Below, one piece after another: positions 1-64,000 of a DNA stretch of 64,000 bases. The notes under the pieces are model-generated. The model did not search any database, was not told the DNA's origin, and worked only from the letters and a program-made list of their open reading frames with translations. The number at the start of each line of letters is the position of its first letter. Position 1 is the first letter of the stretch. A program made the position numbers and the translations under genes. Source of the stretch: Selaginella moellendorffii (Eukaryota > Plantae > Lycopodiophyta); assembly GCF_000143415.4 (NCBI RefSeq), contig NW_003314285.1:1-64000 (forward strand), read 5' to 3'.

Positions 1-260
1 CAGAGATGCTCATGATCCTGTTTACATGAAGTTCTCAAATGGGTGCTGATAATCGATTCAAAGCACTCTCCAAGAGCTCGAGCACGAAAAAAATACCTGA
101 ATTGCTCATCAGCAGTGGAGCTCATGTTCTTGCTGCCAATGTGAGGGAAAGTTACGACGAATCCCATGGAGGCGAGCTTGCGGCAGAGAAGTATCATCGG
201 GTTTATGTGACCCTGCGTGGGAAATGGAAACGCAAGAACGTGAGGCGGCTGGGAATCCAT
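1..260 (-). CDS. UDP-glycosyltransferase (family 1 UGT), 5' part; gene runs off the window edge
   Basis: Not in the ORF track. Minus strand from ATG at 260 reads MDSQPPHVLAFPFPTQGHINPMILLCRKLASMGFVVTF...DEQFR. GT donor at 96, AG acceptor at 18, then exon 2 reads IMSIS. Near-identical to the N-terminus and intron position of the UGT at 15431; catalytic His (GHINP) present. Confidence 0.9.
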   Translation of the reverse strand, partial: MDSQPPHVLAFPFPTQGHINPMILLCRKLASMGFVVTFPHIGSKNMSSTADEQFRYFFRARALGECFESIISTHLRTSCKQDHEHL

Positions 261-313
261 GGACGCTTCCTCGATCTACCTTACCCAAATACTTTGTTAC
301 AGAAAAAACAATT

Positions 314-368
314 GGTTATTATATAGTCTATAGTGGTTACGACATGAGTTCGAATCTCGGTGGGACCT
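314..368 (+). pseudogene. tRNA-Gln-like remnant lacking the anticodon arm
   Basis: GGTT..TATAGTCTA..GTGGTTACGACAT is joined directly to GAGTTCGAATCTCGGTGGGACCT. These resemble the 5' half (A box) and the T-arm/acceptor 3' end (B box) of plant tRNA-Gln; the anticodon stem-loop is missing. Confidence 0.6.
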
Positions 369-371
369 CGA

Positions 372-1375
372 AATCGTCACTTTCGTTTTAGGATGAAACC
401 GGGGAATCATTCGCGATCCTCACACTCGAGCAGGGCAAGTGTTTGGTTCCAACAATATCCAACCTCCAAAGCTATGCTGCAGCTGAAGTTTCCTTCTGCA
501 AGAACATTACCAAGGGATCCATCTCCCGGCATCTCAGAAACAATGGCGACCTGGTAAACAAGTTCTACGAGCGACTTTATGTGAGATTCATCCCGGGGAA
601 TCCATCTGACCTCCCACCTCATGTTAATCATTCAATGGCATTAGCGGGCATTTGCTTTTACCACCTCGTCAATGGTCCTGAACAACCAAGGCATGCAGAA
701 CGTAGCATGAGTTTCGCGATCAGAGAGTTCCTCCAGGAACAATCTCTTGTGCTCTGCAGGATAAGAACCGGCAAAGATCCTCATGAGCTTGCACCACAAA
801 GGCTTCATTCCTCGCCGTGAATGGACCACACCGATCACCCACGTTCCTCTCCAGAGCCTGAAGAGAAGAACAAAATGCCCATAGAAGGAAGAACTAAATC
901 GAAGGAATGAGCTTGAATCCAGTCTCACCTTGGACAGCCAATGCAACGATATGTTACATAATACAATGTGGAGGCTGGAGCTGGGAAAGAGACGCTCGTA
1001 AAAGGATCCAGAGACAGCGGCAGTGAAGCATTGCAGCGATGGCGATGACTGTTCTAGCTACTGGAACAGCGTGTTGAAGTCATTGGAGCTCAAGTCTGAG
1101 AAGAACGCTTGGATCTCCGGCTCCATTGCTGAGCATGCTCGAATTGCCTCGCCACAAGCCCCACTGCACGGATTGTGTTTGTAGCCAGACACACATCCCA
1201 GATCGGCTATGCGGACCGGGCTCGTTTCGTCATAGCCAAAGTCACTTGCTGCTATCACATTCTTGAGAGCTGGAGCGATGAGCGAGAAACCCACCGCTTG
1301 CTTGGCGGAGTTTCGAGTGTAGCTATTGATTCCCACTCCGCCCAGCATTCTAACTCGCCAGAAGAATGTCCCTAG
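372..1375 (-). pseudogene. SABATH-family carboxyl methyltransferase pseudogene (copy 1)
   Basis: Motifs GGVGINSYTRNSAKQ, IADLGCxSG, FFSDLSSNDFNTLF and GSFYERLFP. Frameshifts, an in-frame TAG after NTLFQ, and an inverted segment at about 398-642. Confidence 0.85.
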
Positions 1376-1529
1376 CTTATAGATCCCGTAAGAGCAAGGT
1401 CGAATGAAGAAGGACTAGTCCACAGTCCTTCGTTCTAATTTCGGCGAAATCTACCAAACTCGCATCTAAGTTGGTAGGAATCTCGAAACCAACAATCAAC
1501 ATAGATATAACTATATCACAGTGATGATG

Positions 1530-1845
1530 CTTTGGCAAAGTTGACGACAAACCATTTAGCTGGACGTTTCCTTTGGCTGCATGGCGCAGCTCCTTGGGCT
1601 CCATGTCCTCCTTGATACGAACTCCGACTTTGCGGGTGTCCACCACCCACGCGGTGTTGAAAAATTGCTCGGCCCAGCAAGGCAAGCACAGCATGGGAAC
1701 TCCAGTGAACACGGACTCAAGTGCCGAGTTCCATCTGCAATGCGAGAGCAAAGCACAAACAGATTCATGCTTCAGCAATGAAAAGCTTTCAAACCATGGA
1801 GAATTATTCATAAGAGATAATCAGCCCCTTCTCATTCTGGCTTGT
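1530..1845 (-). pseudogene. UGT pseudogene, 3' fragment containing the PSPG box
   Basis: Reads LKHESVCALLSHCRWNSALESVFTGVPMLCLPCWAEQFFNTAWVVDT; homologous to 13881-14340 with internal deletions. Confidence 0.85.
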
Positions 1846-2139
1846 CACTGGAGATCGACCCACAAAATGAGAGGTTTTAGAGAATATTCGCAAGTATTCG
1901 TGATATTGTAGGAATATACTTAGAACAAAATCTATTTTAGATACATAGATTTATAAAGCTTTTAAGAATCTGTAGAGAAAGTTGCTTGTACATTAAATCT
2001 GGATAAGTAATTCATTCAAGCAGGTAAGTTTATTGTTGATGGAGATTGAAGAGTATGAACAATAAGTAATCTAAGTATGTATAGGCATTCCATAGTTTCT
2101 CACAATCCAAACACATGAGAGCACTGGCATTCAAAATAA

Positions 2140-2435
2140 GTTGCTACGTGTTGCATGTAATAATGCTTAGTTTGTTTAATAGTAGTGTTATTCTTACTTA
2201 TTAATTCAATTTATTAAATAAAATTTATAATTGTAAGCATGTTTGTAATTTATAAACACAAGATGATAGAATAAAAAATAATATACTAGAAGGGGCTTAA
2301 GAAATTTTATATATTTAAACATGTTTATAAATTATAAATTATAAATACAAGATTAATCTAAATGAATAATAACTGTTAGATGATAGAATATCTTAAATAT
2401 CCAAGCATACTCTAAGTATATCCACTACCCTACAG
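2140..2435. repeat. Dispersed AT-rich repeat (probable non-autonomous TE fragment)
   Basis: Aligns by eye with 29637-29915 and partly with 28920-29068 (TTGCTAC.TGTTGCAT...CAAGATTAATCTAAAT...CAAGCATA.TCTA..TATATCCAC). Confidence 0.75.
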
Positions 2436-3779
2436 GTTTGCTCAAGCAAACCAAAACCAAAAGCTTTAATAATCTAAAAACAAAAAATACATTAGGAGAA
2501 TTGTTTAATACTCTTGGAAAATAGAAAACCATTTGGTGAAATGTGTATATACATTCCCCAATGTCCCTAGGGATTAATAAAAAAATTGGGTATGCTACCC
2601 TCCTTGTAAAATTACACTAGTGATATATCCTCGTGCTAGGGATATGGATCTGCACACAGTGTGGTGTCAACAATCACAACCTCTCCTTCTTGGCAGAAAT
2701 CACACCTTATTTGCTAACTTGAGGATCCCATCCAAGGTCATTAGATCCCTCTGCAAGCGAGCCATGCTCTACCACTCCACAAGCCACCTTTGGTAGAAAA
2801 CTAGTTAGCAATATTCCCCAACTTTATCTAAAACCATCTTTAGGCCTCAATGGTCCTCATGCTGCACTGGCAAGGCTAATGACAGTTCTCTTCACTCCTT
2901 GTGGTGGGTACAGACCACCACATAGGGATTTGCTGCCACAAGCAAATCCCTATAGCATCATGTTTTTTTTTCTTAATTTTTTGTTTGATTAGGTATTCCT
3001 AGAATAATTTCTTAGAATTTCATAAAATTTCTCTAACTAACACCATTAGCCCCCACAAAACAACTGCCTCAATTAAGTAAGCTAAGGATTTGTTTGATGC
3101 ATATCTAAATGGGACTTAACCTGCTAATATGCCAGTTTACCTTTTATGTAATGCCCAAGAAGGATCTAATAAAATGTAATGCTAGATGGTTCTCAAAGAA
3201 TGGTTATTATGAATCATTTCAACTAATTCTAGCTTGAGGTAGTGATCCCAAATGAGATCTCCTTCCTTTGGGACTATGGCTGATGACATCCTTAAGTATT
3301 TGATACCATTCTTCAAAGTAGAGAAACTGATATGAAATATGTAATTCTTGCTGGGTATAGTGATTTCAAATTGCTCAATGTTTCAAAGCTAAGATATGGA
3401 AGAGTAGCCATTGAGAATCTTATACACAGTAGGTAGCCTATTATGTTTCAAACCTTTATGATTCTCTATTCTTATAGTGAGAAATCTTTGTTAAACATAG
3501 TTGTGATTTAATGGTGGATTGGATGCTTGATTTTGTTTTATTAATAAAGGGCTATAAAGAAAACCAAGCATTATTTCTAAGCATAACATATTATTATTTT
3601 CTAAACTTGTAGTGAAAATTATATATTTATATTATTTATATAATATTAGTAAATAAATACAAATGTTAGGATACCCTGCCAGAAAATGGAAGTGTATACA
3701 CTCTCTAAACATTACAATTAAACCCCTAAATTACATTTTTGTGTCTCTCAATTTATATAGCCTTGGTATCTAAAGTTAA

Positions 3780-4130
3780 TATAGCTCAACTTTATATAGC
3801 TTTATATGTCATGAGCTTATATGGTTGCAAAGCTTCGAAAGGAAATATAAGCTGGATGTTTGTTTGTCCAGCCACTCCAAACAGCCCATATCCTTTATCT
3901 ATAAAGATATGTTCAATTTGTGTTTCATCTTGTAGTGCAAAGGCCCAATCACGATACAATTTGGATTCACGTATTGGACAGCATCCAAGGCCATATTTTT
4001 GGAAGGAATTCACAAATACCCAAAAGTCACATGTCATCCTTTCAAAGTGTTGCCTGTGTCCTCATACTGTAGTGTGACTTGTGGGAAAAGAAGAAAGCCT
4101 GGACATAAAAACTATTATATTTATCATATG
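3780..4130 (-). pseudogene. UGT pseudogene, middle fragment (continuation of 1530-1845 across a ~1.9 kb insertion)
   Basis: Contains WVFVNSFQ and nucleotide similarity to 14440-14830 (CCAGCCACTCCAAACAG; ATACAATTTGGATTCACGT); frameshifted and AT-shifted. Confidence 0.8.
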
Positions 4131-4396
4131 ATTTTATTTTAAAACACTATCATAAACATAAGCTTGGCTTTTGATATTCAAGGTATTTAATTATATGTCA
4201 ATTTCTTACTATATATTACACTGCTGATTTGTGTATAATTTGATAAGTGGTACAGGATATAGAATATGCTTAAATATTCTATCATCCTATCTTTATAAAT
4301 GATAAAAAATTAGCTTAAATTTTTGGAATCATTAACTTCTTTTTATTTTATTTTTTCAGAAGTGTATTCATTTTAAACCTTCTATAATTTTAAACC

Positions 4397-4399
<3 letters not shown>

Positions 4400-4476
<77 letters not shown>
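4400..4476. repeat. (AG)n microsatellite, about 38 units
   Basis: Perfect AG run. Confidence 0.98.
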
Positions 4477-4480
<4 letters not shown>

Positions 4481-5599
4481 TATTGTCAAAGGTATCAAAA
4501 ACTTTTATACCATCATTTCAATCTAGTGTCTACTTCCTTGAGTAGCATAAAGCTCAACTACTAGCCTGCAAAAAAGAAAAAAGAAGGATAGTTAAGTTAT
4601 GCCAAAATTGAATAAGTCATTAAAACTTCTTTAAGATCTATAAATGCCTATTTGCAATCTTTAAACTAGATGAAAGATAATATTGATGATTTCAATAATG
4701 CTCACAATAATGTAATACAATAAAAAAAATGATTAACAAAATGACTAATATGTTACACTTTGCCAAGGAAGTATTGCATATCTTTTACACACTTTAGATT
4801 AAAACAACCCCAAAGCTATTAAAATCAATTTGCAAGCTAACTTTTCATAGTCAATTTAACACTTTATGGACATTATGGATATGCTCCTTTCATGTCCCCT
4901 CTGAATGGATCAAAATATCATTAATAAAGTTAGTAATCACTTTTGGTATATCACAAATCATGATCTACTAGAAAGCCACTAAAGCAATGTTCAAACTGAT
5001 TGATATCACCAAGAATTTATATAATGGCTATGGCTATATAATTAGTAGTATTTGTTACTATATTTTACTTTTTAGTTTGACTTAGAAAAAATATAGGGCG
5101 ATATTCAAGTATACTATAGAATATACCTCAATTTAATGATAATTTTACTTCTCTATTCTTCTTATTATCACTAATATTAAACACTATGTAAGTGGAGATA
5201 GCAAAAGAAATTTACACATATAATAACAATCCCAATGAGCCTTAAGATTGTGAAGAAATCAAGCTCTAATCCATTACACCTAAACCTCCAAAACCAAAGA
5301 CTCATTTGTGTTGATAGAAAGGAAATACAAACTATAAGTTTTGGCTGGATAAGAGTGCAAAAACCTTTAGTGGTGGTGTGGTGGTTGTTGCTATGGATCA
5401 TGCTTTTCTCACCAAGCCAGCCACTCCATTCTCACTTGAACTAGAATTTTTTTACCTCAATTCAAGTTATAAAATTTTAATCTAGTGAAAGGAAACAAAT
5501 GGAGAAGTGAACAAGGTGTAGGGTTGGTGTAAAGTGTCTTGCTTGGAAGATTGTCAATGATAGGCATTTACAATATTGAGTATAAATTAGGAAAGTAAG

Positions 5600-7080
5600 T
5601 CATTTAAAAAGATATCTATACTTGACTTTTTATTATGCATATGGATGCTTTCAATATTGGTATTAGAGGTGTGTTGATGCAAAAAAGAACAAATGTGTAT
5701 AGTCAATATCATCTCATTACATATATCAATCATATATGACAACTAGCAAAGGTGAAATACTCTACAATAGAGAAGTGTTTAGCTATGTGGCTCTCATATT
5801 TTGCAAAAGGGTGATCATATTACAATTACTTCATTATTAAAGTGGAAAAATTTAGTTGGTTGTATTGTTTGATGGGCTTTAAAATTTTAGATATATAACT
5901 TTGAGGTTGTTTATCACTTAAAAAGTTTTATAGTTAATGTTAATACCCTTTCTTAAGCTCCTTTTTCTTCTTTACTCTCTTATTATATCCTTGACAAGTT
6001 TGTTATTTCAGCATTAATAAATTTTTTGGACAAAGATTCCATATCATTGGCAGTTATACTTGATGTGAAATATCCATAAGGCGCAAAATTAAATTTATCT
6101 TCTCATATTAAGTTTTGTGAGGCTAAAAATTTGAGCCATAGATTCAAAAACTTTGTGATAAGTTTGAGAATTTTACATCACTTATTAATGATTTGCCCTC
6201 CTATCATTTATATTTTTAATATTACCTTGAGGATTACCTTTTTTACTTTGTGAGAATTGATTTTAATAACCATTTACAACTGGTGGTGCCTTTGACATTT
6301 ATTCTATGCTTTCTCCATATTTACCATGACTCTCCTTTTCTAGGTAGGTATATGAGACATTGTTATATGACAGAGAAGCTCTATAAGTCCAGAAATATGA
6401 CATGATATCATTTAGTACGTGCATAGTTGTGTATGATGCAAAAACATATAATACATTGCCCTTGTATTATAAAAGGATAGTTAGAGTTAATTGCAAATTC
6501 CTATTTATTTATATTAGTAGTATTTAAAGTGAAATAGCTTTTTCCATGCTTGGCTACTGGTAAGAGGACATTATTATTGCTTTCAATTACTTAACTTGTT
6601 AAGTGGAAATAAATGCTCTTGCTAGTGTATTTGCAACTGTTATTAAATATTTTCTTCTCAATTAAGTGGTATTCTAATATTCTTGTCTAGAATGGATTCA
6701 CTTAGACAATAGTCCTATATTTATGGTTGAGGTATTTCATATTTTGATATCTCAATTAGGAATATGCCACATTTTCACAAGTGTTTATCATCCATATGTA
6801 GATGGTTTGGTTGAACGGCTCATTTTATCTTTTATGGGGATGATCACAAAGTATATATTCAACATTTAGATTATAATGATTATTTACCAACTTTTTAGTA
6901 TGCATATGTTATAGGGTGTAGAATTTTATTAATGCTTCACGATATAAATTCATGATCTTATATTGTCAATGGAGTTGAGTTTATTTTTGTGATTGCTATG
7001 AGTTGTTGATACTAGGTCAATAGCCCATTAACAAGAGAACCTTAATTACATTCCATCCTCTCGAGTGGAGGGGATGATAT
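5600..7080 (+). mobile_element. Degenerate Ty3/gypsy pol remnant (RNase H + integrase) ending at a polypurine tract
   Basis: DAFNIGIRGVLMQK (RNase H DAS-like) at ~5640. YHDSPF...YVHSCV*C zinc-finger remnant at ~6320-6440. HLDNSPIFMVEVF...TSVYHPYVDGLVERL integrase core at ~6700-6820. GAGTGGAGGGGA followed by TG at ~7063-7076. Many stops. Confidence 0.75.
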
Positions 7081-8849
7081 GAGTTATATGCTATTATTAG
7101 TATAATGGGACTTTAATAGTCGTTAGATTGGTTTTAATCTAAACCACTTATATAAATTAGGGTTTTAGACTAATTTAATATATCATACACTCACATTAAT
7201 AAAAATTAAGGAATATTCTTATTAGGATCTCTAGCTAATAGTTTTGGGATATTTGGGGTTAAACTTCATTAGATTTGAATAATACTAGACTATATCACCT
7301 TTTGAGTGTAAATTCTTGAATTTTGTTGCTTATAATTCACCACGCTTCCCTGTAAATTCACGCCCTCGTGAATAGAAGCTGAAAGCCATAGCTCTTTTAA
7401 AATCCTCGCTCTCTTGACACCCTATCACTTAAGTCGAGCCTAACTGGAAGCAAATTAAACTTACCAAATGTCAATCTGAATATGTGATATGATTCCCTTA
7501 GCCAACTAATAGAGTCAAACCCAAAACCACTCTGATAAGGACACTTAACCAAGACACTTAACCAATTTGAAAATAGGGTGCAGTCTAGATCTTTTTTCTT
7601 TATATCTGAACCCTTGGCTTTGGTTGCTTATATTGGGAAGTCTAAATTTAAGAGCCTACACTAGTACTTAGAAGTAAGACCTAACTTGGTGAACCAACAA
7701 CTTTTTTTTAAATAATCTAGAATCGATAGTATGAGAAAGAGAGTATATATATGGGATAAAAAAAAACTCCTATTAAGCTTTATTACAAAGACAAATTTCA
7801 TATGCTTAAGGTTAGATAACACCTTTCTTTAATATCTTATTAATATTTACATATAAGATTTTGATCTCCTTTGACAACCAATGATAAACATCCCTAGTTG
7901 GAATAAATGATACATTGTAATCTTTGCATTAGAAAATATATATATTAAAAAGTAATAGAAAGATAAAAGTGATAGAAGTAAAGATAGAAACAAAGGGATG
8001 AGGTGGAATAAAATTGAAAAAAAAATATTAAAATGAGAAATATGAGACAAAGGGGAGAAGCTTCAAAATTATACTTAGTATGATTGTATTGCAATCAATC
8101 AAGCTTGACTCAACATGATTGAAGATTAAGATTGACACTACCTATATACATAGATAAATCCACCTTATCCCTATGTATGACTATTGCTATAGAGAATAGA
8201 GACTAGCTTTACCGCACAACACAAATATAAATGGCAATATATTGAACAATATAAGATAAATTAACCAACATAAAAAGGATAATATATAACCTTTTTATTA
8301 TAAAACGAGCTTGGAAAATAAAAATTTGATGGACTAATGCCAACTAAACCCTTTGATAGTACTTACGAAGGAAGGACAAAGGAGAAGGGGATGCTAATTT
8401 ATTCATGCAAAGATCTTTTGTAAATAACTAAAGAGAACAATTTGAAAGATAACTTATAAGAGTTTAAATATAAAAGGTAAAGGCTTATAAATAAGTTATC
8501 GGTTAAAAGTTTTGAAATATCGGTTAAAAGTTTTGAGATACTTTGGGGTTAAGTGTCCTTAGGTTTGAATAGTATTGGGCTAAATAACCTCTTAGAAAGT
8601 CCAATTTTAAGAACTTACATTTGGTATTGAAATGGTTGAAGGTGTGAACTTGTAAGATGGTGGATTGTAAACAACCAAAAGAATAACTCAAAAGACAATT
8701 TATAAGGGTTCAAATATAGAGGAAAAGGGTTTATGAATAACATTTTTTAATTAATTAAAAGGGTTTTAAGCATACTTGAGTTTAAATAATACTAAGTTGG
8801 ATGATCTCCTAGGAAGTCCTAATTTCAGGAGCTTACACCCTCTACTACT

Positions 8850-10000
8850 ACTTGTTTGACTCCTTATTTCTTGGATAAATCTCTATATAAACATTAGCCC
8901 AAGTTTTATACTATGCCAACTGATAGAGTACCTATATCCTTATTAGGCCATTAGTATACTAAAATAATGTTAAACTTTATTTGGCTCTATATATATGTGG
9001 CCAACCTCATTGAAGTCCACCCCACTCAAAAACTCATTTATAATATCTACATGCCCAATAGTGAATATTATAGCCATAACCATATCCTTGTCCTTGCCTA
9101 CCTCCAAATATTAAGACTTTACATGGAGTAGTAAAACATCATTTTCTAAGATATACCAAGAACAACTTGAAGTACATATAGCTATAAGTGGGAAATATGA
9201 TATCTTATAGTAAGTATTGTGTTAACTGAAGAGTATAGATATTCAAAGGTGGCTATGGCAACTACATACACAAAACCCATAAAAATCTTGTAAAAGTGTT
9301 GGATACAACATATCTAACTTGATTACTCAGTTTTTCACAAAGCAAAAAGTTCTAAAAATGAACATCATATTGTATAATTGACTTAGATAACCTTTGATAG
9401 AGAGATGATGCAATTGTTAAAAGGTATTATCACAATTGTTAACTGTAGCGCACCTTATCTCTCTCCCCTTAAGCCAATTGGAAAAGAGGCAATTGCTTGA
9501 CACCTTCATTTCTGCACTGAATCTACTAATCCTTCCATTATGTAAACCAGCTATTCCATGTGATGTCTAATACGTACGATTTTCAAATTTAGGGGTAGGA
9601 ATATACCTTGCTTAAGGGTATATTATATTTTAGGTAGCCACTAATCAATGGGAATTGAATACGTGCCATTTGCTCTGATATTAACTGTAGCGCATTTTAT
9701 TTCTCTCCTTTTAAACCAACTGGAAAAGGGGCAATTGCTTGATGAGAGAGCCCTTAGTGGCTATTTTATCCCTATTTATCCCCTAAGGTTCCAAGGATCC
9801 ACAGTGACAGTATATCCAAATCTCATCCCATGATCACATGCACTACACTTGTTAACATATCTAAATAAATGCTTGATAACATTTAGGCGAAAGCTCCAAT
9901 CCATACAAGTGGCTACACTCAAGCTATTGTAATATTGCAATATTATCCCTTGGGAAACTGTGGGAAACTCATAAACACCAAATATCATCTCAAGAATAAT
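8850..10000 (-). mobile_element. Second degenerate retroelement remnant (integrase zinc-finger-like)
   Basis: LFRYVNKCSAC in ORF 9776-9988 resembles the integrase CxxC; ~60-bp direct repeat at 9439-9500 and 9681-9742; heavily decayed. Confidence 0.4.
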
Positions 10001-12779
10001 AAATGATAATTACTATAAAGTGATTGAATCAATAGTACATAATATTTCTAGGATTTTTAGGGAAGAAATCTAATTAAATGCTAGGATTGGTAATAAGAGC
10101 AACAAAAGTTGCCACTATCAATTGAGTTTGATTATTCAATTAAAACTATATAACATCAAATAATTACACCAATTGCTACTCTAGAGTCAAAAAAGAAGGA
10201 GGCTAGTACAAAAGAAGAGTATACTACTCTACCATCAAGATAAAAAAATATAAATAGAGAAATAAAAGAAAAGAAATAGAAGACTTATAAGGACAAAAGA
10301 GATTTAGATAATGCAAAAGCTACATCTAAACCAAAAGCACTAAGCTAAACACTCATCAAAAATAATTAAATTTGCCCTTAAACTCCACCAATATGAGTGT
10401 ATAGAATATAAAAATATGCATATTTGATTAGCCCCAAAACCCTCACTTTTATACAAGAGTGAGTGATATGGATTGAAACTTATATGATAGCTATCAAAAT
10501 CCCACTATACTATAATATATATGGCATTATAGCTATATATTTAAACCTTATAATTATGGAATAGATGAAATGCCATGTATAATGGATCACATTTTAATTC
10601 AAGGCATTTGTCCTTTATCAACTCTTATAGATAATATTTATAAGTTGAGAGTTCCCAATTAATATGTCATGGGTATGTGGTATTACATAAGAACCCAAAT
10701 TGGCCATACCAAAAGGTTGTTCCTTAATGTATTGAAATCTTGAAAAACATGGTAAAATAAGAATTGTTTTTTATCCCACTAAAGAATTTCTCCTAATGGG
10801 TATAGAAAACTGAAAAAGAAGAATAAGTCTTGGTTCCACGAGACAAGGTCTTGAACTGGCAATAATTTCTCCTATTGGGGAGGATTTTTCTTTTGATAGA
10901 ACTTTTCTTAGGAAGATTTTCTTATGATAGGGCTTTGTTGAGAATATTTGCCTTATGACAATTTTATCTAGCACCCATTGGGACTCTCAAAGTAGTAATT
11001 TTCCTAATGGATTATAATTATTTTGCTAATTGAAAAATGTTGATGATAAAAGTGGTGATTTTTCTGAAAAAAAAATTTCAAAGTTTTTTTCTGATGAGAA
11101 GGCAATTCTTGATAGACAAAATGTCCTTTGGAAAAAATTGTTAAAGTTTTTTACCAACAGAAAGGATGTCTATTAGAAGAGCTTCCCAACACCATATTTT
11201 TCCCAATAAGGAGATTATTCAAGGTAAGTGGAAGTTGTAAAAAATTTAAAATAAAACCATCTACATTTATATAAGTTATAATTAAATTGTGGTTATGGGA
11301 TCAAAACAATTTTTCATAAGGATGGGCTATAAGCTTTAAAGATGCATTTAAAATATCTACTCATGTTCACCAGATGTGAATGCACAGATTAAAGTGTGTT
11401 TTGATTAACACTATAACTTATTTAGGTTGATGAAGGTGTTACAACCTCCAAAGCATCCTACCTCAAAATTTTCATTTGGAGCATGATACTTATTTCATTT
11501 AACAGTGAGATCCAAGTGTATAGCAAAACTACATAGGACTAGTAGGAATAAAGCATCTTCAAGTAGCATAGAGGAATCTCATGCTTGAGAGTATAAAAGG
11601 CAAGAGTTCAAAGTCTAAAGGCAGTTAGACCTCACCCCTTGGACAATTGCAAGCATTGGCTCTTAGATTTCATAAAGAAGGTTTCCTTCCAGAGAGAAGT
11701 GAAGAATCTTTGTGTGGCTCATAATTGGCTATAGCTACATAATGTTCCTGAGATTGTTTGAGTCTATGCAATGTTTTTAGAGTCCTTCCATCCTATAGTT
11801 GAGTTGGAGAGGAATCTTAGTAAATCTTGCAATCGGTCATGGAAACACAGTGTTTCTGTACTTAGCATCTTTGATGGCTATGGAAGCGGCATCCAAAGTG
11901 CTTGTGCCTCCTAGGGTCGGGCAAAAAGTCAAAGCTAGGACTCATCCACGTGGCAGCAGCGGAAATGTCATCGACTTCCTACCTCTAGCTGCCCTCTCCA
12001 ATATGGCCCGATCTCCAGCTTGGAATGATGCAGCCCAGCTCCTAGTGCTGTGGGCATGCCTCCCACTGCAGCAGATGCCGATTCTTGGCCTCCCAAGCAG
12101 CATTAACTCCTCAAAACACTCTTCTTGTGCACACTAACTCATTTCTTTCTCTCCCTAGGTGGTGCTTGACACCACAGGGATCATCACACGATCTGGACGT
12201 CTGTTTTAAAAGGAAAAAAAAATGGAGATCTGAATCCTCTAGAAAAAAATGACATACCTCACAAACATTCTACACAACAAAAGCCCAATGTCAAAACCCC
12301 AAGGCATTAGATCCCAATGCTGCCACTGCCACTTGTAACAGACTCTTTCGCCTAGACGATAGTTGAAATCCTGTAGGGGATCAAGACCAACAGGAGATTG
12401 CAGTTGGGAATTTTTGTATCTGTCCGGTATTCACACATAATGTAATGTAATACTAACCCTTTTACACTAGTATATTATGAGATGCTCGTGGCCGTGCTGA
12501 GCGATGTGCGCCATAGGGACCAGGCCGTCTGACAATGAAGAGGTGTTCAAGCTTACAGTGCCCGAGCCAAGAAGGTTTTTAAGTTTTAATGGAGTTAAAG
12601 TGGGCTTCTTCGGTGAGTCAACTTGATGAATTTCTCTCCCTTCTTCGTGGGGATCCCTAGCCACCACACAATTGAAGAACAAGCACTCTAGAAAACCAAA
12701 GAAAGAACATTATAATTCTAAGGTGGGGTGGGAACGTTATTTACGTTCATCATATATTCCATTAGTTTGTGCTTGAAGC

Positions 12780-13751
12780 CATCACTTTCGCTGGAGGATC
12801 ACGAATGGCATAGAAAGATTTACGTGAGGTGGAATGAATGTTACATAGAGTTGTAAAAATCGTTTACCAGGTCGCCATTGTTTCTGAGATGCCGGGAGAT
12901 GGATTCGTGGGTAATGTTCTTGCAGAAGGAAACTTCAGCAGCAACATAGCTTTGGAGGCTTAGACCGTTGGAAATTGATGGCACTGAACACTTGCCCTGC
13001 TCAAGTGTGAGGATCGCGAATGATTCCCCGGTCTCCACATTTCCTTTTACCACAGTCCTGGAAAACCAAGCCATGCAGAACGTAGCATGAGTTTCGTGAT
13101 CAATCAGTTCCTGCCGTGGAACAAGTTTGTCATGGTTCCAGAAACTATATGCATGCGTACCTCTTGGAGCATATCGTTCCATGCCAGCTCCAACCGTGAA
13201 ACATGCCAGTTCTCGAAGGACGTGAACTCGGGCTGGTGCATCCGTGAGAACAAGCAGAGGATTCCTCCAGGAACAATCTCTTGTGCTCGGCAGGTTAAGA
13301 ACCCGCAAAGATCCTCCATGTGCTTGGGTTCGTTGAATGGACCACACAGATCACTCTCTGGAGTCTAGAGAGAAGACAAATGCCCATTGAAGGAAGATTT
13401 AGATCGAAGGAATGAGCTTGAACGCTCGTAAAAGGATCCAGAGACAGCGGCAGTGAAGCATCGCAGCGATGGCGATGACTGTTCTAGCTGCTGGAACAGC
13501 GTGTTGAAGTCATTGGAGCTCAAGTCCGAGAAGAAGGCTTGGATCTCCGGCTCCATTGCTGAGCATGCTCGAATTGCCTCGGCAACAAGCCCCACTGCAC
13601 GGATTGTGTTGTAGCCAGATGCACATCCCAGATCTAGCCACTTGCTTGGCAGAGTTTTGAGTGTAGCTATCGATTCCACTCCGCCCAGCATTCTAACTTG
13701 CGAGAAGAATGTCCCAAGCTTATAAATCCTGTGAGCGTCGTTGCAATGCAT
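12780..13751 (-). pseudogene. SABATH-family methyltransferase pseudogene (copy 2)
   Basis: LDLGCASGYNT, FFSDLSSNDFNTLFQ, GSFYER and [18 protein letters not shown] 1-bp loss plus ~85-bp deletion near the N-terminus and loss of the LFP...LHWLS block relative to copy 1. Confidence 0.85.
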
Positions 13752-13880
13752 TCATATCAAGGACGTCCAAAGTCCTTTGTTCTAACTTGGATGGAATCCT
13801 CCAAAGTGAAGTCTAAGACCATGTGCCCAAGTAAGAAACAAAACCAACCACGTTGGTAGGTGGTGAGGTCATCCCATGCA

Positions 13881-15431
13881 TTATAGGTCACAGTGGAGTT
13901 TCAACGCTTTAGCAAAGTTGACGAGGTTTGCATGCGAAGAACCATTTGGCTGGACGTTTCGTTTGGCTGCATGGCGCAACTCTTTGGCTCTACGTCTCAG
14001 CTCGTCGCCGCTGCAATGGTCTCGTCCCATGACAAACCTCACCATATCCTCGACATGGCTTGCATGGATACCAGCCTCCATGACCTCCTTGATGCGAACT
14101 CCAACTTTGAGAGTGTCAACAACCCAGGCTGTGTTGAAAACTTGCTCGGCAAAACAAGGCAAGCATAACAAGGACTCGAGCGTCGAGTTCCACCCGCAAT
14201 GCGAGAGGAGAGCACCCACGGATTCATGCTCCAGCACCTACGATTGATTGTGCGAAAAACTATCAACCCATGGAGCGAATATCTAGATCATACCTTGACT
14301 TGAGGAGCCCAAGAGATTATCAGCCCCTTCTCGTTCTGCTGTATCCTGGCCGAGAAATCGTTCCTTGCCTGCTCGTCACTGCCTTGGAGAAGATCGAGCC
14401 TGATCACCCACAAGAATGCGTGGCCGCTGTTGGCAAGTCCCTCGTAAACCTGCTGAGCGTCACTGTAAGAGATGGTTGCGACGCTTCCAAAGGAAACGTA
14501 GACCACCGAGCTTGGTGCTTGTTTGTCCAGCCACTCCAAACAGCTCGTGTCTTCGATCCATGGAGACATGCTCAATTGTGTTTCCTCCCCCGTGTCGTCA
14601 AAGTGCAAGGGCCCAACCGCAATACAATTTGGATTCACGTCTCGGGCAGCATCCAAGGGTGCTGCTTCCATCTCCTGGAAGGAATTCACAAACACCCAAA
14701 CGTCATCTTTCATCCTTTCAAAGCGTTGGATTCGGAGTTCAAAGCCTGGATCACACTCGTCCTCGTGCTGGAGTGTGCTCGGGAGGTGACTTGCGCAAAA
14801 AGAAGGAAGCCCAGGCATGAAATCTATTATATCTTTCCTCCCTACAATAAGAACGTAAAAATGAAAAAAGAGAAAAAGGCAAAAAGTAGCTTAGAGGAGG
14901 ACCTTTTGCTGGTAAGATGTGCTTGAGCAAAGGCAAGTGGAAGCAAAGGAGAAGACAGGCAGCGGACGACGTCCACAGTAGTGCCCGAGCGATTCCAAGG
15001 TTGTGACAGAATTCCTGGCTCCACCCAATAAACGCATCAAAGAGTACGCATGTCACTGGAGGGCGACGGGGATCGCTAGCCATGCCCATCACCAATTGCT
15101 CCAGATCCTGTTTCATCCCCTCCATGGAATTGAGAAACATCTGGAGGTTGTTCCCCAGCCGATGCTTTGGGAGACAATCGTCTGGAATGCTCACAAACCT
15201 GTAGGCGAGCTATAAGTCTCCTCGCTAAGGAAACTTGGGCTCATACCTGAAAGAATCATCCCCCACGGCAGTGGATTTCTTGAACTCCTGCTCGTGGCGG
15301 CTGCGAGTGTTGATGAAGGTTATGATGAATCCCATTGAAGCGAGCTTGCGGCACAGTAGTATCATCGGATTAATGTGACCTTGGGCAGGAAATGGAAACG
15401 CTAAAACATGAGGCGGCGCCATTCTGCTCAT
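13881..15431 (-). CDS. UDP-glycosyltransferase (UGT85-like), 4 exons; PSPG box has a 6-aa deletion so may be inactive
   Basis: Exons 15431-15247, 15198-14903, 14841-14294 and 14237-13881 with GT-AG introns in frame. Motifs FPAQGHINP, CLEWLDKQAPSSVVYVSFGS and WAPQVK|VLEHESVGALLSHCGWNSTLESLLCLPCFAEQ. Confidence 0.88.
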
Positions 15432-15817
15432 CTAGGGTACACATTCCATGGTCTTATCTTTCGTCGACTATGGTTGACTTTGAAGGATTCGTTGTCCAAG
15501 TCATGTTCTTATTTTAGGTAAGTCTAATGTATCAACAAGTTGGTCAAGTTATTCAAATCTCTTGCTGGATTTTGTGGCGGTGGTGCTTGTTCCTCACTGA
15601 TGTAACTCTTTTCTAATACAATCTCTTCGCTTTCTTATATATTGCTGGAACTAGCTAGCTCGAAGAAAAAGAAAAAAAAAAAGCACGGTTTCACGACAAC
15701 CAAGTGCTAAAACTCTCGATGCTCAGAGTGATCTCAAGACCAAAAACGTGTGAGAGGGGAGAAAGGAGAGCGAGGATAACTTAGAAGTGTATGATCACCT
15801 GGCGATGATGTTACTGA

Positions 15818-16762
15818 TCATGGCATGAACAACTTGTTGCCACACTTGCACCGCCAAGCCTCGGGGTAGTACTCGGCGGTCTTGACGAGACCCGGCTGGA
15901 TTGGAACATGAACAGGCCTGCAAGGATAGCATCTCCCACACTTTGACGTGCATTGGGGTGGCGACGATCCAGGCCCGCTCAAGCTCCTCCTCACCAGGCT
16001 GCTGCTGGATCGAAGCTCCTCCAATTGCAAGGGCGAGTAATCGGCTACCCAGCTTTGTTGATCCACACTTTGTTGATCATCGCCCATCTGATAGAAATGA
16101 TCATTTGCATAAGTATCATTTCTAAGACTACAGATGGGAGAAAAGGAGAGAAATTTTTTGCAGTACCTGATCGAGCTGCTGCCGTTTTGTGGACAGTGAT
16201 AAAGCTGCGTCTTTGCTTTCATGGACACCTGCAGATTTGAAAGATTTGATAATTAGTAAAGGCCTGGCCGGGTTTAAGAATTTTTGGAAGCTGTCGTGTT
16301 CGAGGACAGGGACAGCGCAAGGAGGACGTTTGTGGAGCTCACGCAAAACCATCCATGGGGTAATAAATCTATCTATCTATCTATCGATCTATATCCAGGT
16401 CTATGCAGCAAGCAAATCATGCGAGATCGAGCACGCATTCATTCATCCAATCAAAGTTTTAAGTTTAAAGCGAGCTTCTTTCCGTGAGTCAATTCCTCTC
16501 ACTCTCTCACTCTTCTTCGTGGGGATTCCTTTCACTCGCAGCATAGATTTGGAGAGCCACACGACACAAGCGAAGAGCAAGAAAACCAAGGAAAGTATTA
16601 TAACGTACCGGTACTCAGTCGCTCCGCTTGAGTTCTGCCAGCGCTGGATGAGTGCAAGCATCTTGAAGCGAGGAGGATGGCAAGTACCAAGTAAACTAAA
16701 CTGCGAGCTCCTCCTCTTCTTCTACTGCAGCAATGCTCTAAGCTCCAAAACGATCGTTTCAT
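15818..16762 (-). CDS. EPFL: EPIDERMAL PATTERNING FACTOR-like (EPFL4/5/6-type) secreted Cys-rich peptide precursor, about 161 aa
   Basis: Exons 16762-16609 (MKRSFW...SLVYLVLAILLASRCLHSSSAG, signal-like), 16228-16167 and 16087-15818 splice in frame. Mature domain GPGSSPPQCTSKCGRCYPCRPVHVPIQPG..AEYYPEAWRCKCGNKLFMP has 6 Cys. Confidence 0.92.
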
Positions 16763-17044
16763 AGCTGCTTATTATATCAATCCCACTACCGTCCCTTCAA
16801 ACTGAAGAACTCCCTTGGGTGAAGAAGAACTCCAGCTACATTCCCTCCCGGAGGCTAGGCTTGGATCTTGGGGATGTGCTGTTTGTGGAGAGATGGTTTA
16901 TACAATGTTTTTTTCCTTTCTTTTTTCTCCAATCTGTTAAAAACTGCTCGAGACTTTCTGTTTCATCCGTGCTTTTGAGCTGACGCTTTGCGAGGAAACG
17001 AATCACCTGTGGTCGTATAGCTCTTTCTTACCGCCACCAAGCCC

Positions 17045-17071
17045 AGAGAGAGAGAGAGAGAGAGAGAGAGA
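17045..17071. repeat. (AG)n microsatellite upstream of EPFL
   Basis: AG run; possible GAGA/BPC-type element (inference). Confidence 0.85.
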
Positions 17072-20000
17072 TCGATCCCGCGATACCCGAAGCAGCTTTG
17101 ACTCGGGCTTTGACTGGCCACTCCAAGTCCAAGGCTTCTTCTTTTGGACAAAGGCGTGCTGCTTGACTGCGAGAAAAAGAAATCTATATGATTTCATCCA
17201 TCCAGCCGAGACACCCACCGTCTTTACTCCACCAATGTACTACTGGCTGTGTGATCAGAGGCCCGGAAGATTTATACATCGATCCAAGACGAGAGCGAGA
17301 GCGAGAGAGAGATTGAATGGAAGAAGAAGAAGAAAAGAGTTACTCTAGGGACAGACCAAAACGAGGAAGAACAATGAATGACGAGAGAGCTCCTGCCAAT
17401 GCTGCTGGCCAAGGAAAGAAAAAAAGAAAAGAATGGGAAGAAACCACTGCAGCCGGACTGGTGCTGCCCCCTTCTCGGCGCTCGCTTGTGTACTCCTCGT
17501 AATCAACGTAGCATGGTCTTTAGTCTTGGCACCAGTGTGTCTTGGAGATGATAAACAAAACCAAGCCCTGGAAAGGATGGAATGCGAGCGCGCAAGCACG
17601 AGAGGAAACTATACTGCCTCGCACAGGACGTCCCGAATAAATGTAGATGGACATTCAAAGCAAGAGTATTTGTGTGTGTGGTTGCTGCTGGGAGAATAAG
17701 AAGAAGAATCGAGTAATAATAAAAAGGTAAAAAATATGAGCTCCGATCAGATGAGCAGTGGAATATAGAGTGACTTGACTTGTGAGGGGGGAGGAACAAG
17801 AACTCTCCTCCCTCTAAAAACTGGAGCGAGTGATCATCGATGAATCAAGGCAACCTTGAAGCCGTGGTTCCACTGGCAGAAAGAAAAAACAAATCTCGTT
17901 AGAAGAAACTGAGTTCCTCTAACTCTCCTCTTTCTTTTTTCAACACTCTTTCTTTACCTTCTTGCTTTCTTTCTTCTTCCTTACAACAAGTAACAGAGGC
18001 TGGAGCAGCAGGAGCAGCAGGAGCAGCAGCAGCAGCAGCGGCAGAGCCAGCATCAAACCAGCAGAGCTACCATTTGTTTAAAAGAAAGAAAAAACTTTCT
18101 TTTCGTTCTTTCTCTTCGCTCCCCCTTCTCCAAAAAAAATACCACCACCCAACAGCGAAGAAAACAAACTGGCACACTGCAAAGAGAGCAAAGAGAGCAA
18201 GACTATTGTGTTCAAAGCAGCAAGAGGTGCTACAACTATATACTAGTCCCAAGCTTGAGAATCGGGGGATTTTGTTTATTACAAAAATCCACGTCTTATC
18301 TCCAGGTAAGATTCAGAGAACATCTCAAACAAGGTGCCAACTTTAACTATTTTAACCTCGTAGCTAAAGTTGACGGACAATGGATGTGTAAGGGCCAATG
18401 GCACGGCACATGTCCAAGGGTCCCGCAAAATGCCTCTTCACTGTCTTGTCTCTCTGCTCCGCCAGTTCTCCTGTCGTGTGTGTGCGTGCGCCTGAAAGTG
18501 CCACGACTGGGCATTTGTTTTTAACCCCGCTTGTGTGTACGGCAGTGGCAATTCTTCCACTTTTTTTTCTTTAACGCAGAGGTCTAAGGGAGCTTTCAAC
18601 GCAGACCAAAATGCCCAAATGCCCAACAGAAGGGAAGGAGCCTTTACTTTCCACTTACCTTGACTGCCACAGTCTTGAGTTTCTTTTTCAAGTCTCTCTT
18701 TTTTTTCTGAAGAGAAATTAATTGCACTTGTCAGGACCTATGTAGAGGCTTCCAAATAGTGTGTATGATCGAGTTCGGCGTCGACAGCTACAGTTTCTAC
18801 AGTAGAAATATACCCGCCTCCTCCTGAAATCTTACCAGCTTTACTCCAGTCTCCTGTCCATTTCGGTGGTCATTTGTTCCTTGTCGGGCCGGCCGCATTC
18901 ATCCGGCCGTCCATCTGCTCTTTGTTTCTTAGGGCAAAGTGTCCCGGAGAGCTTTCTCTTTCAGATGTTGGTGCAAGCAACTGAGCTATCAAAAGTGGTA
19001 TAGCTTCAAGAGAGCTATCGTTGCCTTCAATTCTATAGGAGCGACAGTACTTAGTTGCAGTGCTGCTGCTGCTGGGCTCTCTTTTGTTTGAATAGAGTGG
19101 AGTATGTTTTTTGTTCTTTCTTGGATGCCAATATAGCTCACTATGATGAGCTTTTGTTGCAGCAGCCGAGGATTGGATGGAACACAAAGAACTGCTTAAG
19201 TTATCATGATCGTCACCTCCTCTCCATCCCCAAAGCTCTCAATCAGGTTTGTAAACGCACACATTTTGCGGCCAGGAATCTAGCAGAAGCAAGAAACTCC
19301 ACTTCTCCGTGACACTTGTAATTACTGCAAAGAGGATCTCTCCAAGTACAGTTCTAACGCTGTTGCCTTGCCTGACGATATTTCATGTGCGGGATTATAT
19401 AATGCCACCACCTCCACGCAAAGGATGCTATGTGCTATACTGACAACCTATGAACGTCAAGATCTGCTTTTAGCTTTGGTAATGTATGCATATCGTTGTT
19501 GGGGTGAACGAGCTCCGTGAAAACATCGATTGATCCATGCAAGTTTTCCCGTTTGGAGCATGGTCCGATGGATCATGATCTCGTTTTTAAAAGCGGCAAG
19601 CTCAAGCAAATATTCCAACAAGAACCATGGTTGCATGGGCTCAGAGTTTGAAAAGAGGGAAAAGACGGTGTGATCCCAAGGCGTGTGTGCACAGAGATCT
19701 TCGGCCTTGTGTTCCACAGCTGCATGAAAACAAATGCCCCAGATTCCGAGGCCTGAGACAGGCCATGTGCCAGGACGAGATCACAGCCATGCACGCATTC
19801 CGAATCCGTCGGCGATTCCGAAACAGAATCCATCTCTCCGCGCCACCCCCGTCGTCACCCCACGTAACGCAGCCCTCCCTTTCGTACGGACGTGGCTGCC
19901 AAAGTCAACTGGGTTCATTTATGAAGATTTTGGGGTCACTTTTCGATGTTACTTGCTTGCATTGCAATGCGAATGCGATGCCTGGGACGGGCTGTGCCAC

Positions 20001-20917
20001 TTTTGAGTGACAATCGTAGCTAGCGGTTCAAGGGCGAATCTTGTCTCTTTTCCGTGGATTTGATTCGAAGTTTGATCGCTCCAATCCTTTCTATCACTTC
20101 GTGAGAGGAAGCTGAAAAAGCATGGACCGGAGTGATCTTATCTTTGGTTCTCTTGTCAACTTTGCGATATTATTTCGGGTCCGATTTGACCGATCCCATT
20201 ATCTTTTTGACCGATCCCATTTTTTTGGTGTTGCCACCAGCCAGACATTATCCTATGTGCTGTAAGAGGAGCGCGCTTTCTTTTCAGGTGGGCTTTGCTT
20301 GGGGAACAACGTTGTTGGCCATGCAGAGCAGGCCAAAGTTTTTTATTTCCTTTTCCTCCTCTAAACAATTGGGCAGCGATCTTCAAGTGAAAAATCTAAG
20401 AATGTTGGTTCCAGATAGTCGAAGAGGCGAACACTAGCAATCGATCAATCACCCAGTTGTTTTGTCTCCACTCCATGATGCAAATGCGAGACAAACAAAA
20501 AGCAAACGCCCATGCTGGGACAAGACAGCAAACAAGAAAACGAAGCAGCACCTTTTTCCTCGTGTGTTATAAGTGATGGAAGAGAAACCTTTGAAGAAAG
20601 TGGTGACAAAACCTCTTTATCTGGGTGGGACATAGCTGGATCCAAAGCCTGGCTCCAAGGAAGATAGCTCTTTTATTTTGTCACCCGGCTTCCCCCAAAG
20701 TATAATCTAGCTATAGCCCCGAAACCATCCACAGTAAGTAGCAGCCAAACTAAAACTTGCAAAAGGGAAATCTTCTCTCTGGCATCCTCGAGGCTGTGCT
20801 TGCTTTGCAGCAAAACCTTTCTTTCCTCTGGGAGCTCATACACTTCGCACACAAACGCTTCCATCGGGTTCTTGGTTCTTCGACTTCTTCTTGTTGGTGC
20901 TGATGATCAATCACCAG

Positions 20918-22680
20918 CTAACTGCGTTCCCTGCTGCGCTCTCTACTCCTGCTCTTGCTCCTCTTCCTCGATTCACTCCTCCACTCTCTACTGCGGTGCC
21001 TGTCACCGTCCCTGTTCCTCTCCCGGTCGCCGTGGTGACCCCTGTTCCTGTTAAATCCCCCGTGGTGCCTTCGGTCACTGTTCTGTCTCTTGTACTTATC
21101 AGACCTGAAAACACGACAGACCATCTCTGTCAGCGCATTTTCGACAACAAGGTGGAAAACAGTAAATAGTTACCTCCACTCGTTGCCTTTGCCACCCTGG
21201 TATGCACCATTCTGCAGGTGAAATGCAGCATACACGGAGTCAGAGGGGAGAAAGATATTCACCAATGGAACTTTTACCTTTTGAGTGGGAGAGTCTTTCA
21301 AGTCCAGCTTCTCTTCGACAGAGCTCTCTTGCATCCTTTCTTTCTTTTTGGCCTCGAGCTCTTCGTCACGTTTTCTCCTTAACTCCTCCAGAGTGTTTCT
21401 TATTTTCAGATACCCCTGCGAACAAGAACGAGTGACGATATTAGCCGAACGTTCTAGCAATCACAAAAATTGCGGGGAGGAAAACAAAGAAAAATCAGTT
21501 ACCACATGCTGCCTGCCCTCCAAATGGCTTGCAAGTCTCTTTTCAGTGTCTGTTGAGGCCTGCATTGCACCACATATTTCACATACTTGCATTCTTTTTT
21601 CTTTCTCTAAAATAGTTCCGTACTCTGGCATAATTGCACGCATAATCAACTCCTTCTCCCTATTCAATATTTCAACCTGCGAGGAGCAAGAAAAATTCAG
21701 ATACAATACCAGAGGCGAAGTCATACGGCTAGCTACAAACGACAATAAACAGACCAGAGGGTTCAATGAGGGACAAGATCGCCTGAAACAAACTACAAGC
21801 TTAATGGTCACAACATAGGTACCTCAAGCAATCAGTTAGCTGCTGTAGCTAAAAAATCATGCCTGGTGTCAGAAAGATCAAGATCAGCAATCTCGGGTCA
21901 ATAGAAAACCCACATCAATACCTTCTACGGGCTTAGAAGTTTTAGACTTCCTCTACAAATGAAGAGGAACTACCCTGGCATGCAGATTACGGGACCTTAA
22001 TTAGCACAATCAGGAGAAAGAGCCTATCAGACCTCAAACAGCAGGGAGCTGCATTCCACGAAGGAAAGAACTTTCTTTTACCTTTTCCATGGTAGCTTGC
22101 GCCTGATCGACCATACCCTCTTCTCCCTCTTTCTCGGCCCTTTTGAGAAGAGCCTGGACTTCCAACGAAATTGCACTGATTTTCTCTGTTCCACCTTTGT
22201 TCTGTTCCATAACGGGAACTTCCTTCTCCAACCTCTCATAACATCTTCGTATCTTCCTGTAGCGCCAGGCAACAATTTTCAACACTTCCTTCAAAACAAT
22301 GAAAAGAAAAGACAAACCTTTCGAGATCGGAGATCAGGCGCTCGAGATACCTCAAGAACTCCATCTCGTACTGAGCCACTTTGTTCGATTTCCGAAATGG
22401 CTCGCGCAGCGCATCGTCGTGAACCTTCCCGCACGGCCCCAAATCACTCTTGGTATTGGGAAAAAGATCGTGCGGGCAGAAAGAAACCAGATGATAGTGG
22501 CAGACCTGCAAGAAAAAGAAGAATGCGCCAAAATTTCTCATCCATTCGCCCCGAAATCCAAACCCTAAGCAAAAATCACACCTGGGCATCATCGAAGCGC
22601 AAGCGGCTCTGCCGCTTCTGGCCCAGCGGCAAATCCCGGTCCTTGCCCATGAGCTCGTCCAGCAGCGCCTTGGGATCCAT
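20918..22680 (-). CDS. LUC7: LUC7-like U1 snRNP splicing factor, multi-exon
   Basis: MDPKALLDELMGKDRD; VCHYHLVSFCPHDLFPNTKSDLGPCGKVHD (ZnF1); MQVCEICGA...HLEGRQH (ZnF2); RS/RE-rich C-terminus ending RSRERSRERS*. Confidence 0.93.
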
Positions 22681-23030
22681 CGCGCCAAGAAACCAAGCCT
22701 TCCTTCTTGCCCTAAACAAGCAGCGTTCTAGGGCGGCAAATAACGCCCGGGTTCGAAACTAACTAACTATATATGTCCTTGGCGGGAATCGAACTCCTCT
22801 CTTCTGGCTGGAAAAAAGGGTAAAAACAATTGTTTCTTTTACCGTTATGGTAACTCTCATAAAGCTCGAGTCAACCGATCACACACACAGCGGAGCTCGT
22901 GATCATCACTTTAATATGAGGCAAGAACACTTTCCTTTCGCTCTTTCCATGAATTTCTTGGTCGCTGGGACAAATTCTTCGTGCATGATCGCGTCGTCCG
23001 GAACCAGAATTAGAGCGCTGGAATTGGAGG

Positions 23031-24344
23031 ATGAAAACTCTGTTGCTGCTCTTGATCGCGCTGTGGATGATTCTTGCGATTGTTTCCAGTGAGGACGAGC
23101 AGCGCGAATTCAAGGCATGGATCTATCGCAATGGCAGAAAATCGACGAGGTCAGATGGGATGCGTGTTCATCATCATTTGATCGAGAGCTTAGTGGAAGC
23201 GGAGAGAAACCAGAGCGTGATTGTGGTGGCAAGAGATGGATTGGGGAATTTTAGCTCCATTGCCGAGGCAATCGACTCCATTCCGGAACAAAACCAGCAA
23301 AGAGTGATCGTGTGGATCAAAGCGGGAGTCTACAGGTAAAATGAAAAAGAAATCTAGTCTCTCTGTTGGATCGAAAAGGTTCTCACCTTGAGCCAGGGAA
23401 AAGATTGCCATTCCAAAATCCAAACCGTTTGTAACACTCCAAGGAGATGGGAGCTCACTCACGATAATCACTTGGAACTCCACAGCTTCGGATAGAAATG
23501 GCACGAATCTACTCAAGACATATAACAGCGCCACCATTTCCATCAACTCGAGGTTCTTCATCGCCAAGAACATCACATTCCAGGTTTGCTCTAGCTAAAC
23601 ATCTTTGAGAAGTTCTCGCAAAATAATCTCAAAGAAATCATTACTAGAATGAAGCAATTGCTCACATCCATGGTGAGACCGGGAAGCAAGCCGTGGCATT
23701 GCGAATCAGCGCGGACATGGCGGCCTTCTACGATTGCAACTTCCATGGCGGCCAAGACACTCTCTACGATCACAAGGGCCGGCATTACTTCAAGCGATGT
23801 TTCGTGCAAGGAAGCGTGGATTTCATCTTTGGCTATGGAAGATCCCTCTACAAAGTACGTAAAAACCAAACTCTCCATCAAAAGATCACAACCTTTGCAG
23901 GATTGCCATCTCTACTCGATCGCCAACAAAACAGGCGCGATCACTGCACAAAAGAGGACCATTCGCAACATGAACTCGGGATTTTCATTCGTGAATTGCA
24001 GCATCACTGGATCCGGAAGAATTTACCTGGGACGTGCATGGGGAGATCGATCCAGGGTGGTCTACTCGTACACCTACATGGACGCGCTCATAGCTCCTCA
24101 AGGGTGGCAAAACTGGAATCACCCAGAACGAAACAGGTAGATTTTTGCATTTCTTCCAACTTCGCATTGAAAATTCCATCTCTCGCTCCATAGGACTGTG
24201 TTCTTCGCGCAGTACGAGTGTAGCGGGCCTGGAGCAAAGACGAGCCAGCGAGTGGCATGGGCAAGAACCCTCACTTTCGAGGAGGCACAACCATTCCTAG
24301 ACACAGATTTCATCCATGGAGAAACATGGCTTCTCTCCACATAA
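23031..24344 (+). CDS. Pectin methylesterase without PMEI pro-domain, 5 exons
   Basis: Signal peptide MKTLLLLLIALW; motifs IKAGVYREK, QAVALR, GGQDTLYDH, GSVDFIFG and YLGRAW; stop TAA at 24342-24344. Confidence 0.95.
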
Positions 24345-24398
24345 AGGAGACTATTTGTTTCTGATGATACAACTTAGAATGTGACCTTTTGGGGATCT

Positions 24399-26057
24399 AT
24401 GGGTTTTGCAAGCGGAGCTAGTGTCAGATCGATTCAAAGTTCAAGATCGAGATCGATCAAGCAGCTCCCTGTTGATTCTTCCAACACCTACTCTTCCAAT
24501 CTTGTCATCCAGCAGCTCGGGCGATCCGGCAACCTCGAAAACGCTCGCGGTGTTTTTGATAATCTCCAGCCCAGGAACGTGTTCTCGTGGGGAATCTTGT
24601 TATCGGCATATACCCAGAATGGGTATCATTCAGCTGCAAAGGCCATGTTTGAAAAGATGCCGGAGTGGAACGTCGTTTGCTGGACATCAGCGTTCCAATC
24701 TATCTCACAAAGCGGCCATTTGGCCGATGCCAAGTTCATGTTTGATTCTATGCCCGAGCGTACGGTAGTGACGTGGACGGCCATGGTCACGGTATATGCC
24801 CAAACCGGGCATCTATCCAAAGCTAAGGCCGTGTTTGATTCTATGCCCCAACATAACGTTGTCTCGCGTACGGCAATGCTGACGGGTTTTTCTGAAAAGG
24901 GTCAGATAGACGAAGCGCGTGTTTTATTTGATGCTGTTAACGACCGAGACGTGATCTCGTGGAACGCGATGATTTCTGCAAATGCCCAGAACGGGCATTG
25001 CGACGAGGCGAAGTTTTTGTTTGATACCATGCGAGAGAAAAACTCTGTGACGTGGAACGCGCTGCTGTCAGGATTGGCGGAGAATGGACGGCTGGATTCT
25101 GCGAGAGATCTCTACCACAGGATGCCACAGCAAAACGTTGTCTCGTGGACTGCCATGATTGGCGCATATTCCCAGTGTGGGCATCTTGACCACGCCAGGG
25201 CCGTGTTTGAGATGATGCCCGACCGCAACGTCGTCTCATGGACGGCCATGATGACTGCCCTTGCCATCAGCGGGGATATCGACGGCGCAAAAGCTACGTT
25301 CGATACCATGCCCGAGAAAAACGAGGTATCTTGGTGTCTTATGGAGGCCGTGTTTGCCCAGAAGGAACGATTGGAAGATGCCGGGAATGTCCTCGCTAAG
25401 ATGCCGGTTTGGAGCGTGATATCCTGGACCACCATGCTGGCGGCATATTCCCATGGAGGGCATCTCTCCAAGGCAGTGGAGGTTTTCGCTGAGATGCCCG
25501 ACCGCAATGCCGTGTCGTGGACAGTGATGCTCATGGCATATACCCACAACGGGCATCTTTATGACGCCCAGAGAATCTTTGATGAGATGCCCGACCGAGG
25601 GGTGGCTTCCTGGAGCGCGATGGTCGCGGCATATGCCCAAAATGGGCGCGCCGCCGCGGCGAGGAATCTCTATTGCGCGATGAATCAGGATGGGATCAAG
25701 CCGGACGAGCTCTTCTTCAAGACGATCCTGGCGGCATGTAGCCACATTGGCTCTGTGGACGAGGCCTGGCACTACTTTGTGTCGATGATCGCGGATTACT
25801 CCCTAGAGCCCTCGATGGATCACTGCTCGGCTATGGCGGACGCGCTAGGGCGGGCGGGCCGGGTCAAGGACGCCGAGGAGCTCGTCAAAAGCATGCCCTA
25901 TCTCCCCAATGCGAGCTCCTTGGGAGCCCTCGTTGGATCGTGTAGAACGAGCAGCGACGTCGATCGAGGGGCCCAGGCGGCAAAAGCAATGGCGGAGATC
26001 TTGCCACGCGACTCCGCGCCTTACGTGGCGTTGTCCGGAATGTGTGCTGAGGTGTAG
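24399..26057 (+). CDS. PLS-class PPR protein (short-motif rich) with E domain, no DYW; intronless
   Basis: Tandem ~31-aa repeats (FDSMPERTVVTWTAMVTVYAQTGHL); LAACSHIG...ADALGRAGR...SAPYVALS end. Confidence 0.92.
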   Translation: MGFASGASVRSIQSSRSRSIKQLPVDSSNTYSSNLVIQQLGRSGNLENARGVFDNLQPRNVFSWGILLSAYTQNGYHSAAKAMFEKMPEWNVVCWTSAFQSISQSGHLADAKFMFDSMPERTVVTWTAMVTVYAQTGHLSKAKAVFDSMPQHNVVSRTAMLTGFSEKGQIDEARVLFDAVNDRDVISWNAMISANAQNGHCDEAKFLFDTMREKNSVTWNALLSGLAENGRLDSARDLYHRMPQQNVVSWTAMIGAYSQCGHLDHARAVFEMMPDRNVVSWTAMMTALAISGDIDGAKATFDTMPEKNEVSWCLMEAVFAQKERLEDAGNVLAKMPVWSVISWTTMLAAYSHGGHLSKAVEVFAEMPDRNAVSWTVMLMAYTHNGHLYDAQRIFDEMPDRGVASWSAMVAAYAQNGRAAAARNLYCAMNQDGIKPDELFFKTILAACSHIGSVDEAWHYFVSMIADYSLEPSMDHCSAMADALGRAGRVKDAEELVKSMPYLPNASSLGALVGSCRTSSDVDRGAQAAKAMAEILPRDSAPYVALSGMCAEV

Positions 26058-26299
26058 GGTGAGATTGCCTGCCACGCCGGTCGGATTTTCTGCGTGAGCT
26101 CTCCACGTCATTGGCTTCTTCGCGGTTTATTAGGGCTTTGGAAATTCGAATGACGCCCTTTCGACGATCTCTCTGTTTCCCTGGACCATTCTCGATCGTT
26201 CGTTCGGCCTATGCGCGCTGGTGGATCGGTAGATCAGTCGCACTGGATCGATCTCCTTGGCGCGGGTGAGAGATCGATAAATCGCACAGGATTCCAGCA

Positions 26300-27490
26300 A
26301 TGCCCAAGAAGAAGGCATTGCTGCCGAGGCCGGTGGTGTCACGAAGCGAGCCCGCGGAGGAGCACGAGTCCGAGGGCGAGGACGAAGAGGACGAGTTCTC
26401 GGTGCAAATCGCCCCCGGGCTCCTCCCAGCGCCTCTCCGGCTCGATCCACCGGGACCCAGCGACCCGGTGATCGCCCCCTACGCGGATTTCTTGCATTTC
26501 ACCCAGGTACCCGATGTTCCTCGCAAGCTCGCGGGCGCCCAGGAGGTCCGAGGCCAGTCGTGGCCGCTCGCGCCACCCGACGAGATTTGCCGCGGCTCCA
26601 CGAACATTTCCATCAGCAGCAGCAAGGACGTAGCGCTGCCGCCCTTGATCTTCTCCAAGCAGCACAAGTTCACGGTGGTTTGCTACAGCGAGCCGGACCC
26701 AAACGGCGATGGCGGCGATGCCAACAAGCTTTGCTCGGTGGTGTCGGTGGAGAAAGAGAGGGATGGCGAGGACGATGAGATCTTGCAAGGCCGCGATCTG
26801 GAGGGAAGGATCACCAGGTTTGGCGATTTGAGCAGCAAGGTGGACTTTTGCATGCAAGTGAGGAGCTTGTATAAGTTTGAGACGAGGATCGTGAACGACA
26901 CAACCGGTGTTTTCAAGAGCACGAAGCCTCGGGTGTGTGGAGCGTGCTCGTTGCAAGCTCGAGCGGAGCTCCTCCCGGATTTGAGGCACAAGTATGGGTT
27001 TTTGTTCCGGCACACGATCCACGTCCACGGCCCCGCGGGGTGTGATTTCGAGAGCAAGGTGAGACTCGCCGATCGATCCCGGGTGGATGTTCTCGCCGTC
27101 AAGATCGGCCCGAGCGCCAGCGGAGGATCATCCAAGCCGGAAGTGTTGAGAGTGTTGCAAGTGACGCATTTCATCGGGGTGAGCATCACGCCCATCCCGA
27201 GAACTTCGTCGGCGATGCCGAGGCCGCTGCCACCCGAGTTTCGCGATCCCCAGCACTTGACCATGGACGAGGATTTTTTCGACAGGGCGGAGCTAACTTT
27301 CCAGGACAAGGAAGAAGAGGATGTTCCGCCACCTTCGAATCCTCCCTTTAGACGCCCCAGCCGATCCGAGCCAGGTATAACCAATGCCTTCACACTGCGT
27401 TGCGTGATCATGGTCTATTGTGAACTGATGTTTTTCGAGGTTCTGATTGAAAATTCCAGCATGAAGACTGCTACTGAGGGAAGACAATAG
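26300..27490 (+). CDS. Hypothetical protein, 396 aa, no recognised domain
   Basis: Long GC-rich ORF with acidic and Pro-rich termini. The 3' end may be spliced at CAG|GTATAA (~27375), where composition turns AT-rich. Confidence 0.6.
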   Translation: MPKKKALLPRPVVSRSEPAEEHESEGEDEEDEFSVQIAPGLLPAPLRLDPPGPSDPVIAPYADFLHFTQVPDVPRKLAGAQEVRGQSWPLAPPDEICRGSTNISISSSKDVALPPLIFSKQHKFTVVCYSEPDPNGDGGDANKLCSVVSVEKERDGEDDEILQGRDLEGRITRFGDLSSKVDFCMQVRSLYKFETRIVNDTTGVFKSTKPRVCGACSLQARAELLPDLRHKYGFLFRHTIHVHGPAGCDFESKVRLADRSRVDVLAVKIGPSASGGSSKPEVLRVLQVTHFIGVSITPIPRTSSAMPRPLPPEFRDPQHLTMDEDFFDRAELTFQDKEEEDVPPPSNPPFRRPSRSEPGITNAFTLRCVIMVYCELMFFEVLIENSSMKTATEGRQ

Positions 27491-29080
27491 TTGACTGCTC
27501 ACACTCTTGTGTTCTTAAATCTAATGTTTGGTTTAGATTGGATAATGCAGTATACAATCTCTTTAGAATTTATTTTTATTATAAATTGGTAGATTCGTAT
27601 AAACTAGCATTCCTTAATTAAATGATTGAGCTTCACATTAGCACAATTTGATTGGTTTGTGGTTGTTTTTGTATCAATAATATATTTATGCTCTTTTGTG
27701 GTCACAATATCTTTTGTAAATTTGTCCATACTTGATTTTTTCTTGAGTTTCTATAGCTATTTTTATAGTTGTAACCAAATTATGTAAAAGGCTTACCTGC
27801 AAGGTAGTCATATTGTTTATTTATTGAAAAAGTTATCTTCCAAGTTCTAGAAATAGTTAAAGTCATAAAACCCATACCAAATATAGATTTCCTAAGGAAT
27901 TTACTAAATATTAAAAATTGGGGGAAGTCTTTTCTCCAAATGCATTCTCCTGAGCCTTTTTAAAGAGTGTTTGAGGTGTCAAGAGAGTATTCAGCAAATT
28001 TATAAAGCTTGAAGTGCATACTAATGACAACTATGTGAAAGTAAATGTGGAGGTAAGAATTTTTCAACTTTATTATATTATTAGTACCAAGCTAAAAATG
28101 ATGAGAAAGAATTTACTCTTAAACTAAATCATCTTTGAACAAAATTCAATTAGATTTTGGCCCATAAAGAAAATTTTATTATACTTAAAGCAAACATATA
28201 AAGGGACTAATGGATTAGTTCCTTTTAGATATACCCCATTTATAATGTGAGCACTAACATACCACAACCTAGCAAATTGTCAACTCTTAAAAATGATCAG
28301 TAGTTTTTTTCAAAGAAAAGAACTAATAGAATCCCACATTAAAGAACTAACTGTTAGAGAATATTTTTGTTTATTCAGGGTAAATTTTCTCTAGTATTGT
28401 TTTAGCATTTAATTGTGTAGAGTGTTTTTGTAATTATTACACAATAAATTTAATGTTTTTGAATAAAATATAAACATTTTATATAATAATAAATTTCTAA
28501 ATTAAATTATATATAAATAATAATATTTAATACTAAAAAATTATACATTGGGAAAAAAGAATAAACTCTCTTGAATTTAGATTATTGAAACCAAAATATA
28601 TATCATTGATAAGAATATGCCATGAATAAAATCATGGGAGTACACTCATGTGTAGGAGAGCCCTCCAATTATATATATACACATACATATATACATATGT
28701 AGCATATACTTTTTGTATGTTGAGTAAAGATTTTTATAATGCACTGTGAGGGCAGTCACAGTACTTGTTTTATATTTTTATTTATTTAGTCATGTACTAG
28801 GATTTGTATCTACCTGTATTATTTTGTTTCTATAATATAACATTGCCATATTTTTCCTATTTATTAGTCCAAAGGATCAAATAGAAGTTTATAATTAATA
28901 AAAAGGTTAGCTAATAAATTAAAATAGAATATATCAGGAAATTTTTAGGAAATTTTACAAATTATAAACATATTTATAATTTAGAAATACAAGATTAATC
29001 TAAATAAATAACAATGGTAGAATATTCTAGAAATTCAAGCATATTCTAGGTATATCCACTACTACCCCAATCCCCTTAAT

Positions 29081-29327
29081 ATTGCAGTTGATCTTTTAAC
29101 AGTTGTAGATCATGAAATTACAGTCTTTAATCTACATCATAGTATCAAAAAAAAGTACTTATAGAATCTCAAAATTTATAAAATTGATTCACTATTAATT
29201 TAATGAAAATGTTTATATTTAAAGTTCTAGATTTTCTTACTATTATAGGTAATTTTAATAATTTTTTAATAATGGTTGACTTTATAGATCATTGATCTAA
29301 AACAGTTAAAAGATCAAAAACTGCAAT
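29081..29327. mobile_element. MITE-like element with ~45-bp imperfect terminal inverted repeats
   Basis: ATTGCAGTTGATCTTTTAACAGTTGTAGATCA at the left versus TGATCTAAAACAGTTAAAAGATCAAAAACTGCAAT at the right; no clear TSD. Confidence 0.6.
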
Positions 29328-29636
29328 CCATGTGGGTCCTTATAGGTTTACTTAAGAAAACCAAAAATCATATTTAAACCAATATAGTTAAAAACCATCC
29401 AATTAATAATTTTTTATCTTCTTTATTTACTAGATTATTTTTAATTTGTTAAATATATATTTTATGAATTAATAAATTTAAGTAAAATAGAAAAAATTAA
29501 AACACATAATTATATACCACTCACATAAATTCATATTGCATCAAAACAGAATACCAACCAAGAGCATTAAATTAGAGTGATCAAGTAAGGAATATCATAC
29601 TTCTTATATCAAAATAATAGGGAAAGTAATAATACA

Positions 29637-29915
29637 TTGCTACATGTTGCATATAGCAATGCTTCTTTTGTTTAATAATTGTGTTATTCTTACTTATTAA
29701 TCTAATTGATCAAATAAAGTTTATAATTCTAAGCATGTTTGCAATTTATAAACACAAGATTAATCTTATTGCATATCAACCATTAGATGATAGAATTAAA
29801 ATGAATATACTAGAAAGGGTTTAAAAAAGTTTATAAATTATAAACATGTTTATAAATTATAAATATAAGATTAATCTAAATGAATGACAAGCATATTCTA
29901 AATATATCCACAAAC
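29637..29915. repeat. Copy of the dispersed AT-rich repeat at 2140-2435
   Basis: Same-orientation similarity over about 280 bp. Confidence 0.75.
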
Positions 29916-32365
29916 CAAAAATACATTTTAATTGTTAACAACTATAATCACTGTTATAACAGTCTAGATTAGTCCATACATAGGGATCACACCCTCGAAA
30001 AGTGGGTTTGAAGACACAGGATAGAGGTTTTTCCACAACAGTTGACTTCATTTCAGGTTTTCACCTTGTTTTAGTGATTTAACCAATATGCTTCAACTTT
30101 GCTTTAATAGTTTTAAATATATTAAATGTTCTTAAGGTCTGCCTAGAGGAACTTAGCTCACTTTCACTCTCCCTCACAAAGAACTTCTTAAGCCAGTTCA
30201 TATGCTTGAAGTTGTTTTATTTCTAGCAAGAATGTCACAAGCTGCATTGCAAGGGCCTTATCAAATAAGAGCATTTAGAGATTATGCTCTTGCCAAGGAA
30301 CATAACAAACTAAATGATGTGGTTTTTGGATTTTATATGTGTGTTAAATTCAAATTAGTGTATAGTTATCCATATGGCAAATTTTTCTATCATTTTTATA
30401 TATAATTTCAGCATTATGTATAGATTTATATATGGATTTTTTTTAACTCTGAAGCAATAACACATTCTTTCCTATGGTTTTTTCACATAATTTTTTATAG
30501 CTCAAATAATCACAGTTTATAGTTCACTGATACATTATTCTAGGTTATTATCCAAATAGTTTTCTAAAGCTCATACGTTATATGATTATTCATAAGCACA
30601 TCCCATACCAATTGGTTTTTCCATTTTTTTCTCCAAGGTTTCTAGATATTCCATTTATATAATTCTATCTATCTATCTATATATTACTTTTTTTAATACA
30701 TTTTTCTTTATTTGCAATAATAAAATCTTAAAATAATATCTCTACTAAGTTTTATACTTATATAAGCCTATAATAGAAATAATAACAATAATAATTAGAA
30801 AAATACATCTACATTATTAAGTTTCTGATATAAAAGCCCTAGATTGATAATTTTTTCATCAATTATATAAAGATATAGACACATTCCTAATAACTAATAT
30901 TAAGTGAGTATTTTTCTTGGTATCATTGTTTTGAAAGCATCTACATTCTTCAGTATCACATAAGGACTAAATAAGTAAATGTGAAACACTCAAGCTCAAA
31001 CACAAAAGGCTTAGCATTACTTATATTCATTTGCCTCCCAGGTGACTCCTTTGTGAAACTAGAGCCAATATTTTATGCCTTAGGGAAGTGAGCCTTATCC
31101 TAAAGTCCTTCATTGAATTTTGAAGATGCTACATTCTTTTCGTTAATTGGCTTTTCCAAAATCATATCTAGGATTTGAATTCTAATCGTGATGGTGGCTA
31201 GGGTTTTGATAGGAGATAGGGCTATACATTAGTGTCAGGACCCAAAGATGGTGAACTCACATCCTTTATTGGATAGTTTGGGAGGTTTCTTTTGGCACAA
31301 TCCCATAGATGGATATGAGGGGACTTTTGGGGGATTTTGGAACTATTGGCAAGGATTTGCTACCACAAGGCTGTATCAACATTGTACCACTCTTGTTTCA
31401 CTTGGTTGCACAGATGGTGGGTTGGATTGACATAGAGCTGTGGTGGAATTTTTGGGATTTCCATGTGGTACTTTATTGAGAGGGTTTGTGTGGACCTGAG
31501 CTAGGGTTTTTTGTGACAATGGAGTCAGCACAAAGTGGCAAAAATATCCCAACAAGCAAGATGCACGGAGGAAGCTTAGCATTTAGGACATTGGCAGTCA
31601 TCTCTTGCCTCTGTACCACGACATGTTGGAGGCTCGAGGTTGGAAGTTCTCACAAACAACACTTGCTAGTGCCAGCAGCACTGTCATAGAGGGGCAATCA
31701 ACCAAGCTCCAGATGTCTTCTTTAGTGCCACCCTGGCCTTCTCCACTGCTACCTTGGCCGTCCTCAAGGGCGACACAGCGTTGCAAACCAGTAAGATTGT
31801 CATTTGGTTTCCATAGAGTTATAGAGTTATAATTTAGGTTGATCCATCCATATGAATGCACAGTTTTGTAAAACTCAGTGAAGACTTATCTCGGGTGATG
31901 ATCGGCTGCAGGAGAAACTATCAGTCCTATAGGTTTTTGGTTTGTCCTTTTGGGAAATATACCTACCAGAGCGAGTATGTCGAAGGAGAATGCTGTATAG
32001 TAGCCTGGAAAGTTGGGCTACGCTTTTATCCTGTGAGTTCCTGAGTTGATCAAACTCTACTGAGTCCTTTATTCATGAGTATATTGTCTCTAGATTGGTG
32101 GTTGTGCCATGACCTCTTTTTCCATAGCGTGCTTACGTGTTGTGGCAGTGCTATTGACGCTTGGAGTCTCATATGAGCGTCGCCGGGAGTGGAATTGAAG
32201 ATCCTTGGCTCTCTGATCTCTTCCTTTCCATGCCGCTCACTGGCCCTGAGAAACGTTTGGCAAGCTAATATGTTCACAAGCAATGTTGGCAGGCTTAAAA
32301 GTTTGTTGATCTCCCCCCAAAGCCAGAAATTGATCTTTTGAACTCCTCAGATTTAAAATGTGATA

Positions 32366-32374
32366 AACCCTAGA
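32366..32374 (+). promoter_or_regulatory. Telo-box (AAACCCTA) at the 5' end of TrpRS
   Basis: AAACCCTAG immediately upstream of the ORF; telo-boxes are typical of plant translation-machinery genes. Confidence 0.55.
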
Positions 32375-32424
32375 TGTGGAGGATTAGGGCTAGGCAGCTC
32401 GCTTGCAGGGCCTTGGAGAAGGAG

Positions 32425-34179
32425 ATGGCGCAGGAGCAAGTGGTGACGCCGTGGGAGGTGTCGGGCAGCGGAGCTATCGATTATGACAAGCTCATCTCGC
32501 AATTTGGATGCGAGAAGCTGGAGCAGCGCCTCATTGACAGGGTCGTCAAGCTCACTGGCAAAAGAGCACACACGTTTCTTCGTCGCGGCGTCTTCTTTGC
32601 TCACAGGTACGTCGTCTAGATTGAAGAGTTGGACAGAGAGCATTTTTCTTCTGCTCCCAGAGACTTTGAGAAAGTCCTCGATTCTTACGAGAAGGGAGAG
32701 AAGTTTTACCTCTATACTGGACGAGGGCCATCGTCAGAAGCTCTTCATCTCGGCCATTTGATACCATTCATGTTCACAAAGTAGGTGTCGGCATTTTTTA
32801 TTTTTTTTTCCATCGCTTTCTTCTGTAGATATTTGCAGGATGCTTTCAAGGTTCCGCTTGTCATACAGCTCACAGACGATGAGAAGTGTATGTGGAAGAA
32901 TCTGAGCGTGGAGGAGACCAAGAGACTTGCACGGGAAAATGCCAAAGACATCATAGCCTGCGGCTTTGACATAAGCCGGACATTCATTTTCAGTGATTTC
33001 CAATATGTCGGTCGGTAAGTCATGTTGCTTCGTTCTAGTTTCTCGGATTGAATCAGCATGGTGTTTTTCCAGTGGATTCTATGAAAACATGATTAGCATC
33101 GCCAAGAGTGTGACCTTCAATCAGGTCCGAGTCCAGTTTGTCGCTATTTAAATTTTACTCAGTAGGAACTTGATGATTCAGGTGAAGGGCATTTTTGGTT
33201 TTGATGGCGAGTCTCATATTGGCAAGATTTTCTTCCCAGCTGTTCAGGTACTTAGTCTGCTCGCGTCTCCTCTCCGCCTAAATCGTACATCTGTACAGGC
33301 AGCTCCGTCTTTTCCAACCTCCTTTCCTCATCTATTTGGGACCAAAAGCAAGATCAAATGCCTCATACCTTGCGCGATTGATCAGGTAAGCTCTTTACTA
33401 TTCCACTAGTAACTAAGGTTTTTCTTACCGATACAGGACCCATACTTTCGAATGACTCGCGATGTTGCTCCAAGACTAGGCTACCAAAAGCCTGCCTTGA
33501 TTGAGTCGAGGTTTTTCCCCGCATTACAGGTGAGTGCTTCTTTTTAAAACTTATAGCACTAAGGCGTTCCACATTTCAGGGAGAGAGTGGCAAAATGTCT
33601 GCTAGTGATACGAACTCTGCAATTTACGTGAAGGATACCCAAAAAGAGATCAAGAAAAAGGTACGAGCAGCGTTAGAGTCTTACGGGTCTGACATGCTTC
33701 ATAGATCGCGAATTATGCATTATCTGGAGGCGGAGATACGAAGGAGCTACAACGAAAGAACGGTGCCAATCTTAAAGTGTGGTGTTCCCGCGTTCTCGAT
33801 CGGTCTTATATTCTTTTTTAAATTTATGTTACAGGTCGATATACCATTCAAATACTTGACGTTCTTCCTGGACGACGACGAGGAGCTCGAGAGAATAAGA
33901 GACGCAAGTAATCTCTTTGTTTTTTCAATTTTACTAACATGTTCAGTTTTTACAGGAGTATGGGTCGGGAAGAATGCTCACTGGAGAGATAAAAAACATA
34001 CTGAGCGATGTTCTGTGGAAGATGGTTGAGCAGCATCAGCAGGCTCGTTTAGCCGTCACAGAAGAGGTTTGGAACGTGAAATAGAACACCATGGTTACTA
34101 AGTGATGAGGATTGTTATAATGCAGATGGTGGATGCTTTTATGGCTCCAAGAGAAATGCCTTTTATGTTTGAAAAGTAG
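32425..34179 (+). CDS. Tryptophanyl-tRNA synthetase, cytosolic type, multi-exon
   Basis: [68 protein letters not shown] and KMSAS; stop at 34177-34179. In-frame upstream ATG at 32374. Confidence 0.96.
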
Positions 34180-37100
34180 CCCACAGAGCAACAAGCTCTT
34201 CAAAGTTTTGGGAGGTAGAGCTGCTCTTCCAATTCCTTTTTTCTTTCAGAGAATGAAAAGTGCTTCTTTCGATCTCATGCATTCCTTCTCAAGCAGGTAT
34301 AAACCAGGAACCTTAAAACCATTGTTACGCTGGACCGTAACTTGGGATGGAGTGAACGGGGTAAGCGGTCTTGATTTAGAAAACGCTCAAGATGGTCACG
34401 CATCGCAGCAAAAACATGAGTTGCCAGATTGAGATAGTGTCGCATTGGAACGCATTGATGATGGCTGAGCTCTACCTCGGGCAAAGGATCCATAGCTGGA
34501 ATTCTTCCACACTGAGAGCTAGGATCATACGAGAGAGACCAAAATCTTCTAGCCATTCTCGCAGGATACACTACTTTCTTAAGAAAAGTCAGGATTTCCT
34601 CCGGATTTTCTCCGTATCGCGCTCGTACAGGAGACGTGGTTGCATGATGTGGCTTTTCCCTCTGACTGGAAAAGTTCGTTGGTCAACAAAAGCTGTCGTG
34701 TGACCGGGATATTCGATTCAAGTCACTGGGGATATTCGCACACTCTAGAAAGCTCGCCTTCCTTTTCACGCTCAATCATTCAGCGTGGCGATAAGACAAG
34801 GGGAGGAATGCAAATAAACTTTGAGCTCACAGCGATGCGATGGCATTGAATTAGATTTTGGTGGATTGGACTGGCATTGAATTGGATCAACGCTGCTTTG
34901 AGTCCCACTTTCACATCCAATCTCTATGCATGTCTCGGAAGAGCATGGAAGTTAAAATGGTTTTTATTACTTTTCTTCTCACCAAAGAGGTAAGGGATTC
35001 TTGGAGCAGTGTCATTTTGATGATGGAAAATGATATGTGAAGAAACAGGGAGCACTTGCGTCAAGTCAGGATCTATAGTTTGGATGGGGACACTGGGAAG
35101 AAAACAAACATTTAACTATTCTTGAGAATAGGATTAGAGAGAAGAGGTTCTTCCTTTCTCAATCTAGTTCGCTCGGACAATGCTGGACAAGAAACAAACA
35201 GGGACAAAGTGTTGATCCCAGCGAGAGAGAGCGCTCGTCTTCGTCTTTGAAGGCTTCAAAGCTGGTTTCCTTATACCATATAAACTGTTGGATCAATTGG
35301 GACAATCCAACCGCCAGCACCAGCAGTAGCGGTGCATCGAGCAAATCCATGGATTTGGGATGCTTTGACTGCGAATTAAAACTCGGGGCACATAGCACCA
35401 TCTTTGTGTCGAGCATGGCCACGACAGATCCGTCTATGCAAGTGATTAAACAAATCACCATCCAGCTTTTCTTGTCCCACGGGTGCCTGGTTTCAACACA
35501 AAACCATTTTCTTAACTTTCAAAACCAAAAGACACAAAGCTAGTTTTGTTTCGCGTGTGAATCCATGAAACCCAATCCGTCTCGAGCCAGCGACCGAAGA
35601 CCCAAGAAATTCTAGAAACCAACGTAACAAAAAGGTGGCGAGCGTAGTTAGATAGATGTGGTCCGTACGGCAGCGCGTGCCGGGCTAGTTCGTACTGTGA
35701 CGACGCGGCTTCCCCCGGCGAGCTGACGGGAGTCAGACGTGGCAGAGTATCCCGGAAATCTAGCGCGCGGTAGATACTTGGCACATGCTCATATGCCGTA
35801 CAAGCGTACTTGACTGACGGGCTGACGGCCCTTGACGGTTGCACTTGCCGGCGAAAGTAAATCTGGGAGCTGGTAAAAGGTGACGCTAAAGTAACTCTAG
35901 CTTGTCAGTTTGCCCTAGAAAACAAACCATTTCCATGCAAAAAAGCGGGGGCGTGCTACTGTAAACTTCTATAAAAATGTGGGTGACGTTTGTACTTCGC
36001 CATTGTCCCAACATGTGGATTCATTGTTGATGCGAGTACGTCTGCAACCAGAGCTAGATCGATCCATCCATCGATCGATTCAAAGAACTTGGAAAGAAGG
36101 CTCTAAAAATGCATCACCCGGCCCTTCCAGCCTATAAAGACCTGTACCTTTTGTACTCGCTGGTGAATCGCTAGATCGCAATGTGGGGGCCTGTTTTGCC
36201 GAGTTCTTGGGCAGAGCCTCGTGTTACATCTCACCTCAGGCTTTTGATGGAATGGAAGTATCATGCACTTGGGTGTTTGTGTTTGAGTTGTGCCACTTTC
36301 AAGTCTATACACCATACTTTAGGAGAATCAATGAATTTGTATACTGCCCCTTTACTTCTTTCCCCCCTGGAAACACACCCAAGTACTCTCGAGTTGCTGG
36401 ATCCAAATCCAATTGCCCGGGATTTCAAGGTACTTTCATATAACTTTGCCTTTTTCCCCATGGACCACCTTCTCCTTCCGCCTTCCTGCGTTGAACTCAA
36501 AGCTAAAATATTAATCTCGCTAGAATCTTTGGGAGGAGTGTGGTCACAATTTCAGGCTCCAGTCTATGGAGAGTCATGAGAATTAGAGGTAATGATGGAC
36601 ACTTCCCCGACCACTTCTCAGACTAGATAGAAGAGCTTCGGCTCATGCAGGCAGCAGAACAGATCACGTACAATGTTGTGCGCAAACTCGGTGGTGAGCG
36701 ATCAAGGTTGATAATGATTTTGATTGATCAAGGTTATATTTTAATCTTTCACAACTTGCTTGCTAGGATCGAGTGTGGGTGTGTATATTGTATTCAATGT
36801 GGATATCATAATTTCTTATTTGGATTTCACGTGAATGATGGATGGCTCCCTAATGCCATGATTCACAAGCGATCCTCTTTGACTGGTCTTTCAAGCTCAC
36901 TTTGTTTACACTATTGCAAAAGCTGGTGTGAGAGAACTTTCGGATTGGTTTCTAGAAAGCAGTTTTCTTGGAATTTAATGTTCAGCAAATGAACTCGCGT
37001 CGACCACCGTGTCGAAAAACCCTCTCGGTCTGGTATTTGTTTGTTTGATTAAACAAAAACTAATCAGAAACTATAGCCGCAGTGGCAACAAGAACAACAA

Positions 37101-38539
37101 AACAACAGAATAATGGATTTTGTATATAATTGGTGAATGATATACACAAAATTCCAATCGCCCACGACTCACATATGCCGTAATAAGGTTAGAAAAAACA
37201 GCTTTGGAATGCTTTGACAATAAAAATCTTTCTTGAGGCTCATGCTGTTGCCGGAACGGCAAGCTTTGATGTGCCATGTCCTGTTATTGAATTCAAACAT
37301 ATTATTCTTCACCGCCCTCGATTAATCAGCTCGGGAATTCTGTCCGCCATGAGCCCTACATGCAGTCATAAATTATGGCCTGGCCTGGTTGTTAACTTAA
37401 GAACATTCATATAAGAACATGCATGCAACACTTGGTAAATAGAATTTTAACGTGAGACGGGATCCTCGCTGCACTCAAAGTTCTTGACATCATCCAAAAG
37501 GCTGTTCTCCTTGGAAGTCCCGATGGATCAAAGGTGTATATGCGGATTGCCGGGTGGCCAGATCCGATCTAGAAGAAATTTTGCAATCCGCGGGCGCGTT
37601 AGATTTTGTTGCTGGATTGGCATATTGTTCAATGACCACCCTCGTCGTCTTAATTTCACTTTCAAGCAGCAGCAGGAACAGCAGCAGTAGAAACTTGGCA
37701 GGCAAGGAAGAATTGTTATAATCAGCGAGTCAGCTATTGCAACAGGGCAAGAACAAGGACATGAGCTTCTTTAGATTATCACCTTTGAAAACATGGGATG
37801 GCACGTAATTACATTCACGTGCAAAGAGTGTGGCTTGCGATTCTTGAATCCCTCTCGGTGCTTCTTGTATAAAACAAGAAAGAGAGCCTCTAGGGCCGAC
37901 AATCCCTCTTACAGGTAGCAAAACAACCATTTTCATAATCCAAAGCGAGCCAAAGCCGAGTCAATTAGTGCGTGCTTTTGGCAATATTCATCCGAAAGGT
38001 GGCGTGCTTGTCTCTCAAGAACCCTAAACTCCTTTTGTCATGTTGCTGGATGATCAAATGTTTCAATGCAATGTATCATGAGTGCGGCATTATTTGATGA
38101 ATACAGTAGGAGCTACGTATTGGGCCAGGTGGGGCGGGCCACAATCCCCCGACCGGCAGACCCCACCGCTCACGTCACCTTCCGGTGCCGGAGCTCCGGT
38201 TTCCCGGCCGGGCAGACCCCACTTGGGCAGCACGGGCAGCTCGGGCAGTCCGGGCAGCCTCTGTGTGCGGTGTGTTTTTTGTTCTTGAGATCGTTAGCAG
38301 CAGCCCTTCTCTGAAAATACGTCTGTCTTTCCCAGCTCTCGCTTTCGCTCATTGTTGCCTTGTTAGATCCTGGTCGTGTTATAAGAAATTCCATACCGTC
38401 TTAAGGCTTATAATATTTTTCCAATTGCGCTCTATATATCTCCTCCTCGCTGGATCCCAAGTTCTAAAGAGTTAGAGCTTCCAAGGAAAAGAAAGGAAGC
38501 TGTAGATAAAGTTCCATCTGAAGTTTCTGGGGCGTTTGG

Positions 38540-41500
38540 ATGCAGCAGCATCATAATCACCAGATCACTTGCGCTCCCAGCTTCTCCCAGCAGATGATGC
38601 TGCTTCCATCTCCTCACGGTTTCGGAGTGTTGCAGCTGCAGCACAGGAACGAAGGCAAGTTGCATTTCCACAAGGATAATGTATCCGGGAATGAATCATC
38701 TCTCTTTTAACTTCGCCTTTGCGCGCGAGTGCTTGCTTGTACATTTTGTTCTTCCAACCTGAGGGAATTTTAGTTCTATCCGGTTGCTGCTATGGTTTTT
38801 ATCCTGTTCCTCGTTTCTAATGTGCGTTTTGGTGTTGTTTCTCCAGGATCAAGCACAAGCAGCAGCAGCAACTGCTATAACTCTGCTCTCTCCCTTCTCG
38901 GCGGGGGCCCCCCCGCCGCCGCTGGAAATGTACACTACGACATGGCCCAGATGTTCATCCCAGGCCCCACGACCACCACTTCCACCTCAACCTCGGCCAC
39001 CAAGCTCGAGGATTTCATCGGCAGCGGCCCGGCTCTGGATCTCAACGACATCCACGGCTCTTCCGCCACAACCGCGGCACTCCCTTTGTTCACGGGAGGA
39101 GCTGCCGCTGCGTCTAGCCACAACAACATCATCGGTTTTGGCGGCTTGAGCAGCGGCACTCTCGATCACTGTTTCTCCACCAGCAGTAGCAGCTGCAGCT
39201 TGTTCCCGTTTCCGGAGCCGCACCAGCAGCACCAGCACCAGCAGCAGTGTGGCGGCAGCATGTACAACTTCGGTGCCGTTCACAGCAGCCTGCCATCGTT
39301 GCACCTCGCTGCTTTCGAGTTCCAGCAACAGCAACAACAAATGCCACAGGCGGGAAACTTTGAAGATCAGAGAATTGAATTGTCACCACCGCCGCCACTG
39401 CCACCGCCGCCGCACTACAGCCACGATCACCACCAGTTTCAGCAGACTCCAGGATCCGTGAACTTTTTCAATCTCAGCAATGCGAGTTCTCTGAGGAGCC
39501 CGTGGGCCGCGGAGCATCAGAGTGACGCCACCAGCCTCTCGCCGCCGGCTACGGCCCTGGAGATGGTTAGCAGCAGAGACTTTTTTCATGGCGACAAGGC
39601 TCCGCTTCCAATGGCCAAGACCATCGACCACTTACGTGAATTCCAGGATGCTGCCCAGCAGCAGCAGCAGACGAGTCGGGCGCACCTGCAAGTCGAGCCA
39701 CTCAACGCGGAGATCCTTGTCGAGTCGGATCAAAGCCTCTACAACGCCCTGCAAATGCCTGGCAGAGGAGCTCCTCACGTCGAGGAAGATCACCATGAAC
39801 AAGAGCAGAGTCACGGTGGCGGTGCCAAGAGATCCAAAGAATTGTCTGTCGGTCATAGTAATTGCTGCGACGACAACGACCTTGTCCGATCGGATCACGG
39901 CAAACGATCGGCTCCCCCAGGTGATTTGTACGAGCTCTCCTCAAAGAAGTCAGCGGCAGCAGCGGTGGACGCAAGTGGACAGCGTACATCCAAATACCGC
40001 GGTGTTACGAGGTTCGCGTTTTTAAATTCTCTCGCAAGTTTGTTCTAACTTGTCCCTCTTGTTCTTGATTGTTCTTGTTCCAGGCATCGCTGGACTCGTC
40101 GTTACGAGGCCCATCTCTGGGACAACAGCTACAAGCAACCGGGGAGAGATCGGAAAGGAAGACAAGGTATTCTTTTCTTTTCACTGTTTTTGCCTTCGTA
40201 ATAATTCCTACTCGCGAGCTAACTCTTTGGCATTTGTGTGGCTTTTGTCTCCGGATGGGATCTTCTGGGTGGAGCTCCTGCAGTGTATCTAGGTACAGTC
40301 TCTAAACTATCCACGCATTGCGTGCGCCCATTAGTTTAGGCTTTGTTTTCGCTCTTGCATTATACGAGTTTTTCATTGTCTAGTCGACAGGCATGCTCTC
40401 TTTCGCTCTCGGCTTGGCTTTGTAGGAAATTGTTTCCGCTACTGTAGAGTTTCTGACTTTGTGTCTGGTTCAAACTAGGGAGACTGTAGCTCTTAGTGTC
40501 TTGTGTGTGTGGTGTGCTAGCGTACGATGGCATCTGCAAGCCAGTTTTTTTCTCAAGTGGATTGTTTTGAGCTGTTTGTCTAAAAGAACGCTTTGGAATT
40601 GGCACCAGGTGGTTATGACAGTGAGGAGAATGCAGCCAGGGCATATGATCTAGCAGCTCTCAAGTACTGGGGACCCAACACTATTATCAACTTTCCTGTA
40701 AGATTTCGTGGGGAGGTCGCCAATGTCGACTGCTCACCAGACGCCTTGACCATCTCCTTGACTAAACTTTTTCTCTCTTCTTTTCCAGCTTGGAAACTAC
40801 ACCAAAGAGCTCGAGGAGATGAAGCACAACACAAGGCAAGAGTACGTCGCGGCCATAAGAAGGTTGGCGGGCTTTATACGTCTTGGTTTGTTTATTGGAT
40901 GGCTCTCTCTAAGGTTGCGTCGTCTCTATCAGGAAAAGCGATGGCTTCTCTCGAGGGACTTCGGTTTTCCGGGGTGTTACGAGACACCACCAGCATGGAC
41001 GATGGCAAGCGCGGATTGGACGTGTGGCTGGTCACAAGGATTTGTACTTGGGGACATTTGGTACGCTGTGCAACAGTAGAGAAAACTTTGACATGTAGCT
41101 TTTGCTTTACGACCCATCTTTGATGTGATCTCTGGATAGGCACTGAAGAAGAAGCCGCTGAGGCGTATGACCGGGCTGCTATCAAGTACCGCGGTCTCAA
41201 GGCGATCACAAACTTTGAGATAAGTCGCTATATCAAAGTTCCAAAGGAGGACGAGAATGGGAACCAAGTTTTGGAGCAAGGGCTCCAAATGGTGAAGCAA
41301 ACTCCCGATTGGCAGAACTTCTTCCAGATTATCTATCAGCCCAACCAGGCTCTCTGGCTCCAGCAGAATCAGCACTATGCAAACAGCCAAGGTTAGATCT
41401 TTCAACATCTGAAGATAAAGTTTCTAAACTTCTTTTTCATTGCAGAAACATCTGACCAGTCCGTGATCACATCGAATCCCAGCGACACCAACGAGTGCTC

Positions 41501-41705
41501 GGATCGATCGTATAATTACTCTCACTTTCAAGGAGACCATGTTGGAGGAGTCCATAGCATCCACCAAAACAAGGATCAAGTGTTCCAGTTTTGCTCTCCA
41601 CAAGCTAGTGAAGCTGCGATTCCATTCCAGCTCCAGAAACCGAGCTATGGAAGCGGCAGCAACAATCAAGTGCCAATCTTCACAGGCTGGAACGAACTGA
41701 GCTGA
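38540..41705 (+). CDS. AP2-domain transcription factor, euANT/AINTEGUMENTA-like (two AP2 domains)
   Basis: KLEDFIG motif; [26 protein letters not shown]; VYL microexon at 40284-40292; [22 protein letters not shown]; [19 protein letters not shown]; C-terminal PIFTGWNE. First exon 38540-38654 inferred via a GC donor; TATA at ~38433. Confidence 0.93.
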
Positions 41706-42629
41706 AAAGAAAAATTTCTCGAGAGAGACTTTCCCTTGTAAAAAGAATTATATATACACCACTAGGTACTTACCGCAATACTTTATCGTAGCTCTGTGGA
41801 GCTACAACAATTTTGGTACATTATAAAACTACTCAAGAGGCAGTATCAATTCAAGCATATAAACAACGAAACAAACGAATAGATTGTGCGTACTTGTTTG
41901 CGAGAACTTTTCAGGAGCTCAAAGTGCAGCCAATGAACATGCGCCATCGTCCAGGACGGGCGTACGTATAGAATAAAGTAGAAACAAAGTATAAATACTT
42001 TGAGTCATGCATCTAAGATCGAGATTCTAGAAGTTGCAACAGCTATATGGTAAAATACTAGAAGGCTATGTGGTAGCAGTGTAGCACAGAGGTAATCTAC
42101 TGTAAAGATCACCTTTCTTTTCCCTTTGAAATTCCTTCCCATATATTCCACCACCCCCATGCGCGATCTTGTTAGCAGTACTTCGTAATCCACCAAGTTG
42201 CCAGGCAGGGGCAAATGCTGCAAAGCAAGTAAGCCGTGCCCGAGAGAGCAAAGCAAGAGAACAAAAAAAGGATGGAAGGAAGAAAGGTGAGAGAGAGACA
42301 CACGCAAAAACAAGCCCAGAATCCGAGACAACCACCAAACTTCTGGCAAGCAAGTCTGGACTCTGGAGGGCGACTGGCATTCAATGCAAGAGTGTGTCTA
42401 GCTCTTCTTCCCCTTCTCTCATCTCTCTTTCTTTTCCTTCCAATCCCTTCAAGGAAATCCTCCTCAACCGCGGGTGGCGAATTTTATAATGGAAACATCA
42501 ATTCCTCAGAGTTAATGAAAGAACACGAGCGCTGACCTGATGGCAGGCGGACGAGCAAGAATCGTGGCGTGAGCCCCCCGATGTGAAGAAGGATATAAAA
42601 ATAGTATCCACACACGATAAGGAGCTTTA

Positions 42630-42827
42630 ATGGGATGGCTGGTTTTGAAAACTACGGAAGCATGGCGGCTAGCACAGCGAGCAGTAGCGAGAACGAAGAC
42701 TCGTCTTTGCTTGCTCGCAACGAGAAAACCAAGGAGAAAGACATTGTTGTCTGATATGTTTGGAGTTCACTGCACGGATACAAAGGTGGTCGAAAGCAAA
42801 GATGCCGATCAAATCTTTGGTGGCTGA
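42630..42827 (+). CDS. Candidate small basic protein, 65 aa
   Basis: ATG about 35 bp after TATAAAA (~42595); MGWLVLKTTEAWRLAQRAV...; ends 28 bp before the convergent PPR stop. Confidence 0.3.
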   Translation: MGWLVLKTTEAWRLAQRAVARTKTRLCLLATRKPRRKTLLSDMFGVHCTDTKVVESKDADQIFGG

Positions 42828-42855
42828 GGAGAAAGAGTAGCGATCAGAGAAGAAC

Positions 42856-45213
42856 TCACACTTGAGCTTCTGCGACTTGGGCGATTTCTTCTTCCTCGAG
42901 CTCCTCGCTCTCCTCGTTCCATGCCGCAACCGTGTTGGAAAGAAGCACATACGGCGCTGATTTCAATCGTCCCAGCTGCACAGCTCGCTTTGCCGCGGCC
43001 GATGCTCGCTTGGAATCGCTGTGCGTCTTGCAAGCCGAGATCAGAGACAGCCACGAGACTCCATCCGGCTCGAAAGGCATGCTCTCGATGAGATCCTGCG
43101 CGTCCTCGAGCCGCCCCGCGCGGCCGAGGATGTCGATCAAGCAGCCAAAGTGGTCGGCGGTGGCCGGGATGCTGTGATCCGCGACCATGGTGGCGAAGTA
43201 GTCGCAGCCATCCCGGAGGAGACCTCCATGGCTGCAAGATGAGAGGATGCTCATGTAAGTGATCCCGTTTGGCTGGACGCCGTTGAGAACCATGGCTTGG
43301 TGGAGCTCCAGCGCGAGCTTGTCATAGCCGTTTTGAGCGTAGGCTGCCACCATCGCGGTCCACGACACAACGTCCGCTCTGGAGCTCGCAACTTCGTCAA
43401 ACAAGCGTCGAGCCTCAGCCAGACTCGCGCATTTCCCGTAGAGGTTGACGAGGCCGGAGCAGATCATCGGGTCGCACTGCACTCCCGACTGGGCGATCGT
43501 GGAGTGGAGAACTCTCCCGACTTTGAGCGATGCCACCTTCGTGCAAGCGTCGAGCGCGTTGACGAAGGTGATGGTGTCTACTGGAACTCCTTCCAGATCC
43601 ATCTTGCTAAAGAGCTGGAGAGCTTTCTTTCCTTCGCCGTGCTGTGCGAAGGCCCCGATCATCGCCGACCACGACACCGTGTTTCGAGAAGGCATCTCGT
43701 CGAAGGTTTGCTTGGCTCGGTCGAGATGCCCGGTTTGAGTATATGCAGCGAGCATGGCAGTCCACGACACGACGTTTTGCTGGGGCATGGTTTGGAAGAG
43801 ATTCTCGGCGCTGTGGAGATCGCCATGCAATGCAAACGCGGAGATCATAGCGTTGTAGGAAACCACATCCGGGTGTGGGAGCTCGTCAAACATACACTTC
43901 GCGGTGTGTATGTCTCCCTTCTCGGCGAAAGTGGTGATCATGATGTTCCATGAAAGCTCACTCCATCGAGGCATCCGGTCGAACGCTCGCTTCGCCTCCT
44001 CCGGCACAGCATTCGCGGAGTAAGCCCCGATCATCACGTTCCACGACACCAAGTTGAGCTCCGGAGCCCGGTCAAAGAGAGCCTTTGCGTCGACGACGTT
44101 CTTGGCATCCACGAACGCCGTCAGCATGATGTTCCAGGTGATCGCATTGCTCTGCGGAATCCGGTCGAAGAGCGCCCTCGCGTCGACGAACTTGTCGTTC
44201 TGAGCGTGCGCACCGATGACGGCATTCCACGAGACGACATCCCGGTTTGGCATTCGATCGAAGTTCGCTCGAGCCTCGTCCAAGTTGCCATTTGATCCAT
44301 AGGCCGAGACGAGGCTGTTCCACGACATGAGAGTCTTATCCGGCATGGAATCAAACACCAACTTCGCCTCACGCAAATACCCGTTCTGGGCAAATGCTGA
44401 GATGACCGAGTTCCAGGCCACAAAGTCCCTCTCCGGCATGCACGAGAACAACCATTGCGCCTCCTCGAGAAACCCATTCTCTGCGTAAGCCACCACCATG
44501 ATCGTCCACGACACCACTGTGAGCTGCGGCATCTTGTCCAGCATCACCCTTGCATTCTCTAGATGCCCCCTCTGGGCATATCCCGTGATCATCGTGTTCC
44601 AGACGATGAATCCCCGCAGCTCCATCCGATCGAAGACCTGTTTGGCAGCATCGAGGTTCCCGGCCTGGGCGTATCCGGAGATGATCGTCATCCACGAGAA
44701 GCTGGAAGCCTCGGGCAGCCCATCAAAGAGCTCCTTGGCGCTGTTCATGTCTTTCAGCTCCACATACCCGGAGATGATCCCATTCCAAGTCGCGGCCTCC
44801 CACTCCGGCATTCTCGTCACCACCGCCATCGCCTGCTGGATCTGCCCCCCCTGCGCGTACGCCGCCACCATCGCGTTCCACGACACGCGATTCCTCTCGC
44901 CCATGGCGTCGAAGATCCTCCTCGACTCGCCGGGATCGCTGGAGTTGCGCGCGTGGGCGGCCAGGTAGATGTTCCACGAGAAGGAATTCTTCCTCCGGAT
45001 GGCCTGGAACGCAGCGCGCGCGTCCGCCACGCTCCCGCACAGCCCATACATCTGCACGATGAGGTTGCCCAGGAACGTCCCTCCATCGCCGCCGAGATCG
45101 CGCACCCGAGAATGCGCCCTCCTCGCCCGGGCGAGATCTCTTGCGCGCCCACATTCCCGCAGCAACGCCGCTATAGCACCCTCATCGATCGCTCCTCCAG
45201 CCCTAGCAAGCAT
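42856..45213 (-). CDS. PLS-class PPR protein with E domain, no DYW; intronless
   Basis: Many PPR repeats; SSCSHGG, LIDILGRAGRL and SAPYVLLSN. Likely start MLARAGG at 45213; the longer ORF start at 45492 overlaps the MATH gene end. Confidence 0.92.
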   Translation of the reverse strand: MLARAGGAIDEGAIAALLRECGRARDLARARRAHSRVRDLGGDGGTFLGNLIVQMYGLCGSVADARAAFQAIRRKNSFSWNIYLAAHARNSSDPGESRRIFDAMGERNRVSWNAMVAAYAQGGQIQQAMAVVTRMPEWEAATWNGIISGYVELKDMNSAKELFDGLPEASSFSWMTIISGYAQAGNLDAAKQVFDRMELRGFIVWNTMITGYAQRGHLENARVMLDKMPQLTVVSWTIMVVAYAENGFLEEAQWLFSCMPERDFVAWNSVISAFAQNGYLREAKLVFDSMPDKTLMSWNSLVSAYGSNGNLDEARANFDRMPNRDVVSWNAVIGAHAQNDKFVDARALFDRIPQSNAITWNIMLTAFVDAKNVVDAKALFDRAPELNLVSWNVMIGAYSANAVPEEAKRAFDRMPRWSELSWNIMITTFAEKGDIHTAKCMFDELPHPDVVSYNAMISAFALHGDLHSAENLFQTMPQQNVVSWTAMLAAYTQTGHLDRAKQTFDEMPSRNTVSWSAMIGAFAQHGEGKKALQLFSKMDLEGVPVDTITFVNALDACTKVASLKVGRVLHSTIAQSGVQCDPMICSGLVNLYGKCASLAEARRLFDEVASSRADVVSWTAMVAAYAQNGYDKLALELHQAMVLNGVQPNGITYMSILSSCSHGGLLRDGCDYFATMVADHSIPATADHFGCLIDILGRAGRLEDAQDLIESMPFEPDGVSWLSLISACKTHSDSKRASAAAKRAVQLGRLKSAPYVLLSNTVAAWNEESEELEEEEIAQVAEAQV

Positions 45214-45341
45214 CCACGATTGCCAATCCCATGCGTCCACGTGTATCACAATCCAACGGCCACAACAGCTAGTTAACCAACGTTGACTAAAAGAGTGTGT
45301 TTCAATTTTTTCTTTCTTTCGGAGCAAGGAGCTCCCTGGCC

Positions 45342-48300
45342 TCACTGCAGTGGAGCGTACACCGAGTAGCAATCCGGAGGAACCAAGACGTGATGGTGGA
45401 GAGGATATCGGCCCTGCGCAGCCGACACCTCCGGCCCAGCTCCGCCAGAGTAGCTCACGCTGCTGACGCTCATCGAGCGAGAGATCGGCCAAAAGCGACC
45501 ATTCGCATCGCTCTGGAGAGAAGCCAGCGGCGTGTGTGCGTAGCTTCCCATCATCTGTGCGCTTTCCATCCTGCGCTGCTGCTGCTGTTGCTGCTGGTGA
45601 TGCTGCTGCTGTTGGTGTTGCTGCTGCTGTTGGTGTTGCTGCTGCTGTTGGTGTTGCTGCTGCTTGGCACTGCTTCCATCGCCAGGCAAGCTGTAGTCTC
45701 CGCCTCTCCCACCGGGATGATGCAGGATCGCGCTCAGCGTCCTTCCCAAGTTCTTGTCCTCGTCCAGGAGATCGTTGATGATGTCCAGGTGCGGGAAATC
45801 CTCCGAGAGGCTGCTGAAGAATGGCGGCGGGGGCGGAGGCTGCCTCGCGGGTGACAGCATCTCCGCGCCTGATGGACTGCCTTGGTTGTCGGAGCTCTGG
45901 TCTTCGGAGTGCCCGGCGTCGTCGCTCGAACTTTGCTGCTGCTGCGGCGGGTGGTGCTCGCTGTGGAGGACTTCCTGTGTTACCGTCCCAAATGTTATCG
46001 CTATCGAGTCATCCTGCCCGTTTTGCTGCTGCTGCTGCTGCTGCTGTTGCTGGCTGCCACCACCTTTGTGAGGAGGTTTATCGTTGCTACTTGCATCTGG
46101 CATCGTTGCCACTTGGACCTCTTCCGCTCTTCCAGACTGCTCGTAAACAGGAGGTAGCTTCGACGCACTACCGCTCGTCGTCGACGTTGTTGTTGTTATT
46201 ACTGTTGCCGAGGACGACGAGGCAGCGGCGGCGGCAGCAGCAGCGTAAGGCCGAGCAAACCCGCCATTGCTCACCAAGCCGCTACTCTGCGCGCTGTGTC
46301 CTCCAATATCGGCTCCTGGGCTGTGCAGCCTCCCCACAGCAGCATTTCTGTACGACACTGGTAGACCAGCCTGCTTCGGGGTGTCGATGATACCGGACGC
46401 TTCACCACCACCGCTCAGCCTGCCAGCGGCACTCATTGAGCGAGAGAGAGGCGGCGGAATCGGCTGCAAAGGAAACGGCATGGAGTGCCGAGGTCCATTT
46501 GCAATCATTGGCGCAGTCCCTGGTCTCGAAAAAGCTGGCATTGCGGACGCCGTCATACCAGGCCGTGGATCGTCGTCGGACTTGTGCTTCATAGCGTTGG
46601 AAGAGTCACTCCTGCCTTTTGAGTGATGCCCGTTCTCAGTAGCATGATAAGAACCATTTGTAGTCGCCCTGCTCGACTTTAACTGTCGATTGTCACCTTT
46701 CGGTAGTCTTCCCTTCGGCACTGAATCCCCATCAGGCGGCATGCTATCGCTTCTGTTGCTGGAGGCCTCGGAACTAAATCTACAATCTGGAACATCCCCC
46801 GATCGATTCCTGTGGCTTCTTGTTTGATCACCTGCTTTGTGCTGGGCGTAGCTAAGCTGTTCGTGAAGCAAAACAACTTCGTCCTCCTGCAAACGCCAAA
46901 GCTTTAACGCTAAACGCTCTAGAAAAAAATTTACCTTTTCTTGTAGACGTTTTTCAAGCCAACGCACTCTTTCCTTGAGAGAAAGAATAACAGCCTCCGA
47001 ATCTATACCTCCTGGACTGCAACTACTGCTCGTCTCGCCAGTGCTTCGAGCGTCTGCAGTTCGGAGAACTGCATCGCCTTCAAGAAGCCTACCATCGCTG
47101 TCAAAACCATCAACAGCAGCCCTGCTCCTGCCCCTGTCACCGCATTGTGTAAACAGCTGAAACGAGGAAGTACGAACAAGTACCTTAGGAAACCGTGTTC
47201 GGAGATGTGCGTCCTTGAACCGAACAAATTGCTACTCGGCGGTCTCACCGATGGTAGAGAGTCCGACGAGCAAGTGGAGGAGCTGTCGTCCAAAGCCGAG
47301 GGTACTCTTTTACTCTGCCCGCTGGCTTCGTCAGTTAAAGAACCACTGAAACTTGCTTCCATTTCCTGGTTCACGAATGATGCGTCTCGTTCCCATGTCG
47401 CATGTTCTAAATCATCCGCTGTTCCAAAGGTTCCCACAATGCTATCCAGACCACTATCACCTTCCTCATCTACAGTCTCGCCCATCAAAATCGACGAGAG
47501 GTCGACATCCGTTAGCAGAATTTTCTTCGTGACAAGCCTACTGCTTGTTAGATCTTGCTCCAGGCGCTTTTCAGAAGGATCTTTGTCTTTTCCTTTACGA
47601 TCTTTCCTTCTTTGTTTAGCCTGTAAGAACAAAGAAGGATAAAGTTATATAGATTAGAGTAGAGTTTACCTGTTTCTTCTTAGTACGTTTCTCCCGTTCA
47701 GCTGCCTCGCGCTTTGCTTTAAGCTCATTTTCAGCCTGACCGGCAGCTTCTTCTTCACGAATAAGCTCTTCTTGACGTTTTAACGCCACAGCTTCTCTGT
47801 ACGCCACTTCTATCCGATTGCTGCGACGGAATGACCAACGTTACATTGAAAGTATAATAAAAAGAGAAATACCTGAATAAATGAGCTAGCACGAACATTT
47901 CGACAGTCCGCCTGCCAAGCTCTGTAAGCCTCCGTTCGTCACGTTCAACGAACTCCTTCCCAAATTCATCTCCAGACGCTCCATCCTGATAAAAGCATAA
48001 AATGGTGAAGTTCAATCGAATACCATATTGTCTATACCTTCGTCCGGTTTTGAGGCCCCTTATCATCTTTGTAGGAAGGCAATGGCTCTAGTACGACCCG
48101 CTCCAAGAGCGAAAGTATATCGCCAGCAAGTACAAAAAAATCCTTCTCCATCCAGACAACAGGTGTAAATGAATCATATCCTGCGTCTAATTTATGGTTC
48201 TTGTTCTTTTTCTGACGATCCAAAGCCTTACAGCCACTGTATAATGCATCCATGACCAGCGTTGAAGTGACCTCCTTCTCGTTGAAAAAGCGCTTAACCA

Positions 48301-49615
48301 CGGCCTTGAAGATAATATCTGTCTTTTCTCTAGCAAGCCGTCGGCGTGCATTGTCTTCGACAGCCGACCAGAAAGCTCGGAAACTGGCAAGCACAGTAAG
48401 GAGTTACTAAGCAGATATATGGTTACTTCCGCCATACCTTGACCAGCAAAGAGTATCCTCTATTACTTTACCAAGTTTCTCTCTCTTCTCTTCCACAAAG
48501 CGTCGGCAAATACCCTCAACGTTTGTTATGTACACGCGGACCAGCTCTCGCCTATACTGACAATCGAGACAGCGGAAAGGCTGAAGAGGATTCTCCCTGT
48601 CAAAATTCCAACAAACAATAAGATACTAGGATCTTTTAGACAGCCAAACCTGATAACTTGCACTTGGGCCTTGATAACCAACGTATCGCCGACCGTGAAA
48701 CCATCCGCAACTTTAGAAAGTTCCATAAATTTCTTCCAACCCCAGTCATGCTCCTTCTTGCAGAAACGATGTAAAGTATCTGCTTGTACAAAGTACACTT
48801 AGCGCCTATTCTACATAGATAAAAGTTTGCAGCACCTGAATACTTAGACTTCTTTGGATCTTTGTTGACCACGGCTATAGTAAACTGCGCAAAATGACTC
48901 CATCCTTCAGAAAACACAAGACGAAGACAAGGTATGACAACCGTTAAAACTCAAAAGAGAAATCGAGTCTACTACCTGGTAGAAGCTTGTCATAATCTGC
49001 AACACACAGGAAAAGCGAAAGGTGATTGCAAACATCACATCCCTGAGGATACACTAAAATATACCTGAGAAGAAACGCTGAAGCCGTTAGAACAGCTTAA
49101 AGAGACAGGAGGAGAATGTTAGACGTGTTTGCTCACCACTTGTAGCCTCCGACTTCGAACACATTGCTCCGAAGTTCCCTCTTGCTTATCTCGGAGAAAT
49201 TCTCGATCTTCCAGGTGAATTTTCCGTAAAGGTCCGAGGGCTTGGGTCCTGTAAAACAACAAAGAAAAAATGAACAAGAAAAAAGAAAGAAAAAATCCCA
49301 CGACGAAGATGAAGAAATGATAAGAAAATGCGCTACCAGCACAATGAGGAATTCCAATCATCGGCCACACACAAACCCTATTGCAGGAATCGAGCAGTCA
49401 CCTGGCAGCGTGGAGAGCGCCGACGATTTATCCTCGTCGGAATCACAATAGCCTGGAGATGTGGATGGAACTGACGGCTCCAACTGCTCGCGCGACCTCC
49501 ATTCCGCGACAGCATCCGCGAGATGGAACCTGTTACCTCCGGACGACGCCGCTGGAGCAGCGCACGCCAATGCCGCATCGTCCCCGCTCGCATTGCCCTG
49601 CCCTGCGCACGCCAT
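45342..49615 (-). CDS. MATH/TRAF-domain protein (TRAF1/MUSE13-14-like), multi-exon
   Basis: GPKPSDLYGKFTWKIENFSEISKRELRSNVFEVGGYKW; GWSHFAQFTIAVVNKDPKKSKYSDTLHRFCKKEHDWGWKKFMEL; AYREAVALKRQEELIREEE; C-terminal DFPHLDIINDLLDED; polyQ tracts. Confidence 0.93.
45574..45664 (-). repeat. Coding 18-bp tandem repeat / polyQH tract in the MATH last exon
   Basis: (TGCTGCTGCTGTTGGTGT)x3 plus flanking CTG runs on the plus strand, encoding QQQHQQ units. Confidence 0.85.
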
Positions 49616-49745
49616 GCCGGGCAACGCAGAAATAACCCTAGCGCTGGGCGGATTAGGGCAAACGCAAATAATCCCCTTAAGCCTATACTTTCTGGTTTTA
49701 GGGCAAAATAGAATTAGGGTTCTTGGATCCATATGGCCGTAGCAG

Positions 49746-51737
49746 ATGAAAATTGGTGTGCGCCGCCGATCTTACCACTCCACCGCCGCTCTGCAGGGCT
49801 TCCGCCGGCTGATCCGCCCCCCCATTGACATCTCCAAGGTCGTCTCCTCCAGGGACTCGCCCCTCTCGTTTGTCTCCACGAATTGGCAGCGCGAGGGCGA
49901 CGAGAATCACAGCCGATGGGTCAGCCGCGACGATGGCAGCATCGTCAAGCTCCAATCCCTCGCCAGGAGGGACATCGATCTCCTGGACGACGCCGACACG
50001 CAGGATCCCAGCGTCTACATCGCTCTCTTGAGGGAATGCGGGTGCTCGCGCGCCCTCGCAGATGGGAAGAAGGTCCACGCCCATCTGTCCAGGGGCGGCC
50101 TCCACAGGGATCCGTACGTGGCCAATTTTTTGATCCAGATGTACGGCAGGTGCGAGAGCATGCGCGACGCCGAGGATGTGCTTCGATCGTTGCCCTGTCC
50201 AAACGTTATCTCCTGGAACATCATGATCACAGCATATGCCCGGAATGGGCATCTTGCAAAAGCAAAGAACACATTCGATGCTATGCTTGATCGGACGGTC
50301 GTTTCGTGGAATAGTATGATCACTGCGTATGCCCAAGACGGGCATGCTGGGGAATCTAAGAGGATTTTCGAAAGAATGCCTTTCTGGGCTGAAGTGTCGT
50401 GGACTACTGTCATGACAGCATATGCCCAAGATGGGGATTTGCTAGAAGCGATGAGTTTCTTTCAGCGAATGCCACACAGGGATGTGGTCGCCTGGACGAC
50501 CATGATACGAGCTCATGCTCTTAAGGGCCTTTACAGGGATGCGCTGGTTTTGTTTCGGAGGATGAACAGCGAGGGACTCAGACCGGACAAAGTTACGCTG
50601 CTCACGATTCTTGAGTCGTGTGACAGTCGGCTGGATGGAGCGGGGATTCACGCTTGCATCGCCGAGCTTGGGTTACAAACCGATGTAGCGGTAGGGACAG
50701 CGCTCATCAACATGTATGGGAGGTGTGGGTGCTTAGAGACTGCTCGGAGTATATTTGTGAAGATCGAAGAGAAGGATGTGGTGGCCTGGACCGCGATGCT
50801 CAATGCTTACGCTGATAACGGGCACTTGAGGATCGCGGAGCTTATGCTGGAGAGGATGCCGCTCAAGAACTCGGTGTCTTTCAACGTGGTGATCACTGCT
50901 TTTGCTCGAAACGGCTACTTGTCCGAGGCCAGGGAGATATTTGACAGGGTGACGGACAGGGACGCTGTGACTTGGACGACTTTGATCACGGCGTATGCTC
51001 AGCAGGGCCAGTGTAAGAAATCTCTCGAGCTCTTTCGGCTGATGGTGGTGGAGGGAGAACTTATGGATAGAATCACGCTGGTGTCGATGCTCCACGTCTG
51101 TGCGGTTCTAGCGGTTTCGAGTGTTGGAGTGGCGATTCATGACTTTGTAGTCGGTGCAAAGATGGCGATCGATGCTACTCTCGGCACTGCTCTCATGAAC
51201 ATGTATGGAAAGTGTGGAAGCATTGAGCGAGCTCGCAGCCAGTTCGATTCAACCCAGCAGAAAGACATCGTTTTCTGGAACTCCATGATCGCGCTCTACG
51301 GTCAGAATGGTCACGGGAGAGAAGCTCTAGACCTTTTCAGAGACATGGTTCACGATGGCATGGAGTGTAGCGACACAACATTAGGGAGTGTTCTCTCCGC
51401 GTGCAGCCACTCCGGCCTACAGAGACAGGGCCGAGATTTTTTCCTGGCAGTGGAGCAAGACTATGGAGTTTCTCCCACGATCGAGCACTACATTTGCATC
51501 ATCGATCTTCTGGCGAGAGGTGGACGAGCGTCGGCTGCTCGCGAGCTGATTGACAGCATGCCCTTTGAGCCTCATGCTGCGGCTTGGACGACGTTTCTAG
51601 CCGCCTGTAAAGCTCAAGGCAAAGCCGGGGAAGCAGCAGTAAAGACCTCAGTGGAAGAGCTCTCCAGCAAAGTTGGAGACGTTTTTCTTCTCGTTGGCGA
51701 TTCCAGTACAAGTGCTGCTGCCGTCGCTGCTGGATGA
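49746..51737 (+). CDS. PLS-class PPR protein with truncated E domain; Arg/Ser-rich N-terminus suggests organelle targeting
   Basis: MKIGVRRRSYHSTAALQGFRR; PPR repeats; LSACSHSG and IIDLLARGGR. Confidence 0.92.
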   Translation: MKIGVRRRSYHSTAALQGFRRLIRPPIDISKVVSSRDSPLSFVSTNWQREGDENHSRWVSRDDGSIVKLQSLARRDIDLLDDADTQDPSVYIALLRECGCSRALADGKKVHAHLSRGGLHRDPYVANFLIQMYGRCESMRDAEDVLRSLPCPNVISWNIMITAYARNGHLAKAKNTFDAMLDRTVVSWNSMITAYAQDGHAGESKRIFERMPFWAEVSWTTVMTAYAQDGDLLEAMSFFQRMPHRDVVAWTTMIRAHALKGLYRDALVLFRRMNSEGLRPDKVTLLTILESCDSRLDGAGIHACIAELGLQTDVAVGTALINMYGRCGCLETARSIFVKIEEKDVVAWTAMLNAYADNGHLRIAELMLERMPLKNSVSFNVVITAFARNGYLSEAREIFDRVTDRDAVTWTTLITAYAQQGQCKKSLELFRLMVVEGELMDRITLVSMLHVCAVLAVSSVGVAIHDFVVGAKMAIDATLGTALMNMYGKCGSIERARSQFDSTQQKDIVFWNSMIALYGQNGHGREALDLFRDMVHDGMECSDTTLGSVLSACSHSGLQRQGRDFFLAVEQDYGVSPTIEHYICIIDLLARGGRASAARELIDSMPFEPHAAAWTTFLAACKAQGKAGEAAVKTSVEELSSKVGDVFLLVGDSSTSAAAVAAG

Positions 51738-51785
51738 TTCTCGAAAGCGGGGAAGAAACCACCGTTTGAGTTTTGAAACTCTCAA

Positions 51786-54392
51786 CTATCCAGCAAACGC
51801 GAGTTCTACGTCGTCTTCTACTTCTACTGCTGGACGACGAGTTTGATCACGCAGCTTGTAGATCGAAGACAGTAGCGCATATGGTGCCGAGTTCTCGGGA
51901 TCCAACTTGAACGCTTGATGTGCCGCTCGTCCTCCCCTCTCGGGGTCCTTGTGCTCTCGACACGCTCCCAGCAATGACGTCCACACCAGCGCCTCGGGCT
52001 CAAACGGCATGCCAAGTATCAAGTCCTCTGCGTCTCTCAGCCTGCCTGCCCGGGAGAGAATATCAACCATGCAGACGTAGTGATCCACTGCGGGCTCAAG
52101 GCCAAAGTCTCCAGCCATGGACACGAAGCAACTCCAGCCATCTCCCGTCAAGCCGGCGTGGCTGGAAGCCGCGAGAACATTGACGAAAGTGCTCGAGTTT
52201 GGCTTGAGGCCGTCGAGAACCATGAGATGGAACTGCCCGAGAACGCTCGTCGCCAATCCATTCTGGCTGTAGGAGCTGAGGAGAGCGTTCCACGGCTCGA
52301 CGTACTGCCGCAGCATCGCATCAAAGAAGGATTTTGCGTGCTGGATGCTCCCACACCTTCCATACATGCTGACGATGGCGGTGCTGAGGACCGAGTCGGC
52401 TCTAAGCCCGGTGCTCATGATCTCGGCGTGGACCATCTTGGCCTTGAATTTGCTCGCGAGCAAGCAGCAAACTTCGCAAACGTGGAGGAAAGTCACTCGG
52501 TTCGGCCGCACTCCATCCAAGTCCATCTCTTGGAAGAACTTGAAAGCTTCCGCTGGGCAGCCGGCTTGCAAGTAGGCCTTGATCATCCCCGTCCAAGTCA
52601 CTACGTCCTTCCGCTGCGTCACTCGATCGAACAGAGACTGCGCGTCGAAGATCGATCCACACTGGGCGTAGGCGGTGATCATCGCGTTCCAGCAAGCCAG
52701 CGACGGTCTCGCCAGTCCATCAAACATCTTCTTTGCTTCGTCAAGGAAGCCATTCTGCGCGAGTGCCGCGAGCATCGCGTTCGTGGCCACCATGTCCGGA
52801 TCGACCATCCTCTCGAACAGCGATTTCGCTTCAGGAACGCTGCCACACTTTCCATAGAGGTTGACGAGAGTGCTGGGGATGAGCATACCGGACTGGCACT
52901 TACAGTCGAGCACGCACTGGTGGAGGATCCTGGCCAGCGTCAAGTCGCCCAAGTTGGAGCAAGCCTCGAGAGCTGCGAGAAAGGTGGTGCGGTTGGGACG
53001 AACGCCCTCCATGTCCATGACTCGAAACAGCTGAATCGCCTCGCCGTGCTGCCAGTTTTGAGTGTGCGCGTTGATAAGCGCGGTCCAGGCAACCACGTCT
53101 CGATCGGTCATGGTGTCAAAGAGAGATTTTGCGTCGTGGAGATAGCCGTTTCGAGCGTAGCCCACGATGATGGCAGTCATGGAAACTCGGTTCCTTTGCG
53201 GCATTCGAGAGTAGCAAGCCAGAGCTTCATGGAGATGGCCGTTCTCGGAGTAAGCCGTCACCATTGCCGTCCAAGAGACGACGTTCCACTGGGGCATGAG
53301 ATGGAAGATCTCGCGAGCTTTGGCGATGTCAGCGTTGTGTCCGCCAAAGGCTGTGATCAGAGCCGTCCAAGCAACCACGTCCCGAGAGACCATGCTGTGG
53401 AAGAGGTGCATCACTTGCTCCAAGTCCCCCCACTTTCCGTGCATTGTGAGGAGTGCCGTGGCCATGGCGGTGTCGTCCTCGAGCCGGAGCTCGGTGAGCT
53501 TGGAGTGGATGTTCCTTCCGAGCTTCTCCAGCGAGAATTGCGAGCACGGGTCGAGCATGTTGAGGAAAGTCGATCGCTCGGGACGGATGCCTTCCAGATC
53601 CATCCTCTGGAAGCACGCGCAAGCCTCGGTGATCCTGTCCAGCTTCAAGTATCCACAGATTAGAGTGTTCCACAGACCAACATCGCCATGAGAGGCCGTC
53701 TCCTCGAAGAGTTGTCGCGCTTCTTCAATATGCCCGTTTGCGGCAAATGCTGAAACCATGGCTGTTCTTGCGGCTACGTTTTTATCCGGCATTCGATCGT
53801 AGAAAGACTTTGCTTCGTTCAAGATGCCTACTTTTCCGTATCCTTGAATCAGTGCTGTCCAGTTTGCTGTGCTTGGGTCGCTAAGCATCTCAAACAATCT
53901 CCTCGCCTCGTGAAGATGCCCTGCATTGGCATACGCTGTAATCATCAAGTTCCAGGTCACTTGATCCTTTACTTCCATAGAATCAAACAATCGTTTAGCT
54001 TCGTCCATATTGCCACCTTTTACGTATGCTGTGATTATGGTATTCCACGAAGAAACACACTTATCTGGAGTACGATTAAACATCTCTCTCGCTTTCTCCA
54101 AGTACCCATTGCGGGCATATGCAGTGACTATGATATTCCACGAGAGCGATGTTTTGTCATCAATCTTTGTAAACACCTCTCTTGCCTCATGTATACAGTT
54201 GTGCTTTGCGTACATCTGCAGCAGCAAGTTTCCACATTCCTGGCCTCGATCGAGGCCACCCTCTGCCAATGCCGAGTGGATGGTCCTCCCCTCTGCCAAG
54301 TTTCTCGTTCTAGCACATCTCCGCAAGATCTCCACATAGTTGCTGGAAACATCGGCGCAAAGACCCCGAAAGGAAGACAAAGTGAACACCAT
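51786..54392 (-). CDS. PLS-class PPR protein with E domain, no DYW; intronless
   Basis: Long PPR array; LAASSHAG, MVDILSRAGRL and PENSAPYALLSSIY. First ATG at 54392. Confidence 0.92.
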   Translation of the reverse strand: MVFTLSSFRGLCADVSSNYVEILRRCARTRNLAEGRTIHSALAEGGLDRGQECGNLLLQMYAKHNCIHEAREVFTKIDDKTSLSWNIIVTAYARNGYLEKAREMFNRTPDKCVSSWNTIITAYVKGGNMDEAKRLFDSMEVKDQVTWNLMITAYANAGHLHEARRLFEMLSDPSTANWTALIQGYGKVGILNEAKSFYDRMPDKNVAARTAMVSAFAANGHIEEARQLFEETASHGDVGLWNTLICGYLKLDRITEACACFQRMDLEGIRPERSTFLNMLDPCSQFSLEKLGRNIHSKLTELRLEDDTAMATALLTMHGKWGDLEQVMHLFHSMVSRDVVAWTALITAFGGHNADIAKAREIFHLMPQWNVVSWTAMVTAYSENGHLHEALACYSRMPQRNRVSMTAIIVGYARNGYLHDAKSLFDTMTDRDVVAWTALINAHTQNWQHGEAIQLFRVMDMEGVRPNRTTFLAALEACSNLGDLTLARILHQCVLDCKCQSGMLIPSTLVNLYGKCGSVPEAKSLFERMVDPDMVATNAMLAALAQNGFLDEAKKMFDGLARPSLACWNAMITAYAQCGSIFDAQSLFDRVTQRKDVVTWTGMIKAYLQAGCPAEAFKFFQEMDLDGVRPNRVTFLHVCEVCCLLASKFKAKMVHAEIMSTGLRADSVLSTAIVSMYGRCGSIQHAKSFFDAMLRQYVEPWNALLSSYSQNGLATSVLGQFHLMVLDGLKPNSSTFVNVLAASSHAGLTGDGWSCFVSMAGDFGLEPAVDHYVCMVDILSRAGRLRDAEDLILGMPFEPEALVWTSLLGACREHKDPERGGRAAHQAFKLDPENSAPYALLSSIYKLRDQTRRPAVEVEDDVELAFAG

Positions 54393-56781
54393 CAAACATC
54401 CATAGCTCGCTCTCTTTCTTTCATAATAGACAATCAAACCAATACTATCGAGATCATCATCGTTGTGGAGCTTTCAAGCGCTCGTTCTCGCCGCCCCACT
54501 CGGCTCAGACAACGAGCTCCTCGGCCTCGTCCGCTCGACCAGATCCTCCCAGCAGATCAACTAAGCACCACAAATGACTTGGAGCGATCGTTGGGAGGAG
54601 CTCCCTCCAACATAACCTCAAAGAGCTCAGTTTTGCAAATAGTTTGTCTTCTGTATATACAAGAGTAGCAAGACATTCATTCATTTTTTACATCCATTGC
54701 TTTTATTTTCTTAAACTAGAAATCATTGTGTAAATTTCAGTTCCATAATAGCAAGCTAGTAGGGTTTAGGCTTTGGGTTAAGGTTTGTATGTATGATGTT
54801 TTATAGCATATGAGCTGAATTTTGAACACATTTTAGATGCCATATGTTAAGCTTGCCATTGCCATATATTCTTTGATGAATAATAAAAAGTGTTTTGCAA
54901 GTGAGTGGTTTCACAACTAATGAAGAAATTCTTGTATAAATAAGTGCTAAAGTGAGGGAAAGCTACAAAATAAGGGATCTTGAAGAATCTCTTTAATTGA
55001 ATCACCAGCATAGAGATTCAATGCCTTATCAACATATCTGTTCTAGATTAGGGATCTTGAGCACACAATGGAGTTTTCATATGCAACCATCTCTCATCCA
55101 GCTCTCACACCCACCATTACTAATGTAAAAGTCTTTGCAGTGATTGAGAAAGCCTTGATAGAGCTTGTAGGGTACAAGAAGATTATTTAGCAGTAGCAGC
55201 AAATGTAGGAAAATATGCTCAAAGAGCTCTGCATTTGTCAATTACAACAAGTCAAGAAGCCATAACATGCTCCATACTCTTGGTATTGCTTCCATTGTGA
55301 TGTCATGATTCATAACACGGAGAAGTGCTAGAAGTTTCATTTAGAACTACAACCATCACGTTCTCAACATATTCAGGAGCAACTATTCACTAATAATAAT
55401 GTTGCAACACAAGGGAAGGATCGCTACCAACAACAACTTGAGTAGCAAGCAATCAAGGTTACACCCTTGTCGTCTTCTAGCAAAGGGAAGGCTCCAATGG
55501 GATAAGTCAATGCCATTAGAATTGTTGAGGAGGAGTTCACAGTGACAATAGCCACAAGAGCACAAAAGAAAAAAGCAATTGTTCAAAAGGAAATTGATCA
55601 CAATCTAGCTTTTTCAGCAATCATTAATCCAACACCCAAAGTGGTATAGAAGCTCCTAATCTCATTTCTCCTACTTAGATATCCTTCACCTTCCTCTGGC
55701 AATTCCAAAGTCTTTGAGAGCACACTCTAGCAATTGATGGAGACACTTATCATCTTTTTGCTACATGAGCTTTTGTGCACAATTCTTGGCATTAGACAGT
55801 GTCTTGAGGACTTTGTGAGGCCTATTGAAACCATAGCCCCTCTCCAACAAGATGTCCACACTATTGACATTACTTCCTTTTTAGATCCAGATGCATTTTT
55901 TGCATCCATGGACTTGCAATATGATCTCTTTGGATGTGGCTATGTCTTCAAGTCTTTACAATTTTGATCCTGAAGACATTTGCAAACCACACTATCATTC
56001 CTATAGGAATTTGTTGCAATGTTTAAGTCTACATCAATAGGGTGGAATCACTTTTGGACTTTGTGGTTGTAAACTATCAAAAGCTTAACTCCACACCTTT
56101 AAAGGATTTCTTGATCCTTGGATGAGTTTGGGATGATCAAGTTCGAGGCATCAGAAGCTAGCCACTCAGCATGATAGAGATTAGCGACGGTCACTAGACT
56201 TTTTGTCTTTACAATGTCTATGGACACTCTCTATTGGGAAAGCTTTAAAGATAGCCTCTAGAACTGTGTAAGAGCCAATTGATCTCCTTCAAGCCAGAAT
56301 TCTTGATGGGTTTTCCATACTTGCTAATTATTGTCTTTCCCAAGTTGATCAAAGATCCATCACAGCCCAAGTTCGATGTGTTCCAATGCAATGCTATCCT
56401 CACAAAGGCTTCCCCAATCATCCTAGCAAAAACTCAATTTGATCAGATTGATGGCCAACTTCAAGAGTTATTGATCTTTTAAGAGGAGGCTTTTTTGACA
56501 ATGCCATTTCTTTTTGAGCATGGGCCTTATATGGAGGATCTTCCCTCAATCACATCTTGGTCTCAAGGACTTTAGCATGGCACACTAGTAAAACATGTGT
56601 ATTCCACAAAGTCCACCACCTTTGACACAAGAATAGGGATTGCGAGTAAGAACAACCCAACCTCTTTATTTGAGGAATAAGGCATGAGTGATCATGTGGT
56701 CAGTTTGGCCTCTTTATTTGAGGACCAAACTATTCCCACTTTCACAACTTTCCAAATACCATCACTTATCTATCTTTGCAT

Positions 56782-57451
56782 TGTAAGATTCAAATCCCTA
56801 AGCCTTAAAGTGGAGCTGAAAGTGTGCCACATGGCAATACTCAAAGTGAAAGTCTAACAATTGTAATATATTTGGACCAAAAAATTTAACTCAAAAAATT
56901 GAGAACAAAAGTGGAACTCTTAAAGAAGTACTTGAGGAATAAGCACAAGGCAATTGATAGGCAAGTCTGTAGGGGCTATGGGAGAGGTCTAAATGTGTAG
57001 TAGGGATAATAGGTAGGTTAGGTATAATTAACCAACCTAAGATATAGTTTAGCTCTTGCTTGTGTGCCTGTCTTTATTTTATGTCTAGCTTGGGTTTAAG
57101 CCCAAACTCCATACCATATTAGCTAGTGAAATATCTATATTTTTATGTTAGGCCATATTTGGCTCTGTTTTGCATGCTGATTTTGGCATTGGGATGCTAG
57201 ATGCTTTAGGATTGTTCTTATGTCACTTTGTGCTCCTACACCTTCACTCTTTAGGTTGTATGCTTGGGAGTTGCTCCATACTTCTATCACTTCACTCCTT
57301 GAGATATACATTCGGAAGTTGTTCCATACTTTGATTATTTCACTCTTTATCTCCATGCTTAGGAGTTTGGCTTTGTCTCTTTATTTAGTGGCCCAAGGCT
57401 TTAAAATTTGGGTTTCACTTCATTGCCCTTGGCCTATGTGTCCAAGGGTTT
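56782..57451 (+). mobile_element. Older LTR-like repeat (host copy 1), interrupted at 57452 and resuming at 59176-59270
   Basis: Starts TGTAAGATTCAAATCCCTAAGCC, similar to the solo-LTR 5' end. 56990-57450 aligns with 59630-59688 plus 60990-61390. Confidence 0.65.
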
Positions 57452-59175
57452 TGTGAGACACAAAATCCCTAGGCCCCAAAGTGGAGTTGAAAGGGTGCCA
57501 CGTGGTAGTGGCTGAAGTGAAAGCGAAACGAACGTAACACATTTAGACTAAAAGCTCCGACTTGAAAGGTTGAGAGCGGGAGTGGAACTCCCAACAAAGA
57601 GCTCGAGGAACAAGCACGAAGCGAGAAATAAGCGAGGCTCCAAAAACGGACCCAAAAGGACCAACACATGACACGTGGAAGTGTCCGAGATGGACCCGAG
57701 TTGGAGTCCGAAATGGAGTCCAAGATGGAGTCCGAGATGGACCTGAGTTGGAGTCCGAGATGGAGTCTGAGATGGACCCGAGTTGGAGTCCGAGATGGAC
57801 CCGAGTTGGAGTCCAAGATGGAGTCCGAGGTGGACCTAGGATGGAGTCCGAGATGGACCCGAGTTGGAGTCTGAGGTGGAGTTTGAGATGGAGTCCAAGA
57901 TGGACCAAAATGGAGTCCGAGAAGGACCTGAGATGGAGTCCAAGATGGAGTCCGAGATGGATCGAGATGGAGTCCGAGAAGGACCCGAGATGGAGTCCAA
58001 GATGGACCCGAGATGGAGTTCGAGATGGACCGAGACGGAGTCCGAGATGGAGTCCGAGATGGACCCGAGATGGAGTCTGAGAAGGACCCGAGATGGAGTC
58101 TGAGGTTGAGACCGAGACCAGGACCGAGACCGAGACCGGGACTAGGACCGAGACCGAGGCCGAGTCCGAGTCCGAGTCCGAGTTCGAGTCTGAGAGGGTG
58201 AAAGCCCAAAGCGTTCGTCTCCCAGACCCTAGGGGGTTTGGTAAGCTCCAAAAGTATAGTAAGGGGGAGGATTGTAGTGGAGCTAGTTTGGCCAGGAAAG
58301 GCCAGTTTGGCCCAGGAGGGTGATGAATTGACCACTGGGAAGTCCAAGACTAGAGTGAATACAGACCGACAAGCGGGGTAGCTTGGTGAAGTGTTCAAGA
58401 GCCGGCTCTAGTTCCCCTGGGAGATCAACTGGCCGATGCTCCCAGTCCAAGTGTGGGTGGCATTACCTACTTGGATACCTGGTGTGGCTCAATGGAACCT
58501 CGTTCTAAGCCTATGGCTAGAGCGCCTAAAGGTAGAAGGTGGGGAGAGTACCCACGGGGCTCGCGTAGGGCCACGGTGTTCCGAAATGTTATCCCGAAGT
58601 CCCAAATGGGGGAAAGGAGGAGGAGTAATCCTCTAGTGTAGTGACTACGGATACGGTCACATGGTGAGGAAGTCCTAGAGGACAATGGGACTTAGTGGCC
58701 GAGCCTGCAAGCCTTGATCTAGTGGCAGTGTTAGTGAACATGGCCATAGACGGAAAAGGGACTTGGTAGGAACTGACAAAGGGATGTTGGGGAAGGCTAT
58801 TCCTCATGTCTGTGGGCATCCTAAGGATGCTAAGGAGTGGATCTGGGATGACCACTTGTGGATGGATAACCCAGTCTTGGAGAGATTAGATTGTTATGCA
58901 AGTGGTTTTGGACCACCAGTGCGGCAAAGGTGAATGGGCATAGCCTTAGCGTAACGGGCTGATATGTCAGTGGTACCTTTGGATGTCGATCTTGGGACTG
59001 GACACATGGAGCACTTGGACCAAGTGCAAGGGATGAGTGGCATAGATGCCATTCTCAGGACTAGCAAGTCCCAAGTACTGAATTGGACTTAAGGAGGTTG
59101 TGAATGAGGACTCCTCCAAGTGGTCAGAGGTGTGGTTAAGTGACTAAAGTAGAATGGAAAATTTAGTTGCTTACA
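57452..59175 (+). mobile_element. Solo LTR (TG...CA) with internal minisatellite
   Basis: TGTGAGACAC...TTGCTTACA; flanks GGTTT/GATTT (5-bp TSD, one mismatch); internal 11-12-bp GGAGTCCGAGAT/GGACCCGAGAT array at ~57680-58190. Strand is given relative to the other copy only. Confidence 0.8.
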
Positions 59176-59688
59176 GATTTACACTCTGCTCTATAGTTAT
59201 TTTATTGTAGATCACTATAGGGTAAAGGTTGAAAACTATATATGCTACACATAAGCTCATGCAAATAGTATATCTCAAATCTATCTAATGAGCCTAAGAA
59301 AATGTCGTGAATGTGACTTTGGGTATCGAAAGTTACCTGTCAACTATCCTTTCAAATATTCTTTCTTTACTGCCATGACAGTAGGAGGTTAGTATAATTG
59401 GTTCCCTTTATTAGCCCCTCTTGTTCAAGTGTTAATAAATTGTGCTTAGCACCTATACTTAGCTAGATGGACATAAGGGATGAACTCCTATATGTTTTTA
59501 ACTGAGTATACTTGGCTTGACACTTAGTTCTCTTTTGCTCTGTTTTGCACTAGCTTGATAAGAACCCTCATGTATTGAGACTAGTCCCTTAATATTGCTG
59601 GATGATAGCTTACTATATCTGCCAAACACTAGATGTATAGTAGGGATAGTGGGTAGGTTGGGCATGGCCAAGCAACCTGAGGCATAGC

Positions 59689-60989
59689 TGTAAGCGACCA
59701 ATTTTTCTATCCTACTTTAGTCACTTAAACTACACCTCCGACCACTTGGGGGAGTCTCATTCACAACCTCCTTAAGTCTAATTCCAGACATAAGACTTGC
59801 TGGCCCCGAGAATGGCATCCATGCCACTCATCCTTTGCACTTGGTCCAAGTGCTTCACGTGTCCGGTCCCAAGATCGACACCCCAAGGTACCACTGACAT
59901 ACCAGCCCATTACACTAAGGCCATGCCCATTCACCTTAGTCACATCACCACAGCCTGACCACTAAGTCCCACTATCCTCTGGGACTTTTTCACCACATGA
60001 CCGTATCCTTGGTCTCCACACTAGAGGACTGTGCCTCTTCCATTCTATAGTCTGGGACTTTGGGACAACATTTCGAAACACCATGGCCTTACGCGAGCCT
60101 CATGGGTACTCTCCCCACTTTCCGCCTTTAGGTGCTCTAGCCATGGGCTTAGAGCGAGGTTCCATTGAGCCACACCAGGTATCCAAGTAGGTAGTGCCAT
60201 CCACACTTGGACTGGGAACATTGGCCATTTGATCTCCCAGAGGAACTAGAGCCGACTCTTGAACACTTCACCAAGCTACCCCGCTTGATAGTCCACATTC
60301 ACTCTAGCCTTGGACCTCCTAGTGGTTATCCCATCACTCAACACCTGAATATAGCCTTCTTGGGCCAAATTGGCCTTTCCTGGCCAAATTGGCTCCACTA
60401 GAGTCCTCCCCCTACTATACTTTTGGAGCTCACCAAACCCCCCAAGGTCCGGGAGATGAACGCTTTAGGCTTTCACCCTCTCAGACTCAAACTTGGACTC
60501 GGACTCGGACTCGAACTCGGACTTGGACTCGGGCTTGGGCTTGGTCTTGGCCTCGGCCTCATTCTTGGTCTCGGGCCTGGTCTCGGTCTTGATCTCGGTC
60601 CCGTTCTCGGTCTCGGCTTCGGACTCCATCTCAGGTCCTTCTTGGACTCCATCTCGGGTCCATCTCGGACTCCATCTCGGGTCCATCTCGGATCCATCTC
60701 GGACTCCATCTCGGTCCATCTCGGACTCCACTCGGGTCCATCTCGGGTCCATCTCAGACTCCATCTCAGGTCCATCTCGGACTCCATCTCAGGTCCATCT
60801 CGGATTCTTTTATTGCTCACTTCATGCTCGTTCCTTGAGCACTCTGTTGGGAGTTCCACTCCCACTCTTGACCTTTCAAGTCAGAGCTTTTTAGTCTAAA
60901 CATGTTACACTCATTTGGCTTTCACTTCGGCCACTACCACATGGCACCCTTTCAGCTCCACTTTGGGGCTTAGGGATTTGTATCTCACA
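59689..60989 (-). mobile_element. Solo LTR of the same family in opposite orientation
   Basis: TGTAAGCGACC...GTATCTCACA is the reverse complement of 57452-59175 with a shorter minisatellite and an internal indel; flanks ATAGC/ATAGT (5-bp TSD, one mismatch). Confidence 0.8.
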
Positions 60990-61480
60990 ATAGTTTAGCT
61001 CTTGTTTGCATGCCTATCCTTGTTCTACGTCTAGCTTGGGTCTAAGCCAAGTTCCTTTCATGCTAGCTAGTGGAGTACCCATATCCTTGCGTTAGGCCAC
61101 TGGTATGCTGAAATAGCGCTAAACTATGTTTAGCTCCATTTTGGGTGTTTGTCCTGATATTGGGATGTTGGATACTCTAGGACTATTCCAAGTTGCTCTA
61201 TGCTCATATCCTTTCACTCCTTGGGCTGTACACTCGAGAGTCACTCTGTATTTCAGTACCTTCATTCCTTAGCTCTACACTTAAGAGTTTGGCTCCATTC
61301 TTCATTCAGTGGCCCAAGGCCCTGAAATTCAGGTTCCACACCACTATCCTTTGGACACATGGTATGTGGCACGTGGCACATGTAGGGTTTAGGTTCTGCT
61401 TCATGGTTATCCTATGGTAAATCACCATAGGATAAAGGGTAAAAACCACGTGCGCTACAACAAAAGCTCATATAATATGG
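60990..61480 (+). mobile_element. Remainder of older LTR-like repeat (host copy 2)
   Basis: Direct-repeat similarity to 57045-57450 and 59176-59270. Confidence 0.65.
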
Positions 61481-64000
61481 TATAAAATGGTACACACCAA
61501 AATCCTTACCCAAATACATATGTGAAACCATAGCAACCACCTAGTTAGATCATCATTTTCATCTTTACATATGCAATAAAACTAGTTTCTTAATCTCATT
61601 AAATAGTTTTTATTGAGATTAATTCTTTGATACCAAATGTAATGCACATGGTTTTAACCTTATACCCTATGGTAAATTACTATAAGATAAACCATGGAAA
61701 TCTAACCCTTGAACATATAGAGCTTAGGCTTAGACTTAAGTTGGATGCAAAAGAAGGACAAACACAGACAATGGGGAGTTTGATAATATTTCAGGTTGGA
61801 TACATGTTTTAGGCTTTCAGCCCAATCCTAAAAGTTAGTCTCTGGGACAAAATTTAAAACTTACTAATTATGAAATGTCATTAGATTGTGAATCTAGAAG
61901 AAAAAATAACACCATTGTGTTCAAGACATTCTCTACATTCCATAAATATATATAAGTATCAGATTTAAACACTTTCTATAAATAGGATTAACATATAAGG
62001 CATGATAGCCAGATTTAAGGATTCCATCTAAAGGCCTCCACCACTACTAGATCCCCCCTATCATATTCTGGTTGAAGCATAGAAGCCATTTGCCTCTCCA
62101 TTTAGCAATCTTGCTAGGTGACCTTTGTCCTCAATCAGCAAATGGTGAAGTTTGATGGCCGCTAGTAAGAGCCTCCATCACATCCAAATAATCACTAAGG
62201 TCTGGGTTTTCTTGTTGTTGAAATGGTTTTGGTTGCATGCCTCTCATAAGGAATAGACTTTAATAGCTTTTCATATCACATATTGTTCTTGTCTCAGGAC
62301 TTCCCATACTATGGACCCCAACATTTTTCCCGAGGGGTCCCACCACATATTCATTGCCATTACATAGCTCAAGAATGACTTTGGTAAGATGAGCCATGAT
62401 TAAACCTAAAACTTCATAGCAAAGAAAAAAGGAGAAAGAATAGACAAGAAAATTTTAATCTCTACCTAACAAGATATAAATCTAGTAAAAAACCTACTCT
62501 AAATACTAGAGCTACTAAAGCTAATTGCTAACTACTGCATGAGCTAACTACGAGTGAAGAACTAAAGCTAATTGGAGGTGATGGACTCTACTCTGCTCAA
62601 ACATCAATAAGGTTGATGTGCACAATTAACACCTATTAGCATGATTGTAATTAGGGACTCTAGAAAAATAAAAAGAAAGTGACTAACCTTTTACGGAACT
62701 ATTGGAGCATTCACAATAATAGCAACTAGCTTTCCTTATAGAGCTTCCACATTAACTTTGTTGGGACATCTCTCACCCCTAACCACAACTTCATGACCCC
62801 ACACACACATTCACACACTCATTACTCCAAGATCAAGTGGGAACCCTAGATTCAGGGCTAATATACAAAGATGAGACCTAGAATATTCCTTATGCTCTCT
62901 CAAGATGGAATCAAAGCCGTGATTGTGAGAATGAGATAAGGATGAGCTAGTGCCACAACAAGCAACCACTAGTGGGATGCTGAGATGCTCCCATATGCTA
63001 AAATGTAATGTCTAGAGAGGGTAGTTGTTGAAACAAAGAGAAATAGCAAAAAAAGAAGAGAAAAAAGCAAAAAATCAAAGTCAAAAGGAATGAGGACAAA
63101 AGTAGAAGATGAGAGAGGAGTTTGAAGTTCAAAAACATAGGAAAAATTTAATGGAAAATTGTATAATTGAATTAGAGACTCAAGAAAGTGGAAAAAGAAA
63201 GAAAATAAAAAGAAAAAAAACAAAAAACCAAATGGAAACAAGCTCAAACCTAGCTCCCACATGTTAGAAAGTGAATATGCTAATGCAACCTCAAGCTTAT
63301 ATAGTCTGTGCTCAAAACTTTGACTTAGAATGGAGAAGCATAGAGAATATAATATCTATAAATGGATGGCATGAGTAAATGTGTGCAAGGAGAAATTGTG
63401 ATTTGATGTAGTGAAACTTGAAGTCACAATTACTATTGGACCACTACTTGAAAGGTGGCAAATTACTTCACTTCTGAGTTGAGCTGGAATAAAAGGGTGT
63501 CACCTCTATTGTCTACACCTCTAAAAGCACCTAGGTGCCCACTACAATTAGGATCTCTTGATGGAAGAAGAAATCAACTCCAAAGAATGGAAAGTAACAA
63601 CATGTAACTAGTCCATTGAATATCTTGCATATTGTGCATGAAAATGTCTTATTTTTTGTTGTTCTTGTTTGGAATAGCCTTTATGATGAAGTGATGTCCC
63701 AAAGTTTTGGTCTAAGGTTGTAGTGAATGGTGGAAAATATGTATGAAGTGATTGGGTATGTGTAGCGAGAGATGGGCAATGGTGGTGTCAGTGTGGAATT
63801 ATATTTTGGACTGTGGATGATGTAAAGTGATGATGAGAATGTGAGGATGTAAGTGATGTAAAGAAAGAAGCCAAAGATTTTGAGAACAAACCAGCAAGAG
63901 TTGAGGAGTCTTTATACAATCGGTAATGCAATTAGAGCATGTTCACCATGGAAAGAAACTTGCTCCACATGATTCTTTAGCTTGGAGAAATGTGGAAGAA

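Follow-up and report, generated by a model that had tools for sequence, protein, structure and literature searches.

The left end of the 64-kb stretch of Selaginella moellendorffii DNA analysed here, hereafter the window, carries UGT-B, SABATH-B, an AT-rich block, UGT-A, SABATH-A and UGT-C, in that order on the minus strand, with UGT-C truncated by the left edge (Table 1). A first-pass annotation had described an alternating order of UGT and SABATH genes in a lycophyte setting. The genome is indeed that of a lycophyte, S. moellendorffii, and Pfam, tblastn and blastn searches confirm the alternation; the positions proposed for the genes (15431, 13751, 4130, 1845, 1375 and 260) each fall on a real feature. 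When all pieces were compared with the window using tblastn, the two units and the third UGT N-terminus (248-93) accounted for every match, with no further UGT or SABATH match at 15.5-64 kb. The view is that of the 64-kb window; the rest of UGT-C and anything further left lie outside it, so intact pairs may exist there.

Table 1. Features of the UGT-SABATH locus, from right to left along the window
Feature	Coordinates	Strand	Remarks
UGT-B	15431-13881	-	
UGT-B exon 1	15247-15431	-	ATG 15431; catalytic His in ...AQGH... motif; GT donor 15246-15245
UGT-B exon 2	14903-15198	-	after 48-bp GT-AG intron (15246-15199)
UGT-B exon 3	14294-14841	-	after 61-bp GT-AG intron (14902-14842); 3' end is start of PSPG box (WAPQVK)
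UGT-B exon 4 and stop	13881-14237	-	after 56-bp GT-AG intron (14293-14238); remaining PSPG box
Spacer B	13692-13880	-	UGT-B stop to SABATH-B 'MLGG' ATG; 189 bp
SABATH-B, pseudogene	13691-~12790	-	Pfam PF03492, three-frame view, A/B gaps, DNA reading
AT-rich, CpG-depleted block	4126-12789	.	replaces expected SABATH-to-UGT spacer and UGT-A exons 1-2
UGT-A, pseudogene	4125-1516	-	homology from exon-3 acceptor (4125); stop 1518-1516 after ...NFAKASSL
Spacer A	1349-1515	-	UGT-A stop to SABATH-A ATG; 167 bp
SABATH-A	1348-395		includes inverted 3' end
SABATH-A main body, pseudogene	646-1348	-	Pfam PF03492, PDB 1m6e
SABATH-A inverted 3' end	395-645	+	~250 bp; C-terminal ~80 residues on opposite strand
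UGT-C	260-1	-	continues past left edge
UGT-C exon 1	260-97	-	ATG, catalytic His motif; GT donor 96
UGT-C intron and exon 2	intron to 18; exon 2 from 17	-	exon 2 runs past window edge

Evidence that UGT-B is a family-1 UGT comes from its exons, which match solved UGTs in order across their length. Exon 1 matches residues 1-53 of a solved plant UGT (E 1.2e-12), exon 2 residues ~91-163 of the solved UGT 8i8z (E 3.8e-5), exon 3 residues 189-366 of UGT85H2 (2pq6; E 5.5e-24), and exon 4 residues 362-473 of a solved UGT (E 6.7e-15), in searches run exon by exon; single pieces score 15.3 and 15.5 bits, under the Pfam UDPGT cut-off of 19.5. A word-index protein search with exon 3 (176 aa), in which the length window excludes full-length relatives, returned only two 38%-identical fragments. 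The reading frame is uninterrupted (185 + 296 + 548 + 357 = 1386 nt, 461 codons plus stop) across three GT-AG introns. Treating the four ORF pieces as products of frameshifts was ruled out, since the DNA shows three canonical short introns. The N-terminal catalytic His motif reads AQGHINPM in UGT-B and TQGHINPM in UGT-C, and aligns with the same motif in 8ind. The PSPG box of UGT-B is incomplete: in the phmmer alignment, six residues are missing in frame after ...NSTLES ('les......llclp' vs 'leaitagvpMLCWP'), and this deletion is the 18-bp gap in B at 14168 in the global A/B alignment. Because the missing residues belong to the UDP-sugar-binding PSPG box, UGT-B is probably impaired. A complete 44-residue PSPG box is absent from both UGT-B and UGT-A, and the box of UGT-C lies beyond the window.

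UGT-A has no uninterrupted coding frame. Exons 1 and 2 are missing, the catalytic His region included, and the remaining homology, which starts with a segment that matches unit B at E 2e-41 (3819-4125; nhmmer), is broken by an insertion of ~1.9 kb, such that the distance from 1839 to 3821 is 1982 bp vs 134 bp in B. WAPQVK and the donor of intron 3 have been lost to a 24-bp deletion, HCGWNS is now HCRWNS, and an 87-bp deletion and a frameshift precede the C-terminal ...NFAKASSL. Exon 4 is recognised as Pfam UDPGT (PF00201) at 1380-1811(-), with 36.6 bits for a cut-off of 19.5. Exon 1 of UGT-C is 63.8% identical to that of UGT-B (tblastn).

Membership of the SABATH family was established using Pfam Methyltransf_7 (PF03492; cut-off 29.8), which matches SABATH-B at 13368-13751(-) with 73.9 bits and SABATH-A at 1061-1348(-) with 38.4 bits. 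The top PDB matches of the SABATH pieces are SAMT and IAMT, with SABATH-A aligning to residues 9-108 of SAMT (1m6e); SABATH-B (128 aa) gave no match in a word-index search of proteins, limited by a length window that excludes full-length relatives. An intact frame over the SAM-binding and substrate-binding regions is absent from both copies. SABATH-B is frameshifted after MLGGV and through the SY..NS..Q region; it has lost 86 bp of the N-terminal SAM/substrate region and, by another deletion, the 75 bp that held ...LFP...HWLSK and the donor of intron 1. A frameshift also lies in the last ~30 codons, where the C-terminal tail was compared with the protein P0005; intron 2 is kept (13160-13111, 50 bp, GT-AG). 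In SABATH-A, a CAG codon has become a TAG stop (1060-1058), a local frameshift produces KHNPCSGACGE vs NTIRAVGLVAE in B, and a frame-shifting deletion of 130 bp has removed intron 2 together with the last part of exon 2; the 71-bp GT-AG intron 1 (928-858) is undamaged. The inversion of the SABATH-A 3' end is evident from a blastn match of 395-594 to 13035-12831, reversed and 84% identical, and from a tblastn match of P0005 residues 248-343 to the + strand at 395-643. The lesions are specific to each copy, with none common to both, and both copies were therefore probably intact at duplication. A marginal tblastn match after SABATH-B (12832-12803) was considered as a remnant of UGT exon 1 and rejected; it is the SABATH C-terminal tail, in which ...PPHVN.SM... 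is also found in SABATH-A and is similar to the tail of P0005.

The AT-rich block consists of a core (4126-11500) with GC 0.29 and CpG o/e 0.15, and a further part (11500-12789) with GC 0.44 and CpG o/e 0.38; an (AG)38 tract lies at 4400-4476. The interval 4100-11800 contains no ORF of at least 80 aa, and its shorter ORFs are unrecognisable and have no Pfam match. The block had been labelled a "TE block" in the first-pass annotation. Long terminal repeats, TIRs and TE proteins were sought in the block and none was found; a single dispersed repeat of ~250 bp (2135-2428, matching 28887-29885) is common to a second AT-rich block at 28.9-29.9 kb, and a transposon is thus not demonstrated. A search for further decayed UGT-SABATH units inside the block, using nhmmer, relaxed blastn and low-stringency tblastn, recovered only the UGT-A exon-3 segment. 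CpG o/e is 0.15 across 1800-11500, so the low-CpG stretch reaches into UGT-A, where G/C-to-A/T transitions make up 24 of the 37 substitutions at 3821-4052. This pattern suggests that methylation-type C-to-T decay may have spread into UGT-A.

Units A and B are collinear, and the collinearity includes the spacer between UGT stop and SABATH start (1294-1607 matching 13638-13996; blastn). Because homology continues through this junction, the UGT and the SABATH were copied as a single unit, as had been proposed. The earlier estimate of 110-150 bp between enzymes was close, but slightly low: the spacers measure 167 bp in unit A, 189 bp in unit B (129 bp if measured to an upstream in-frame ATG), and about 135 bp from the end of SABATH-A to the UGT-C ATG. 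Identity between the A and B spacers is 0.47-0.68, rising to 0.92 in the final ~60 bp, and both copies retain a conserved TATAAG-containing block ~37 bp 5' of the SABATH ATG. Spacers this short are normal here because the window is compact: EPF lies 386 bp from UGT-B, and two convergent PPR ORFs are 49 bp apart.

Substitution rates were used to compare the histories of the two partners. UGT exon 4 gave a dN/dS of 0.15 (dS 0.68) for A/B and UGT exon 1 a dN/dS of 0.38 (dS 0.78) for B/C, while the A/B SABATH segments gave dN/dS of 0.8-2.0 (dS 0.08-0.29), each estimate being based on 16-70 codons. These values point to past purifying selection on the UGT parts and neutral divergence of the SABATH parts, in which case the partners would not have shared one fate. 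The identity between units A and B is also a mosaic: a SABATH tract of 213 bp is 96% identical, with 0.97-0.98 within 1184-1005, and identity elsewhere is about 50-85%. This unevenness is what suggests that part of the SABATH region was homogenised between the copies by gene conversion, after duplication.

These data argue strongly for a model in which the locus is what is left of a tandem segmental duplication, with the UGTs long constrained, the SABATHs lost and UGT-A wrecked. The ancestral unit would have been ~2.6 kb in length, comprising a four-exon family-1 UGT, for which UGT85H2 is the closest solved relative, followed on the same strand, after ~170-190 bp, by a three-exon SABATH carboxyl methyltransferase. 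Head-to-tail copying of this unit, for which unequal crossing-over would be the simplest route, would have generated the series UGT-SABATH-UGT-SABATH-UGT. Following duplication, purifying selection would have kept the UGT copies for long, and the SABATH copies would have gained disabling mutations independently. The ruin of UGT-A would have come later, when the insertion broke it and the AT-rich block, strongly deaminated and probably methylated, took the place of its 5' half. The suggestion in the first-pass annotation that the copies in the window are decaying is borne out by the disabling lesions in UGT-A and both SABATH copies.

That annotation also proposed a working glycosylate/methylate mini-cluster, perhaps co-transcribed. 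Under such a model, the pair is a present or recent module whose two enzymes act on a single carboxylic acid, the predicted chemistry being glucose-ester or glucoside formation vs methyl-ester formation; the pair would have been amplified as advantageous, and intact, possibly co-transcribed units would lie just left of the window. The model is attractive because all units inherited the adjacency and the very short spacers, exon 1 and the splice donor of UGT-C look intact, the copy-specific SABATH lesions imply a pair that was intact at duplication, and the block just 5' of the SABATH ATG is conserved in both copies. However, none of the units in the window has an intact UGT+SABATH pair: SABATH-A, SABATH-B and UGT-A carry lesions, the UGT-B PSPG box has a hole, and both visible SABATHs are dead and appear to have diverged neutrally while the UGTs were constrained. 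The UGT-SABATH alternation is one observation, not three, because it all derives from a single ancestral adjacency, which is a sample of one, and short spacers are usual in the window. Neither co-transcription nor a shared pathway finds support here. The conserved TATAAG block favours a separate SABATH promoter, and a UGT-SABATH fusion occurs in none of the 20 SABATH relatives, long or offset, that were checked. Moreover, the annotated proteins of a 15-billion-protein collection yielded no SABATH paralogue both close and intact, in a search that covers annotated proteins only and uses a word search that is insensitive near 50% identity (P0004 and P0005 were missed). The nearest intact SABATHs found are S. 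moellendorffii XP_024527498.1 (auto-named "gibberellic acid methyltransferase 2") and EFJ31430.1; because they are just 42-53% identical, the window SABATHs represent a divergent lineage without an annotated living member. Lycophyte SABATHs have been placed in group I with the seed-plant GAMT clade (PMC7762392). A literature search found no published UGT-SABATH cluster. On balance, a functional two-enzyme module is improbable. Equally doubtful is the related idea that selection favoured the ancestral UGT85-like + SABATH pair as an ultra-compact module, its spacers only 135-190 bp on both sides, and that living copies would be found beyond the left edge of the window, where UGT-C starts intact, or in other Selaginella. 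If this were true, genes for two different ways of conjugating the same carboxylic acid would lie back to back, possibly with overlapping or read-through transcripts.

A different explanation is that the unit is a transposon-captured chimera of gene fragments, of the Pack-MULE or Helitron type, and not a duplication of real genes. While two unrelated families in one orientation with very short spacers, near a dispersed repeat and AT-rich, decayed DNA, are consistent with capture, UGT-B is a complete gene that has both its start and stop codons as well as three introns, and the SABATH keeps two introns and its full length. In addition, the copies are head-to-tail neighbours with none elsewhere in the 64 kb, the unit is not flanked by terminal repeats, whether inverted or direct, and UGT dN/dS is well under 1. 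Capture by a transposon is therefore very unlikely.

The locus is also the source of a GenBank protein, EFJ24577.1 (304 aa), that joins the UGT-A tail, pieces of SABATH-A and UGT-C exon 1. EFJ24577.1 is a chimera of three pseudogene or gene fragments. That it is instead a genuine fused gene product (UGT tail + SABATH + UGT head) is scarcely credible. The model is present in GenBank, and stretches of the window (1694-1551, 1372-1061 and 275-99) encode it 100%, but it is flagged partial, bypasses the inversion as well as the deletion and the TAG stop, and is the one member of its 90% cluster. From UGTs it has just 48 C-terminal residues of one and 59 N-terminal residues of another, and its share of Methyltransf_7 is a sub-fragment that spans profile positions 13-125 of 335. 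Its ...AIVSEMPGDGSLGNVLAEGNFSCSIALE stretch corresponds to the minus-strand ORF 407-631, an out-of-frame reading of the inverted SABATH 3' segment. The 20 long or offset proteins mentioned above, drawn from the 150 best SABATH relatives, have Methyltransf_7 only, with a UDPGT domain in none of them, and several are SABATH-SABATH tandem fusions; the sole model that mixes UDPGT and Methyltransf_7 is EFJ24577.1 itself.

Tandem duplication is a common route of UGT expansion in plants. There are clear parallels between the locus and tandem family-1 UGTs (GT1; Medicago UGT85H2, PDB 2pq6), namely the fold family, the catalytic His, the PSPG box and the exon order. One important difference is that the repeat unit here also holds a non-homologous SABATH; moreover, UGT-B lacks six PSPG residues, UGT-A is wrecked, and the three introns are just 48-61 bp. 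Similarly, the SABATHs clearly belong by sequence with Clarkia SAMT (1m6e) and Arabidopsis IAMT (3b5i), but unlike working SABATHs both window copies are pseudogenes. Plant biosynthetic gene clusters with tailoring enzymes likewise place non-homologous small-molecule-modifying genes side by side and co-duplicate them, whereas this locus has two enzyme types, no scaffold-forming enzyme, and one partner dead in every visible copy. The closest likeness is to concerted evolution and pseudogenisation of tandem arrays, with head-to-tail units, mosaic identity (96-98% vs about 50-85%) and independent lesions. The locus is an ordinary decaying tandem array of this category, with nothing unusual about it.

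The main value of the analysis is a correction: what appeared to be a duplicated "glycosylate/methylate" cluster is a decaying array, and GenBank EFJ24577.1 is chimeric. Intact pairs next door, if found, would be a testable candidate for linked lycophyte conjugation enzymes, though nothing here favours that. Beyond the mosaic identity of its tandem copies, best read as gene conversion, the locus offers a small, clear case of co-duplicated partners that appear to have diverged in fate, the UGTs constrained and the SABATHs lost.

The minus-strand order of family-1 sugar-transferase (UGT) and SABATH carboxyl-methyltransferase genes described in the first-pass annotation was recovered from ORFs, Pfam, and solved-structure matches, with the locus anatomy drawn from minus-strand ORF listings, three-frame views, Pfam, and searches against solved structures. 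A tblastn search of the whole window with all pieces as queries found no extra UGT or SABATH copy in 15.5-64 kb. The claim that UGT and SABATH were duplicated as one unit is borne out by comparison of the two pairs, unit A and unit B. In a blastn search of 1-4500 against the window, A matches B collinearly, with homology continuous across the gene junction. Since one match runs from the UGT stop through the spacer into the SABATH start, the two genes were copied together, which also means that their alternation traces to a single ancestral adjacency. With nhmmer, the last match widens to 3819-4125 in A and 14470-14837 in B, at most 4 bp from the UGT-B exon-3 acceptor.

Features of the UGT-SABATH locus, blastn matches between its two units, and large PPR genes of the window
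Feature	Coordinates	Strand	Remark
UGT-B	15431-13881	minus	exons 1-4: 15431-15247, 15198-14903, 14841-14294, 14237-13881
SABATH-B	ATG 13691 to ~12790	minus	or in-frame ATG further upstream, 13751
AT-rich block, long	between SABATH-B and UGT-A		
UGT-A	4125-1516	minus	
SABATH-A	1348-395	minus	last ~250 bp (395-645) inverted, on plus strand
UGT-C	ATG 260	minus	runs off left edge of window
A/B match	649-917 / 13038-13422		
A/B match	992-1204 / 13422-13634		
A/B match	1294-1607 / 13638-13996		spans UGT stop, spacer, SABATH start
A/B match	1599-1777 / 14076-14236		
A/B match	1812-1839 / 14311-14338		
A/B match	3821-4052 / 14472-14728		
PPR gene	24381-26057	plus	intronless
PPR gene	42856-45492	minus	intronless
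PPR gene	49746-51737	plus	intronless
PPR gene	51786-54437	minus	intronless

UGT-B reads as a complete gene, with four ORF pieces linked by three canonical GT-AG introns (48, 61, and 56 bp) and an exon total of 1386 nt, or 461 codons plus stop. When searched singly, its exons matched solved plant UGTs collinearly, the best match for exon 3 being UGT85H2 (2pq6). The catalytic His motif is kept, and the exon 4 alignment reveals a clean 6-residue gap in the PSPG box, the UDP-sugar-binding box of plant UGTs. Because UGT-A retains these six residues, the gap is a B-specific 18-bp in-frame deletion, which probably impairs UDP-sugar binding. In UGT-A, homology searches of the AT-rich block found no trace of exons 1-2, and 1982 bp separate positions 1839 and 3821, where the counterpart in B is 134 bp. 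WAPQVK has been lost together with the intron-3 donor in a 24-bp deletion, HCGWNS now reads HCRWNS, and an 87-bp deletion and a frameshift lie ahead of the C-terminus. The exon-3 remnant sits in DNA of 30% GC and differs from B by 37 substitutions, 24 of them G/C-to-A/T transitions. In the visible part of UGT-C, exon 1 (260-97) is intact and its donor conserved; a 79-bp intron follows, and then the opening 17 nt of exon 2.

Introns surviving in the two SABATH copies indicate a three-exon ancestor: intron 1, after ...HWLSK, is intact in A (71 bp, 928-858), and intron 2, after ...DMLQE, is intact in B (50 bp, 13160-13111). Both copies are dead, by different lesions. Besides its inverted end, SABATH-A carries a CAG-to-TAG stop (1060-1058), one locally frameshifted stretch, and a 130-bp frame-shifting deletion that takes out intron 2 along with the last part of exon 2. 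SABATH-B has a frameshift directly after MLGGV, by which the SY..NS..Q region is scrambled, and two deletions, one of 86 bp and one of 75 bp, the latter taking out ...LFP...HWLSK and the intron-1 donor; its C-terminal tail is frameshifted as well. Since the two copies have no lesion in common, SABATH was probably still whole at the time of the unit duplication.

Divergence differs along the unit. In the global A/B alignment, the spacer shows identities of 0.47-0.68, the 3' part of UGT 0.75-0.88, most of SABATH 0.80-0.92, and the tract 1184-1005 reaches 0.97-0.98; in B this tract is flanked by the two SABATH-B deletions. The samples for dN/dS are small, making any reading tentative: 54 codons of UGT exon 4 (A versus B) gave dN/dS 0.15 and dS 0.68, 54 codons of UGT exon 1 (B versus C) gave 0.38 and 0.78, and four SABATH segments of 21-70 codons each (A versus B) gave 0.8-2.0 and 0.08-0.29. 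The unit duplication may be old, with UGT copies that stayed functional long afterwards and SABATH copies in neutral drift, the SABATH region perhaps having been homogenised in part by gene conversion or patch repair.

Between the UGT stop and the SABATH ATG lie 167 bp in A; in B the distance is 189 bp, or 129 bp if the upstream ATG is taken, and the end of SABATH-A lies ~135 bp from the UGT-C ATG. The UGT-SABATH spacer is mostly poorly conserved; its final ~60 bp ahead of the SABATH ATG reach 92% identity, with TATAAG ~37 bp ahead of that ATG, which hints at a separate core promoter for SABATH. Tight packing is also seen between other neighbouring genes of the window, and nothing in the window favours co-transcription of UGT and SABATH.

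The AT-rich block has a core GC of 0.29 (4100-11500) and, over the wider 1800-11500, a CpG o/e of 0.15 with TpG/CpA mildly in excess. There is no ORF of at least 80 aa in 4100-11800, shorter ORFs being unrecognisable, and the block has neither long terminal repeats nor homology to the UGT-SABATH unit. A ~250-bp repeat in the UGT-A insertion (2135-2428) occurs twice more at 28.9-29.9 kb, in a second strongly AT-rich block (28000-31000; GC 0.23 at 28-30 kb). These features fit old, methylated, deaminated repeat DNA; the 'TE' label of the first-pass annotation is not proven. Perfect (AG)n microsatellites lie at 4400-4476 (38.5 copies) and 17045-17071 (13.5 copies).

When 1.84 billion representative proteins were searched with a profile of the two SABATH N-termini (alignment A2), the best match was the S. 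moellendorffii GenBank protein EFJ24577.1 (P0003; E 5e-57), recorded as 'hypothetical protein SELMODRAFT_414481, partial' (304 aa). Pieces 1694-1551, 1372-1061, and 275-99 of the window encode 100% of it. On this evidence the model (99-1694, minus) is a chimera of a UGT-A C-terminal fragment, SABATH-A pieces that include the inverted segment read out of frame, and UGT-C exon 1. The next relatives, S. moellendorffii EFJ31430.1/EFJ38714.1 and XP_024527498.1, share 42-53% identity. A word search of the SABATH-A part of EFJ24577.1 against 5.8 billion clusters, a method insensitive near 50% identity, returned EFJ24577.1 itself and 40-44% matches only, with no annotated close SABATH paralogue. Among 20 long or offset SABATH matches, Pfam found no domain other than Methyltransf_7, and several are SABATH-SABATH run-ons. 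Lycophyte SABATHs belong to group I, along with the seed-plant GAMT clade (PMC7762392). XP_024527498.1 (P0005; RefSeq 'gibberellic acid methyltransferase 2') itself seems mis-spliced: its middle after ...LQWLSKA is wholly unlike EFJ31430.1 (P0004), an older, partial annotation of that gene, and its Pfam matches fall in two separate stretches. We found no report of UGT-SABATH clustering in the literature.

The remaining content of the window, including the four large PPR genes (Pfam PPR E 1e-79 to 1e-119), a pectinesterase fragment, and an EPF-like peptide gene, fits S. moellendorffii. Each PPR gene has long antisense ORFs, probably a composition effect of GC-rich repeats, and the last two are convergent, 49 bp apart. 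The pectinesterase fragment (23649-24193, plus; PF01095, 7e-14) occupies two overlapping reading frames and could be either an intron-containing gene or a pseudogene. At 38792-41123 (plus), a long low-complexity ORF ending ...YRGVTR is followed by a second ORF; on inspection by eye the two resemble an AP2/ANT-type transcription factor interrupted by introns, and the ORF pieces have no Pfam match. The ORFs at 57469-58398 (minus) and 60423-60899 (plus) have a common low-complexity repeat (GLGLGL... / SISDSISGPSRTPS-type) and a similar stretch, 'ELTKPP(R/K)V(W/R)E(T/M)NALGFHPLRL', and resemble two copies of a repetitive element in inverted orientation. The EPF/EPFL-type secreted peptide gene (15818-16228, minus; Pfam EPF 4.6e-21), with an intact C-terminal cysteine pattern, lies ~390 bp upstream of UGT-B.

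The first-pass annotation had proposed a candidate glycosylate/methylate module; its observation stands, and its interpretation is supported in part, namely the copying as a unit. The locus is an ordinary tandem array in decay, built from a two-gene unit; one of its UGT copies, UGT-B, is still open yet damaged, and the public gene model is mis-stitched. The EPF/EPFL-type gene may provide a synteny anchor for the locus.
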